This document shows positions 1 through 41,058 of a stretch of DNA of 41,058 nt, piece by piece. Numbering within the stretch: position 1 is the stretch's first letter; the number at the start of each line of letters is the position of its first letter. Both the position numbers and the translations under genes were made by a program. The notes under the pieces are model-generated. The model worked only from the letters and a program-made list of their open reading frames with translations. It did not search any database and had not been told where the DNA came from. Where the stretch lies: the IMG/VR virus record IMGVR_UViG_3300045988_101518, positions 1 to 41,058 of that record, one strand, 5' to 3'. The stretch comes from a virus.

Positions 1-119
1 ATTGTCTACCCTTGTCTTCCCCTGATTAAGGGCTTCAAACCCTTGATTTTACTGGGGGTCTAACCGTCTGACCAAAAATCACCGCTTATAGGTGCACATT
101 TTTAGTAAGAAAAAAAAAT
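1..119. repeat. Terminal direct repeat, exact copy of 40940-41058 (circular-assembly overlap or short DTR)
   Basis: Read directly: attgtctacccttgtcttcccctgattaagg...tttagtaagaaaaaaaaat is present at both window ends. Unique length is 40939 bp. Confidence 0.9.
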
Positions 120-255
120 AACGTTTTTCTCGCGCGTCACGTATATGGTATTAGGTTAGACAGGTTAGACGGTTAGACTATATACTTTAAAGCCGCATTT
201 TTGCTGGCCTTTCTGGTCTAACCTGAGGGCTAACCTAAATTTTACAGGTTAGACT
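1..255. promoter_or_regulatory. Putative replication origin with iterons (continues across the circular junction from 40919)
   Basis: Perfect 8-mers GGTTAGAC at 154-161, 163-170, 171-178 and 247-254. Inverse GTCTAACC at 58-65, 216-223 and 40922-40929. Degenerate copies GTCTGACC 66-73 and GGCTAACC 228-235. A9 run at 110-118 in an AT-rich stretch. Non-coding gap between the SF3 helicase and resolvase genes. Confidence 0.55.
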
Positions 256-2169
256 TTAATCAAACGGCAGTTCCATCTGTTCGTCTTCTATTGCCATAAA
301 ACCATCCGAATCCACATCCGGTTCCATATTTAATTTCACATAGTTTGCCTTGATCCCGAACACCTTCGTGTTATGGATATATTTCCCCTGTGAGTTTCGG
401 ATGACGCGTTCTTTTGCTGCCCATTTCTTACTGACTGCAGCGTAATCAAATCCATTCTTTTCCAGGAACTCACATAGCACATCTTTGTTTATCACAGCCA
501 CCGGCGGTATCTCCGAATGTTCTCTATCCTCATCGATCCTGCCCCATACTTCCCCTTTGTTCATGGACTCCTCATCATTTGGGTTCTGGAAACGTACCGG
601 GTTCTTAGCGATCCAGTTCAGCACAGCCTGGTAAGACCGTTCCGCTACGTCCACTTCGTTTGCACTTCGTAAATACATCTTCACATCAGATATCTGTAAT
701 GGGGATTCCGCTGTAAAAACAACCTCCGTCAGTATTCGGTCTGCCAGGAGGATACAAGCCATAGACATAGCCTGTTTTTCTGTAGTGTCCAGCTTGCACA
801 TGGCATCAAAATACGCTTTGTATTCCTCTTGCAATGCTTTTTTCTCCACACCCTGCAGATATTCCACAAGCATCCGGCCGGCATGTCCGTAATGTTTCGT
901 CAGGATCCCCACAGTCCGGTTTCCATCCTCCAGCAGCTTTTCTTCTACCTCAATTTCAATGACACGGTTTTTTGAGCCTGCCCGGCTATTTGCTTTGGTG
1001 ATCGGTTCTTCTCCGGTAAAAAGGTAGCTGCAGCGCCAGGTCTTAGTTTCTTCCACGCCTCCAGTTGCCCTGCCGCGTCCACGGTCGATACCTTCCGTGA
1101 TCTGATAGATCAACTGGTCAAAATTGGTCGTCCATTTATCCTTCATGGTCTGCAGCTCATCCCCGGCATAAGGCAGAGAATATAAAAAGGCAGAAGTACG
1201 CATGATGTTCACTTTTGTAGTGTTCATGGTTTTTACCAGCCCGCCCATCTTGGGATTCCCCCAGATAGACATGGCCGCCATGATAGCTACTGTCTTGCAG
1301 GTTCCAGACTCTCCGGACCAGATGTGGAGGACAAAAGGCAGCGCATTTACTAACTCGATCAGACAGCTTGCAAAGCTGGCCGCAAAAGCCAGTCGCACAA
1401 CCTTATTCCTTCGCAGGACGCTGCAGTGCTCTTTCCAGACCGAAAAATCCCCATTCTCTTTTACATTTTTGTATATGACATCAAAAGCTTCCTCACCGTC
1501 GTATACGATATCATCAGCATAAGGCATGAACTCATTTCCTGCCCATCCAAGGCGGTTGATCGATTTCCTCGGTTCCAGTTTAGCCGGATTAAGCCCGATG
1601 CAGTCACTGATATACTTGACAAGAGGCTTTGCGTTCTCAGATGTGACCTCAATGCCGATATCACTCAGCACATCAACAATGGCGGAATTATCCGCGCATA
1701 CCTTACGGTTCACAGTTACATTTTGCCACTGTCCATATTTAAAATAGGCCAGTTTTACTCGTTCCCTTCCGGTATCCACATTTTTGTAGATTTCTACCGG
1801 CAGGATGGGGTGGGTACAGGCGTTGACAAAGACCGGCTGTCCATGGTTGTCAAATTTCTGCATGGACACCCCCAGGTCATTCGCTCTCCAGGGTCCGCAC
1901 TGCAGTTCCAGCACCTGGCCGGTGAAATTCGTAGTATTGCCCGTTTCCTTCATCTTCTGGCTGTAATCCATAAAGAAGGCTTTTAGGATAGAATTGAACT
2001 CATTTGCCCGTTTCATCTGCCTTGCCTTATTTTTCAGAGCTTCTATGTACTGGGCGCGTTCCACATTGCCTTCTATCTCGAAGATCTTATAAAAGATTTC
2101 ATCTGGAAATGGCTCTCCCGCCGTCAGAGCCTCCATACCAGTCAATAACTCGTTTTCGGATCTCTCCAA
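256..2169 (-). CDS. Replicative SF3-type helicase / primase-associated protein (DUF927/VirE-like)
   Basis: 637-aa ORF with Walker A GESGTCKT (HIWSGESGTCKTVA). Lies directly downstream of the CHC2 primase Zn-finger gene and next to the iteron region. Start uncertain (TTG 2169 or ATG 2136); it overlaps the upstream gene. Confidence 0.7.
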   Translation of the reverse strand: MERSENELLTGMEALTAGEPFPDEIFYKIFEIEGNVERAQYIEALKNKARQMKRANEFNSILKAFFMDYSQKMKETGNTTNFTGQVLELQCGPWRANDLGVSMQKFDNHGQPVFVNACTHPILPVEIYKNVDTGRERVKLAYFKYGQWQNVTVNRKVCADNSAIVDVLSDIGIEVTSENAKPLVKYISDCIGLNPAKLEPRKSINRLGWAGNEFMPYADDIVYDGEEAFDVIYKNVKENGDFSVWKEHCSVLRRNKVVRLAFAASFASCLIELVNALPFVLHIWSGESGTCKTVAIMAAMSIWGNPKMGGLVKTMNTTKVNIMRTSAFLYSLPYAGDELQTMKDKWTTNFDQLIYQITEGIDRGRGRATGGVEETKTWRCSYLFTGEEPITKANSRAGSKNRVIEIEVEEKLLEDGNRTVGILTKHYGHAGRMLVEYLQGVEKKALQEEYKAYFDAMCKLDTTEKQAMSMACILLADRILTEVVFTAESPLQISDVKMYLRSANEVDVAERSYQAVLNWIAKNPVRFQNPNDEESMNKGEVWGRIDEDREHSEIPPVAVINKDVLCEFLEKNGFDYAAVSKKWAAKERVIRNSQGKYIHNTKVFGIKANYVKLNMEPDVDSDGFMAIEDEQMELPFD

Positions 2170-2725
2170 CCTTCTTCACCGCCTTTTCATCGTTAAAATA
2201 ATCTTCCAGGTCGTATTTCAGGCACTCCAGGCGGTACTCTACGATTGTGAGCTCCTGTGCTGCCTCTACAAAATGCCGGTCCCGCGGGTCCCTTATCGCC
2301 TCACACAGGAGCCGTCTATACACTTCTAGCACGGTATAAACTTCCCTCCGGAACCGTTCCCGCCGCTTTCTCTCCCGGATTCGCTGTTCCCTTTCTCTCT
2401 TGTCCCGGTAGGAAAGTCCTTCTGTTTTTATTGGCAGGGAAAAGTCTTCTATCAGCTTTCTGGCCGCGCCCTCATTATTGATTCCATGCAGCCTGGAAAC
2501 AAATTTTATAACGTCCCCGCCAGAGCCACAGGAAAAGCAGTAATACCCCTTATCATTTGGATATATCTTCATACTGGGCTTTTTGTCATTATGGAAAGGG
2601 CAGAGGCACCGCCCCTGCCTGTCCACCGGATGTCCATAAAACTCTGCCGCCTGGCGCATACCCACCCGCTGCTTGATCTCCTGATAATCCTCTTTACATA
2701 AATGGAAGTTCTTCATCAATGCCAT
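2099..2725 (-). CDS. CHC2 zinc-finger protein (DnaG-type primase Zn-binding domain)
   Basis: CLCPFHNDKKPSMKIYPNDKGYYCFSCGSGGDVIKF is the classic CHC2 motif. The basic, coiled C-terminal half shows no obvious TOPRIM domain. Confidence 0.75.
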   Translation of the reverse strand: MALMKNFHLCKEDYQEIKQRVGMRQAAEFYGHPVDRQGRCLCPFHNDKKPSMKIYPNDKGYYCFSCGSGGDVIKFVSRLHGINNEGAARKLIEDFSLPIKTEGLSYRDKREREQRIRERKRRERFRREVYTVLEVYRRLLCEAIRDPRDRHFVEAAQELTIVEYRLECLKYDLEDYFNDEKAVKKVGEIRKRVIDWYGGSDGGRAISR

Positions 2726-3311
2726 CCGGGATGTTCATAAAACCCCTGCCTGCAAGCTGTGGGTCAGAAGACGGGGCTGGAGCGGGGGTAGAAGCTGCAA
2801 CACTTGCTGTGTTTTCCAGCAGCTTATCTTCTGGTATCTTTGCATCCTTTAGTCCGTCAATGCTGCGGATCTGAAATATCTTAGTTGCCATCCTTCTTTC
2901 ACCTTCTGGAGTAAGGAACTCTTCCCTGCCCATGACAGCACCAAATTTTTTCCCGACAAGCGTTTTCTCATTTCCTTCAAGCCCCCACGGGAACTGGTAT
3001 CCTGGATTTGACTTTTCGATACTGGTCATAAGCCCTTTGAAGAACGGAAGTCCCTGGTCATCCATGTTCTGCCGATGCATGCCTTTATATTTTGCGTTCT
3101 GGTCCGCCTGCTTTGCCATCTTGAACTGCTTCCGGTAAAAGTCCTTATATTCTCCCTCTGCTATATCAAACTGCATGGCAAGACGGCTGTGCCCTCTGTT
3201 CTCTTCTTCTTTTACACCAAGGACTTTACATATATATAGTCCTGCCGGGAGTTGCATGAACTCCCCTGTATAAGCCGGTGCCTCATCATATCCCTGTGGT
3301 TTCTTTATCAT
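2694..3311 (-). CDS. DUF669-like single-strand DNA-binding partner of the Sak4-type ATPase
   Basis: 205 aa immediately downstream of the P-loop ATPase. The acidic C-terminal tip DGIDEELPFM resembles SSB C-terminal tails. N-terminal pattern is typical of the DUF669 family (recognised by eye). Confidence 0.55.
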   Translation of the reverse strand: MIKKPQGYDEAPAYTGEFMQLPAGLYICKVLGVKEEENRGHSRLAMQFDIAEGEYKDFYRKQFKMAKQADQNAKYKGMHRQNMDDQGLPFFKGLMTSIEKSNPGYQFPWGLEGNEKTLVGKKFGAVMGREEFLTPEGERRMATKIFQIRSIDGLKDAKIPEDKLLENTASVAASTPAPAPSSDPQLAGRGFMNIPDGIDEELPFM

Positions 3312-3969
3312 CTTTCTTTTCCTCGCTTTCTTTATTCTTCGGATTTTCTATCTCGTAATATTCCCGAATGGTGTTATCCACCATCAGGAGGTCATTGTCA
3401 ATCTCAATATCAGCAAACATGTCATCCGGTGCCTTGCTTACTGCCCCGTCCCTGGACTGGGTTACAAACGCATACCGTTCACCTTTGACCGCCCGGAGCA
3501 CGATCGTAAACATGCCTTCCAGGCAGACTTTCTCATCCAGCAGCTTCCCGATGGTTTTGGGCTTGATATCCCCGAAATCGTTGGTGTCCTCATGCATGAT
3601 GACATAAACGATCCTGTCCTCCGGAGCTTCATCTGCAATGCATTTCACCAGTCTGTAAAAATCATCGGCAAGCTGGTTATACAGGGAAAAGACGGCGTTC
3701 CCCTTGCCCGTGGTGTTATGCCCGTCCATAAACTGTCCAGTGATCAGATAACCTGCATCGTCAATAATGATTGATTTTGGCCACTGTTTACTCTTCACTG
3801 CAGCCTTTATCTTTCCATAATCACAGCATACGTTTCCTGGTAATTTTCCCCGAAATGGAAGTGGTTTGTTCAGTACCCTGATGAGGCCAAAATCTTTTCC
3901 TACACAGTTTTTTAAGCTCCGGCTCTTCCCTGCGCCGGACTTACCTATGATCAATACCGGTATCCCCAT
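3286..3969 (-). CDS. AAA_24 / Sak4-like RecA-type recombination ATPase
   Basis: N-terminal P-loop IIGKSGAGKS, about 227 aa. Synteny with the DUF669-like and Gp157-like genes. Confidence 0.7.
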   Translation of the reverse strand: MGIPVLIIGKSGAGKSRSLKNCVGKDFGLIRVLNKPLPFRGKLPGNVCCDYGKIKAAVKSKQWPKSIIIDDAGYLITGQFMDGHNTTGKGNAVFSLYNQLADDFYRLVKCIADEAPEDRIVYVIMHEDTNDFGDIKPKTIGKLLDEKVCLEGMFTIVLRAVKGERYAFVTQSRDGAVSKAPDDMFADIEIDNDLLMVDNTIREYYEIENPKNKESEEKKDDKETTGI

Positions 3970-4560
3970 CTATTTGTCCTCCTTCCTGAAATCAATCCGC
4001 TCAAGCGCATCCAGCACCCGGTTCCCGTCATCCCCTAATTTACTGCTGCAGAGGGCCAGGGCTGAACTGTCATTTTTCCAAAGCATGATATCTCCCTGTT
4101 CATTCCTGGCTGATGGCCCCATAGGTGCGCTCTCATTTTCCAGATCTTTCAGGTCTATTATTCCGTATAAATCTTCTGACACGGCGATCAGTCTGTTTGT
4201 ATGCCTGCACTGCATTATCCTATAGGAGTTCCAGTTTGCGGCATATACGACAGGTGTCACTGTAAACGGAGTTTTTGCCTCCATAAAGCGCTCCGGAAGG
4301 TTCAGAAATGCGTTTTCTGAGATCTCGTATTGTATAGGACTGTCTTTTTCAGCCTTAAAAACACATCCAAGCTTTGGAAGCTCACCTGTGTATTCCATGA
4401 CAGCCGCTTTCACCCAGTTAGGGACAAATTCTTCATCTGTCCATACAACCCATGTGCTGCCGGATATCACCAGTCCGTCATATATGTAGCCAACGGTCAA
4501 CCCGCCGTGATTAAAAGCATCCTTAATCCATTTCTTGAATATTGTCTTATTTAGAAACAT
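3970..4560 (-). CDS. Hypothetical protein
   Basis: ORF trimmed to ATG 4560, which is preceded by AAGGAGGAAAGAG. 196 aa with no recognisable motif. Confidence 0.55.
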   Translation of the reverse strand: MFLNKTIFKKWIKDAFNHGGLTVGYIYDGLVISGSTWVVWTDEEFVPNWVKAAVMEYTGELPKLGCVFKAEKDSPIQYEISENAFLNLPERFMEAKTPFTVTPVVYAANWNSYRIMQCRHTNRLIAVSEDLYGIIDLKDLENESAPMGPSARNEQGDIMLWKNDSSALALCSSKLGDDGNRVLDALERIDFRKEDK

Positions 4561-4735
4561 CTCTTTCCTCCTTGCCTTTTTCAATACCATGCCGGATCCC
4601 GTCCAGCACAAACTCCATTTCCTCAAATGACAGATGCCACACAGATGAGACCATGGTCTTGGTAAGCTTTGCTGATAGATCCATAAGCTGGCCCATCCGG
4701 TATGGTGTCATCTCTATCTTGTTATCCATAGGCAT
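4547..4735 (-). CDS. Hypothetical small protein
   Basis: ATG 4735 overlaps the upstream stop (TGATG coupling). 62 aa. Confidence 0.4.
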   Translation of the reverse strand: MPMDNKIEMTPYRMGQLMDLSAKLTKTMVSSVWHLSFEEMEFVLDGIRHGIEKGKEERDVSK

Positions 4736-5232
4736 CACCGGATATTCAGGTGGGTCCCGTATGGCTTCAGCGCAGCCCACTCTACTTCCTTCTCCGCCAG
4801 CAGCTCCCGAACTTTATCTTTATCCACTACCGGAGGCTGTGGAATCAGGAATTTGCCTGGGATGTCATCCAGGTTGTCCGTAATCTCCAGCGGCTGCTTC
4901 CCACCGTTTTTTGAAACACTGAAGCTGAACAGCGTAGTCTTGAATTTTGTCTTACCGATAAATTCCAGGTTTGCCTGAAGTGTTTCCTTAAGGCGTCTGG
5001 CACGGTTCTCCAGAGACGCCCTGCGGCCGCGGAGTCGGTCTTCTTCTGCCTTCAGGGCGTCTGCATCCGCAATCATGGAGCGAATCAGCTTCGCATAATT
5101 GTCCGCCTTATCCTCAATCTCGCCTTCGATGGATTCCAGGGTGTCTAAAATCACCTGCTCATCTGTCTCGCCGTCATACAGCATTTCCGCAACGGCTTCC
5201 CATTCCTCAGTTAATTCATATAATTTACTCAT
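4735..5232 (-). CDS. Siphovirus Gp157-like protein
   Basis: 165 aa. N-terminus MSKLYELTEEWEAVAEMLYDGETDEQVILDTLESIEGEIEDKADNYAKLIR plus a coiled coil matches the Gp157 family pattern. Position in the recombination module fits. Confidence 0.6.
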   Translation of the reverse strand: MSKLYELTEEWEAVAEMLYDGETDEQVILDTLESIEGEIEDKADNYAKLIRSMIADADALKAEEDRLRGRRASLENRARRLKETLQANLEFIGKTKFKTTLFSFSVSKNGGKQPLEITDNLDDIPGKFLIPQPPVVDKDKVRELLAEKEVEWAALKPYGTHLNIR

Positions 5233-5557
5233 TGACTAATCCTCCATTAACCTGAAAATGTATTTCATTCATTGCTTCCGATATTCTTTTTGCGATTTTC
5301 GCATTGTCCATATGTACCTCAGGTTTTATTTGCGCTGGCGCAACAGGCTTATCATAAAAATCGTCCCTACTGCATACGGGCTCTTTGTTCGCACTTCGAT
5401 ATCCAGCAATCAATAGGATATTGTTTAAGCTCAGTCCTGCTTTACGGCCTCCATCTTTTGATGCTCTCATTGCCATTTCAGCAATTATCCTCAGCTTCTC
5501 GGAATCTCTGACCAGCTCTTCGTATTCATGTAATGGTACTTCTATCTTGTTTTTCAT
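5225..5557 (-). CDS. Hypothetical protein
   Basis: ORF trimmed to ATG 5557, preceded by GGAGGAAAAG. 110 aa. Confidence 0.5.
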   Translation of the reverse strand: MKNKIEVPLHEYEELVRDSEKLRIIAEMAMRASKDGGRKAGLSLNNILLIAGYRSANKEPVCSRDDFYDKPVAPAQIKPEVHMDNAKIAKRISEAMNEIHFQVNGGLVNE

Positions 5558-5604
5558 CTTGACTTTTCCTCCAATTTTCCCTATGATTAAGGTGTGTTTA
5601 ATTA

Positions 5605-5898
5605 TCAAGTCCCTGATTGCTTGCCGGCGCCAGGGGCTTTTCCAGCGAGTGTAAAACGGTGGCAGGATTCCGAATAGGTCTTCATGTTGCCGATCTCTGC
5701 CTTAAAGCCATTATCTCCATCACTCACACATCTGTAATGACTACCCGTGTCATCCTCAATCCACACGGCATGACCAGTTGTCTCTGTTCCCAATGCTATA
5801 GTAACAATGTCAAGAGCATTGTTTTTGGCAATCAGCTCCAACGCTCTTAAATGCGGAGCCATTTCCTTACTTATCTCTAGCCATGTTTCTTTTGTCAT
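5605..5898 (-). CDS. Hypothetical protein
   Basis: 97-aa ORF. ATG preceded by AGGAAGGA. Confidence 0.5.
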   Translation of the reverse strand: MTKETWLEISKEMAPHLRALELIAKNNALDIVTIALGTETTGHAVWIEDDTGSHYRCVSDGDNGFKAEIGNMKTYSESCHRFTLAGKAPGAGKQSGT

Positions 5899-6155
5899 AG
5901 CGTTCCTTCCTCCTTTCTAATCTTGCTGATACTAAACACGCTAAGTTGATGTGATGCCAGCTTATAGTCTTTATCTCTCTGGCTCTTTGTGCTATACGCT
6001 TTGTGCTGGCTCCCGATATCGTTCTCCATATAGATGTGGAGGATATAGACACCCGAATCATTTCCAAGACAGTTCTTTTGGTCTTCATAACCGATAGACT
6101 GGATCTTGTTTACATTAAAAATGTCGTCGTTGATCTTGATAAAGACTGGTTCCAC
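5895..6155 (-). CDS. Hypothetical protein
   Basis: GTG 6155 lies 7 nt downstream of GGAGG (6163-6167). The track ORF extends to 6194. Confidence 0.45.
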   Translation of the reverse strand: MEPVFIKINDDIFNVNKIQSIGYEDQKNCLGNDSGVYILHIYMENDIGSQHKAYSTKSQRDKDYKLASHQLSVFSISKIRKEEGTL

Positions 6156-6339
6156 GTTTCCGCCTCCTCTCTTCCCAATCCTTGGCAGTCTCAAAAATTA
6201 CCACCAACAGCACAAATATAAATATGTAACACATAACTGCCTGCGGCGCATCCCGTGGCTGCCACCATCCCGTCATAGCTGCCAGCGCTGTACAGATTGC
6301 GGCGTCTTTTAGAGTGTTGTAGTGCATTACATTACACAC
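6115..6339 (-). CDS. Small membrane protein (two hydrophobic helices)
   Basis: 74 aa. Hydrophobic stretches AAICTALAAMTGWW and VMCYIFIFVLLVVIF are followed by a basic tail. Confidence 0.4.
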   Translation of the reverse strand: MCNVMHYNTLKDAAICTALAAMTGWWQPRDAPQAVMCYIFIFVLLVVIFETAKDWEERRRKRGTSLYQDQRRHF

Positions 6340-6554
6340 CCCCTTTGCCTTGCCAGCTCTGCCGCCCGGTTCTGCCGGATGAGATATTTCTGCAGCTCAT
6401 CGGTGTCAAACAAGGTTGGACTTGTCTTGTTATTTGGATTGACCTTATATGCTACCTTCTGACCCTTCTCCCTGCTGATTCTGCGGAGCATTTTTTCAGG
6501 GAATCCCATTTGAACCAGCTCTTTTTGATACATGATTTTCTTTGGAAATTCCAT
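6327..6554 (-). CDS. Excisionase-like / HTH_17-type DNA-binding protein
   Basis: 75 aa. The pattern ...KELVQMGFPEKMLRRI...AYKVN...LFDTDELQKYL resembles small MerR/Xis-type winged HTH proteins. Confidence 0.4.
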   Translation of the reverse strand: MEFPKKIMYQKELVQMGFPEKMLRRISREKGQKVAYKVNPNNKTSPTLFDTDELQKYLIRQNRAAELARQRGCVM

Positions 6555-6568
6555 TGTTACGCCTCCTC

Positions 6569-6597
6569 TTGTTTTATTTTTCTCTCCTGTCTATAAT
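6569..6597 (+). promoter_or_regulatory. SigA-type promoter for the plus-strand gene 6647
   Basis: TTGTTT (6569-6574), 17-nt spacer, TATAAT (6592-6597). Confidence 0.4.
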
Positions 6598-6646
6598 GTA
6601 CTTACAGGCGTTGCAGCGCCGAGTACATAAGGAAGGACTAATAAAT

Positions 6647-6850
6647 ATGAAAGACTTTAATGATTTTTTAAAGACACTGACAACAGATGAAATTAAATCG
6701 ATCATTGACGAATGTCAGAATCCATTAGCAGCTATACGCGATGGTAGCGATAAGTCTAATGAGGCATACTTTGGCAATCAGGTTGCTACAACATCCCTCT
6801 TCATTTCTCTTGGATTGTTGCGTCGTTACCACGAATGGCTTGCTGAATAA
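6647..6850 (+). CDS. Hypothetical small protein on the opposite strand inside the early operon
   Basis: ATG 6647 preceded by AAGGAAGG. 67 aa. Its 3' end overlaps the convergent gene 6801-7052. Confidence 0.45.
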   Translation: MKDFNDFLKTLTTDEIKSIIDECQNPLAAIRDGSDKSNEAYFGNQVATTSLFISLGLLRRYHEWLAE

Positions 6851-7052
6851 CCTTAGCTGTCATTTTACTGTCAATAGTAATTGAATGGGCGTTGGTACTG
6901 TATCCGGTATCTTCTGAGACTACCAACGTCCATGTTCCATCTTCAAAGACCAAATTAAAATATTTTCCGCTTTGAGAGATATCCCTTCCGTTGACCTCAT
7001 AGATGTTTTTCTCAACATCTATATGTAAAGACTTCAGTTCTTCAATTTTCAC
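6801..7052 (-). CDS. Hypothetical protein
   Basis: GTG 7052 preceded by GAAGGAGGTGAGGAA, an SD supplied by the 55-bp junction repeat. 83 aa. Confidence 0.45.
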   Translation of the reverse strand: MKIEELKSLHIDVEKNIYEVNGRDISQSGKYFNLVFEDGTWTLVVSEDTGYSTNAHSITIDSKMTAKVIQQAIRGNDATIQEK

Positions 7053-7058
7053 TTCCTC

Positions 7059-7113
7059 ACCTCCTTCTACTCTTCCAAGAAATACTCAATTGGCACGCCG
7101 AAATAGTCGGCCA
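7059..7113. repeat. 55-bp junction repeat, copy 1 (3' end of an XRE-HTH gene, stop codon and SD)
   Basis: acctccttctactcttccaagaaatactcaattggcacgccgaaatagtcggcca is identical to 8008-8062. On the minus strand it reads ADYFGVPIEYFLEE-stop followed by GAAGGAGG. Confidence 0.9.
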
Positions 7114-7145
7114 ATTTTTTTAAGCTTGTCTACTTTTGGTATGTT
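7067..7145 (-). pseudogene. Truncated, frameshifted relic of an XRE-family HTH gene
   Basis: The minus strand reads NIPKVDKLKKI, then shifts one nucleotide at an A7 run (7115-7121) into LADYFGVPIEYFLEE-stop. An in-frame stop lies just upstream (7146-7148) and there is no start codon. Confidence 0.45.
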
Positions 7146-7174
7146 TCAGTCACTTCTTCCTGTTGACACAAACA

Positions 7175-7203
7175 TTTACATTTTCTTCTCATTCATCTAT
7201 AAT
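7175..7203 (+). promoter_or_regulatory. SigA-type promoter for the plus-strand gene 7253
   Basis: TTTACA (7175-7180), 17-nt spacer, TATAAT (7198-7203). Confidence 0.5.
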
Positions 7204-7252
7204 ATTATTACAGGTCCCTGCCGTGACTGAGTAAATCCAAAAGGAATTATAT

Positions 7253-7810
7253 ATGGATATAATCATTGCAATCATAGGTTGTATAACAGGATGCGCCGGG
7301 TTAAGTATCAGCCTTTATAGGGCTTATCTTGAGCGCGGTAAGTTATCTGTTTTTAGTGACCCAAAAGAAAATTTCTATTTTCCTAAAATTTACACTGGGT
7401 ATTCTACCAATAATCAAGCTGTTGTTTCTTTGAGGCTGATTAACCGTTCTGTTTTTCCTACAACTATATATAACGCCACCATTAAGGTTTGTGGCTCAGA
7501 ACGCAAAGTTGAGACCATCAAAGAAGACGTCTTGAAAATTCCCTCTTCTGAATATTTGTTTGGAACTGAACCTGTATCTTTGCTTGTAGATATGAAATCA
7601 AGGCTTTCCTTGCCTTATGTATTAAATCCTTTTGGTGTATATCAAGGAAGTGTGTTTATACCTTGGTTTCCAGATACAAGCGAATCAGAGTTAGATATCA
7701 CGATATTTCTACATACATCTCGTAGACGAAAACCCATTAAATGTCGCGCCAAAATAAGGGAATTTAAAGCAACGGAATACACGTCAAAAATTAAAATAAC
7801 AAAAGAGTAA
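7253..7810 (+). CDS. N-terminally membrane-anchored protein of unknown function (moron, candidate exclusion/defence protein)
   Basis: 185 aa. N-terminal helix MDIIIAIIGCITGCAGLSISLY, then a beta-rich soluble part. Own promoter and SD (AAAGGAA). Opposite strand to the surrounding early operon. Visibly AT-rich. Confidence 0.6.
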   Translation: MDIIIAIIGCITGCAGLSISLYRAYLERGKLSVFSDPKENFYFPKIYTGYSTNNQAVVSLRLINRSVFPTTIYNATIKVCGSERKVETIKEDVLKIPSSEYLFGTEPVSLLVDMKSRLSLPYVLNPFGVYQGSVFIPWFPDTSESELDITIFLHTSRRRKPIKCRAKIREFKATEYTSKIKITKE

Positions 7811-7999
7811 GGCTCCTGTAATCAACAACCAAAGTGAAATAAAAATCGCTCTTATCCTCGTCCTGAACCTGAAATATCCATTCATAATGTCTGATGTTTC
7901 AGGTTCATCCTGGATATTCTGTATCACTATTTCTTTTCCATCCATTTCCTTTCCGTCTATCACACCCAATGATATGCTTGTATGTGATACCTTTTTCAC
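7784..7999 (-). CDS. Small C-terminally membrane-anchored protein
   Basis: GTG 7999 lies 8 nt after GAAGGAGG from junction repeat copy 2. 71 aa with C-terminal helix IFISLWLLITGALLFCYF. Confidence 0.45.
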   Translation of the reverse strand: MKKVSHTSISLGVIDGKEMDGKEIVIQNIQDEPETSDIMNGYFRFRTRIRAIFISLWLLITGALLFCYFNF

Positions 8000-8007
8000 C
8001 TCACACT

Positions 8008-8062
8008 ACCTCCTTCTACTCTTCCAAGAAATACTCAATTGGCACGCCGAAATAGTCGGCCA
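8008..8062. repeat. 55-bp junction repeat, copy 2
   Basis: Identical to 7059-7113. Confidence 0.9.
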
Positions 8063-8065
8063 GAA

Positions 8066-8359
8066 TTAACAATTTGTCAAACAATTCTTGCTCCACACGT
8101 CCGCAAACTGTTTGAATAATTCAAAACAAGCTTCAGCATCTGCATATGTAAGTATCAAATTTTTCACATTCTTACTTCGCCCAGTCTTCTGCGCATATAG
8201 TTCTCGGGCAGTTGAATCACAGACTGTTGCCATTCCCCACAAATGATTTTGATATATTTTTTGTAATTTACTCCAATACTCCATATACAAAGAACGATAC
8301 ACATAATTGGGAGATACGCCGGAACATGGGCACTCGTCCAAATTGATTGTGATTTTCAT
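8066..8359 (-). CDS. Hypothetical early protein
   Basis: 97-aa ORF directly downstream of the cro-like gene. No motif recognised. Confidence 0.5.
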   Translation of the reverse strand: MKITINLDECPCSGVSPNYVYRSLYMEYWSKLQKIYQNHLWGMATVCDSTARELYAQKTGRSKNVKNLILTYADAEACFELFKQFADVWSKNCLTNC

Positions 8360-8400
8360 TTATTTTTCCACCTTTTTTAGATTCTTTACTTTTCGACCTG

Positions 8401-8592
8401 TTACTCCTTTATAAGGTCTGTAACCTTAACACCTATTGCGCCCGAAACTTTTTTTAATGTATCCATGTTCGGGCTTACTTTTCCATCTTTCCATCTGCTA
8501 ATACACCCCGCTCCAAGTCCTGCTAATACTTCAATTTCTTGGAATGTAATGTGCTTTTCTTTGCAAATTTCTTTCAGGTTATCATAAACCAT
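8401..8592 (-). CDS. Cro-like XRE-family HTH regulator
   Basis: HTH signature ITFQEIEVLAGLGAGCISRWKDGKVSPNMDTLKKVSGAIGV. Divergent from the cI-like gene. ATG 8592 has better spacing to AAAGGAGAG than ATG 8598. Confidence 0.75.
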   Translation of the reverse strand: MVYDNLKEICKEKHITFQEIEVLAGLGAGCISRWKDGKVSPNMDTLKKVSGAIGVKVTDLIKE

Positions 8593-8598
8593 TATCAT

Positions 8599-8820
8599 CT
8601 CTCCTTTCTGTGCGCATTTTATGAATTTGCGATAAATAACAAATTTATATTGATTTTTTTTGCGATTTATAGTAAAATAAAGTCACCACAACAATAGATA
8701 CAAACGCATTTTCTTTATATTTGCCATTTATCGCAACTTCTAATTTCATTATACGCGTTTTATGGCAAATGTCAAGCTTAATTTGCGCTTTTTCGCAACT
8801 TTTTTTTGAAAGGCGGCCAT
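8599..8820. promoter_or_regulatory. Immunity switch region with operator-like repeats and promoters in both directions
   Basis: TTGCGATAAAT at 8627-8637 and its exact inverse at 8726-8736. Variant TTGCGATTTAT at 8660-8670. Palindrome TTGCG-N6-CGCAA at 8783-8798. Plus-strand candidate promoter TTGATT (8651-8656), 17 nt, TAAAAT (8674-8679). Minus-strand candidate promoter TTGTTG (8689-8694), 17 nt, TATAAA (8666-8671). Confidence 0.6.
8748..8775 (-). promoter_or_regulatory. Near-consensus SigA promoter pointing toward the cro-like gene
   Basis: On the minus strand: TTGACA (8775-8770), 16-nt spacer, TATAAT (8753-8748). Confidence 0.55.
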
Positions 8821-9249
8821 ATGAACGTAAAAGAAAGAATTCAATTTCTATGTAAAAAGAACGGAATTACCAGCAAGTCATTAGAAGAACAACTTGGTTT
8901 TGGTAAAGGATACATCAGCAAAATAAACAAAACTGCCCCCAATTTATCAAAAATAAAACCAATTGCCGATTATTTTGGTGTTACTGTTGACTATTTAATG
9001 ACAGGTGAAGAGAGGGAAATCTCGACAACTAAAGCTGAATTAACCGCAAAAGATGAACGTGAAATAGGGAGGGATTTAGACCGAATAATGAAGGAAATAC
9101 GAAATGGAGAAGACGGGCCACTGTTTTACAATGGTATCGAAATGGACGAAAAGTCTCTAATTCTTTTGGAAAATGCCATAGAGTATGCCTTAAGGGAATC
9201 AAAGAAGGAGAATAAAGTCAAATATAACCCGTACAAGAACAAAAAGTAG
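8821..9249 (+). CDS. cI/ImmR-like XRE-family repressor
   Basis: HTH ITSKSLEEQLGFGKGYISKINKTAPNLSKIKPIADYFGVTVDYLMTGEE. ATG 8821 follows GAAAGGCGG. Followed by an ImmA-type peptidase gene. Confidence 0.8.
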   Translation: MNVKERIQFLCKKNGITSKSLEEQLGFGKGYISKINKTAPNLSKIKPIADYFGVTVDYLMTGEEREISTTKAELTAKDEREIGRDLDRIMKEIRNGEDGPLFYNGIEMDEKSLILLENAIEYALRESKKENKVKYNPYKNKK

Positions 9250-9259
9250 GTGATTTTAA

Positions 9260-9700
9260 TTGGCATATAACAATGATATTAAAAAAGTTGTCGCTTATTA
9301 TATCCGCTTGTGCGGAACAAATGACCCTTGGAAAATGGCAAAAATGCTGGGCATACGTATTGCAGTCCTTCCAATGGGGAATGTTTTGGGGAATTACCGA
9401 TATCTGAAACGTATCCGATGGATTTTTATTAATGAAGATATCTTAGACAATGAGGTGCTGCTAAGGGTCGTAATGGCTCATGAGCTGGGACACGCTTTAT
9501 TACATTGTAAAGAAAACTGTTGCTTTATGGCTCATCACACGCTACTGCTTACATCACGCGTAGAGCGCCAGGCCAATGAGTTTGCGGCTTATCTCTTGAT
9601 AGCCGATGATATGCTACAAGAATATGCTGGATATACCCGTGAGCAATTTTGTCAGTGTACTGGATATCCAGAGGAACTTATTGAGTTGCGTCTGAAATAG
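9260..9700 (+). CDS. immA: ImmA/IrrE-family (M78) metallopeptidase, anti-repressor protease
   Basis: HEXXH motif MAHELGHALLH. About 146 aa, immediately downstream of the repressor. TTG start 9260 follows TAGGTGA. Confidence 0.8.
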   Translation: MAYNNDIKKVVAYYIRLCGTNDPWKMAKMLGIRIAVLPMGNVLGNYRYLKRIRWIFINEDILDNEVLLRVVMAHELGHALLHCKENCCFMAHHTLLLTSRVERQANEFAAYLLIADDMLQEYAGYTREQFCQCTGYPEELIELRLK

Positions 9701-9749
9701 GTTTAATAACTACAACTTTTAGAAGTATTATAAAAAGGGGGAAAAATAT

Positions 9750-10802
9750 ATGGAACACTTAAGATGTCCTAAATGTGGTATGGAAACTGATAAACCAGTG
9801 TGTCCATTATGCGGAGAGGAAATTATACACCATACTCATAACAAAAATGTTTTAATAAGTAAATTCTTGCCTTTGCCAACTAAAATCGTTATAGCTTTAT
9901 GGATTTTAGACAGCTTTTATATGTTGTTTTCTGAAAATCACACTTTCGGTCAATGGCTTATTGTAATGATATTCGGAATCCTTATTTATGGTGCTATTAC
10001 CAATGCAGTATACTATTTCTGGTGGAAACCCAGAAAAGCCCAAAAGTCAAAACATTCAAAGACGAACGAAAATAAAACTTTCTATTCAGAAATAAACTCT
10101 GCAAAAGAGTGTCGCCAAAAATCATTTGATGCTATGGAAGGCCATGAATTTGAATATTTTTGTGCAGATATTTTAAAAAAGAACGAATATGAAGACGTAG
10201 AAGTAACCAAAGGAAGTGGAGACCAAGGAATTGATATTATCGCTTATAAAGAGGGAATAAAATACGGCATACAGTGCAAATGCTACTCATCTGATATCGG
10301 AAATAAAGCTGTACAAGAAGCTTTTTCGGGTAAGACATTTTATGGGTGTCATGTTGCCGTCGTATTAACTAATAGGTATTTTACCAAATCTGCCAGGGAA
10401 CTTGCAGAGAAAAATGGAGTGCTTTTATGGGATAGAGATAAATTAGTTCAATTAGTTAAAAATACTACGATTGTTAATGAAACTGAATCTGACACGGAAA
10501 ATCCTACCTATGAAGGTTATGAAAATACGTTTAGGCATATATTTAAGTCGAATGTTGACAATATTTCCATTAAACGTCTTTTACCCAAAATAAAGGAATG
10601 GAAAATAGACACATTACTAATAGTGACAAGTAGCCAATGTCCAGTTTGTCAAAAATACAATAGAAAGATTTATTCATTTTATGGATGGAATAAAAAATAT
10701 CCTAAATTACCACCAATGCTTTATAACCATAAATGCCCAACTTGTGGTTGTAGTATTGGCGCAAGTATATTTTTTCCTGGAATAAATACAAATCCCAAAT
10801 AA
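9750..10802 (+). CDS. Membrane protein: N-terminal Zn ribbon, 2 TM helices, Mrr_cat restriction-endonuclease domain, C-terminal Cys4 Zn ribbon
   Basis: CPKCG...CPLCG (res 6-21). Hydrophobic helices at about res 41-59 and 67-92. Mrr-type core GHEFEYFCADILKK...GSGDQGIDIIAYKEGIKYGIQCKCY...AVVLTNRYFTKSARELAEKNGVLLWDRDKL (res about 126-236). CPVC...CPTCGC at res 297-334. Confidence 0.8.
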   Translation: MEHLRCPKCGMETDKPVCPLCGEEIIHHTHNKNVLISKFLPLPTKIVIALWILDSFYMLFSENHTFGQWLIVMIFGILIYGAITNAVYYFWWKPRKAQKSKHSKTNENKTFYSEINSAKECRQKSFDAMEGHEFEYFCADILKKNEYEDVEVTKGSGDQGIDIIAYKEGIKYGIQCKCYSSDIGNKAVQEAFSGKTFYGCHVAVVLTNRYFTKSARELAEKNGVLLWDRDKLVQLVKNTTIVNETESDTENPTYEGYENTFRHIFKSNVDNISIKRLLPKIKEWKIDTLLIVTSSQCPVCQKYNRKIYSFYGWNKKYPKLPPMLYNHKCPTCGCSIGASIFFPGINTNPK

Positions 10803-10910
10803 TAAAACAGGCCACTGTAATCAGGGGCCTCACAAAATAATATATTCACCCAGGCAACTGGGAGGGCAGCTTCCACTCGTTCCGGAGGTCTTACGGAAGG
10901 GGTGGTAATT

Positions 10911-10994
10911 ATGAGTACATATGAAGAATTTATGGTTATCATTGCAACAGCAGGATTAATCATATCCATCCTGAATATGAAAAATAAAAAGTAG
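10911..10994 (+). CDS. 27-aa hydrophobic peptide, Hol-Tox-like type I toxin candidate
   Basis: MSTYEEFMVIIATAGLIISILNMKNKK: a single TM helix with a lysine-rich C-terminus. SD GGAAGGGGTGG at 10895-10905. Below the ORF-track length cutoff. Confidence 0.6.
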   Translation: MSTYEEFMVIIATAGLIISILNMKNKK

Positions 10995-11093
10995 CCGCCC
11001 TGTCTCTGGTCAAGATTGGCGACTACTTTTGTAACTGAATTATAAATCTTCCCGGAGCGGATGGGGTGCAGCCATCTCTCCAGTTGTCTTGTT
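10979..11093 (-). ncRNA. Candidate antisense antitoxin sRNA (about 115 nt) convergent with the toxin peptide gene
   Basis: Consensus promoter just upstream (11100-11128). Terminator hairpin arms AGTAGTCGCC/GGCGGCTACT (11027-11018 and 10999-10990, one G-U pair) are followed by TTTTTATTTTT. It overlaps the last 5 codons and the 3' UTR of the peptide gene. It contains CACCCCATCCG (complement of 11058-11068), which pairs 10/11 with the toxin SD region CGGAAGGGGTG (10894-10904). Confidence 0.55.
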
Positions 11094-11099
11094 AAGTAT

Positions 11100-11128
11100 A
11101 TTATAGTCAATATCTTAATTTTTGTCAA
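11100..11128 (-). promoter_or_regulatory. Perfect-consensus SigA promoter driving the antisense sRNA
   Basis: On the minus strand: TTGACA (11128-11123), 17-nt spacer, TATAAT (11105-11100). Confidence 0.7.
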
Positions 11129-11279
11129 ACATAAAAAACCGCCCCAGTGCTACCAACACTAGGACGGCTCATATCTCCGAAGAGACGTACATATGAACAT
11201 TTATATTGTATCATCTTCGGTGACAGGTGGCAAGAGACCATCTGTCTTTTTTGCACCCATTTTTAAGGAGGATGATATC

Positions 11280-12380
11280 ATGGCAAAAGCAAAATATACC
11301 AAGCAGAAAAACGGATACTTCCAGACACGCGTCTGGGACGGTGGTTACAATGATGACGGCACAAAGCACTACGTGACCTTGCGCAGTAAAAAGAGCAGTA
11401 AGGACCTGGAGAACAAAGTAAACCAGTTCAACCAGGACGTGGAGATGCGTAAACACCTGCGTATATCAGACGTAGCCTTTTACGATTATGCAAAGGCGTG
11501 GATGGATGTCTACAAGGCCGGGAAGGAGACCAATACTCAGGCAATGTACAAAAATATCATAGATAAACATTTTGTGATCTTGAAGGGCGTCAAGCTGCAA
11601 GACATAGGCCGAGTGCATTATCAGATGCTAATGACCAGCACCAGCGATAAAAAGCGTACTCAGCAGCAGATCCAGATCACATTTAAGCAGGTCCTGCGTT
11701 CCGCCGTCTCCGATCGGCTCTTCCCGGCCAACGTATTTGAGGATATCTGTAATAATATGGACGTGATAAAGTATCGCCCAACCGAAAAGCGACCGCTGAT
11801 GGATTATGAACAAAAAGCTCTGTTTAAAGCAGAGTTATCCACACAGGATAAAGTATTTGTGTATATCTTATTTGGATGCGGACTACGACGTGGAGAAGCT
11901 CTGGCTTTGACCAAGTTTGATGTAGATCTGAAAAGACATCTTCTGACAGTAAATAAGGCTCATAAGTTCGTGGATGACAAACCCCAACCAAAAGGGCCGA
12001 AGACGGACAATGGTAATCGTACTGTCCCTATACCGTCTATGATCTTTCCGGTGATTGAGAACTATGTCAAATCCCTTAGGCGCACTCAGCTTTTCGTAAT
12101 GAGAAACGGAGAGCCGATGACGAAAAGTAGCTATGACAAGATGTGGGCCAGGATCATTAAGAACATGCAAGCGGCATCAGAAGAGCAGATAACCGGTCTG
12201 ACGGCCCATGTGTTTAGGCATAACTATTGTACCAACCTATGTTACCAAATACCAAAGGTCAGTATTAAAAAAATTGCGGAATTACTGGGTGATACAGAGC
12301 GAATGGTAATAGAAGTGTACAATCATATTGTCTTGGATAAAGAGGACGCTGCAGGAGCCGTAGAAGACGCATTTATGTGA
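11280..12380 (+). CDS. int: Tyrosine-type site-specific integrase
   Basis: Catalytic signature GLRRGEALAL ... HVFRHNYCT ... EVYNH. ATG 11280 follows TAAGGAGG. 366 aa. Adjacent to the attP-like region. Confidence 0.9.
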   Translation: MAKAKYTKQKNGYFQTRVWDGGYNDDGTKHYVTLRSKKSSKDLENKVNQFNQDVEMRKHLRISDVAFYDYAKAWMDVYKAGKETNTQAMYKNIIDKHFVILKGVKLQDIGRVHYQMLMTSTSDKKRTQQQIQITFKQVLRSAVSDRLFPANVFEDICNNMDVIKYRPTEKRPLMDYEQKALFKAELSTQDKVFVYILFGCGLRRGEALALTKFDVDLKRHLLTVNKAHKFVDDKPQPKGPKTDNGNRTVPIPSMIFPVIENYVKSLRRTQLFVMRNGEPMTKSSYDKMWARIIKNMQAASEEQITGLTAHVFRHNYCTNLCYQIPKVSIKKIAELLGDTERMVIEVYNHIVLDKEDAAGAVEDAFM

Positions 12381-12643
12381 TACGAAAATGATACATTACC
12401 TCTTCCATGACACCAAAATGATACATTTAAATGCCATTTATGGACAGTCATAGAAAGGCAATTATAGGCAACAAAAAATGGCTCAAACCCTTATAAATAC
12501 TAGGTTTAAGCCATCTTTAAAATAGTGAAGCATCGGGGATTCGAACCCCGGACAACTTGATTAAAAGTCATGTTACCTAACTGCCACGGAACCGCATAAA
12601 TGCTGGGTTTGTAAGAATCTCGTGATACGAAATTGATACATTA
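12377..12643. mobile_element. attP region: arm-type repeats flanking a tRNA-derived core
   Basis: 22-nt direct repeat GTGATACGAAAATGATACATTA (12377-12398) and GTGATACGAAATTGATACATTA (12622-12643). Extra copy AAAATGATACATT at 12415-12427. Imperfect inverted repeat ATGGCTCAAACC/GGTTTAAGCCAT (12478-12489 and 12503-12514). Core at 12526-12572. Confidence 0.6.
12526..12572 (-). other. 3' half of a tRNA-Lys(UUU) (probable attP core; not a complete tRNA gene)
   Basis: The minus strand reads TGACTTTTAATCAAG (anticodon loop CTTTTAA), TTGTC (variable region), CGGGG-TTCGAAT-CCCCG (T arm) and ATGCTTC-A (acceptor 3' strand plus discriminator). No matching 5' acceptor strand or D arm upstream. Confidence 0.6.
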
Positions 12644-12691
12644 GGTATTTTATAGTATTTTGCGATATCTGTCAATGGTGATTTTATACAG

Positions 12692-12720
12692 TTGACAAAC
12701 AGAATATATGTTCGTATAAT
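12692..12720 (+). promoter_or_regulatory. Perfect-consensus SigA promoter
   Basis: TTGACA (12692-12697), 17-nt spacer, TATAAT (12715-12720). Confidence 0.7.
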
Positions 12721-12771
12721 TAAGCATATGGCAAACAAATGTTCTGTTTTTTTTGAAAGAAGGTGGCACGA

Positions 12772-12957
12772 ATGAAGAATAATCTTGTATATGAAAATCA
12801 CGATGCCTACTTATTATATAATGCGGCATTGGAGAAGAACCCTGAGTTACCCGCACACGGCAGCATATCCGTACAGTATGCCCTGTACCTATATTACAAG
12901 GCATATCCCGAGGAACGTCCCATAGGATATAGATACAAACGACATATGTTGGCGTAA
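12772..12957 (+). CDS. Hypothetical 61-aa protein (att-proximal moron)
   Basis: ATG 12772 lies 5 nt after GAAAGAAGGTGG. Driven by the consensus promoter at 12692 and followed by the terminator at 13055. Confidence 0.55.
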   Translation: MKNNLVYENHDAYLLYNAALEKNPELPAHGSISVQYALYLYYKAYPEERPIGYRYKRHMLA

Positions 12958-13054
12958 TGTCGAAAACTGTCCACGATTATCTATTGCTCTAATCCCAATT
13001 ATGTTGTATCATTATATTTGCAACCAGAGGTATGAATATTCTTTTTCGTCGCAG

Positions 13055-13088
13055 AACGGCTGACACTGTAATGGTGTCGGCCGTTTTG
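13055..13088 (+). terminator. Rho-independent terminator
   Basis: AACGGCTGACAC (13055-13066), 7-nt loop, GTGTCGGCCGTT (13074-13085) with one mismatch, running into TTTTG. Confidence 0.6.
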
Positions 13089-13091
13089 TAC

Positions 13092-13120
13092 TTGACATCA
13101 GAGCTTCCAAGCGTTATTAT
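13092..13120 (+). promoter_or_regulatory. Near-consensus SigA promoter of the orphan sRNA
   Basis: TTGACA (13092-13097), 17-nt spacer, TATTAT (13115-13120). Confidence 0.6.
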
Positions 13121-13126
13121 TGAAAA

Positions 13127-13197
13127 AACTGGTAATACTTCCACCATTTCCTTCTTTATCTGAGAGGCTATACTTTATGTATAGTCTCTTTATTTAT
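13127..13197 (+). ncRNA. Candidate about 70-nt sRNA (promoter-to-terminator unit with no ORF)
   Basis: Starts about 7 nt after the -10 box. CU-rich single-stranded stretch ACTTCCACCATTTCCTTCTTT (13137-13157). Terminator hairpin AGAGGCTATAC/GTATAGTCTCT (13163-13173 and 13179-13189, one G-U pair) followed by TTATTTAT. Confidence 0.45.
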
Positions 13198-13271
13198 GGC
13201 CGCTAAAAAGGCCCCGGCGGGAGACTCGGAGCCTTACAGCGTTTTACAGTTGCCCTCTGTGTGGTTAACAG

Positions 13272-13331
13272 TTACTTTAGTGCTCCGAAACTATCGGTAT
13301 AACACATCTTGCCAGACTTGTCCACGTATGA
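13272..13331 (-). pseudogene. Relic of a second endolysin 3' end
   Basis: The minus strand reads SYVDKSGKMCYTDSFGALK-stop, paralogous to the true endolysin C-terminus YYVDKSGKMCYTDSSGALR-stop at 13420-13479. There is no upstream coding continuity. Confidence 0.55.
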
Positions 13332-13355
13332 GGACAGCTCAAAATTGAGCTGTCC
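13332..13355. repeat. Perfect 10-bp inverted repeat (hairpin) downstream of the endolysin
   Basis: GGACAGCTCA-AAAT-TGAGCTGTCC. No U tract on either side. Confidence 0.7.
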
Positions 13356-13419
13356 AAATTCATCTGAACATTTTTGTAGTAATAAAATAGGACGCAGCTT
13401 TATGCCACGCCCTTTCTTG

Positions 13420-14436
13420 TCATCTAAGCGCTCCAGAGCTATCCGTATAGCACATCTTACCAGACTTGTCCACGTAGTAGACCTTGCCACCGGTACGCAC
13501 CAGCTCATCTGCCGCCATTGCTCCAGATGATTTCAGATAATACCACTTTTTATTATCCTGTATCCATCCGGTCATCATCCAGCCGTCTGCGTCAAAATAG
13601 TACCAGGCACCTCCGATCTGCTTCCAGGCACTCTTCGGGTACTTATATCCGGCGGTAATGTACCACCACTTCCCGGCCTCGCAGATCCAGCCATCTACAT
13701 AGTCACCTGACACCCAGCCATCCGCGTAGTGGAACCAGCATGTACTTCCTACCCAGCGGCGCTTATCGCATCCGATGCGGTCACCTTTATTCAGCTGGCC
13801 AACAATTTGGCCACCCGGCTCTCTCCTGACATTGAGGTTATTACCTGTGATTGTAAGGCCATTCGCACCCATGCTGATCGGAATATCTGCCGCAGTGGAT
13901 GTGCCAGAGGAGGCTTGTCCAGCTACGATACTCCAATCAAGCCTTGCAAACTTAGTCCCCGGCAGATTACTGTTATAGTACCCCTTGCTGCATACCCCGC
14001 CGCCATTGGCGATAATCGTACTGCCACCGCTGGTATTGCCCTCAATGGTGGTAAAATAGTCCCCTGACACCGATGTGACAATGCCTGTATGAGTAAATAC
14101 ACCGCCACGCTTAAACATCACGATATCACCAACTTGAGGGTTGGCGTAGTTGGTAAAATTCCCGGCCAGCGTGGGTACATATACATAGGGCCAATGTTTC
14201 AGCAGCTTTTTAGCTGCGGCCTGTCCAAATGCCTGCATCAGTACCCAACTCACAAATGCAGCACACCACGGCTGTCCCTGGTAAGATGGCATAATGTCAC
14301 GCCAGTATTTTGTGTAGTTGTTATCCCCGGCGTTTGCGGTCTTACTGTCTAGATTACTGTTGCTGCGCTTTTCCAGGTAACCAACCTCTGTCTTTGCAAT
14401 CTGAATCATCTTATTGATTGCTTCTGTCTTCGTCAT
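13420..14436 (-). CDS. Endolysin: CHAP amidase/peptidase, SH3b-like domain, CW_binding_1-type cell-wall-binding repeats
   Basis: CHAP Cys/His context QPWCAAFVSW ... GGVFTHTGIV. SH3-like segment NLNVRREPGGQIVGQLNKGDRI. Aromatic repeats GKWWYI / GGAWYYFDADGWMMTGW / KKWYYLKSSGAM / GKVYYVDKSGKM. Last gene of the late operon, next to the holin. Confidence 0.85.
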   Translation of the reverse strand: MTKTEAINKMIQIAKTEVGYLEKRSNSNLDSKTANAGDNNYTKYWRDIMPSYQGQPWCAAFVSWVLMQAFGQAAAKKLLKHWPYVYVPTLAGNFTNYANPQVGDIVMFKRGGVFTHTGIVTSVSGDYFTTIEGNTSGGSTIIANGGGVCSKGYYNSNLPGTKFARLDWSIVAGQASSGTSTAADIPISMGANGLTITGNNLNVRREPGGQIVGQLNKGDRIGCDKRRWVGSTCWFHYADGWVSGDYVDGWICEAGKWWYITAGYKYPKSAWKQIGGAWYYFDADGWMMTGWIQDNKKWYYLKSSGAMAADELVRTGGKVYYVDKSGKMCYTDSSGALR

Positions 14437-14443
14437 GTGTTAC

Positions 14444-14468
14444 TCCTTTCCCCGGTCATTTGCGCCGG
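14444..14468. repeat. 25-bp direct repeat, copy 1 (RBS region of the endolysin)
   Basis: tcctttccccggtcatttgcgccgg is identical to 14770-14794. Confidence 0.9.
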
Positions 14469-14474
14469 TATAAA

Positions 14475-14762
14475 TCAATCTGCTAAAATCGGCACGCCGT
14501 AATCTACACAGCACTGATGCTCTATCCTGCAACCTCTGGCATTTTTCCACCCAGGGGCAAAAATTGCCGCATCTGCAACACTTAATGCTTCTATACTTTT
14601 TGCCAGACACATAAGCGGTCCCCATTCATGGTTATCAAAAAATGTATAAAGCTCTTCTGCATCTCTATACTGTGCTTTAACAGCGGTCATCATTTCCGCT
14701 CTTTCTTTCTGGATTTCGTCGTTGCTCCGCTCCCGCATAGGCTGTGAAATAAATATCTTCAT
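14475..14762 (-). CDS. DUF4406-like (nucleoside 2-deoxyribosyltransferase-fold) protein inserted between holin and endolysin
   Basis: 95 aa. MKIFISQPM...SVADAAIFAPGWKNARGCRIEHQCCVDYGVPIL matches the DUF4406 pattern (YISGPM ... cDaiymlpgWe.SrGa..E...A...g..v) by eye. Confidence 0.5.
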   Translation of the reverse strand: MKIFISQPMRERSNDEIQKERAEMMTAVKAQYRDAEELYTFFDNHEWGPLMCLAKSIEALSVADAAIFAPGWKNARGCRIEHQCCVDYGVPILAD

Positions 14763-14769
14763 AGTTGTG

Positions 14770-14794
14770 TCCTTTCCCCGGTCATTTGCGCCGG
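14770..14794. repeat. 25-bp direct repeat, copy 2, overlapping the 16-bp palindrome TTTGCGCCGGCGCAAA (14785-14800)
   Basis: Identical to 14444-14468. The palindrome core TTGCGCCGGCGCAA recurs at 31022-31035. Confidence 0.9.
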
Positions 14795-14810
14795 CGCAAA
14801 AAGAGAGCGA

Positions 14811-15257
14811 TCACTCGCCCTCTGAATCTTTATTAATTGCCTTATCTGCTACTTCTAATCCCTTCTTTAGTATCAATGGTACATTAAAACCCGCCTCTAC
14901 AAAATTTTCGCAGATAGAACGAATTTCGTTTACCAGGAGAGACGCAAGGACAAAATATCCTAAAAGTGTCGTAATCTGTAAATTCACTCCCAAAACATTT
15001 CCAATTTCTATAAAAACAGCACTGGCGATGAACGCAACCATGATCATCAGCCAATATCCTAGTTTCTTCAATACTCCTTTCCACCCAGATACTGAATTCT
15101 CCTTATGGGCCATCCTGCTTTTCATCCAACCAGTAATCCAATCTGCCACGTTCAGGGCTAAAAATGCCATAAACAGAATCCAATGCTCTCCAAATACCAT
15201 ACTTAATATTGCAACTACCGTTCCCCAAATAGCATTGTAAGTATCAATTATTTTCAT
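14811..15257 (-). CDS. Holin (Phage_holin_4_1 / TcdE-like family)
   Basis: 148 aa with multiple TM helices (VVAILSMVFGEHWILFMAFLALNVADWITGW; LGYWLMIMVAFIASAVFI; TTLLGYFVLASLLVNEIRSI) and a charged C-terminus. Adjacent to the endolysin. Confidence 0.8.
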   Translation of the reverse strand: MKIIDTYNAIWGTVVAILSMVFGEHWILFMAFLALNVADWITGWMKSRMAHKENSVSGWKGVLKKLGYWLMIMVAFIASAVFIEIGNVLGVNLQITTLLGYFVLASLLVNEIRSICENFVEAGFNVPLILKKGLEVADKAINKDSEGE

Positions 15258-15268
15258 CTTATTCCTCC

Positions 15269-16306
15269 TTACTCAAAGATCGCATACAGGTGTCCGCTCC
15301 GAATCTCAAAGGTCGGTGTCTTGCCATCTGCACCCGCCGGTCCCTGGGGGCCTGTAGCACCCGTGGCGCCATTTGCTCCGGCAGCACCGGTATCACCTTT
15401 TGGCCCCTGCGGGCCAGTTGCACCAGTATCACCTTTAGCCCCTTTTAATGCAGCCAACTGGGCAGATGTAAAGTCCGCATAAGTGAAAGCGTCTCCTTTG
15501 TCACCTTTAGGCCCTGTGGCTCCCTGCGGGCCTGTAGCACCAGTTGCGCCTTTCACTCCTTGGGGTCCTGTCATACCAGTTGCACCGGACAAGTCTGTGA
15601 TATAGGTGTATGCCGATGAGCCTTTTACATACAGCTTCGCGTTATCTGCATCATTGACGTTTCCGGTGTCGATCATAACAAACTGGCCAACCTTCACACC
15701 GTCAGAAGCATAACCGCTGTTCATAGCACTGATACTGGCATAGGTCTTTGCGATCGTGAAAGCTTCACCGGCAGGCCCCTGCGGGCCTGTAGCACCTGTA
15801 GCCCCCTTTGGGCCTGTAGCACCGGTCGCTCCGGTGTCTCCCTTCGGACCCTGTGCTCCTGTTGCTCCGGTATCTCCTTTCGGACCCTGTGCACCAGTCG
15901 CACCTTTGATATTACCTGTCTTCGCCCAGGCTCCTGATGCCCTTTTATATACATCAAAATTGGCTGAATTCAGATAAAAGTCTCCGTCTTTTCCCTGTGT
16001 TGTCGGTGCTGCAGCGCCAAACAGCCATGTTGTACCGTCCGCACCTTTTGCTCCGGTTGCACCCGTATCTCCTTTCGGACCTGTCGGGCCAGTCTCGCCC
16101 TGTTTACCCTGTGGCCCCTGAGCACCTGTCTCGCCTTTTGCTCCTGCTGCGCCAGTATCTCCTTTGTCACCTTTATCGCCTTTAAATTCTCCGGAGGCAA
16201 TCGCTTCCGCTAAGCTCTTTCCGTTGTATTCAATGTCTTCTGCGTCTACCAACTTAAATGTCCCGTTGTTTTTGGGTTTAATTTTTGAGATTAATTCAAT
16301 TGCCAT
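15269..16306 (-). CDS. Collagen-like (G-X-Y repeat) tail fibre protein
   Basis: Four separate G-X-Y tracts, e.g. [50 protein letters not shown]-terminus [16 protein letters not shown]. Confidence 0.75.
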
Positions 16307-16318
16307 GTCTTTCCTCCC

Positions 16319-17089
16319 TTACGCTACTACAACTGTGGTATTGCCAAGCCCTGCATTGTCAGATTTCCAGATATCATAGGATTCTTTATGGCCAGATGCA
16401 TTTGTAAAGTCAATAGTTGCTGCCTTTGTAAATCCTCCGTCAAAGCCACCTACTTTAAAGGCTGGTGTGCCGTATCTGGAAGGAATCGCATAATATATAT
16501 GCTGCCCAGGTGATGCCGTTACTGTAAATGTTTTTGCCTTGCTGTTTTGCAATGCCTTGGTGAGTTTTAAAACAAAAGCACTATCAAAAGCAGATGCATT
16601 TGCCGCCGCACCATAATACACACCATTTAAAAACTGGATTAATGATGTCTTTGTAGCTTCTGCTTCCCTGTCATCTGTAGCTTTCAGGGTATAAGTCTTG
16701 TTTGCTTTAATATTTGCATTTTCAATAGTCTTTGTTTTCAGGCTTACATCTAAGGCTGCACCGTCCAGGGTTAAGGTTTTCGGCGTCTTATTTGTTGCCC
16801 AGCTTAATACAACCGTGTTCACAGTGCTTCCCATTTCCACCGTGTTAACATTGTTCGTAAAGGAGGATATCTGGATTTTTATATACTGGACATCATCCAT
16901 TCTTTTTATTAAGTCGTCCAGCGCCTTTTCCACATCTATGTCCTTATAGCTTACGCCTCCCGCTGTAGTTGCTCCCGGGTCCCCTTTTTCTCCTTTTGGC
17001 CCTGCGGGTCCCTGAGCTCCCGTTTCCCCTTTCTCTCCTTTTGGCCCCTGCGGTCCTACAATACTGCCTAAATCAATTTCTCTTGCCAT
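16319..17089 (-). CDS. Tail fibre protein with N-terminal collagen-like tract
   Basis: [39 protein letters not shown] followed by a beta-rich C-terminal domain. Confidence 0.65.
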   Translation of the reverse strand: MAREIDLGSIVGPQGPKGEKGETGAQGPAGPKGEKGDPGATTAGGVSYKDIDVEKALDDLIKRMDDVQYIKIQISSFTNNVNTVEMGSTVNTVVLSWATNKTPKTLTLDGAALDVSLKTKTIENANIKANKTYTLKATDDREAEATKTSLIQFLNGVYYGAAANASAFDSAFVLKLTKALQNSKAKTFTVTASPGQHIYYAIPSRYGTPAFKVGGFDGGFTKAATIDFTNASGHKESYDIWKSDNAGLGNTTVVVA

Positions 17090-17103
17090 ATCTCATCTCT
17101 CCT

Positions 17104-17742
17104 TTACTTTTGATATAATGCATATAAATGTCCATCTCTGATTTCAAATTCCGGGGTCTCTCCTGCCGGCCCTCGGATATCCTCCAGGGCCACCAGCCTG
17201 TTCCACTCATTGCTGTCTGTATAACGCCATTTGATATCAGTACCATCATTTTTGAGTTCGATTTCCCGCTCTTGGACTGGCAGCCTGATTCGGGTGCCAA
17301 TTGGCTGCCCCTCAGACATAAGCTGCAGGATATCCTCCTGGATATTAAGGTCATCCGCACGGCAGTGCAATTCATTTAGGATCTCCTGCATGGGAGTCAA
17401 TGACGATCCGTCATAGTTTTCTGGTCTTGCACGTTTTTTTACAGGCATCAGGATTGTCCGTAAAGTTTCTCCCTGTCCATCATCGCAAACATAAATGTAA
17501 GCAACAATGTTTTTGCCGCTCTGGAGCAGGATGTCCGGAATACTTGCAGATGTGCTGCCGTCTTCATTTCTGTGGCCCAGGATCGTAAAAGACATATCCC
17601 CAAATTCTTCCACCATATGGATATCAGTCATCTCTGGCAGATTAAGCCCGTACACCTGCAGTACCTGGCCGTAATCCCATTGTGCCAGCCCATATATTGT
17701 TTTATAATATTGCCCATCACTGCAAAATTTTGCTATAATCAT
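17104..17742 (-). CDS. Tail fibre / baseplate-associated protein (BppU_N-like N-terminus)
   Basis: ATG 17742 follows GGAAGGAG. 212 aa. C-terminus RGPAGETPEFEIRDGHLYALYQK is shared with 15269-16306. Confidence 0.5.
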   Translation of the reverse strand: MIIAKFCSDGQYYKTIYGLAQWDYGQVLQVYGLNLPEMTDIHMVEEFGDMSFTILGHRNEDGSTSASIPDILLQSGKNIVAYIYVCDDGQGETLRTILMPVKKRARPENYDGSSLTPMQEILNELHCRADDLNIQEDILQLMSEGQPIGTRIRLPVQEREIELKNDGTDIKWRYTDSNEWNRLVALEDIRGPAGETPEFEIRDGHLYALYQK

Positions 17743-17767
17743 TGCCGTCTCCTTCCCGCCTGGAAGA

Positions 17768-17884
17768 TTAACCGGCAAGGATGCTTGTCTTTTCTTCCTG
17801 GCTGATCCAGCCTTTTGCGGCTGCCTTTTCCACTACTTCTGCATTTCCAGTCTTTTTGTATAGTCTTACAATTGTCTCAAACAT
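17768..17884 (-). CDS. XkdX-family small phage protein
   Basis: 38 aa, MFETIVRLYKKTGNAEVVEKAAAKGWISQEEKTSILAG, fits the XkdX pattern (...kgkIt.eeYkeItG). ATG follows AAGGAGG. Below the ORF-track cutoff. Confidence 0.55.
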   Translation of the reverse strand: MFETIVRLYKKTGNAEVVEKAAAKGWISQEEKTSILAG

Positions 17885-17899
17885 ATTGTATATACCTCC

Positions 17900-18301
17900 T
17901 TACGCAATCCCCAGGCTATCAAGCACCAGGGTGTCAACAGTTTCCTCCAGGGCAGCTATACGGGCCTCCGTCTCGTCCGGCCTCTGCAGCTCCACAATAA
18001 TGGCAACGCCTATAACAGGTACCGAATTTCCTTCCTCGTCCTGTGTGTAATCCACAATAGCCTCCATCTGCTTTTTTATACTTAGCAATTTTGTATACCC
18101 TAAATGGGACAAAAAAGTGCTACCATCATGGTCAATTAACTGAATTTTTTTAGTGTTTTCAGTGTTTTCGAACAGTTCCTCAAACTCAACAATATTCTTT
18201 TCGTTTGCAAATAAATTTATAGTGAGTATATTATCCAAAGCCTGAACACCATCTTCTGTGACTTCAAATTCTTCGCCTTTATTCAACCTGATTTTCCACA
18301 T
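17900..18301 (-). CDS. Hypothetical tail-fibre-associated protein
   Basis: 133-aa ORF between fibre genes, with coiled C-terminus ARIAALEETVDTLVLDSLG. Confidence 0.5.
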   Translation of the reverse strand: MWKIRLNKGEEFEVTEDGVQALDNILTINLFANEKNIVEFEELFENTENTKKIQLIDHDGSTFLSHLGYTKLLSIKKQMEAIVDYTQDEEGNSVPVIGVAIIVELQRPDETEARIAALEETVDTLVLDSLGIA

Positions 18302-18332
18302 ATTTTTACCTCTTTTCTTCTAACATTGAAAA

Positions 18333-19211
18333 TTATGCTGTCCGCTTCCATATATAGCATGTAATATATGGTTGTAAATTCTTTGCATTTCCTGTACCTG
18401 AACTTCTTGATGTCCCTGAAACCTTATGTGTATGTGCACCACTAGACGAAGTGGGTATTTTCCCTGATGTTGAAGTACCCGTCATAAAATATCGGTTATG
18501 TGAATCTGAATCATTTGTCAATGCGCCTATCCTGTCTAGATTGTGAGTATGTGCACCTGCTGACCCTGTAGTAGCGCTGAAACTATGTGTATGAGACTGT
18601 AGTTCCTTACTACCACCAATTTTCTCGGCCGTATTGAATTCTGTCTGGCTGGTATCTACACAAACAAGGGTTCTACCTGGAGAAAATAGCTCCCATGTTC
18701 CCCCAAAAAGTTCTTCAGGATTCGTCGCATTCGCCGATATATATATACTGCCGATTGGATATATCGACGTGGTCATTTGTTCTTTTAAATGTGTAAAGAG
18801 ATTTGAAAATAACATCTTTTTACCAGTCCCTGAAAACTCTTCCACCAAAAAAGCATCCGTATCAACAGGTGTAACCTTATTTTCTAAATCAATCACGCGG
18901 TTAAATGCAAGATACTTCATATCCTTTAGCCACTTGGATATCTTTCCGATCAACACCGCTATGGAATTTTCCGTGACCAATGTCTCCCTGGATGTCGCGT
19001 CTGAAAACGCGATAGGGGTAGACGCATCCACTTTGCCAGTCGGCCCTTGTGGCCCTTGCGGCCCTGTGGCCCCTACATCACCTTTATCCCCCTTCGGTCC
19101 TTGCGGACCTGTTGGGCCTGCTGGACCTGCCGGACCCTGAGGGCCGGTCGCTCCTGTAGCTCCCTTCGGCCCCTGCGGTCCCATCACATTGCCTAAATCA
19201 AGTTCGGGCAT
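18333..19211 (-). CDS. Collagen-like tail fibre with C-terminal tail-collar-like domain
   Basis: N-terminus [60 protein letters not shown]-terminal HTH-repeats (SHTHSF, GAHTHNL, GAHTHKV) and ...[15 protein letters not shown] are typical of the phage tail collar domain. Confidence 0.7.
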
Positions 19212-19225
19212 AATTCTCTACCTCC

Positions 19226-19861
19226 TTATAAGATCATGACCAGATGGCCATTATCATCTATTTTGTATCCCGGGGCATCTGCGCCAGCGTATACTATATA
19301 AAGATGTCCGTCTCCCCGCACCTGGAAGGCATAGACACCTTTGCTCTCTACAACTGCAGCATCCCCACCCCGGTCACCTTTATCTCCCTTGTCTCCTTTT
19401 GGTCCCTGGATACCTTGCGGTCCCTGCGGGCCTGCCGGGCCGGTCGGACCTATTGGACCCTGTGGCCCCTGCGGGCCATTGAACTCCCCAGCCTGTCTGC
19501 GCCGCTCCAAGTCGTCGGCAGTAGCGTTAGCCCGGTTTGCGGCAGCCTCTGCTGCTTGTGCTTGTGTATTGGCAAGCTGTCCGGCATTGTTAGCGTATTT
19601 CGTTGCTTCCACCGCATCTTTTACAGCCGCCCCAACCTCACCGACAAGCCTGTTGATGATCTCCTGTGTCCGCTCGTCTAACTCTATGGTCAGGTCTTCC
19701 TCTGTCATGAGGCGTTTCACAACTCCGGCGGAAAAGCATACATACGTTGCCTTCCCATCCCACACATTCGGGTCTCCCCTCAGTACAACTGCCCATTCCC
19801 CTGGCAGCATCTTCTGGGGGTCAAAGTGGTCAAAATCGCCCCGCCTATCCTGTATCGCCAT
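19226..19861 (-). CDS. Collagen-like tail fibre protein
   Basis: G-X-Y tract [37 protein letters not shown]. Conserved fibre N-terminus DRRGDFDHFDPQKMLPGEWAV. C-terminal GDGHLYIVY motif. Confidence 0.7.
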   Translation of the reverse strand: MAIQDRRGDFDHFDPQKMLPGEWAVVLRGDPNVWDGKATYVCFSAGVVKRLMTEEDLTIELDERTQEIINRLVGEVGAAVKDAVEATKYANNAGQLANTQAQAAEAAANRANATADDLERRRQAGEFNGPQGPQGPIGPTGPAGPQGPQGIQGPKGDKGDKGDRGGDAAVVESKGVYAFQVRGDGHLYIVYAGADAPGYKIDDNGHLVMIL

Positions 19862-19887
19862 ATTGGTTCACCTCCTTACCCTTACCC

Positions 19888-20895
19888 TTACCCTGGTATC
19901 CAGCGCACCAGTGACACCCCCGTGGGTGTCGGTGGCGTACTGCCGCCTGGATAACGCAGCACACAGTCCCAGGGATAGTTATGATAACCGCATGTCCATA
20001 TTTCTGTGCCATCCTGGTCCCCTGTCTGCGGGTTGCCACGATTTGATGATGCTTGTACCATCCTGCCACTACCAATGCTCATTGCTGTATGGTTAACGTG
20101 ATTAAGGAGCACATCACCGTATATGATGCCACTCCCGGATGCCATATCTACACTATTTGTCACATCCTGAAATCCGCAGGCAATAAACGCGTCATACATA
20201 TTACCAGTGTATGACGCTCCCTTATCTTTAACCGGGACACCAGCCTGTTGCCACGCCGATATCAAAAGTGAGGAGCAGTCGTAATCCGGCCCCCAGCGAT
20301 TGGCCTGTGAATATCCGTGAGAATTATCATTCGCGATTGCGATCGCCCATTCCACAGCATTTTTGATAACCGTCGAGCTTCCATAGGTCAGGTTTTCAAA
20401 CCAGTACCGTGCATTCTGCCTTCTTTCCTCTAGTGCCAGTACCCCGGGTCTTTCATAATTCCGCATAAAAGCTTCCGCCAGGTATTCAGGAGCCTGTGTA
20501 GACTTGGTAAACGCGGAAAACGAGAAATTAAAAGAGGAAGTGGCGATCCATTGCTGGTTGTTTGCCACTTCCCATAAAATACATTCCAACTGGCCGTTAA
20601 AATACGCTGTCGGATTGCCCATATTATTTCCCCAGGGATATCCCCTGGCATCCGCCCATGATGTGTAACCCGTTGCCGGTGTCCACTGCACCAGGCCATA
20701 TCCACCTGACATATTGCCGTAAATAAGGGATTCCCATAACCCAGGGTTGAGTGTGGACTCGCGCTGCATATTTCCGAGTATTCCCGCAACGGCGTTCTGT
20801 GTCCAGCCTCTGGATATGAGGTAATCCGCAACATACTGGGCATTTCCTGCCATCTGAGATGTTGTTAAATAGGCATTGCTTATCGTAAGTGCCAT
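19888..20895 (-). CDS. Virion-associated peptidoglycan hydrolase (tail lysozyme-like N-domain plus NlpC/P60-type C-domain)
   Basis: N-domain AGILGNMQRESTLNPGLWE...GYGLVQWTP. C-domain DCSSLLISAWQQAGVPV ... GDVLLNHVNHTAMSIG (Cys/His peptidase pattern). Confidence 0.7.
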   Translation of the reverse strand: MALTISNAYLTTSQMAGNAQYVADYLISRGWTQNAVAGILGNMQRESTLNPGLWESLIYGNMSGGYGLVQWTPATGYTSWADARGYPWGNNMGNPTAYFNGQLECILWEVANNQQWIATSSFNFSFSAFTKSTQAPEYLAEAFMRNYERPGVLALEERRQNARYWFENLTYGSSTVIKNAVEWAIAIANDNSHGYSQANRWGPDYDCSSLLISAWQQAGVPVKDKGASYTGNMYDAFIACGFQDVTNSVDMASGSGIIYGDVLLNHVNHTAMSIGSGRMVQASSNRGNPQTGDQDGTEIWTCGYHNYPWDCVLRYPGGSTPPTPTGVSLVRWIPG

Positions 20896-20907
20896 ATTTC
20901 TTCCTCC

Positions 20908-22929
20908 TTAAAATGCCCCTCCTTTTGCATTACCTCCTGTCAGTATCCCATTATTAAAAGTCAAATATGTCCCATCTGAAAATTCTGCCCTACCGGTCTT
21001 TGACCCTTGTATTTTAGGAATTGCCATACCAGTATTGTTAAATTGTAAAACTGGTTTACCGCTTTCTCCAATGTAGAACTCATAACTACTGTTTTTGCCT
21101 TTGAGTTTGAATTCCATATAATCTTTTCCAATATTGTTTCCATTACTATCTACCACAGGCAAAATCGCAATAGAACCTATCTCTTCGTTATTACTATAGG
21201 AATGCAAACCAACCTTTTCAACTTTTACTCCTCTCCCTTTTTCATTAACATTGCTGAACGTTCCTTCTAAATCAACATTTGATGCCCTCACACCATTCCT
21301 GTCCCAAACGCCTATCTCTTTTCCAGAGGCATCCAAAATGCGCAGCACACCATTCACATTCTTTTCTCCGCCCAATGTCAGAGTACCGCCCTTTGCCCAG
21401 TCAAAACGGATACCAATAGCCGACAGGACATTGACCACCGCATTGCCTTTGCTGTCCATCCCCGCATTCCAAGTCTTACCTCCATCTGTAGATACTGCGA
21501 AAGCATCTGCTGTCATCTTCCAAATGGTGTCGGAACCCTTTAAAGTGGGTTTATTATGCATATAAAAAATGGTGCTGCCATCCTCCAGCTTTTCCTCCGT
21601 CTTATATACACCAAAAGACTGAGTGATTAAACTGGTCAGGGCCTGCACCGCTTTGTTATACTCATTTATCTGTACTTTAGTATTTTTCTTTGCCTTTACA
21701 AAGGCTTGTGTAGCCTCTGTAAACCTGGATGCACTGTTACGGGCCGGTGTTTTTGCATCACAGGATACCGACTGATAATTACCTGTCTGGTAGGTGGTAT
21801 TTGTAATATAGCACTGATAGGTGTTCTGCTTATAATCTGTCACGATTGCCGGGTCTCCTGCTTCTATGGCAGGGTCTGACAGGCAAGAGATAGACACTGG
21901 GCGGAATTTCATCCCTATCAGGCAGCCGCCTAAATAATCAGCGACCGTCTTACCGCTACCCTTACGGATAAAATCATTATCCTTTATCTCCAGCACATAA
22001 CCTTCCACACCTGTCATATATGACGCCGGGGCATCCTGTACAGTGGTGTCTTGTGCCTCTGTCACCTTGATCCCGGTTATCACCACATCATCTGTAGCAA
22101 CACTTATACTGTTTAAGGCATATAAATGGTGGTATTCCTGTAAACTGTCAAACGTTCCCCCATCCAGGCTGTCTCCATCTGTCCAAGGCAGGAAACTGCC
22201 GCCATCTGCACTGTCACCAGTCTGATAAGACGGGGTTCCATCGTCAAACACGCCGCCATCCATGCCCTTGTGACGCCCAAATACGGCAGTGTCATACCAT
22301 CCTGACGTCAACCGGCCATATGCGTCACACTTCCAGTAACGGCAGGCTATCTGCCCCACCCATGTCAGCACCTGCCTGAAGGTCAGTGCTTCATCGGCAG
22401 GCCGTTCCTTTACCGTAAAATTGCGGTTCGGGAAATCCGCGGATGCCTGTACCACGCCACAGACACTGCAGGCATCGGCTACAATCTGCCCCAGTGTAGC
22501 CGGATATTTTAATCTGCTGTCTGTATATGGCTGGTCAAATCTCGCCATGTTGTCATAAGCTGTGACAGAGATGACCGCACCCGTAAATTTTCCCGGCTCT
22601 GCCGTGTATATGCCCTTTGGTATCCACTCGATCTTGTCCTCTGATAGCTGCAGGCCAACCTTTACATTCAGTTCTGCACCCTCAAAATCGTAGGTATTAT
22701 ACCGCCCGTCTGCATTGTCCAGGCGCAGCGTGCACTCCACAATAGATGCCGAACCAATATCAAAGCTGTCTGTACTGGATACGCCTGTCTTGATAGTCAG
22801 ACCATCCGACATCAGATCCGCATTTGTTAATACTATCTCTGTCCCATCCGGGAACTGCATCACTGCCCGCACATGAAATATCCTGTCCTGTACAACAGCC
22901 CGTCTGTAATCCATACTTGTCCTTACCAT
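20908..22929 (-). CDS. Tail-associated lysin-like / tail tip protein (Tal, prophage-tail endopeptidase family)
   Basis: 673 aa directly after the TMP and the Dit-like gene. ATG 22929 follows AGAGGTGA. Confidence 0.65.
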   Translation of the reverse strand: MVRTSMDYRRAVVQDRIFHVRAVMQFPDGTEIVLTNADLMSDGLTIKTGVSSTDSFDIGSASIVECTLRLDNADGRYNTYDFEGAELNVKVGLQLSEDKIEWIPKGIYTAEPGKFTGAVISVTAYDNMARFDQPYTDSRLKYPATLGQIVADACSVCGVVQASADFPNRNFTVKERPADEALTFRQVLTWVGQIACRYWKCDAYGRLTSGWYDTAVFGRHKGMDGGVFDDGTPSYQTGDSADGGSFLPWTDGDSLDGGTFDSLQEYHHLYALNSISVATDDVVITGIKVTEAQDTTVQDAPASYMTGVEGYVLEIKDNDFIRKGSGKTVADYLGGCLIGMKFRPVSISCLSDPAIEAGDPAIVTDYKQNTYQCYITNTTYQTGNYQSVSCDAKTPARNSASRFTEATQAFVKAKKNTKVQINEYNKAVQALTSLITQSFGVYKTEEKLEDGSTIFYMHNKPTLKGSDTIWKMTADAFAVSTDGGKTWNAGMDSKGNAVVNVLSAIGIRFDWAKGGTLTLGGEKNVNGVLRILDASGKEIGVWDRNGVRASNVDLEGTFSNVNEKGRGVKVEKVGLHSYSNNEEIGSIAILPVVDSNGNNIGKDYMEFKLKGKNSSYEFYIGESGKPVLQFNNTGMAIPKIQGSKTGRAEFSDGTYLTFNNGILTGGNAKGGAF

Positions 22930-22933
22930 GTCA

Positions 22934-23290
22934 TCACCTCTGTATAATATCCACCGTAACACTGCGGTACCAAAATATCCCGTCCCCCAGGCGGCCTATC
23001 TGTTCTTTGGATATGGTCCCCCGGTATACTTCTATCGTTACATTGATACCATCATCCCGGAAGGTGAAGGGGAAAAAGCCTGCCACCAGTGTCCGCTTGA
23101 TAAGCGCTACATCTGATTCCGGGAGCACACCCCATTTGATACTTACAGTCTTTTTATTCGCAACCGGGTCTCCGACCATCGTCCCGTCCATTGTACGGCC
23201 CGTGTCGGAGGTCCATATGATCTCGTCATTAACGGAAATGGAGACGGGTGCCGGCAGCACCACGCCTCCTGATCTTAAAATATCTGCCAT
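22934..23290 (-). CDS. Small distal-tail-protein-like component
   Basis: 118 aa immediately downstream of the tape measure gene (Dit position). Shorter than a canonical Dit. Confidence 0.45.
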   Translation of the reverse strand: MADILRSGGVVLPAPVSISVNDEIIWTSDTGRTMDGTMVGDPVANKKTVSIKWGVLPESDVALIKRTLVAGFFPFTFRDDGINVTIEVYRGTISKEQIGRLGDGIFWYRSVTVDIIQR

Positions 23291-25921
23291 TTATGTCACC
23301 TCTACCGGATTCTGACGGTACTTTGCATTTTCCAGCGCTCTGTCAAGTGCCCTGGCCAAAAGTTCGCCGTCCACGAAAAATCCCATTTTCCCGACTGCGG
23401 CGATGAACCTTGTCACCGCACTGTTGATGATGGATTCCAACTCTGTTTTACTAACACCACCAGATCCTGCCACGGCCTTGACCGCTGTATTGACCATAGC
23501 CTGCAGTTTATCTTCGGGGGCTACGATCTCACCGTAATGGCGGTTATCGCCTATCATAGCAAGCTGCGGGGTGTTAGCTTTCACAAAACCGCCTTGTGCC
23601 AGCTTGGGGATTTTTGGAATGTTAATGCCCTTTCCCCCTAGTCCAGGTACCCAGCTTGGAACTTTGATTTTATTCAAGCCGCCTATCAGCTTATTTAGTA
23701 AATCTATAACTGCGTTTATTGGTTTTTTAGCTATTGCAGCGAAAGTTTCCCATACGCCTTTAAATATATTTTTAATCCCGTTCCAGGCTTTTTCCCAATC
23801 TCCTGAGAACACTCCTGTTATAAAATCAATAACGCCACCTAATATATCAAACAAACCATTAAAGACATCTGAAATTGTTTCCAGCATATTCAGGAATTTG
23901 TTTCCAATACCTTCAATCACGGGTGCTAGAACAGGCATAACATGCTCTGCTATCCAGTTCACCACCGGCTGCAATACATTTTCCCAAACCACCTTTATCA
24001 AATCAGCCAATTTTCCAAATAGCTCTATTGCCTTATCCAGCATGGGCTGTACAGATGTTTCCCACACATTTTGGAATTTATCTGATAGCTTATCTAAAAC
24101 GGGAGCGATATACTCGTTATATCCATCAAGCAGCGTACCGACTATCTCTGAGATTCCATCCGCAATACTTTGAAACATAGGCTGTATATGCTCATCATAC
24201 ACTTGGCTCATTTTTTCAAATGTATCTTTTACGCCCTGGTGCAGCGTGCCAAGGCATTCAGAAATTGGCGCCAATGTATTGTCAATAGCTTCTTTGATTT
24301 TGTCTTTATTGTCAACAATAGGCTGGACAATCGTATTGATAATATCACGTGAAAACCGTCCTGCAATGTCAATAACTCCAAGAAACCCATCATTGAAGAT
24401 TCCTATCAAGCTTGAAGTGATGCTTTTCGCATTGTCACCACTAAAAACTGAAAATATATCGGCAAGCGCAACATTCAAATCCCCTGCCAGATCCGATATC
24501 TCACTGCTCACATTAAAAATAGATATCAGTCTGGATTTAATATAATCTTTGCTCCCTTTCAAATAGCCGTCTATACCGCCTATCAGGTTATCAGCGATAG
24601 TGACACCCATACTCGCCATACTCCCGGCAGCTCTTCCGGCATTAAATACCATAGTGTTAAAAAGATTTTCAGCTGCGCTTACAACCTCTCGGTCGGTTAA
24701 TATATCTTTGAAAGACTGACCTATACCTTTAATGCTTTGCTTTATAGACTCTATTTTTTGTTGGCTGTTTCCGAACCCAATGACAAAACCTTTTTTACAA
24801 AGCGAAGCCAACTCGTGACATTTTGAGACCAGGCCATCCATCTTTTGATTCGTTTGATCAATTATGTTATCTCCTTCAGCCAAAGAGCCAAAGTCCATGC
24901 TGCCAACTCCTGCGCCGCCTCCGGTGCCACTGGCATTCTTATCCTGCAGCTTATTAATCTTGTCAAAGCCCATCAGGCTTCTGGATGCCTTCTCGGCTGC
25001 CTTTCCTATGCCCTCCGTGGAATCTGTCAGAGAATCTGCTGCGCCTGCAGCCACCGACAAGTCAGACGCCGTATCCTTAAAACCAGAACCACTTTCTGCT
25101 TTCTTTCCTGTCAGCATTTCCGTGAAGGACTTAAATGCCGATGCAACGGTCATTAATTTCGCCAGCAGCTGATTCAGCACCTTAAGGACAGGGGTCAGGA
25201 CATTTATAAGCCCTTGCCCCAAAGTTGCCTTTAAACTGTCGAACTGAAGCTTCAAGACCCTGACCTGGTTAGCCCATGAATCTGACGTCCGTACAAAATC
25301 CCCGGTTGCCGCCGACAACTGATCCTGCACAAACTGGTACCGCAGGGCTACTTTTTCTGCCTCACTCATGGCCTGGGTGGTCTTACCCCAACCGTTGGCC
25401 ATTGCATAGGCGTCCAGGGCGTTCTGGGTCATTACGACGCCTAAATCCTTTAAGGTCTCAGTTTCACCCGTGAATACGGATTTAAGTTTTGTATACGCTT
25501 CGTCCTGGCTGATATTGTAAAAGGACGCCACGTCGCCAGCCAGACCCGTCAGAGTCGTGCTCATGTCATAGGCCTGCTTCTCGGAAAATCCGAAAGCCTT
25601 GGCCATAGCCCCGAATGTACCGGTAAACCTTTTTGCCATTGTTTCGGATAGGCCGAAGCTTGCTGCCGCATTCTTGGCGAAAGAATCTACCTGCGCTGTC
25701 ATAGACGGGAAGGTGACGTCAACGACATTTTGGACTTCGGCCAGGTCTGAGCCAAGCTCAATACATGACTTACCAAAATCCACAAGTTTTTTGACTGCAA
25801 AGGCAGACGCAAGGGCTACACCTGCCTTTTTTGCCAGGTTTGTGATGCCTGATATTTGTTTCTCAAATTGATTTTTATTGACCACCAGGTCAAGTCCGAT
25901 CTGGCCTACACTCTGTGCCAT
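23291..25921 (-). CDS. Tail tape measure protein
   Basis: 876 aa, largest ORF. Helical and Gly/Ala-rich with repeated ...V..P... heptad-like segments. Located after the chaperone pair. Confidence 0.85.
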   Translation of the reverse strand: MAQSVGQIGLDLVVNKNQFEKQISGITNLAKKAGVALASAFAVKKLVDFGKSCIELGSDLAEVQNVVDVTFPSMTAQVDSFAKNAAASFGLSETMAKRFTGTFGAMAKAFGFSEKQAYDMSTTLTGLAGDVASFYNISQDEAYTKLKSVFTGETETLKDLGVVMTQNALDAYAMANGWGKTTQAMSEAEKVALRYQFVQDQLSAATGDFVRTSDSWANQVRVLKLQFDSLKATLGQGLINVLTPVLKVLNQLLAKLMTVASAFKSFTEMLTGKKAESGSGFKDTASDLSVAAGAADSLTDSTEGIGKAAEKASRSLMGFDKINKLQDKNASGTGGGAGVGSMDFGSLAEGDNIIDQTNQKMDGLVSKCHELASLCKKGFVIGFGNSQQKIESIKQSIKGIGQSFKDILTDREVVSAAENLFNTMVFNAGRAAGSMASMGVTIADNLIGGIDGYLKGSKDYIKSRLISIFNVSSEISDLAGDLNVALADIFSVFSGDNAKSITSSLIGIFNDGFLGVIDIAGRFSRDIINTIVQPIVDNKDKIKEAIDNTLAPISECLGTLHQGVKDTFEKMSQVYDEHIQPMFQSIADGISEIVGTLLDGYNEYIAPVLDKLSDKFQNVWETSVQPMLDKAIELFGKLADLIKVVWENVLQPVVNWIAEHVMPVLAPVIEGIGNKFLNMLETISDVFNGLFDILGGVIDFITGVFSGDWEKAWNGIKNIFKGVWETFAAIAKKPINAVIDLLNKLIGGLNKIKVPSWVPGLGGKGINIPKIPKLAQGGFVKANTPQLAMIGDNRHYGEIVAPEDKLQAMVNTAVKAVAGSGGVSKTELESIINSAVTRFIAAVGKMGFFVDGELLARALDRALENAKYRQNPVEVT

Positions 25922-26245
25922 TTACCCTCGCTCACCTCCTGCCGCATAGATAAGAGCCTGCTTCATGGATTCCAGAAATCCCTCCATATCCTCTTGAGAC
26001 ATTGCTTTTGCCCTGCGCGTCCGCCATTCCATTCTGATGCGCTTCTGCTCCGGGCTAAAATACTCCAAAATTTCCGGGTCATCTTCGGCTCTGATAGACA
26101 CAATCCGGCCAAGCGGTGTATCGGGACCCAGGCCGGACAGCATGTCTTTAAACTCGTCCCATTTCATGGTCTGAAGCTCTTTGGAAACACGAATCCCGTA
26201 CTGCGTCTGAAAAGATGATATGATAAGTCCAAAATCATCTATCAA
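25922..26245 (-). CDS. Tail assembly chaperone, Gp15-like
   Basis: 107 aa, ...FQTQYGIRVSKELQTMKWDEFKDMLSGLGPDTPLGRIVSIRAED resembles the phage Gp15 family. Only a TTG start (26245) is available. Confidence 0.55.
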   Translation of the reverse strand: MIDDFGLIISSFQTQYGIRVSKELQTMKWDEFKDMLSGLGPDTPLGRIVSIRAEDDPEILEYFSPEQKRIRMEWRTRRAKAMSQEDMEGFLESMKQALIYAAGGERG

Positions 26246-26261
26246 GTCGTAGTACGGGTCA

Positions 26262-26558
26262 TCACTCTCCCGATTCTTCCTCGCCGGTAATCAGGCTGAT
26301 GGCCGAAAAGACCAACGTCTGGAAGTCCGAAAACTGCAGTTTCATCTTATCAATTTTCTTGCGGTCCGTATCGCCGAAGATCAGCTCATACATTTTTACT
26401 ACATCACTGGGCTGCACGTTGTCACCATCCCCCAGGATTCCCATAATCTTCAGGACAGTGGCAGCGTCTGCATTTACCTCCAGCTCCTTGCCCTTAATGA
26501 CCAGTTTAGGATTCTCGTCAAAAGCGAGTTTGTCTGTAATATCAACTATTTTACTCAT
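26262..26558 (-). CDS. Tail assembly chaperone (Gp14/gpG position)
   Basis: 98-aa acidic protein between the major tail and Gp15-like genes. Confidence 0.5.
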   Translation of the reverse strand: MSKIVDITDKLAFDENPKLVIKGKELEVNADAATVLKIMGILGDGDNVQPSDVVKMYELIFGDTDRKKIDKMKLQFSDFQTLVFSAISLITGEEESGE

Positions 26559-27013
26559 TATGCGCCACCTCCTGATGGTAATGTTACTGTCGGCTTGCCG
26601 TTACTCATGACGTCAAACTCCAGCGGTCCAACCTCTGTGGATTTGCCTGCACCTGTATTTGTAATGTTGTATACTGCAGCATCCCAAGAAATCACTGTCC
26701 CATCCGGGAATGTCCAGCCGAAGTAGCCCTCTGCGTCTCGCCCATTCTTGAAAGTCTTATTAAATACATAGTCATTTCCTGTGTCCCCGATATTTCTTTT
26801 CCCGGATACAGAAATGGTGATGCTCTTCGCTGTTGCCAGCCTGCGCGCCCATCCTTCTGTATCGAAGGGGTACCATTCTTCTACTCCATTGTCAAATTTG
26901 ACGCTAAATGTTTCCATATCCGCAATAGAGGTCGCCCCTTCTTTGGCATCCCCTACCTGGAACTGGTTTTTATAACAAGGATATACTCCTGTCTTTCCTG
27001 TCTTTCCTGCCAT
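26558..27013 (-). CDS. Major tail protein
   Basis: 151 aa, beta-rich. Position between the tail terminator and the chaperones. Confidence 0.6.
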   Translation of the reverse strand: MAGKTGKTGVYPCYKNQFQVGDAKEGATSIADMETFSVKFDNGVEEWYPFDTEGWARRLATAKSITISVSGKRNIGDTGNDYVFNKTFKNGRDAEGYFGWTFPDGTVISWDAAVYNITNTGAGKSTEVGPLEFDVMSNGKPTVTLPSGGGA

Positions 27014-27021
27014 TTTTCTAC

Positions 27022-27420
27022 CTACCCTTCATAATGCAATGTCAGCCAGATCACACGCTCATACACGCCGTTATCATCCGTTCCCACGTCAATGGGTTCC
27101 GGCACATCCAACTGCAGGTAATCCACGTGTTTTCCAGCAATCTCCAAATCTGTTACATGTAAAAGCTTGTCATACAGGGCCTGGGCTGCCTCCTCTGTCT
27201 CATTGGCATATTTATCCCAATGGATTAAGATAGATACAGCTTTACTGGCCGTCTTTGTGCAATCCAGGCCGCCCAGGGCTATATTTGCGCCGCCAGAAAT
27301 CTGACGCTGATAGACACCTATAGACCGCTCTTTTTTATTTTCCAGCTTGCCTATATAAAAGTGGTCTCCCACTCCCAGCGTCTTGATCCAGTCCTTGATA
27401 TCTGCCAATTCCATACTCAC
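27022..27420 (-). CDS. Tail terminator / tail completion protein
   Basis: 132 aa. Synteny in the neck module. Confidence 0.5.
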   Translation of the reverse strand: MSMELADIKDWIKTLGVGDHFYIGKLENKKERSIGVYQRQISGGANIALGGLDCTKTASKAVSILIHWDKYANETEEAAQALYDKLLHVTDLEIAGKHVDYLQLDVPEPIDVGTDDNGVYERVIWLTLHYEG

Positions 27421-27830
27421 ACCCCCGTAATCCTTTTATATATCTGCTTATATGCCTTCTGGCAGTCCTCGTCCTTACTTCCGCCAGGCAACCAGTCTTC
27501 ATACCATTCACCACGCGCATTAGCATTTCCGTCGTGTTCGCCACGCTTATCTTTCCATTTTTCTTTATGGAAATGATATTCTGGATGATAGTACATCCTC
27601 CTGGCATAAGGAGTTGAATGTACCAAAACAGCTTTCCCTGAACTGCATTCAGAGTAATCTGGAAAAAATGAATCTCCCTGCAGCGCACCATCCATACGTG
27701 GAACCACCCGAGCTTGTACCACCTCTGTGTGCAAATATTCCGCCGTTTGCTCAAGGGCTGTTACCTGTGCGTCTGTAAGAGCCTGTATGCGGCCCCAGTC
27801 CATTTTTATGATTGAGTTTACGTTGATCAT
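27417..27830 (-). CDS. Neck protein (HK97 gp10-like / minor capsid protein)
   Basis: 137 aa with ATGA-type overlaps to both neighbours. Synteny. Confidence 0.5.
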   Translation of the reverse strand: MINVNSIIKMDWGRIQALTDAQVTALEQTAEYLHTEVVQARVVPRMDGALQGDSFFPDYSECSSGKAVLVHSTPYARRMYYHPEYHFHKEKWKDKRGEHDGNANARGEWYEDWLPGGSKDEDCQKAYKQIYKRITGV

Positions 27831-28168
27831 ACGATATCCAACCTCGTGTAATTTACGCTGCCATCCGGGTTCCTGGCTTTCATCGCCTGGAGGATGTTCC
27901 GGGTCTCCCCGAATACTGTGACTGTACCGCCGGAAATAACGGCTACCCCCGGTGCGATATCCCCCCGAAAGAGAGCTGTCCCGGAAAGCTGTATATATTT
28001 CTGTTCTTTATCAATGACAGTCTTCGCACTGTCCTGATAATTGCAGCGCAGGTCTCCCTCAAAAGCTACCTCTGGACCGCCATTCTCATTCAGTCCTTCG
28101 CTGTATATAGTTACATGGATGTCTGTCGTACAAGCCCATTCAGGCGCCAAACATGGATACATAGACAT
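27827..28168 (-). CDS. Head closure protein
   Basis: 113 aa from ATG 28168, which overlaps the upstream stop. Synteny. Confidence 0.5.
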   Translation of the reverse strand: MSMYPCLAPEWACTTDIHVTIYSEGLNENGGPEVAFEGDLRCNYQDSAKTVIDKEQKYIQLSGTALFRGDIAPGVAVISGGTVTVFGETRNILQAMKARNPDGSVNYTRLDIV

Positions 28169-28551
28169 CACCTCAACAATCTGCAGCACAAGCCTGTCTG
28201 GCAGAGCTGCTCATAGACATCACGCCGCATGGGGATTCCTTTCTGTGTGGTTACATTCCACGATTCCCCGAATTGCATGGATACGCCATTGATACTGTAT
28301 CCCTGCAGGATCATGTCGAAAATCTCCCTGTTTTGCCACTCAAAGTCTGCCTGCATACAACAGACCTCCTGGACAATTTCTTGCTGGAATGGTGTCAAAT
28401 CAGAAAATCCCCGGCCTACAATACGATTGTAGGTCAGGGAATCAATATGCCTGGAAGCCTGTTTCAAATACCGTTCCCGGTCAGCATCCGACAGCAGGCT
28501 GCCGTTGTAGATATCCGTGTAATACGCAGAGTCTGCATATGGAGTGTACAT
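28168..28551 (-). CDS. gp6-like head-tail connector (DNA-packaging) protein
   Basis: 127 aa from ATG 28551. Pattern ...YYTDIY.G......ERYL..ASR.ID.LT..RI resembles Phage_connect_1. Confidence 0.55.
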   Translation of the reverse strand: MYTPYADSAYYTDIYNGSLLSDADRERYLKQASRHIDSLTYNRIVGRGFSDLTPFQQEIVQEVCCMQADFEWQNREIFDMILQGYSINGVSMQFGESWNVTTQKGIPMRRDVYEQLCQTGLCCRLLR

Positions 28552-28552
28552 A

Positions 28553-28804
28553 TCACTCACCGGCTTTCTTTGCTGGTTTCTTTTTAGGTTCCGGGATCTG
28601 CTCTGGATCTCTGTCTTCATCTTCCTCTTTATTGATCACAGGGACTTTAATTTCCGGGATTTCCACAGGTTCCTCTACACAGTACCCGTGGCTTTTAAAC
28701 CACTCAATTATACGGGGTGTGTCTGTCTCCCCCACTCCATTGCAAAAAGAAACACCGGCGCTCATACCGGTGTACTCTTTGTTTGGTGCAAAAATCTTTG
28801 CCAT
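28553..28804 (-). CDS. Hypothetical protein downstream of the capsid gene
   Basis: 83 aa with an acidic/proline-rich C-terminal tail. Confidence 0.45.
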   Translation of the reverse strand: MAKIFAPNKEYTGMSAGVSFCNGVGETDTPRIIEWFKSHGYCVEEPVEIPEIKVPVINKEEDEDRDPEQIPEPKKKPAKKAGE

Positions 28805-28818
28805 AACTTCGTGCCTCC

Positions 28819-29778
28819 TTATTTTACTTTGATGTTTCGGAACACACCCGCCGCCTTTGTTGCTTTTAGGGCAATCGCTGCATTCATCTCTACCTCACCA
28901 GTCTTTACAGCACCAGCAGTGCTGAAATCAGGCAGCCATGTCTGCACCGGTGCCACTCCTGCAAAGGATACACCATGCAGACCATCAAGGCCAAGGCGGG
29001 CAACATACAGCGATGTGGTGCCTTTTTCTGCATCCGTAGCAACTACATCCGCATTGCTTCCCGGTTTTGCTCCCAGGTCTACAAACGGGATATTGCCATA
29101 GGATTCCACCTGTGTTCCCCAGTCTGTCTTTGTGGTCTGGTACATGGCCGCTCTTCTTGCGCAGGCACGAAGTTTGGAAATTAACTTCGTATTACCGGCA
29201 ATAAAGGACGGTGTACCATCCAGGGACTGCAGGAACTCATCCAGCATATCCAGGAAATACTGGTAGTTATCTGTGATCATCTGAGCCGTGGACAGGTCGA
29301 TCACAGAATCTCCAGTGTTGTACTCTGTAGAACTTCCCACCAGTGCCTTTTCCAGGCCGTCAAAAGCATTTGTATCAACAGCACTGTCACCATTGATGAA
29401 AGTGTCATTGAACAGCGCCTGCGCTGCTTTGATCTTCTGGGACTGCTGTAATTCCACCTCAGATACAATGCCGCCCATATTGGCGATCACACGGTCTACC
29501 TGATAGGAACCACCAAATACTTTGATATCTACAGAGTGACGTTCCTTCTGTACTTCACTGGGTGTATACTCCTTGTTGATTGCACGGAACTGTGCTGTAG
29601 GCTGTGTTTTCAGCCTGGTATAGCTGTATGTCGGGGTGGCTCCTCCGCCTGTCGGGGATACCGCATCATCGAACGTGATGTGTTCCAAGATCCAGTTGGA
29701 TTTCTGGAACTCGTCAATGACTCCGATCTGCAGGTCATCCTGCACGTTTTTCTTTGCTTCTTCCAATGTTACTGACAT
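28819..29778 (-). CDS. Major capsid protein
   Basis: 319 aa directly after the scaffold gene, with a strong SD. Confidence 0.75.
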   Translation of the reverse strand: MSVTLEEAKKNVQDDLQIGVIDEFQKSNWILEHITFDDAVSPTGGGATPTYSYTRLKTQPTAQFRAINKEYTPSEVQKERHSVDIKVFGGSYQVDRVIANMGGIVSEVELQQSQKIKAAQALFNDTFINGDSAVDTNAFDGLEKALVGSSTEYNTGDSVIDLSTAQMITDNYQYFLDMLDEFLQSLDGTPSFIAGNTKLISKLRACARRAAMYQTTKTDWGTQVESYGNIPFVDLGAKPGSNADVVATDAEKGTTSLYVARLGLDGLHGVSFAGVAPVQTWLPDFSTAGAVKTGEVEMNAAIALKATKAAGVFRNIKVK

Positions 29779-29791
29779 AAAATGTTACCTC

Positions 29792-30397
29792 CTATTCTTT
29801 CACCTGTCCCATCTGGGACTGTAATTTTGCTGCAATAGCATCCTTCATACTGACCTTTCCATCACCTGAAGTCTGTCCGGGAGTGACAACAGCGCCAACC
29901 TTAAATCCCGGTACAGGATTCTGGACCTGTGGCTTAGGCTGTTCCTTAAACAGGAATCCCTTGCTTTCTTTCAGAGATTTCACCTGCTCATCAAGCCCTG
30001 TCACTTTTCCATCATCTCCCAAGATCAGCTTTGTCTTATCGACTAAACCGGCCACCAGGTCACAATCCTGTGCAGAATCTGCAATAGCCAGCTTAATTGC
30101 AGATGTAAGCTGCATATCTTTCAGTTTTTCCTGGTATTCTGCATCCTTCTGCTGGTTCTGAGCCTGCAGGTCAGCGATCTGCTGTTTCAGAGTTTCATTG
30201 TCCCCTGCCGATGTTTTCAGTGCCTCCAACTGTGTCTTATAATCATTTGCAGAAGTTTCAAGCTGTTTCTTTGCCTCGTTCACCTCATCAAATCTTGTCT
30301 TCGGCACATAACCGGATAATTCTTTCTTGGATTCCTCTGCGGCCTTTTCAGCCAGCTTCTCATCAATGCCCAGTGCAACAAATTCTTCTTTTTTCAT
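29792..30397 (-). CDS. Scaffolding protein
   Basis: 201 aa from ATG 30397. Highly charged coiled coil (KQLETSANDYKTQLEALK...IADLQAQNQQKDAEYQEKLK). Confidence 0.7.
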   Translation of the reverse strand: MKKEEFVALGIDEKLAEKAAEESKKELSGYVPKTRFDEVNEAKKQLETSANDYKTQLEALKTSAGDNETLKQQIADLQAQNQQKDAEYQEKLKDMQLTSAIKLAIADSAQDCDLVAGLVDKTKLILGDDGKVTGLDEQVKSLKESKGFLFKEQPKPQVQNPVPGFKVGAVVTPGQTSGDGKVSMKDAIAAKLQSQMGQVKE

Positions 30398-30497
30398 GTC
30401 TTCTTGTCCTTTCAAAACATTATTTTTTCGTGGTTCAGTCCACGCACATTGTCTCTGTAGTTAACGCCCAAAATACCAAAATGGCGGCATAAAAATA

Positions 30498-30517
30498 AGA
30501 CGCTTCACCCTGCGTCT
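30498..30517 (-). terminator. Weak hairpin with U tract (possible attenuator) upstream of the scaffold gene
   Basis: Minus strand AGACGC-8 nt-GCGTCT followed by TATTTTTA. Confidence 0.3.
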
Positions 30518-30532
30518 CAAAGGGAGATAATC

Positions 30533-30546
30533 GGATCACCTCCTTT
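30533..30546 (-). promoter_or_regulatory. Orphan extended Shine-Dalgarno (STAB-SD-like) element
   Basis: The minus strand reads AAAGGAGGTGATCC, a 14-nt perfect complement of the canonical 16S rRNA 3' end GGAUCACCUCCUUU. It overlaps the stop codon of 30545-30835, and no usable start codon follows. Confidence 0.4.
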
Positions 30547-30835
30547 AGCCTACCAAATCGTAGGTCTTGCAAAAGATATCCGGTTTGCACGGATATAGCT
30601 CGCCGTTTACACCCTTGATGATATAATCACCCAGTCCCGCGTGCATCCGACCTTCCAGTGTCTCAATTGTGCATCCATAGACATGCATATGTCCATCTAC
30701 CAGACTCCGGTCTATCCATACTTTTTCGTCCACCACTGCCTGCGTAAACCATGTAGGGGCTACCATCTCGGCATCATCTGTCAAGCGGAACGCCTCAATT
30801 TCTACTGGTTTCTTCCTGTATTTCAACTTCTGCAC
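30545..30835 (-). CDS. PGDYG-domain-like hypothetical protein
   Basis: 96 aa. ...KKPVEIEAFRL...LGDYIIKGVNGELYPCKPDIFCKTYDLV resembles the PGDYG family pattern. Confidence 0.5.
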   Translation of the reverse strand: MQKLKYRKKPVEIEAFRLTDDAEMVAPTWFTQAVVDEKVWIDRSLVDGHMHVYGCTIETLEGRMHAGLGDYIIKGVNGELYPCKPDIFCKTYDLVG

Positions 30836-30859
30836 CTCCTTTCTTCACGATGAAATGAT

Positions 30860-31003
30860 TTACATTAGTATTGGGATTATTGCCAACAAAGCTCCTTCAC
30901 AGTCTAAGGCTTTAAACATGTCATTTGACCACTGCACCTTTGTGCATTGCTTGCCGAAATCCAACTTAAGCCCATTTTCCATGCAACAAACATAATATTT
31001 CAT
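30860..31003 (-). CDS. Hypothetical 47-aa Cys-rich protein
   Basis: ATG 31003 follows GGAGGAGGTGAGGAAAT. MKYYVCCMENGLKLDFGKQCTKVQWSNDMFKALDCEGALLAIIPILM. Below the ORF-track cutoff. Confidence 0.45.
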   Translation of the reverse strand: MKYYVCCMENGLKLDFGKQCTKVQWSNDMFKALDCEGALLAIIPILM

Positions 31004-31040
31004 ATTTCCTCACCTCCTCCGTTGCGCCGGCGCAAATCTA

Positions 31041-31085
31041 AAAAAGAGCACAAAAATACCACCTGCCATTTCTGACTGGTGGTAT
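31041..31085 (-). terminator. Rho-independent terminator inside the head module
   Basis: Minus strand ATACCACC-14 nt-GGTGGTAT (31085-31056) followed by TTTTGTGCTCTTTTTT. Confidence 0.6.
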
Positions 31086-31357
31086 CATTTTTTTTGCTTC
31101 ACTTCTTCTGACAATCTCTTAAAGATATCTTTGCACTGATTCTCAAAAGCCTCTTTCTCTTCCTTGGCATACTCCCTTGGATGAAGGAACGCTTCCCTTT
31201 TTTCACGAGTCATGCTTTTCTTTTCATCCTCAGAAAATCTCACATACTCCAAATCGGTTCTCAGCAAAAAGCATTCATGCGGAGATAACTCTTCTTTCCT
31301 ATGTTCCTGCTCCTCTCTGGGCAACAGCAACCACTCGCGCGCCGTCAATGCCATCAC
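31085..31357 (-). CDS. Hypothetical charged protein
   Basis: 90-aa ORF, Glu/Lys-rich. Confidence 0.5.
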   Translation of the reverse strand: MMALTAREWLLLPREEQEHRKEELSPHECFLLRTDLEYVRFSEDEKKSMTREKREAFLHPREYAKEEKEAFENQCKDIFKRLSEEVKQKK

Positions 31358-32868
31358 TCCACCTCCTCCAAAAGAATGTAATATTTATCGTCTTGTTTCA
31401 CTTTATTTAGTACCTTAAATTTACTCATAACAGGATAAAGCACTTCTTTTTCCATATCGTTCATGTCACCTAAATCTTTGGCTTTTTTAGCATTTTGAAT
31501 ATAAATCTGCACTTTGGCAGCCTCATCATAAAATCCCTCTTTTGTTGCAGATAAATATTGGCTTGGTATATATTCCTCACCTATTTTCATTTTGTCATAA
31601 AAATTCTTTGCCTCTATATCATGAATAAAAATAAGCGATCGGTTTAAATCACCCTCATAATATGGTAATTTTTCTAATGCTTTATCTAATTTTATTATCC
31701 AATCTTTTTCCGATTCTGTCAATGCCTCATGACGACGTAATTTATCATTTAACACATATGAATCAGGACTGACATAACGTATAATAGCACCCTTTTCGTC
31801 TTGTGTAAGTTCCGCTATCTGTTGTGACCATATCTTCTCTTTACGCTTGTAATCTTCCCGATTATCACCATCTAACGAAAATCTTGCCAACCTGCTATAT
31901 TTTGCCTTCTGCCTTGCCACATACTGTTGCCTGGCCTCCTGCCTGCTCTGCTTCTCAATATCTGCCAGCTCCTGCCTGCTGAACTTATCATCCGGGGGAG
32001 TGCTGATGCCTGGAAAGTATGTAGTATGGCTATCCTTGCACCGTGGATGATACAGTCCTGCAGATATGGCAGAGCTCATAAGTGGATAGTTGCCGTCTAA
32101 CTTGCTCCCGCCGCTCCAGACATCATCAATCAGCACCTTACCCACAAAGGGTAGACACTTATGACATGGGTTTCCCCGTTTATTCATGATGACCAGATGC
32201 AAGCCCCACTCCTGACGTTTCTGGCCCTCACCCTGCAGGTATGCCCGCTTGCTGGCTGTCCTGATCGCCATATCAGCATAGTCAGACAGCGTGTGCCTGG
32301 CTCCATTGGCGTACTCAACGCAATTTAACCCGGCAGACAGCATATCCTTTGTAGCCATGTCCACGGCTTTCTCGTAGGTGCCTGCTCCGGTATTGGCGTA
32401 AACCTGGGCATTATATATGACCTTCCGGTACTGGTCATTGGCCATGCGCAGGACTGCTGTTTCAGCCTTCTGCATATCATTTGTGGTGGCTTTGATAAGA
32501 GAATCTAATTTTCGGTCATTAAGCTTAAAAAACTCCACCATTGCTCCAGAGCTGACCTTCTTGGCCGGGAAACCTTTCTTAATGGCTCTCAATATTGCTT
32601 TCTCCTGATCCATACCACCCTGCTTATGCGCTGCATAGATCAGAGACTCAATCTCTCTGTTGATGTCCTTAAACTGCCCTTTAAATCGCTTCTGGTTGTT
32701 CTTCTTGTACTGTTCTAGGGATTTGAGCTGCAAAGCCTGCCACTGCTCCCAATGCATCCCTTCCGCATCCTCCCATGCACGATGGCGTTTCATGTTGCGA
32801 ACCATAGAAGCCATTAACTCATCTTCAATGGCTTGAAAAGCTTTGCCGATGTCATAATCATTTGCCAT
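31354..32868 (-). CDS. Minor capsid / head morphogenesis protein (SPP1 gp7 / Mu F-like) fused to a C-terminal ADP-ribosyltransferase domain
   Basis: gp7-type motifs NPCHKC ... HPRCKDSHT in the N-terminal two thirds. Residues about 352-504 carry the R-S-E ART triad: YVLNDKLR, GDLNR(410)SL, LS(440)AT, ME(473)KE(475)VLY. Confidence 0.8.
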   Translation of the reverse strand: MANDYDIGKAFQAIEDELMASMVRNMKRHRAWEDAEGMHWEQWQALQLKSLEQYKKNNQKRFKGQFKDINREIESLIYAAHKQGGMDQEKAILRAIKKGFPAKKVSSGAMVEFFKLNDRKLDSLIKATTNDMQKAETAVLRMANDQYRKVIYNAQVYANTGAGTYEKAVDMATKDMLSAGLNCVEYANGARHTLSDYADMAIRTASKRAYLQGEGQKRQEWGLHLVIMNKRGNPCHKCLPFVGKVLIDDVWSGGSKLDGNYPLMSSAISAGLYHPRCKDSHTTYFPGISTPPDDKFSRQELADIEKQSRQEARQQYVARQKAKYSRLARFSLDGDNREDYKRKEKIWSQQIAELTQDEKGAIIRYVSPDSYVLNDKLRRHEALTESEKDWIIKLDKALEKLPYYEGDLNRSLIFIHDIEAKNFYDKMKIGEEYIPSQYLSATKEGFYDEAAKVQIYIQNAKKAKDLGDMNDMEKEVLYPVMSKFKVLNKVKQDDKYYILLEEVE

Positions 32869-33079
32869 TGGCCATCACCTTAAATCCTTGGGCTTTAAAC
32901 TGCCTCGTCATTGCCTTGAGCTGTGTGGTACTCTTGCAGTGATCATTACGCAATTCAGCGTAATCAGCCTTTTCCAGGGCGTATATTCCCATTGGCACCT
33001 GTTCCTTTGCCACCTCCAGCAGCCCCTGGTACTCCTTCCGGGACATTCGGTATATTCTGGATCCGATTTTCACCTTCAC
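32858..33079 (-). CDS. Hypothetical basic 73-aa protein
   Basis: GTG 33079 follows GGAAGGGG. It overlaps the portal 3' end by 116 nt in another frame. Confidence 0.4.
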   Translation of the reverse strand: MKVKIGSRIYRMSRKEYQGLLEVAKEQVPMGIYALEKADYAELRNDHCKSTTQLKAMTRQFKAQGFKVMANGK

Positions 33080-34559
33080 TTACGTTCACCCCTTCCAGAT
33101 TCAGTGCTGGCTCTTCCACCTCGGCAATTCCTTGTTCCTCCTTCAGGCGCTTTACCTCTTCTGCCTTCCAGTCCTCGTCCTTACGGTCTCCCCAAAGAGC
33201 GTCAACTTTTGTCTCCGTAGACATCAGATTGTTTTGTGCAGCTTCACCGACTGTTTTAACCGTCTGCTCAAAAGTTGGGGAACCATATTCCCCAAACTCT
33301 ATGACTGCCTCATACTCTCCCGGATTCCGGCCATACAGCAGGTCATTTGCCTGCATAACAACCGTGATCAACTGCGGTATATCCTCGGTCAAGGCATCCA
33401 CTATCTTGCCCCTGGTATACAGCGTAGCTTTTTCCTTTTCCCTTTGGCTCTCAGCATTATCTGTTTTTTTCAAGTCAATCCCAAGGGTGGCCGGAGAGAT
33501 TATTCCCTGCAGACACATATCCAAATTACTGGCATAGGTCTCAACGTATGCCTCGTAATTGATGGCTGGCTGTACCACCTCAATTTTATCGCCGTCTCCG
33601 TTTTCGCTCATCGTACTTTTGACTTTGACAAATTTATTATCAAAGGGATTCGGCGTCAGCAGATCACCATGTACGCCATCACGCGGTATCATGTCAGTAG
33701 GTATGTATTTGTTTACCCTGCCGTCCCTGATCGCATCCACCCACTGGCTGATTGTTTCATCCAGGGCGTCGAAGCTGTCTGATTTGCCATCGTAGATACT
33801 GCGGCCACGGCCCGCGAATTTCGGGGACTTAAAATAAGTCATGGGTACTCCCAGTATAAAATCACCTGGGAAAGTAACATCTGCCTGTCCTTTTGTTTCA
33901 TCCAGGGTTGATAATGCAACCTCCTTATCGCCCTCATCGAATAGCTTCTGACGGATATAACCTTTGCCGTATATGCTGCGGAGTTTATAGGTCTTCTGTC
34001 CCTGCTCGTAAAAAGTGTTGAACCAGATTTCTTTCAGACGCCCGTTTTCCCGGTAATACTCTACGTTCTCGCCGCTGTAATACTCAATTAGTGGATACTT
34101 GGATATATCTGTATTAATAGACACCCGGAAGGCTCCGTCACCAGTGACCAGCGTTTCTACAATGGCGCTGCTTAGGATATCGTCAAAATCATTTTCCTTT
34201 GCGATATCCTCCCAGACCTTGGTATCGCCCTCTTTCGGGCTGTCATCATTAACCGTAATGCTGTCAATATCAGACACCACAATATCAGACAGCCTTTCAG
34301 CAATGATTGCCGGCAGGCCGCTGTGAAATTTACGGACGTATCCACAACTGGGGACCGCAGCCCAGAATCGGGACCGTGAAACGTCATCTACTGCACTGGC
34401 CTTAAAGAACTGGTCCAGCTCACTGGGATCCCCTCTGTACCATATTCTATTTTTCATCACATTTCCGTTGTAAGACAGCGGTTCCTTAATGACAATCTGC
34501 CGGTCACTGGCAGGTTGTATTTTAAGCATTTTTGCAATCATATTTTTTAACCATCCCAT
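32964..34559 (-). CDS. Portal protein
   Basis: 531 aa between terL and the gp7-like gene. Gly-rich, disordered C-terminal tail. Confidence 0.8.
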   Translation of the reverse strand: MGWLKNMIAKMLKIQPASDRQIVIKEPLSYNGNVMKNRIWYRGDPSELDQFFKASAVDDVSRSRFWAAVPSCGYVRKFHSGLPAIIAERLSDIVVSDIDSITVNDDSPKEGDTKVWEDIAKENDFDDILSSAIVETLVTGDGAFRVSINTDISKYPLIEYYSGENVEYYRENGRLKEIWFNTFYEQGQKTYKLRSIYGKGYIRQKLFDEGDKEVALSTLDETKGQADVTFPGDFILGVPMTYFKSPKFAGRGRSIYDGKSDSFDALDETISQWVDAIRDGRVNKYIPTDMIPRDGVHGDLLTPNPFDNKFVKVKSTMSENGDGDKIEVVQPAINYEAYVETYASNLDMCLQGIISPATLGIDLKKTDNAESQREKEKATLYTRGKIVDALTEDIPQLITVVMQANDLLYGRNPGEYEAVIEFGEYGSPTFEQTVKTVGEAAQNNLMSTETKVDALWGDRKDEDWKAEEVKRLKEEQGIAEVEEPALNLEGVNVSEGENRIQNIPNVPEGVPGAAGGGKGTGANGNIRPGKG

Positions 34560-34571
34560 TTCTTACGCTCC

Positions 34572-34600
34572 TTGCTATTATCTTCCAATTCTTTTATAAT
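34572..34600 (+). promoter_or_regulatory. SigA-type promoter for the plus-strand gene 34646
   Basis: TTGCTA (34572-34577), 17-nt spacer, TATAAT (34595-34600). Confidence 0.55.
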
Positions 34601-34645
34601 TTAAGTATAGGCCTACACGCCGAGTATATAAGAAAGGAGAACGTT

Positions 34646-34816
34646 ATGACTAACGAAGAAATAATCAAACTTGTAGTTGAGCTAACCACCGCAAAAATGG
34701 GAAATACCTCATTGGTCCCTAATGCAGAATCAGGCAAAGGCGTTGGTGATTTCATGGAAGCTCTCTACAACAAATTAGTAGAATTGAATGAAAAAGAACA
34801 GCAAATCACCCTGTAA
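34646..34816 (+). CDS. Hypothetical 56-aa helical protein, opposite strand, between portal and terminase
   Basis: ATG 34646 follows AAAGGAGA. Has its own promoter. Confidence 0.5.
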   Translation: MTNEEIIKLVVELTTAKMGNTSLVPNAESGKGVGDFMEALYNKLVELNEKEQQITL

Positions 34817-34949
34817 TCTTCCAAAGTTCTATTAATTCATGTGCAATGGCTGGTATATCCATTCTTTCACCTTCCAGCCGTTGCATTGTTGCTTCGCGTT
34901 CTATATATTCAAGTAAAATTCTTTCCAGCCTTTTCTGTTCATCACTCAT
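34806..34949 (-). CDS. Hypothetical 47-aa protein
   Basis: ATG 34949 lies 9-10 nt after GGGAGGTG. MSDEQKRLERILLEYIEREATMQRLEGERMDIPAIAHELIELWKITG. Below the ORF-track cutoff. Confidence 0.45.
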   Translation of the reverse strand: MSDEQKRLERILLEYIEREATMQRLEGERMDIPAIAHELIELWKITG

Positions 34950-34973
34950 TTTTCATTTCACCTCCCTTGGTTC

Positions 34974-36413
34974 TCACGCTCCTAACATATACATCGTCTC
35001 AGCCACACCCGTAGTGCAATCCGGCGCATCATCGTGCTTATTTTCACCATCTCTTTGATACCGCAACATTGCGGTGTAGTATTCCGGCCACTTATGCCTC
35101 CAGTTGGATGGATACAGGACATGCTCCATCACCCATGTTGCATTTGATATGATCCTGGCTTTTTTGTTTTTCGACTGGTGGAACCACTTAATCACTGTTT
35201 TGAAGTTTTTAAGCTGCTCCTCAGATATCCGCTTTACATTCCGAGCAAATCCTGATCCACCATTGTTACTCTCAATCCTTGACCGGTTCACCTCAAACGC
35301 CTGGAATCGCTTCGCTGTCTCCGGCTCTGTTATCTCCATACCTGCCTGTGTGTAATAGACATCCAGCACATAAGCCTCCCGCATGTATACTCCCCATATG
35401 ATGGTGCACAGGTAATCAGCTCCTTCATCGGCGGTATCTGTATAGCTGTAAATGCCCTCAAACAGGCTGTTACCCTGCTCGTCCACCGGCAGCCGGTCAT
35501 AGGTCTTAAAGCTGGTGTACAGCCGGCCTTTCAAGTCAATTGGCTCCTGCTGGTAGTTGGCAGAAGCAATGTCCTCTCCCATCTCAGAAATAACATCCTC
35601 ATACTCTGCCTTAGTCATAATCTCATCACAGAGCATGGAACCATCATCCTGTACAGCTTTATATGTGATCAGATGGCATTTATCCGCTTTCTTTTCCAGG
35701 GTCCGGCCCACCAGGTCATCAGATGCCCATCGGGTCATAATGAGAATCTGTTTTCTGGGACGCTCCATACGTTGTACCAGGGTATTGTTATACCATTCCC
35801 AGTGTTTGTCCTTTACCAGCTCGTTTGAGGCCTCTTCATTGTTCTTGATGATGTCATCTACAATAATATAATTGGCACCAATACCAGTTGACGTTCCTCC
35901 TGGAGATGTAGCCAGATAGTTTTTTTCTTCGGACCCATTCAGGCTCCAGAATCCTTTTGCAGCATCTCCCTGTTTGATGGTCGTATTTGGGAAAATGTCA
36001 GAGAAATACTTCTGCTTCACATTCTCATTTTCCGTGAGAATTCCATCCCTGGTCTGCTGCGCAAACAATCCGGAAAGAATCTGGTTGTAGGAACCGGTAA
36101 TAATCTTTGTCCTAGGGTCCTGCCCAAACATCCAGAGAACAAACAACCTGGCCGTAAAGGTCTTCCCATGTCTGGGTGGCATGTTTATGATCAGTATCTG
36201 CTTGTCTATGCTGCCATCGTAAAAAGCCTGTAGTGTCTGACACAGATCCTTCAGATACGGGCGGCTCTCTTTGTAAAATTCCGGATAAAGAAGGCAACAA
36301 AAAGACCAGAAATCTCTTCTGGCCTTCTTTACTGCAAGGGCTTCCTGCAGCTTCAAATATTCAATTATTTCCTGTCTGTTATGAGCTGTTGATTTTCTCG
36401 TATTTCTTTGCAA
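34974..36413 (-). CDS. terL: Terminase large subunit
   Basis: 479 aa. ATPase Walker A-like INMPPRHGKTF, Walker B IIVDDI, C-terminal nuclease region. The only in-frame start is TTG 36413, inside the terS 3' end. Confidence 0.85.
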   Translation of the reverse strand: MQRNTRKSTAHNRQEIIEYLKLQEALAVKKARRDFWSFCCLLYPEFYKESRPYLKDLCQTLQAFYDGSIDKQILIINMPPRHGKTFTARLFVLWMFGQDPRTKIITGSYNQILSGLFAQQTRDGILTENENVKQKYFSDIFPNTTIKQGDAAKGFWSLNGSEEKNYLATSPGGTSTGIGANYIIVDDIIKNNEEASNELVKDKHWEWYNNTLVQRMERPRKQILIMTRWASDDLVGRTLEKKADKCHLITYKAVQDDGSMLCDEIMTKAEYEDVISEMGEDIASANYQQEPIDLKGRLYTSFKTYDRLPVDEQGNSLFEGIYSYTDTADEGADYLCTIIWGVYMREAYVLDVYYTQAGMEITEPETAKRFQAFEVNRSRIESNNGGSGFARNVKRISEEQLKNFKTVIKWFHQSKNKKARIISNATWVMEHVLYPSNWRHKWPEYYTAMLRYQRDGENKHDDAPDCTTGVAETMYMLGA

Positions 36414-37002
36414 GCTCCATCAGCTCCTCTTCCGTCATGTTTTCATACTGGTTCTGAACATTGAGGCCACCGCTATGCTCTACGTCTCGCTTATCTCTCC
36501 ACTTGTCAGGCCTACGGTTCTTCAACCAGAAGATTTGTGCCGTTGTATCTGGTACCACTTCTTTTTTTACCTTCTTGGTTATTTCCATTTCCAGATTACC
36601 CGTTTCTGGATTTTCGCATATCTCTTTAGTTACTTCTTCATAAGAATATCCCAATGCCCGTTTAAGTAAAGCATTCTCTACCTGCCGGTCCACTACCTCT
36701 TTCCCCTTTTTTAGGGCCTCCGAAATCTCCTTATATTCATTTTTCCACCGATATAGCGTAGAGGACACTATCCCCATATTCTCGGATATCTGCTCATCTG
36801 TCAGACCATCCCTGGCCCACCCTTCCAGCAACAGCAAGCCTTCTAGCGTCAACCAATATTCATATTTTCCTTTAGCCGTAAGGCTCACCTCTTTTCTGAT
36901 TACGCAAAAACACCCAGCCAGCATATTGCCAACCGGGTGCCTCTGTTTTTTATATACTTCTATTCTTCGAGTATACCTGTCAATACATAAAATGTCAAGC
37001 AT
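36379..37002 (-). CDS. terS: Terminase small subunit (HTH type); true start probably well downstream of 37002
   Basis: GLTDEQISENMGIVSSTLYRWKNEYKEISEALKKGKEVVDRQVENALLKRALGY ... IFWLKNRRPDKWRDK. The first roughly 40 codons of the track ORF overlap a promoter and terminator-like leader. Candidate starts are ATG 36924 or a GTG further downstream. Confidence 0.7.
   Translation of the reverse strand: MLDILCIDRYTRRIEVYKKQRHPVGNMLAGCFCVIRKEVSLTAKGKYEYWLTLEGLLLLEGWARDGLTDEQISENMGIVSSTLYRWKNEYKEISEALKKGKEVVDRQVENALLKRALGYSYEEVTKEICENPETGNLEMEITKKVKKEVVPDTTAQIFWLKNRRPDKWRDKRDVEHSGGLNVQNQYENMTEEELMELAKKYEKINSS
36906..36939 (-). terminator. Leader hairpin with U5 tract about 25 nt downstream of the late promoter
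   Basis: Minus strand CACCCGG (36939-36933) pairs with CTGGGTG (36917-36911), extendable by G-U pairs, and is followed by TTTTT (36910-36906). Confidence 0.45.
36970..36998 (-). promoter_or_regulatory. Near-consensus SigA promoter in front of the packaging/late operon
   Basis: On the minus strand: TTGACA (36998-36993), 17-nt spacer, TATACT (36975-36970). Confidence 0.55.
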
Positions 37003-37023
37003 GTTTTAGAACAAATATAATGA

Positions 37024-37416
37024 CTAGAATACATTGGAAAAATGTACCTTTAAAATCCGCTGACACATTTTTTCTGATATCCCAATAGCCGCTGCCACGT
37101 CATAAGTCATCATTCCGTTTATGTATTTCAGGGTCAGTATCATTCTCAAAGTCATGTCTGGGAGTTCTGCAATATAATCCCTAGCTTTGTTAATCAATAG
37201 CTGATTCTGATAATACAAGCTACTATACTGTGTCTCTATATCCATTCTCTCTTCTGTCTTGCTCATTGATGCATCAAATACTCGGCCTACATATGGCATC
37301 CCGCTTATCTCTTTACCAAGAATAAGTGAGCTGCCGACTATCTTGTCATACTTCTCCTGAAGGCTTGTAAGCTCCATGTTGTTTCTGTGGATTTGTAAGA
37401 ATTCCCGTTCTGTCAT
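37024..37416 (-). CDS. Sigma-70 region-4-like late transcription regulator (ArpU/RinA/DUF1492-like)
   Basis: 130 aa. C-terminal HTH MILTLKYINGMMTYDVAAAIGISEKMCQRILKV. Lies immediately upstream of terS. Confidence 0.5.
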   Translation of the reverse strand: MTEREFLQIHRNNMELTSLQEKYDKIVGSSLILGKEISGMPYVGRVFDASMSKTEERMDIETQYSSLYYQNQLLINKARDYIAELPDMTLRMILTLKYINGMMTYDVAAAIGISEKMCQRILKVHFSNVF

Positions 37417-37422
37417 TGGCTC

Positions 37423-37611
37423 TCACCTCCCGTACCAGTACCGTTTCCCGCTCTTCCGGTCCTCCAGCTCTACACTTTTAATCCTCAATCCCACCATCCC
37501 TGCAACCAGCTTGAGTGTGTTTACCACGTCCATGATGTGTTTCGGCAGCCTGTCCGCCTCATGGATTGCCTTGCTGGCTGTCGGGTCAGGATAGCCTTCT
37601 GCGTTTTTCAT
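37423..37611 (-). CDS. Hypothetical small protein
   Basis: 62-aa ORF. The N-terminal EGYPDPTASKAI motif is common in small phage proteins. Confidence 0.45.
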   Translation of the reverse strand: MKNAEGYPDPTASKAIHEADRLPKHIMDVVNTLKLVAGMVGLRIKSVELEDRKSGKRYWYGR

Positions 37612-37630
37612 ACTCGTACCTCCATAGATT

Positions 37631-37843
37631 CTAATTCAGTTTTATTAATTTTTTTACATGGCTACACCGAAATAAAAATGTTTGAGGTACTAAAAAGTAA
37701 CGATTTCTCGGAAGAAATAAGTTCGCATTGTTTTTAAAGCGTTCCTCGCCTGTCTTATGCAGCTCACCTTTTATTGTTTTTCCATCAAATATCGTTATCT
37801 CAACATTCTCTCCTAAATGTTTTTCCAACTCCGTTCTTTTCAC
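37631..37843 (-). CDS. Hypothetical protein
   Basis: 70-aa ORF. Confidence 0.4.
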   Translation of the reverse strand: MKRTELEKHLGENVEITIFDGKTIKGELHKTGEERFKNNANLFLPRNRYFLVPQTFLFRCSHVKKLIKLN

Positions 37844-38061
37844 TTCATACCTCCGCTAAAATCCATTATGATGCAAAAGCCCATATTACATCCATATATT
37901 AATTTTCCATGCATGTCTATCACTCCTGCCTTTGGACAATCCCTGCATGGCTCAGGCGCCCTGGCCTTCAAAATCTGCTCCCGGTGCTGCCTTTGCCAAC
38001 CCCGGCGCCACTCATCCAGATACCTCTGGAGGTCTGCGATCTGCCGCTCTCTATCATCCAT
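37840..38061 (-). CDS. Hypothetical protein
   Basis: 73-aa ORF with ATGA overlap to the downstream gene. Confidence 0.4.
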   Translation of the reverse strand: MDDRERQIADLQRYLDEWRRGWQRQHREQILKARAPEPCRDCPKAGVIDMHGKLIYGCNMGFCIIMDFSGGMK

Positions 38062-38608
38062 TGTTTACACCGCGCACAAATAAGTATCTGGTATCAACCT
38101 CTACTGCCAGAGCTGTACACTCTTCCTTTTCAGATATCTTTGAGATGTCAAAGCCCAGGCCTTCCAAATATTCGCAGGCCAACTTCGCAGATTTCAGACT
38201 TTTGACATTTATTATCAGGTTTTCATAATTCCTTTTAATTTCATCGTATACCCTGTCTTTTTCATCCAGGAGGCGCTCTCGCTTTGGCATAATGTCTTCA
38301 AAGTCTCCATCTACCATCCTCTTGAAGACTCCGCCATTGTAATTCAATATCCCTTCAATCATTCCCGCGATTGAGTAACTGGAAGGTATTATTCTGATAT
38401 GATCCTCATTGTCTTTCGCCCATTCGGCGTATACCTCATATGCAGCATTCAAATGCCCTTCAATTGATTTTGATACTTCCTCCAGGCCAATTATTTTATA
38501 AAGCGCTGCATCATGGGCCTTCACGGCCTCCTGGTACTGATCACTGACATTACTCAATGCTTCGCCTCTCTTGTCCCCCAGCCATTTTACAATCTCTCTC
38601 TTTGTCAT
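38054..38608 (-). CDS. Hypothetical protein
   Basis: 184-aa ORF. Confidence 0.5.
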   Translation of the reverse strand: MTKREIVKWLGDKRGEALSNVSDQYQEAVKAHDAALYKIIGLEEVSKSIEGHLNAAYEVYAEWAKDNEDHIRIIPSSYSIAGMIEGILNYNGGVFKRMVDGDFEDIMPKRERLLDEKDRVYDEIKRNYENLIINVKSLKSAKLACEYLEGLGFDISKISEKEECTALAVEVDTRYLFVRGVNNG

Positions 38609-38706
38609 TTATCCCAGCCCTCCAATATTTCTATCTCTGGATCACTGCCCTCGTAAGACTTTACTACTGCAACGATTTCCCATCCTGTTCTTGTTTTCAT
38701 CGGCAT
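38605..38706 (-). CDS. Hypothetical 33-aa protein
   Basis: ATG 38706 follows GGTGGGAGGACAGGAAAA. Its stop overlaps the next start (ATGA). Confidence 0.3.
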   Translation of the reverse strand: MPMKTRTGWEIVAVVKSYEGSDPEIEILEGWDK

Positions 38707-38770
38707 TTTTCCTGTCCTCCCACCAATTCCAGCAGCAGCCTCAAGGAGGCTGGTTCCTTTCTCAAATTTA

Positions 38771-39112
38771 TTATTTTGCTTTTTTAATCATATCCAAGTA
38801 ATCCTCAAATGCTTCCAGGAAGATAACATCCAGATTATCCGGAAGCATAGTCTCTTTATACTGCTCCTTTATCGCTTCCAGAAATTCCTTTGGATCATCC
38901 GCATATACACTGTTTGCTAGGATATCTGCCAGGATCCGTACCCGCTTCACGTACACTGTTCGAAGCTGGCATTGTTTCTCCTTTAACTCTGCACACAGCC
39001 TGTCATAAGAGTTCTTATACTTCGTCTGTAAGAGTTCTGCGGGCACCTGGCATTCATTCTTCTTTTTGATCTCCTGCAGTCTCATTACTTCTTTTAAAAG
39101 TTTATCTGTCAT
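38771..39112 (-). CDS. Hypothetical protein
   Basis: 113 aa from ATG 39112, which overlaps the helicase stop (ATGA). Confidence 0.5.
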   Translation of the reverse strand: MTDKLLKEVMRLQEIKKKNECQVPAELLQTKYKNSYDRLCAELKEKQCQLRTVYVKRVRILADILANSVYADDPKEFLEAIKEQYKETMLPDNLDVIFLEAFEDYLDMIKKAK

Positions 39113-40494
39113 AAGATACACCCCGCTTTCCGATAACTTGTACAACGCCGTTTCCACTGGTTTTCACAAAATCCAATCTCATCCACATAGTCATAACAAA
39201 CCGGCTGTCCCTTGCCTTCAAAAGTCCTGGCTATACGGCCGATGCTCTGTGTCACCACCGCATAATCCTTTTTCGGTGTTGTAAGATATAAGCGGTCAAG
39301 CCTCGGGATGTCCAGCCCCTCTTTTGCCAGGCTGAAGGAAGCGAACAGATACCGTATCCTGCCCGAACGCATATCCTCTATGGCCTGGATCCTTTTGGCC
39401 TTTGCCAACTTGCTTGTCATCTTACCGTCGATCATGGCAGTCAGTCCCCAGAGTTCTGCTGGAAGCATGGCGCGCAGCTGCTGCAGGTGCTGCAGTCGGT
39501 CAGACAATATCAGGTTGTGATGCCCCCGGTTTGCCACCAGGTCTCCTACGATCATCTGGTTCCTTTCCAGACTTTCGGTCAAGTAAGGGATCAGTTTACT
39601 GTATACCAGTGTTCCATCCGTATCCAAACACACACGGTTGATCTTGATCTTTGTATCTCTGCGAAGAATCTGTACCTGCATGGTTTTTTCGGCCACTGCC
39701 TCATCCGGTACCTGGTACCGTACCTCCCCAAGAACAGCAAATGTGCTTTTTATCAGCCCATCAGCACGGTGTACCGTGGCACTCAGGCCATATTTATATC
39801 TTGATGCCAGACTGCTGATTACCCGGTAAAACATCTTCGCGCTTGCCGGCGTGCCGGACACTCTATGGCACTCATCCACAATCACCACGTCCCAAGTGTA
39901 TTTATATTTCAACAGGTCCAGCTTACTGAGTGTTTGCACCGTTGCAAAAGTCATGTGGCTACCAATATGTACTTTCCCTGCGGTTATCTTGCCCAGGATG
40001 CTGTCCGGAAAGTATTGCCTTGCCCGGTCATAGGATTGATTCAAAAGGTCTGCTGTATGTGTTACCCACAGAGTTTTACGCTGCAGTTTCGCAGCAAGGG
40101 CTATCCCCATCTGGGTTTTTCCGCTCCCGCAGGGACTCTGTAGGATACCGCACCCAGCTATCTCCATTGCTTCCACAGCCTCCTTCTGATAGTCATATAA
40201 AGGGACTTCTGCGCCAGGGTATAGGATTGACCCATTATCCGCCAAATCCTGTTCAATGATGGTGTCTGCGCCCCGGTACGGCCTTACCAGCTTCCCCGCG
40301 CCACACGGGATCACCAGGCTTGATCCATCCACGTGATAGAAATATAGCTGCTGGTCTGTTTTCCCTGTCCAAAGCCCCATACGCCGCTTTTTAACGTATT
40401 CCGGATTCGGCATGGTCAATTCCTGCCTTACCCTCTCTACAAGCTCTTTTGGCGGTCCCTGGATGCGTATTTCATTACTGATAGTTACCCTCAT
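39109..40494 (-). CDS. SF2 DEAD/DEAH-box (DECH) helicase
   Basis: Motif I SPCGSGKTQMG, motif II VIVDECHR, motif III LSAT, C-terminal motif VI TQSIGRIAR. Confidence 0.85.
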   Translation of the reverse strand: MRVTISNEIRIQGPPKELVERVRQELTMPNPEYVKKRRMGLWTGKTDQQLYFYHVDGSSLVIPCGAGKLVRPYRGADTIIEQDLADNGSILYPGAEVPLYDYQKEAVEAMEIAGCGILQSPCGSGKTQMGIALAAKLQRKTLWVTHTADLLNQSYDRARQYFPDSILGKITAGKVHIGSHMTFATVQTLSKLDLLKYKYTWDVVIVDECHRVSGTPASAKMFYRVISSLASRYKYGLSATVHRADGLIKSTFAVLGEVRYQVPDEAVAEKTMQVQILRRDTKIKINRVCLDTDGTLVYSKLIPYLTESLERNQMIVGDLVANRGHHNLILSDRLQHLQQLRAMLPAELWGLTAMIDGKMTSKLAKAKRIQAIEDMRSGRIRYLFASFSLAKEGLDIPRLDRLYLTTPKKDYAVVTQSIGRIARTFEGKGQPVCYDYVDEIGFCENQWKRRCTSYRKAGCIL

Positions 40495-40900
40495 ACTGTC
40501 CTATCCTTTCCAACCATGCGCTAAACAATGCACCGTAATACTTTGCATGATCCTGGTCTATCTGACGTATTCCATTTATCTCCGCTTCTTCCAGATCACT
40601 GAGTAACATGAGGAATATCTCACCATCCGGATACCTTACTGCGAATATTCCCTCCGCATTCCCACAATCGTTCCAAAGCTTCATAGCGTTTCGTTGATTG
40701 TCTTCTATCCTGCGCAGATAAAAATTGCTGCTCTGACAGTCTTTGCAGTCAAAAACCAATGTTTCCCCGTCCCTGGCCGCTATCACATCAAATGGCTGCC
40801 CGTTATGGTTGTCCTGCAGCCGGTGTACCCAGAATCCATACTCTGACAGCTTCTGCGCAAATTCTTTTTCAAAGTCTGTACCATTGCTTTTATTGCTCAT
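40475..40900 (-). CDS. Holliday-junction resolvase-like PD-(D/E)XK nuclease (RecU/Hjc type)
   Basis: GTDFEKEFAQKLSEYGFWVHRL...GQPFDVIAARDGETLVFDCKDC. ATG 40900 lies 5 nt after AGGAGG. Confidence 0.65.
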   Translation of the reverse strand: MSNKSNGTDFEKEFAQKLSEYGFWVHRLQDNHNGQPFDVIAARDGETLVFDCKDCQSSNFYLRRIEDNQRNAMKLWNDCGNAEGIFAVRYPDGEIFLMLLSDLEEAEINGIRQIDQDHAKYYGALFSAWLERIGQYEGNYQ

Positions 40901-40939
40901 TTTTACCTCCTGTTTCACGAAGTCTAACCTTTTTCCTTA

Positions 40940-41058
40940 ATTGTCTACCCTTGTCTTCCCCTGATTAAGGGCTTCAAACCCTTGATTTTACTGGGGGTCT
41001 AACCGTCTGACCAAAAATCACCGCTTATAGGTGCACATTTTTAGTAAGAAAAAAAAAT
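40940..41058. repeat. Second copy of the terminal direct repeat (equals 1-119)
   Basis: Identical 119-nt string at both ends of the window. Confidence 0.9.

Follow-up and report, generated by a model that had tools for sequence, protein, structure and literature searches.

The third gene of the lysogeny operon in the 41,058-nucleotide viral DNA that we analyzed, a prophage from a gut bacterium (this whole stretch is hereafter the window), encodes a 350-aa membrane nuclease of the Mrr type, for which the computational tools returned a four-part architecture, intact and invariant catalytic residues, a position in the repressor operon, a recurrent place in the same slot of other prophages, and C-terminal homology to a virion protein. 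Our leading reading is that the lysogen expresses this protein as a membrane-tethered enzyme that cuts the DNA of superinfecting phages, with its C-terminal domain serving as an adaptor; we give this reading, which leans on analogy to known systems, about an even chance of being right. Judged from sequence profiles and predicted structures, the ~85-aa C-terminal domain is a diverged version of the core that phage minor capsid proteins of the MuF superfamily (MuF2, PF06152) have in common, an identity that is new in this analysis.

A four-part protein with a membrane hairpin

The gene and the parts of its product are as follows.

9750..10802 (+, including the stop codon), 350-aa Mrr-type nuclease gene (ORF list, Pfam, hydropathy, AlphaFold2)
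9750..9839 (+), N-terminal Cys4 zinc ribbon, aa 1-30 (C6, C9, C18, C21)
9873..10025 (+), two-helix membrane hairpin, aa ~42-59 and ~66-92 (hydropathy, AlphaFold2)
10122..10469 (+), Mrr_cat PD-(D/E)xK core, aa 125-240 (PF04471, Foldseek, residue conservation)
10542..10799 (+), MuF-core-like Cys4 domain, aa 265-350 (profile search, PF06152 relatives, hhalign, Foldseek)

The ORF, which starts with an ATG and has AAAGGGGG directly 5′ of it, lies exactly at 9750..10802, where a preliminary description of this DNA had placed it. That description had also proposed a four-part build, and motifs, Pfam, hydropathy, and AlphaFold2 all agree with it: From the N to the C terminus, the protein consists of a Cys4 zinc ribbon, a two-helix membrane hairpin, an Mrr_cat core, and a C-terminal Cys4 domain, and the quoted motifs GDQGIDIIAY, IQCKCY, VVLTNRYFTKSA, CPVC, and CPTCGC are all found in its sequence. 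In the AlphaFold2 model of the full-length nuclease, the single domains were confident, yet the pTM was 0.43, and disordered linkers spanned aa 101-122 and aa 248-264. An NCBIfam search returned no family for the 350-aa protein or for its C-terminal domain alone, and in the PHROGs the nuclease matched only families without an assigned function.

At the N terminus, the zinc ribbon is present as had been described, but C6, C9, C18, and C21 are spaced as CxxC-x8-CxxC and not as CxxC-x9-CxxC. Its Cys motif resembles the Nop10 zinc ribbon (E = 0.001), the Pfam model Zn_ribbon_3 gave a sub-threshold match to the N terminus (E = 0.027), and AlphaFold2 assigned the ribbon a block-mean pLDDT of 81-94. 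The two hydrophobic helices that were noticed behind it find support in both hydropathy and structure prediction: The 19-residue Kyte-Doolittle mean peaks at 1.73 (aa ~34-60) and 2.08 (aa ~65-90), and AlphaFold2 places helices at aa 42-59 and 66-104, with a block-mean pLDDT of ~94-97 over aa 41-90. The hairpin loop (SENHTFG) is short and uncharged, the hairpin is followed by KPRKAQKSKHSK, and a cluster of six positive charges lies C-terminal to the two helices. Based on the positive-inside rule, and because Cys4 zinc sites require a reducing compartment, we expect an N-in/C-in topology in which the nuclease would face the cytoplasm.

An intact Mrr-type catalytic core

The Mrr_cat assignment, which had been made by eye, was borne out by the Pfam scan that the preliminary description had suggested, in which aa 127-235 aligned with model positions 2-114 of 115 of PF04471 at E = 1.4e-31 and 109.4 bits, where the gathering threshold is 21. 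Residues E135, D158, D162, Q175, and K177 are invariant among 79 aligned relatives, and the catalytic set is complete, with the Glu on helix 1, the Asp at strand 2, and the Q/ExK on strand 3, as assigned from the AlphaFold2 model. D158 had been named as the aspartate to mutate. It is indeed invariant, but D162 (in GIDII) is probably the aspartate of the PD motif, since in the model it lies at the start of strand beta-2 (strand aa 163-167). A Foldseek search of the PDB with the nuclease core matched AF1548 (E = 4.8e-5), MspJI (E = 2.9e-4), AspBHI, and Hjc, with a probability of 1.0 for the first three, and the Foldseek matches also included immune proteins with nuclease domains, namely Avs4, Can2, and Cdn1. 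The PADLOC models for the nuclease end of ZorD and for PDC-S02 matched as well, but only over the nuclease part of the protein. The winged-helix domain Mrr_N was absent from the Pfam matches at E ≤ 1.

The secondary Pfam match of the protein was NA-iREase1 (E = 1.5e-13, 51 bits), an "inactive restriction endonuclease" family. It would suit a protein whose Mrr-like domain is a non-catalytic DNA-binding module and which merely tethers or blocks DNA at the membrane. We consider such a role highly improbable, given that Mrr_cat outscores NA-iREase1 at 109 versus 51 bits and that the E...D...QxK set typical of Mrr and MspJI is complete and unvarying across the 79 sequences.

A C-terminal MuF-core-like domain

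The preliminary description had found the C-terminal domain unrecognizable, which is true for the eye only, as profile links, hhalign, and Foldseek point to the MuF minor-capsid core. The second Cys4 cluster that had been proposed here is present in the form of CPVC and CPTCGC, but the region holds five cysteines (C297, C300, C329, C332, and C334), of which only the first four are conserved among relatives. A profile search with the domain found 121 representative proteins, and PF06152 was matched by 39 of 117 profile-search relatives, where the domain corresponded to model positions ~198-299. The phage itself encodes a member of this family:

31354..32868 (-), MuF2 minor capsid protein of this phage, ending in an ADP-ribosyltransferase domain (PF06152, E = 6.4e-37)

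This gene lies directly downstream of an SPP1-like portal gene (PF05133; 32964..34559), and its product, which matches ADPrib_exo_Tox (E = 2e-5), carries the paralogous core domain at aa 209-292. The tape measure protein of the phage is probably encoded at 23291..25921. An hhalign comparison of the C-terminal domain with this protein gave a probability of 88% (E = 3.2e-6). BLASTP aligned the two over a mere 16 residues (E = 0.006), and we accordingly ruled out that the domain is a recent duplicate of the phage's own MuF2.

Structure prediction agreed with the profile results. As had been proposed for this region, a structural comparison was run on the domain model (pLDDT 88), and it matched viral proteins: In the Foldseek viral library, minor capsid and head-morphogenesis proteins dominated the matches, the best of which were minor capsid proteins with a probability of 0.98-1.0 and a TM-score (query) of ≤0.59, obtained against structures that are themselves predicted rather than solved. 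PF06152 did not match directly, neither the whole nuclease at E ≤ 1 nor the domain alone at E ≤ 0.01; PDB sequence and profile searches with the domain returned nothing; and Foldseek against the PDB gave no match below E = 1, so that the fold is without a solved counterpart.

Among the full-length relatives listed, the MuF-core tail occurs only in the cluster of the query and in P0003, marking it as an accessory and not as the basis of the family's function. Stand-alone copies of the MuF core are encoded directly 3′ of repressor genes (P0132 and P0133) or, in a Mu-like prophage, after an S24 repressor (P0256).

The nuclease gene in a mobile immunity cassette

The genes that surround the nuclease are the following.

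8401..8598 (-), cro-like HTH gene, divergent from the repressor operon (HTH_26, E = 7.5e-8; HTH_3, E = 2.1e-5)
8821..9249 (+), CI/ImmR-like HTH repressor, operon gene 1 (HTH_19, E = 2e-7; HTH_3)
9260..9700 (+), ImmA-like Zn metalloprotease (Peptidase_M78), operon gene 2 (PF06114, E = 1.5e-14)
10911..10994 (+), ORF for a 27-aa hydrophobic peptide, MSTYEEFMVIIATAGLIISILNMKNKK, Hol_Tox-like (PF16935, E = 0.0013)
11222..11246 (+), terminator-like hairpin and T-run, separating the cassette from the integrase start (consensus match only)
11280..12380 (+), tyrosine integrase (Phage_integrase, E = 2e-16)

Pfam places the nuclease third, behind an HTH repressor and a Peptidase_M78 protein, which is the order of cI-like gene, ImmA, and nuclease that had been described. 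The repressor matches PHROG 8/4 (transcriptional repressor); its listed ORF begins at TTG 8806, and the ATG at 8821 agrees with the 142-aa gene called in L001-L006. The second product matches PHROG 87 (metallo-protease, E = 1.5e-25), a 12/12 sigma-70-like promoter (8775..8748, -) is directed at the cro-like gene, and the integrase ATG at 11280 agrees with the start called in other assemblies, including L001. The locus thus displays the features of an ImmR/ImmA-type immunity operon, i.e., an HTH repressor with an M78 gene behind it, a cro-like gene in divergent orientation, and the integrase gene on the same side, a layout that is also present in L001-L011 and L016-L019. Since the three operon genes are co-oriented and we found no terminator-like site between them, the nuclease is probably expressed in the lysogen, as its position in the sequence suggests.

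The preliminary description had taken the AT-richness of the nuclease gene as a sign of a horizontally acquired moron. The AT-richness is real (GC 0.35 versus ~0.47), but it extends from ~6500 to 11000 and is not specific to this gene. The cassette from 8012 to ~11240 shows 98.8-99.4% identity among prophages with unrelated replication and integrase modules, and because the entire cassette is AT-rich and moves as one block, we rejected base composition as evidence of a separate acquisition of the nuclease gene. A 135-aa ORF on the opposite strand (10721..11128), which is a gene in some assemblies, was treated as presumably spurious on account of its composition and its overlap with the 3′ end of the nuclease gene and with the peptide ORF.

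Such a cassette might also be read as a phage-carried, damage-induced immune operon, where the HTH/ImmA pair would mainly be a dedicated regulator of the nuclease, akin to CapH and CapP, and where the nuclease would be no passenger of the phage's lysogeny switch. PADLOC matched the ImmA-like protein to capP (E = 1.5e-10, M78) and the HTH repressor to capH (E = 3.8e-6), the three genes travel jointly, and many immune operons are controlled by CapP and CapH, which respond to single-stranded DNA (PMC13228613). However, the capP match of the 146-aa protein covers only model positions 26-123 of 242, in the N-terminal half. The operon, moreover, sits in the canonical immunity position, with the divergent cro-like gene, its strong promoter, and the early genes on one side and the integrase on the other; the selected ORFs that were scanned contain no other repressor candidate; and relatives of the nuclease occur behind an HTH repressor where no M78 gene is present. 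We regard a mainly dedicated regulator as very unlikely, noting that it is compatible with a phage switch, as one switch may control both.

Immediately 3′ of the nuclease gene, the 27-aa peptide ORF, which we regard as a neighbor in the same mobile cassette, scored 19 bits with PF16935, under the cut-off of 23.3. A 12/12 antisense promoter (11128..11100) lies near it, and a scan of the whole window with Rfam at gathering thresholds returned nothing, i.e., no known type I antitoxin RNA beside the peptide ORF. This Hol_Tox-like ORF with its antisense promoter, like the ImmA-type protease gene immediately upstream of the nuclease, would fit an abortive-infection or toxin effector, in which a nuclease held inactive at the membrane is activated or released upon infection or membrane perturbation, degrades host and phage DNA alike, and kills the cell. 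Mrr_cat effectors are found in Lamassu, Avs, and NLR-like systems (reviewed in bioRxiv 10.1101/2024.07.02.601686), which the Foldseek matches to Avs4, Can2, and Cdn1 echo, and the membrane part of the anti-phage protein Epona has been described as holin-like or as a holin domain (bioRxiv 10.1101/2024.07.02.601686). A sensor domain or a cleavage site is, however, not recognizable in the nuclease, and its place in the repressor operon suggests constitutive rather than triggered expression. The membrane nuclease SNIPE, furthermore, is constitutively membrane-bound and yet provides direct, non-abortive defense (PMC13190303). On balance, we find an abortive effector unlikely.

Relatives in prophages and chromosomes

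The first search listed thousands of relatives of the Mrr core. Conservation is concentrated there: Mean identity to the query was 76% in the nuclease core, 22% in the membrane hairpin, and 11% in the linker, and the tails are swapped between relatives. In unrelated prophages of Clostridia, long membrane-Mrr forms are repeatedly found in the slot between repressor and integrase. P0003 (52% identity) has the same order of HTH gene, ImmA, nuclease, and integrase, with a recombinase of the serine type; P0069 and P0117 likewise lie in this slot in further prophages, not always together with ImmA; and in Roseburia phage Jekyll the order is Xre, M78-like, "putative restriction endonuclease," and integrase. 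Across 80 genome loci, an HTH gene or an integrase adjoined 14 of 27 long forms versus 1 of 53 short forms, counts that are lower bounds because the neighbor profiles (HTH, ImmA, and integrases) were ad hoc and built from few sequences. In temperate phages of Firmicutes, the repressor-to-integrase slot usually holds superinfection-exclusion and defense genes (Sie2009, Ltp).

The short forms are ~150-aa, single-helix proteins with the same invariant core, and they adjoin genes for sugar catabolism, ABC transporters, and tRNA synthetases. As the genome scan puts them in chromosomes, we rejected the idea that all members of the membrane-Mrr family are prophage-borne, and given these ordinary neighborhoods the ancestral role of the family may not be anti-phage. 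The nuclease could, then, have come from a host housekeeping gene and serve the handling of the cell's or phage's own DNA, processing or anchoring it at the membrane in division, sporulation, DNA uptake, or prophage induction. Consistent with this, 52 of the 53 short forms had no detected HTH or integrase neighbor, and some relatives (P0004, P0009, P0011, and P0077) are fused to FtsK_gamma, FtsK/SpoIIIE ATPase, or Hjc-like resolvase domains. Yet we saw no conserved housekeeping partner gene beside the short forms, the long forms cluster between repressor and integrase in prophages that are unrelated to each other, and a conserved core with variable ends is in keeping with a conflict system. 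We deem such a housekeeping-derived role quite unlikely for the protein studied here.

A model for defense of the lysogen

For the preferred reading, a lysogen-expressed enzyme that cuts superinfecting phage DNA, we propose the following course of events. The prophage would express the nuclease in the lysogen along with the repressor and ImmA, and the two membrane helices would anchor it such that its other parts, namely the zinc ribbon, the nuclease core of the Mrr type, and the C-terminal domain, lie on the cytoplasmic side, joined by flexible linkers. Tethering would hold the nuclease apart from the nucleoid. The enzyme would cut foreign DNA at the membrane, above all phage genomes that enter during superinfection, and the lysogen, and hence the prophage, would gain protection beyond repressor immunity. 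The C-terminal Cys4 domain may be an adaptor, with incoming DNA or a co-ejected phage protein as its ligand, and may thereby position the nuclease. By analogy, this would suit a relative of the MuF/gp7-type minor capsid proteins, which bind the portal; SPP1 gp7, itself a portal-binding protein, has been described as DNA-binding and helps infection to start (PMC6316719). The function of the MuF domain itself is not known (PMC5576092). We infer an anti-phage function from architecture, position, and analogy, and the nuclease activity as well as its time and place of action are to be read likewise. Given the precedents of Epona and SNIPE and the recurrence in the repressor-to-integrase slot of unrelated prophages, a role in defense or superinfection immunity is plausible.

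A more far-reaching version, which we consider doubtful but worth stating, is that prophages of gut Clostridia took the zinc-binding core of their own MuF/gp7 proteins into the repressor operon as a recognition module that mimics a part of the virion. In that operon, the MuF core would occur by itself, with a membrane anchor, or as a fusion with a membrane Mrr nuclease, and in the lysogen it would bind something that enters with the superinfecting DNA, for instance the end of that DNA or a co-ejected protein, be it MuF or one from near the portal. It would either prevent entry or direct the nuclease to the incoming genome, and would discriminate self from non-self in a manner convergent with SNIPE.

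Membrane-tethered nucleases were only recently shown to protect cells by cutting entering phage DNA, in the case of SNIPE, and Epona is one validated example of the Mrr type. The locus suggests that the membrane-Mrr design is common in prophages of the dominant human-gut Clostridia (Lachnospiraceae, Oscillospiraceae, and Roseburia phage Jekyll), and, if this is confirmed, some of the cross-immunity between gut prophages would find an explanation here. With a piece of a virion protein attached to a nuclease, the locus also offers a hypothesis for how the nuclease is aimed and for what the MuF domain binds, and mimicry of a virion part, if true, would provide the first functional handle on that domain.

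Comparison with known systems

With the MuF superfamily (SPP1 gp7, Mu gpF; Jamet et al. 2017, PMC5576092), the C-terminal domain shares the core motif C..C..Y.G+vYS.sG..K.yPkLP....(H/C)P.C and a predicted fold that matches the predicted folds of viral minor capsid proteins. The nuclease retains, however, only ~85 aa of a full MuF domain of ~300 aa, and it has CPxCG in place of the half-motif HPxCRH, a replacement that gives the domain its Cys4 site. Whereas MuF genes lie downstream of the portal gene and their virion proteins carry the domain at the N terminus, the nuclease gene sits in the lysogeny module, and its product, a membrane protein, has the MuF core at the C terminus.

The Type IV enzymes E. 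coli Mrr and MspJI/AspBHI have the catalytic fold and the D...QxK motif in common with the nuclease. They are, in contrast, soluble and equipped with a dedicated DNA-recognition domain (winged helix or SRA-like), whereas the nuclease is membrane-tethered and matched no Pfam family for either kind of domain. Several models of PDC-S02, a candidate single-gene system of PADLOC, match the nuclease region (best E = 1.1e-16), but the match is limited to model positions 164-307 of 334, the nuclease part, and leaves the N-terminal half of the model unmatched. To our knowledge, PDC-S02 is a computational candidate without experimental support.

Epona, a single-gene anti-phage system from chromosomal-integron cassettes of Vibrio cholerae, combines two membrane helices with Mrr_cat and was reported to be active against phages in E. 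coli (bioRxiv 10.1101/2024.07.02.601686). The likeness, one polypeptide with two membrane helices and Mrr_cat, was drawn by description and not by sequence. In contrast to the holin domain of Epona, the nuclease has no match to any holin family in Pfam, and Epona, conversely, has no reported zinc ribbon or MuF-core tail. Epona resides in proteobacterial integron cassettes, the nuclease in a lysogeny operon of Clostridia prophages.

SNIPE (PD-lambda-1) sits in the membrane, where its nuclease cuts phage DNA while this is being injected (Nature 2026, PMC13190303). Without its membrane anchor it is toxic, as sequestration at the membrane prevents self-cleavage; its middle domain binds DNA as well as a phage protein involved in injection; and its homologues have a conserved nuclease and variable targeting regions (PMC13190303). 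SNIPE is a membrane-anchored cytoplasmic nuclease, as the 350-aa protein would be in the expected topology, and both pair a conserved nuclease with variable regions, which makes SNIPE the best mechanistic model for our protein, by analogy and not by homology. SNIPE consists of a GIY-YIG nuclease and DUF4041, neither of which had a Pfam match in the 350-aa protein, which instead joins Mrr_cat to a MuF-core domain. It has one membrane helix and a periplasmic N terminus, whereas the 350-aa protein has a two-helix hairpin and, in the expected topology, a cytoplasmic zinc ribbon. Overall, the nuclease resembles the known membrane-nuclease systems Epona and SNIPE but combines an Mrr_cat core with a MuF-core tail.

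Anatomy and predicted structure of the nuclease

All of the motifs quoted for the third gene of the operon in the preliminary description were found in its translated ORF:

9750..10802, + strand, nuclease ORF, 350 aa, ATG start, AAAGGGGG just before the ATG

Pfam bore out the proposed Mrr_cat core (PF04471, aa 127-235, E = 1.4e-31, 109 bits versus a cut-off of 21), with NA-iREase1 and Mrr_cat_2 as weaker matches over the same stretch. The two hydrophobic helices were likewise recovered (Kyte-Doolittle 19-residue means up to 1.73 and 2.08), as was the N-terminal Cys4 zinc ribbon (C6, C9, C18, C21), a segment similar to the Nop10 zinc ribbon (E = 0.001); its real spacing is CxxC-x8-CxxC instead of the x9 read by eye, and save for this detail the initial observation stands. 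The C-terminal cysteines are C297, C300, C329, C332, and C334, of which the first four are conserved in relatives. As predicted by a full-length AlphaFold2 model built from an 83-row alignment (mean pLDDT 85.7, pTM 0.43), the domains are individually confident and joined flexibly.

Parts of the nuclease in the full-length model
aa 1-30, zinc ribbon, block-mean pLDDT 81-94
aa 42-59, helix 1, confident
aa 66-104, helix 2, extending past the membrane
aa 101-122, linker, disordered
aa about 125-245, nuclease domain, confident
aa 248-264, linker, disordered
aa 265-350, C-terminal domain, confident

The inter-helix loop (SENHTFG) carries no positive charge, and KPRKAQKSKHSK comes after helix 2. The positive-inside rule, together with the need of both Cys4 sites for a reducing compartment, leads us to infer that the two termini and every soluble domain face the cytoplasm (N-in/C-in). 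Foldseek searches of the full model against the PDB returned AF1548 (E = 4.8e-5), MspJI, AspBHI, Cdn1, Avs4, Can2, and Hjc, all of them PD-(D/E)xK nucleases or immune proteins with such a domain. Across 79 aligned relatives, E135, D158, D162, Q175, and K177 were invariant, and given this invariant catalytic set it is highly improbable that the protein acts as a non-catalytic DNA tether. D158, put forward earlier as a catalytic aspartate, is thus indeed invariant, but the PD-motif aspartate is more likely D162 (GIDII), because strand beta-2 begins at aa 163 in the model.

A C-terminal domain resembling the MuF core

The C-terminal domain had been considered unrecognisable; profile, hhalign, and viral-library Foldseek matches now point to a MuF core, the conserved part of MuF superfamily phage minor capsid proteins. 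A search with aa 236-350 alone returned a frameshifted copy and two independent proteins:

P0132, 142 aa, TM2 domain plus a domain of the C-terminal type
P0133, 187 aa, domain of the C-terminal type at the protein's N-terminus

A four-sequence profile of the domain, searched against 1.84 billion representative proteins, yielded 121 proteins at E <= 0.001. When 117 of these were scanned with Pfam, 39 matched PF06152 (Phage_min_cap2; best E = 5.9e-33), the profile-matching region coinciding with PF06152 positions about 198-299. Their motifs form a series from CPxC...YNRKIYSxYGWNKKYPKLP...CPxCG at the nuclease-like end, grading into C..C..YQGRVYSISGKDKRFPKLP...HPGCRH and PPVHPNCRH, an end that resembles the classical minor-capsid/MuF signature. 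A domain-only AlphaFold2 model (46 sequences; pLDDT 88.3, pTM 0.75) gave no Foldseek match in the PDB (best E = 1.9), and its top matches in a viral library were almost all 'minor capsid protein' or 'phage head morphogenesis domain' (probability up to 1.0, TM-score (query) up to 0.59). PF06152 (MuF2) is grouped with PF04233 in the MuF superfamily by Jamet et al., who note the location of muf genes after portal genes and describe the MuF domain as having no known function (PMC5576092).

The phage also encodes a PF06152 protein of its own:

31354..32868, - strand, PF06152 protein (E = 6.4e-37) with a C-terminal ADP-ribosyltransferase exoenzyme-like domain

An SPP1-like portal gene (32964..34559) immediately precedes its gene, and with MuF2 and ADP-ribosyltransferase combined in this position the protein qualifies as a MuF polymorphic toxin as described by Jamet et al. 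The domain profile aligned to aa 209-292 of this protein (hhalign, 88% probability, E = 3.2e-6). BLASTP of the C-terminal domain against it gave a match of only 16 residues; the C-terminal domain and the phage's own MuF2 are old paralogues, and neither is a recent copy of the other.

Modular variation among relatives

A first protein search with the nuclease gave 3,692 matches at E <= 0.001. The exact protein occurs on 204 contigs, including complete 6.5-Mb and 5.5-Mb chromosomes (AP031439.1, CP053228.1), and one member of its cluster is annotated as a Caudoviricetes 'restriction endonuclease', a generic label beyond which the present finding goes. Mean identity to the query is 76% in the nuclease core, 22% in the membrane hairpin, and 11% in the linker. 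Relatives start with a zinc ribbon and two helices, a TM2 domain, a single helix, or none of these, and their tails are absent, ribosomal L7/L12 C-terminal-like, FtsK_gamma, a second Mrr domain, or an Hjc-like domain. Among the full-length relatives listed, all four parts occur only in this cluster and in P0003 (52% identity, 348 aa).

Four relatives (P0004, P0009, P0011, P0077) combine membrane helices with two Mrr_cat, Hjc-like, FtsK_gamma, or FtsK/SpoIIIE ATPase domains, and proteins of this type are nuclease fusions to DNA translocase parts. A C-terminal tail of the form ...YPNDKI.AIK..R...(L/C)SL.E(S/A)K..VD.YY is found on the Mrr relatives P0002, P0025, and P0013 as well as on the stand-alone MuF-core proteins P0136, P0148, and P0173, and three MuF-core relatives match the Pfam Ribosomal_L12 C-terminal domain. 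These proteins of the lysogeny module seem to recombine a limited repertoire of modules.

The P0132 and P0133 genes each come directly after a gene for an HTH repressor-like protein. Their surroundings, which include divergent small genes, DUF2513, HicAB, and Bro-N, have the look of prophage immunity regions. The gene for P0256 (179 aa, PF06152 match) overlaps the end of a Peptidase_S24 repressor gene at the end of a Mu-like prophage. A lone MuF-core module thus occupies the repressor-adjacent slot in three independent cases, which suggests a useful role in the lysogen that does not depend on the nuclease. P0138 is located in a tail-gene module, so the repressor association of MuF-core proteins is not absolute. 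A 174-aa MuF-core-like protein (P0265; loci L113-L115, 5001..5525) lies among AAA ATPase, KAP NTPase, and Sel1-repeat genes, a setting that looks like a defence island rather than a prophage.

A mobile immunity cassette

The placement in a repressor-ImmA operon was corroborated: the two same-strand genes upstream code for an HTH_19/HTH_3 protein and for an ImmA-like protein of the Peptidase_M78 family, a cro-like HTH gene runs divergently from the operon, and a tyrosine integrase comes after the nuclease. A consensus match found no terminator-like sites between the HTH, M78, and nuclease genes.

8012 to about 11240, cassette: small ORF, cro, repressor, ImmA, nuclease, small peptide ORF
11222-11246, terminator-like site just before the integrase start, by consensus match only

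The region is AT-rich, as had been remarked (GC about 0.35 versus about 0.47 in structural genes), but low GC is not specific to the nuclease gene; it spans about 6500 to 11000 of the window and therefore covers the whole immunity region. By BLASTN, 8012 to about 11240 is 98.8-99.4% identical in loci L002 and L006, where the integrase is unrelated, as are the flanking replication genes (RecT/IstB, versus a DNA polymerase A module in locus L001). The nuclease thus travels with the rest of the immunity cassette as one mobile block.

The replication region of the window encodes a DUF927/Cch-HTH primase-helicase-like protein and a ResIII/DEAD helicase (256..2169 and 39109..40494, both - strand), while related prophages with the identical cassette carry DNA polymerase A + VapE or RecT + IstB modules instead, hence strong mosaicism. 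Between nuclease and integrase lies an ORF for a 27-aa hydrophobic peptide (10911..10994, + strand; MSTYEEFMVIIATAGLIISILNMKNKK) similar to Hol_Tox (PF16935; 19 bits, under the 23.3 cut-off). From the opposite strand (11100..11128, -), a sigma-70-like promoter with a perfect 12/12 match is directed across it, and a minus-strand hairpin with a T-run, seen by eye, follows right after the nuclease stop codon (about 10812..10850). Together these look like a putative type I toxin-antitoxin pair; Rfam returned no known RNA at the locus. A 185-aa ORF with an N-terminal hydrophobic helix (7253..7810, + strand), opposite in strand to its early-region neighbours, had no match in Pfam, PADLOC, or PHROGs. 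Related prophages have other + strand genes at this position (DUF2513 in L001; Abi_alpha in L002), which may be a second variable moron slot.

Prophage long forms and chromosomal short forms

Six places with the identical protein share the order cro-like (-), HTH (+), M78 (+), nuclease (+), integrase (+), and host genes. The P0003 locus has the same order with a serine recombinase as integrase, and that of P0069 (TM2 + Mrr) reads HTH, M78, Mrr, BLIP-like gene, serine recombinase. In Roseburia phage Jekyll (LR596902.1), the annotated order is Xre-like, 'toxin component' (at the place of ImmA), 'putative restriction endonuclease', HslV-like, and integrase. The gene for P0117 (226 aa) is flanked by an HTH repressor on one side and a serine or tyrosine integrase on the other, and an M78 gene is missing. 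These contexts bear on whether HTH, M78, and nuclease form a CapH/CapP-like regulated immune operon (PMC13228613): PADLOC does match capP (E = 1.5e-10) and capH (E = 3.8e-6), but the HTH/M78 pair occupies the canonical immunity position and nuclease relatives exist without an M78 gene, making such an operon improbable.

Scanning one genome per species gave 80 loci, and nearly all of them belong to Clostridia, among them Lachnospiraceae, Oscillospiraceae, and Acutalibacteraceae. At least 14 of the 27 loci whose protein is 190 aa or longer have either an integrase no more than 4.5 kb downstream or an HTH/ImmA gene no more than 1.5 kb upstream, compared with at least 1 of the 53 that encode a shorter protein; both counts are lower bounds because neighbouring ORFs were searched with ad hoc profiles. 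The short forms (about 150 aa) have one N-terminal helix and the same Mrr core, and in our own sequence reading they neighbour glycosidase-like, arabinose catabolism, ABC transporter, and tRNA synthetase genes, which vary between loci. This one-helix form, in which the invariant catalytic motif is retained, occurs widely on Lachnospiraceae chromosomes (L046-L106; e.g., L055 5911..6366, L079 5932..6384, L097 5884..6357). A membrane-tethered Mrr core is thus not restricted to phages, and the prophage forms are elaborated versions of it. Both the chromosomal short forms and the FtsK fusions would fit a nuclease acting in the cell's own DNA handling, a role we nonetheless regard as unlikely.

Comparison with known systems

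The best-supported reading, to which we give an even chance, is that the protein is a lysogen-expressed, membrane-sequestered Mrr-type DNase that would protect the lysogen from other phages. Its anatomy, conservation, genomic setting, mobility, and domain homology come directly from the results above, and its mechanism, function, activity, topology, and expression are inferred. Its alternative use as an abortive-infection effector, also raised in the preliminary description, seems rather doubtful. NCBIfam has no model for the protein, and the PADLOC ZorD nuclease-end and PDC-S02 models match its nuclease part only. Its architecture of membrane helices and Mrr_cat is shared with Epona, an anti-phage protein from V. 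cholerae integron cassettes (bioRxiv 10.1101/2024.07.02.601686). SNIPE (PD-lambda-1), which joins a membrane anchor to DUF4041 and a GIY-YIG nuclease, cuts phage DNA during injection, its anchor preventing self-cleavage; DUF4041 binds DNA and the tape measure protein, and homologues keep the nuclease and vary in their targeting regions (PMC13190303). A protective nuclease of the kind favoured here would probably work in the SNIPE manner, with the MuF-core domain as a possible adaptor for incoming DNA or a co-ejected protein; SPP1 gp7, a portal binder, is described as a DNA-binding protein and supports the initiation of infection (PMC6316719). Membrane helices with Mrr_cat have thus already been described as an anti-phage protein, and the membrane-nuclease mechanism has a worked example; new here are the MuF-core tail on a membrane-Mrr nuclease, the recurrence of both modules in the repressor operon of Clostridia prophages, and the split between a short chromosomal and an elaborated prophage form.

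Follow-up and report, generated by a model that had tools for sequence, protein, structure and literature searches.

The type I toxin-antitoxin system bsrG/SR4 belongs to the prophage SPbeta of Bacillus subtilis; there, nucleotides 1-35 of the bsrG mRNA pair with nucleotides 232-262 to form helix P1, and the antitoxin RNA SR4 binds the 3' arm of this helix, which frees the 5' part of the mRNA and extends the helix that contains the Shine-Dalgarno (SD) sequence (Jahn & Brantl 2013, PMC3834814). The antitoxins of TxpA, BsrE and BsrH in B. subtilis overlap the 3' end of their toxin mRNAs and promote decay via RNase III, and BsrE/BsrH-type members are toxic only if overexpressed (PMC6562991). Prophage type I modules are established in both B. 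subtilis and C. difficile (PMC6562991, PMC6563280), and Fozo et al. (2010) reported 118 TxpA-family members, some of which are annotated as 'holin-like toxins'. A TxpA-like sequence has also been noted in Clostridium bolteae, a member of the Lachnospiraceae. Among other type I systems, Sok binds the 5' region of the hok mRNA, hok being activated by 3' processing, and in the par system one terminator is common to both RNAs. Type I toxin-antitoxin systems largely escape annotation, and we came across no account of one from the dominant gut Clostridia (Lachnospiraceae); in our literature searches, the family reported here was not found described in this group either.

The window, that is the whole 41,058-nt stretch of viral DNA analysed here, contains a locus that, judged by comparison with its relatives, is probably a type I toxin-antitoxin module of bsrG/SR4 design, situated in the lysogeny region of a temperate Lachnospiraceae phage directly upstream of int. 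Such a module had been suspected in the first-pass annotation, whose sequence features were all found at their positions (Table 1), and the comparative evidence upholds it. Since the family is, as far as its sequences tell, an undescribed gut-bacterial branch of the known Bacillus type I family, we do not regard the module as a new kind of system. Homologues were gathered with degenerate DNA patterns of the peptide: the pattern for MSTYEEFM retrieved 92 viral-contig stretches (at least 80 loci among the matches listed) and at least 120 stretches in genomes, and all ORFs obtained from the retrieved loci specify peptides of like design, 23-28 aa in length. Isolates in which the peptide pattern occurred include Blautia celeris NSJ-34, Eubacterium ramulus 21, Mediterraneibacter glycyrrhizinilyticus An427 and Fusicatenibacter faecihominis CLA-AA-H277. 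The peptide family comprises more than 300 copies of 23-31 aa in viral contigs and Lachnospiraceae genomes, and its comparative analysis demonstrates, at the sequence level, a coding gene, a promoter, a structured sRNA, SD sequestration and a 5'-3' helix. Rfam scans at gathering and permissive thresholds yielded nothing usable for the locus or the sRNA, and DNA and tblastn searches of phage databases returned nothing beyond a hairpin from the flank, which R. gnavus phages share, and a single weak match to a Streptococcus satellite.

Table 1. Features of the module in the window, with the basis or description of each assignment
Feature	Position	Strand	Basis or description
Putative toxin-promoter -10 box (AATAAT)	10836..10841	+	Located by aligning it in mirror orientation to the promoter and initially transcribed region of the sRNA
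Predicted toxin mRNA leader, 5' arm of long-range helix	10848..10893	+	MFE folds
GNRA hairpin CCCAG-GCAA-CTGGG	10849-10862	+	Forms in MFE fold
Cis anti-SD strand	10873-10884	+	MFE folds, cognate-specific duplexes
SD strand CGGAAGGGGUGG	10894..10905	+	Paired with 10873-10884 in the short mRNA form
Toxin ORF	10911-10994	+	27 aa, single TM helix, basic C-terminus; conserved family, coding entropy
Predicted antitoxin sRNA, ~116 nt	10978..11093	-	10-nt 5' tail, SL1, A/U-rich linker, terminator T1
T1, intrinsic sRNA terminator	10990..11027	-	Covariation, strand asymmetry
3' arm of long-range helix and likely 3' end of long toxin mRNA	11050..11097	+	MFE fold, family tests; 3' end inferred
SL1 of sRNA	11052..11083	-	Inner stem covaries
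sRNA promoter TTGACA-17-TATAAT	11100..11128	-	12/12 consensus match
Minus-strand terminator-like hairpin	11136..11170	-	16 pairs followed by a T-run; abuts the sRNA -35 box

The toxin ORF translates to MSTYEEFMVIIATAGLIISILNMKNKK, and an in-frame alternative GTG start at 10902 would extend the peptide to 30 aa. Codon-position entropy is highest at the third, intermediate at the first and lowest at the second position (23.4/15.0/9.3), a coding-type substitution pattern which, together with the conservation of the ORF, identifies a small hydrophobic coding gene under purifying selection. Its Lys codons and stop codon lie inside the sRNA terminator, to which they supply the A-tract and the stem base. 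With regard to the suggested resemblance to Hol-Tox peptides, the profile check separated the window peptide from its siblings: the former aligned with Pfam Hol_Tox (PF16935) end to end (residues 1-27 to 1-34) at 19.0 bits (E = 0.0013), short of the gathering threshold of 23.3, whereas sibling peptides of the same RNA module scored above it (30.8, 29.5, 24.8 and 23.7 bits). Because these siblings in the same module family pass the cut-off, we assign the window peptide to Hol_Tox as well. A Hol_Tox match at E<=0.01 was obtained in 24 of 31 relatives, BsrG itself (sequence verified at 100% in SPBc2) scored 34.5 bits, and the presumed sequences of TxpA and BsrE reached 31 and 48 bits. Furthermore, nr names the 30-aa form of the window peptide Hol-Tox (DAP78008.1), and hhalign of the peptide family against BsrG gave a probability of 76% (E = 2.3e-5), restricted to 17 N-terminal residues. 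The Pfam search of window and sibling peptides reported Hol_Tox alone and no match to Fst. By the Pfam scores of its members, the toxin family falls within Hol_Tox, to which the proven Bacillus toxin BsrG also belongs.

The antisense sRNA of about 115 nt that had been predicted on the opposite strand, convergent with the ORF, is supported by a conserved promoter and by covariation in SL1 and in the terminator. In the window, the promoter is the best of five promoter-like sites within the kilobase scanned. Among 196 peptide-anchored modules, which were not selected for a promoter, 184 (94%) carry at least 10/12 consensus positions at 92-111 nt past the toxin stop codon (12/12 in 115, 11/12 in 56 and 10/12 in 13), while only 5 shuffled controls reach 10/12. 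The predicted sRNA folds with an MFE of -36.0 (z = -4.0), and in the alignment of 101 distinct homologues 97.8% of cells are paired and 270 are compensatory, as opposed to 73 in shuffles, with none of 500 shuffles as good as the alignment; one inner-stem pair of SL1 alone occurs as AU (41), GC (30), CG (16) and UA (12). The terminator T1 had been read as oriented for the minus strand, and its family bears this out. A G.U pair on the minus strand corresponds to a C.A mismatch on the plus strand, and the minus-strand hairpin is followed by UUUUUAUUUUU, the plus-strand one only by UUUUG. Double changes occur at 8 of 9 pairs with 97% of cells paired, in 92 of 101 sequences the minus-strand version of the hairpin is the more stable one, and a U-tract of at least 5/8 accompanies it in 92% on the minus as against 42% on the plus strand. 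In silico, the locus holds an antisense RNA gene that is distinct from the toxin gene and has a promoter and a terminator of its own, and its predicted RNA is complementary to the toxin mRNA. On the plus strand, T1 is a weaker hairpin, and the toxin transcript would probably read through it in part.

On the toxin side, promoter scores across the 196 modules are no better than those of shuffled sequence, and the promoter appears weak because it has no recognisable -35; we infer an mRNA start near 10848. The leader had been expected to fold and to carry two anti-SD segments. In the MFE fold (-27.2 kcal/mol, z = -2.3), UUCCG (10880-10884) and CCACUC (10873-10878) pair with CGGAA and GGGUGG (10894-10905) and hide the SD, so that the expectation holds for TTCCG at 10880-10884, but CTTCC at 10870-10874 is not used as such. 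Similarly, the proposed GNRA hairpin forms in the window, yet only about 45 of 104 leaders possess one. RNAalifold gave no structure for the leader alignment, which is poor in the variable stem, and leaders were folded individually in its place: the SD is paired with a probability above 0.6 in 94% of the 104 leaders compared with 45% of shuffles, with compensatory pair types, and duplexes between the cis anti-SD strand and the SD are cognate-specific (-15.9 vs -11.5 kcal/mol non-cognate).

A second level of structure connects the two ends of the module. The toxin leader and the 5' domain of the sRNA are mirror copies of each other, 66-71% identical within a module and 43% between modules. The mismatches between these arms are biased 360 to 73 towards types that are G.U-compatible in a plus-strand helix, which holds at 32 of 34 informative positions; the duplex of leader and 3' arm is more stable on the plus strand in 81 of 90 cases and reaches -46.0 kcal/mol for cognate, -32.1 for non-cognate and -24.6 for shuffled partners. 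Hence, as read from their sequences, the mismatches fit a plus-strand RNA helix of the leader with the region antisense to the sRNA, and this matches bsrG P1. In the window, the MFE structure of 10848-11097 contains a 37-bp 5'-3' helix (-86.3 kcal/mol, z = -4.1), with a family-wide median of 30 pairs. Its outer 16 bp are paired in 88% and show 11 compensatory pairs, while the inner half is only 52% paired in the sequence-based alignment. On the plus strand, the complement of SL1 would form hairpin T2 of a long toxin transcript, and SL1 lacks the minus-strand bias, with 59 sequences slightly favouring the plus and 35 the minus strand. Behind T2 comes the U-rich tract UUGUCUUGUU (11084-11093), to which the 5' tail of the sRNA is complementary, and in every module a hairpin plus U-rich tract stands exactly where the 3' arm ends. 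The T2 tract is interrupted, and a simple terminator scan does not call T2. Given a toxin transcript extending to about 11095, the locus would possess a P1-like helix with an antitoxin complementary to its 3' arm, and the complementarity between toxin mRNA and sRNA would amount to 116 nt with an end at T2, compared with 58 nt with an end at T1 (about 11030).

Three further candidate regulatory features were rejected. A switch in accessibility of the ribosome binding site (RBS) between the short, long and sRNA-bound states has a tiny predicted effect (0.26/0.29/0.26), which runs in the reverse direction in the window itself. Pairing between the sRNA 5' tail (CAAGAC) and the loop of the SD hairpin (GUCUUG) gave a weak signal in one subfamily (-9.2 vs -7.9 kcal/mol) and is absent in the other, and complementarity to the T2 U-tract is the better explanation for the conservation of the tail. 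Lastly, the co-fold for the window joins the sRNA linker to the start codon by a 10-bp A/U pairing; this is taken as chance, because by eye there is no matching complementarity in one relative (L048).

Taking over transcription, transcript ends, toxicity, RNase III decay and prophage stabilisation from the Bacillus paradigm, we propose the following model. A weak promoter would produce a small mRNA for the 27-aa membrane peptide of the Hol_Tox family (TxpA/BsrG/BsrE), in whose leader an upstream strand would hide the RBS in a hairpin, and therefore little toxin would be made. From the opposite strand, the perfect-consensus promoter would drive an antisense RNA of ~116 nt with a strong terminator formed out of the final Lys codons and the stop codon of the toxin gene. 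If the toxin mRNA were to end at the shared hairpin, perfect complementarity between the two RNAs would extend over at least 58 nt, but complementarity over the whole 116 nt seems more likely, as the toxin transcript appears to read through to the second hairpin and its U-rich tract. The 3' end of this transcript would there turn back and pair with its 5' leader over about 37 bp, 10852-10888 of the free RNA being predicted to pair with 11050-11089. Binding of the sRNA to the 3' arm would free the leader, which would close on the RBS in the predicted hairpin 10873-10905, and the duplex of toxin mRNA and sRNA would be a substrate for RNase III.

How the sRNA would act on the toxin mRNA can be read differently. 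In the first-pass annotation it was thought to mask the SD, and it might indeed operate mainly by pairing of CACCCCAUCCG (sRNA nt 27-37) in trans with the toxin RBS in addition to the 3' overlap, in a par-like manner. In the window this segment is complementary to CGGAAGGGGUG at 10 of 11 positions, cognate duplexes across the family have a slight advantage over non-cognate and shuffled ones (-12.9 vs -11.2 vs -10.0 kcal/mol), and the segment is a copy of the cis anti-SD strand, so that it could matter were the latter removed by 5' processing. However, the specificity is weak and far below that of the cis pairing (cognate percentile 0.34 vs 0.12), earlier tests of the sRNA against the SD region, all against all, were near null, and the pairing is absent from the co-fold of the two RNAs, since each partner is tied up in a stable hairpin. 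Moreover, the similarity is fully accounted for by the plus-strand 5'-3' helix, and direct pairing predicts neither the mismatch bias nor the strand asymmetry. We therefore find this mode of action rather unlikely, and the anti-SD-like segment is better explained, on present sequence comparisons, as a by-product of the mirror relation, which itself appears to serve the long helix in the toxin mRNA; bsrG/SR4 is built likewise (PMC3834814). A related question concerns the extent of the overlap. If the toxin mRNA ended at a bidirectional T1, the module would be a minimal, par-like one with an overlap of ~58 nt, and the arms would be kept for some other reason, such as common recognition of promoter or 5' end, or a duplication origin. 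The short form folds well with its SD hidden, many members have 4-6 U behind T1 on the plus strand (71% with at least 4/8 U), and a shared terminator is the arrangement of par. Against this, the plus-strand hairpin is the weaker one in most sequences and lacks the U-tract in 29% of members, the mismatch spectrum and the energy asymmetry indicate selection on a plus-strand RNA containing both arms, and the hairpin with its U-rich tract lies at the end of the 3' arm in every module. An early toxin 3' end is, in our view, unlikely.

Doubts of another kind concern the product itself. The peptide might be a small phage membrane protein with a non-addiction role, e.g. in superinfection exclusion, in holin or lysis timing or, like ComI, in the inhibition of competence, with the antisense RNA merely regulating it. 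Its toxicity is predicted, BsrE/BsrH-type peptides require overexpression to be toxic, one sibling has a weak match to the NCBIfam ComI model (E = 2e-4, below cut-off), and Pfam's own name for the family is 'putative holin-like'. On the other hand, repression in three layers, by a weak promoter, a hidden SD and a strong antisense RNA, is typical of toxic products, and the peptide is homologous to the proven toxin BsrG. One relative (L152) carries a premature stop in the ORF yet retains the sRNA gene, which likewise speaks against a non-addiction role, and we judge such a role quite improbable. Finally, the mini-ORF and the RNA features would be incidental if the 135-aa minus-strand ORF (10721-11128), open in the window, were the real gene. 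It has no Pfam match, and among 132 related modules none has a stop-free minus-strand stretch that reaches 100 aa, the longest one per module having a median of 59 aa, whereas the coding pattern belongs to the plus-frame ORF; we saw no conserved longer protein over the region in relatives. That this frame is a gene is hardly conceivable, and its dismissal as spurious in the first-pass annotation was justified.

In about 80% of viral copies, the toxin-antitoxin module that we favour immediately precedes a tyrosine or serine integrase gene, and it is co-oriented with integrases of these two unrelated families (tyrosine and large serine). Co-transcription of toxin and int is not general, since about half of the spacers carry a plus-strand terminator. 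A functional tie to the integrase, beyond that of a generic addiction cassette, seems to us a remote prospect. If it existed, the module could sense or guard the prophage end, for instance by killing or arresting cells that have lost or rearranged their int-proximal end, or, alternatively, int expression might be coupled to sRNA-controlled read-through. The minus-strand hairpin at 11136..11170 has counterparts in relatives, where the equivalent site holds a minus-strand terminator in 49 of 125 modules and a plus-strand one in 5 of 125, and it probably shields the module from leftward transcription. The terminators flanking the module are oriented against leftward transcription. More generally, the locus stands for over 300 modules from phages and genomes of the gut and offers a complete, testable RNA blueprint, consisting of promoter, sRNA, two terminators and 5'-3' helix, which may be used for an Rfam-style sRNA model and improved annotation of gut phage genomes. 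The module could also become a counter-selection or stabilisation tool for genetically difficult gut anaerobes, as is reported for type I toxins of C. difficile (bioRxiv 10.1101/2020.03.04.976019).

Compared with bsrG/SR4, the architecture claimed at first pass is recognisable in the sequence. Both systems are prophage-borne and combine a Hol_Tox toxin (N-terminal M-[ST]-[TV]-Y-E, single TM helix, basic C-terminus) with a convergent antitoxin RNA that would overlap the toxin 3' end, an SD within a double-stranded region, and a helix of P1 type, here a predicted one. In contrast, the module described here is far smaller, with a toxin of 27 instead of 38 aa, an sRNA of ~116 instead of 180 nt and a predicted toxin mRNA of about 190-250 instead of 294 nt. 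Complementarity is predicted for the entire sRNA, unlike in SR4 with its non-complementary SL1; stop and Lys codons of the toxin gene underlie the sRNA terminator, the promoters and 5' regions of the two genes mirror one another, and the host belongs to the Clostridia (Lachnospiraceae) and not to Bacillus. The complementarity at the 3' ends, about 100-140 nt in bsrG/SR4-type systems, would be 58 or 116 nt. The Rfam model of BsrG (RF01412) covers the toxin gene on the right strand at only 12.8 bits (gathering 55, E = 1.7), which is not a significant similarity. The txpA/RatA, bsrE/SR5 and bsrH/as-bsrH systems of the B. subtilis elements skin and P6 also encode small Hol_Tox-type peptide toxins, and BsrE and BsrH (29-30 aa) are near the window peptide in size. 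Their RNAs are longer, however, with overlaps of 100-140 bp, an association with integrase genes is not reported for them, their clostridial homologues come without a described antitoxin, and the window sRNA matches no Rfam model. The par system (fst RNA I/RNA II, Enterococcus pAD1) shares the convergent transcription onto a hairpin able to terminate both strands and possibly a second, non-contiguous complementarity near the translation start, which is weakly supported in the window family, but its toxin family is Fst, to which the present one does not belong, and here the evidence favours a longer toxin transcript with full-length overlap. With hok/sok and its fold-back inhibition (fbi) element, the module would share a long helix that joins the 5' end of the toxin mRNA to its 3' end and locks the transcript, although toxin and RNAs are unrelated and the antitoxin is here predicted to target the 3' arm itself. 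The locus suggests that the bsrG/SR4 design, including helix P1, is ancient and extends beyond Bacillus.

The toxin mini-ORF postulated by the first-pass annotation, along with every other sequence feature it listed, was found in place (see table). A degenerate DNA pattern covering its first eight codons matched 92 stretches in viral contigs (at least 80 loci among those listed) and more than 120 in species-representative genomes. Among the matches listed, most genome records belong by title or genus name to Lachnospiraceae (Blautia, Dorea, Coprococcus, Roseburia, Mediterraneibacter, Eubacterium ramulus and others); a few bear other titles, such as Bacteroides sp. and Holdemanella biformis. 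Every ORF recovered in the fetched loci encodes a 23-28 aa peptide with a common hydrophobic core and a basic end. A second search, anchored on the sRNA promoter region, retrieved the same peptides again, together with a second subfamily (MVTY[SGD]DLF..., 28-31 aa) within the same RNA scaffold. The collection comprises 308 modules altogether, spread over 279 loci. Within the ORF, nucleotides vary most at third codon positions (23.4, versus 15.0 and 9.3 at the other two); judged from these sequences, it is a real, conserved gene. The 135-aa minus-strand ORF across the region, by contrast, is spurious as suspected, since it is open in the window only, the median stop-free stretch in relatives being 59 aa, and a Pfam search gave no match.

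Coordinates of the module, its surroundings and related stretches
Feature	Record	Position	Strand	Description
Nuclease gene	window	9750-10802	+	N-terminal zinc ribbon, hydrophobic segments, Mrr_cat core, C-terminal CxxC pairs
Intergenic hairpin	window	10810-10831		AGGCCACTG-TAAT-CAGGGGCCT, between nuclease stop codon and toxin -10 box; T-run follows on minus strand only
Predicted long RNA	window	10848-11097		37-bp terminal helix, -86.3 kcal/mol, z = -4.1
GNRA hairpin	window	10849-10862
Sub-threshold Rfam BsrG (RF01412) match	window	10863-11001	+	12.8 bits vs 55, E = 1.7
Leader stem	window	10873-10884 with 10894-10905		12 positions (11 bp, one G.G mismatch), burying the Shine-Dalgarno (SD)
Toxin ORF	window	10911-10994	+	product MSTYEEFMVIIATAGLIISILNMKNKK
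Predicted sRNA	window	11093 to ~10978	-	116 nt; -36.0 kcal/mol, z = -4.0
T1, sRNA terminator hairpin	window	10990-11027	-
SL1, sRNA stem-loop	window	11052-11083	-
sRNA promoter	window	11128-11100	-	perfect TTGACA-17-TATAAT
Terminator hairpin	window	11136-11170	-	16 bp, adjoining sRNA -35 box
Promoter-like site	window	11205-11233	-	TTGCCA-17-TACAAT with TG, ~35 nt right of the 16-bp hairpin
Terminator-like hairpin	window	11222-11246	+	9 bp then T6, ~30 nt before int start codon, just 5' of int RBS
Tandem array	L003	3230-3810
Truncated toxin ORF	L152	module ~1962	-	early stop at codon 5 (MSTY*); sRNA gene intact
Module with insertion	L058	1895-2140		insertion 3' of toxin gene; sRNA promoter lost
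Javan2 peptide	MK448355.1	1424-1501	+	unannotated; 54% identical to window toxin

Tandem arrays of two to four module copies occur at 23 loci (e.g. L003, L055, L121 and L311), and both subfamilies can share one array (MYVTYSDLF... beside MVTYDELF...). The related loci L002-L005, with an 87-98% identical integrase, carry differing toxin subfamilies at the same position, which points to cassette exchange. The modules of L152 and L058 look like decaying copies.

The proposed likeness to Hol-Tox peptides stands in that the window peptide matches Pfam Hol_Tox (PF16935) end to end, although at 19.0 bits it stays below the cut-off of 23.3. Sibling peptides of the same module family exceed this value, the best at 30.8 bits, and 24 of 31 family peptides match at E <= 0.01. 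BsrG of SPbeta, a toxin proven by experiment, reaches 34.5 bits with this Pfam model (query 100% identical to the SPbeta phage record), and our family profile aligns with it at E = 2e-5, confined to the N-terminal 17 residues. Furthermore, nr lists a 30-aa version of the window peptide, starting at GTG, as 'Putative Holin-like Toxin (Hol-Tox) [Caudoviricetes sp.]'. Fozo et al. 2010 counted 118 members of the TxpA family, among them some that carry the annotation holin-like toxin, and a Clostridium bolteae TxpA-like sequence is the sole one noted within Clostridia. Thus, by the Hol_Tox scores, the nr annotation and the TxpA-family precedent, the peptide belongs to a known toxin family, within which it is divergent; the literature offered no description of the antitoxin side of this peptide family. 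One sibling, MSTYEEFQIIISVAILIVAILNYIKNDHKK, weakly matches NCBIfam ComI (E = 2e-4, 21 bits, cut-off 55), the competence inhibitor of B. subtilis plasmid pBS32, a hint that certain Hol_Tox-like peptides may serve purposes other than killing. In the 9.8-kb record of Streptococcus satellite phage Javan2, some 1.4 kb in from an end, the stretch matched by tblastn (E = 0.6) may represent a related toxin in a phage satellite.

The predicted antisense RNA of about 115 nt is likewise borne out by sequence comparison. It is predicted to consist of a 10-nt tail, SL1, an A/U linker and the terminator. Among 196 distinct modules retrieved via the peptide alone, a minus-strand sigma-70 promoter lies 92-111 nt past the toxin stop codon, matching at 12/12 positions in 115, 11/12 in 56 and 10/12 in 13, whereas only 5/196 shuffled controls reached at least 10/12. 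The toxin-side promoter scored no better than shuffled sequence in the same modules; type I modules usually oppose a weak promoter for the toxin to a strong one for the antitoxin. Alignment of 101 distinct sRNAs shows the inner stem of SL1 and the terminator to be 97.8% paired, with 270 compensatory cells versus 73 after shuffling (0/500 shuffles as good), and sliding the partners drops pairing to 33-54%. T1 is oriented for the minus strand as claimed, being more stable there in 92/101 sequences (p = 2e-15), with a good U-tract in 92% versus 42% on the plus strand; its stem begins at the toxin stop codon, and the terminal Lys codons of the toxin encode its U-tract. An Rfam scan of the window locus matched no family; the sub-threshold RF01412 match, on the correct strand and exactly covering the toxin gene, may reflect remote homology at the RNA level, or chance.

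How the SD would be kept from the ribosome needed revision. The leader folds as proposed (-27.2 kcal/mol, z = -2.3), including its GNRA hairpin, although no more than about 45 of 104 leaders have the latter. Predictions pair the SD window in 94% of 104 distinct leaders versus 45% of shuffles, the SD stem varies by compensatory pair types (e.g. position -9: CG 39, GC 25, AU 12, UA 10), and the cis anti-SD/SD pairing is cognate-specific (-15.9 cognate, -11.5 non-cognate and -9.7 kcal/mol shuffled; cognate percentile 0.12). The first-pass annotation had the sRNA masking the SD directly, through a segment, CACCCCAUCCG, that indeed matches the toxin SD region at 10/11 positions. All-against-all tests of this trans pairing came out near null, at -16.3 cognate against -15.7 kcal/mol non-cognate (cognate percentile 0.43) in the first and -13.7, -12.8 and, for shuffled, -11.0 kcal/mol (0.39) in the second; a refined test on the sRNA segment homologous to the cis strand gave -12.9, -11.2 and -10.0 kcal/mol (0.34). 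Moreover, a co-fold of the window leader and sRNA 5' domain omits it because both partners sit in stable hairpins. The trans motif is real, but its support as a mechanism is weak.

The motif is better explained by a mirror relation and a long 5'-3' helix. The toxin -10 box and first ~46 nt of leader are imperfect inverted copies of the sRNA -10 box and first ~48 nt. Identity between these mirror arms is 71% within a module, or 66% over the transcribed positions, as against 43% across modules and 22-28% in shuffles. Their mismatches are one-sided, leader G/sRNA A and leader U/sRNA C occurring 360 times and the reciprocal types 73, with the bias present at 32/34 informative positions; only the favoured types yield G.U pairs in a plus-strand helix that joins the leader to the complement of the sRNA 5' domain. 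The duplex of leader and 3' arm averages -46.0 kcal/mol for cognate, -32.1 for non-cognate and -24.6 for shuffled partners, and in 81/90 modules (p = 4e-14) the plus-strand form is more stable than its minus-strand counterpart, an asymmetry that base composition cannot explain because it is opposite to that of T1. In a chimeric alignment, pairing is 88% in the outer 16 bp of this helix, where 11 pairs are compensatory (0/500 shuffles), and only 52% in the inner half, a poorly aligned region; the terminal helix has a median of 30 pairs across 95 modules. Such pairing argues that the toxin transcript most probably continues past T1 and terminates at SL1's complement, behind which comes UUGUCUUGUU; this tract has at least 4/8 U in 96% of modules and exactly complements the conserved 5' tail of the sRNA. 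Direct anti-SD pairing should accordingly be replaced by a 5'-3' helix of the kind called P1 in bsrG mRNA. As predicted ribosome-binding-site accessibility is almost constant (0.26 short, 0.29 long, 0.26 sRNA-bound), the translational arm of the mechanism is what we infer; the duplex would decay via RNase III, by analogy with Bacillus systems.

The neighbouring genes are those claimed, an Mrr-type nuclease and a tyrosine integrase. A co-oriented recombinase gene lies directly 3' of 55/69 viral-contig modules (80%) and of at least 35/85 genome modules, and upstream in only 6-8%; since it is either a tyrosine integrase (66) or a large serine recombinase (24), the association is independent of integrase family. 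The spacer has a median of 187 nt, with a plus-strand terminator in about half, and minus-strand terminators adjoin the sRNA promoter in 49/125 modules. According to PMC6563280 and PMC7699646, prophage-borne type I modules are thought to stabilise the element, which is the most likely role here too. In the window, the region of the 16-bp hairpin shares 82-86% identity with DNA of two Ruminococcus gnavus phages (MT980836, MT980838), and this hairpin together with the promoter-like site would delimit a minus-strand RNA of ~60 nt that includes a CUC-UUCG-GAG hairpin. The hairpin before int may be an attenuator, and that behind the nuclease gene, with minus-strand terminators at the equivalent spot in 28/125 modules, may be a back-up terminator against sRNA read-through. 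The nuclease itself is unusually built: its hydrophobic segments probably span the membrane, and its restriction-endonuclease core matches Mrr_cat at E = 1e-31. It may serve defence within the lysogeny module.

The analogy with bsrG/SR4 proved right, and deeper than originally argued. In bsrG mRNA, nt 1-35 pair with 232-262 to form P1; the antitoxin RNA SR4 is complementary to the 3' arm of P1, and upon its binding nt 1-33 turn single-stranded and a new stem-loop lengthens the SD helix from 4 to 8 bp (PMC3834814). The proposed 5'-3' helix, with an antisense RNA on its 3' arm, matches this structure, and SD masking would be indirect. The module differs, however, in its predicted size (27 aa, sRNA ~116 nt, mRNA ~250 nt), in an sRNA complementary over its full length whose terminator is embedded in the toxin coding end, in mirrored promoters, in its host clade, and in being without RNA sequence homology to BsrG. 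The finding is real and its type I toxin-antitoxin interpretation appears essentially correct: as far as sequence comparison can tell, this is a new, widespread and unannotated type I system of the bsrG/SR4 kind in gut Lachnospiraceae phages.
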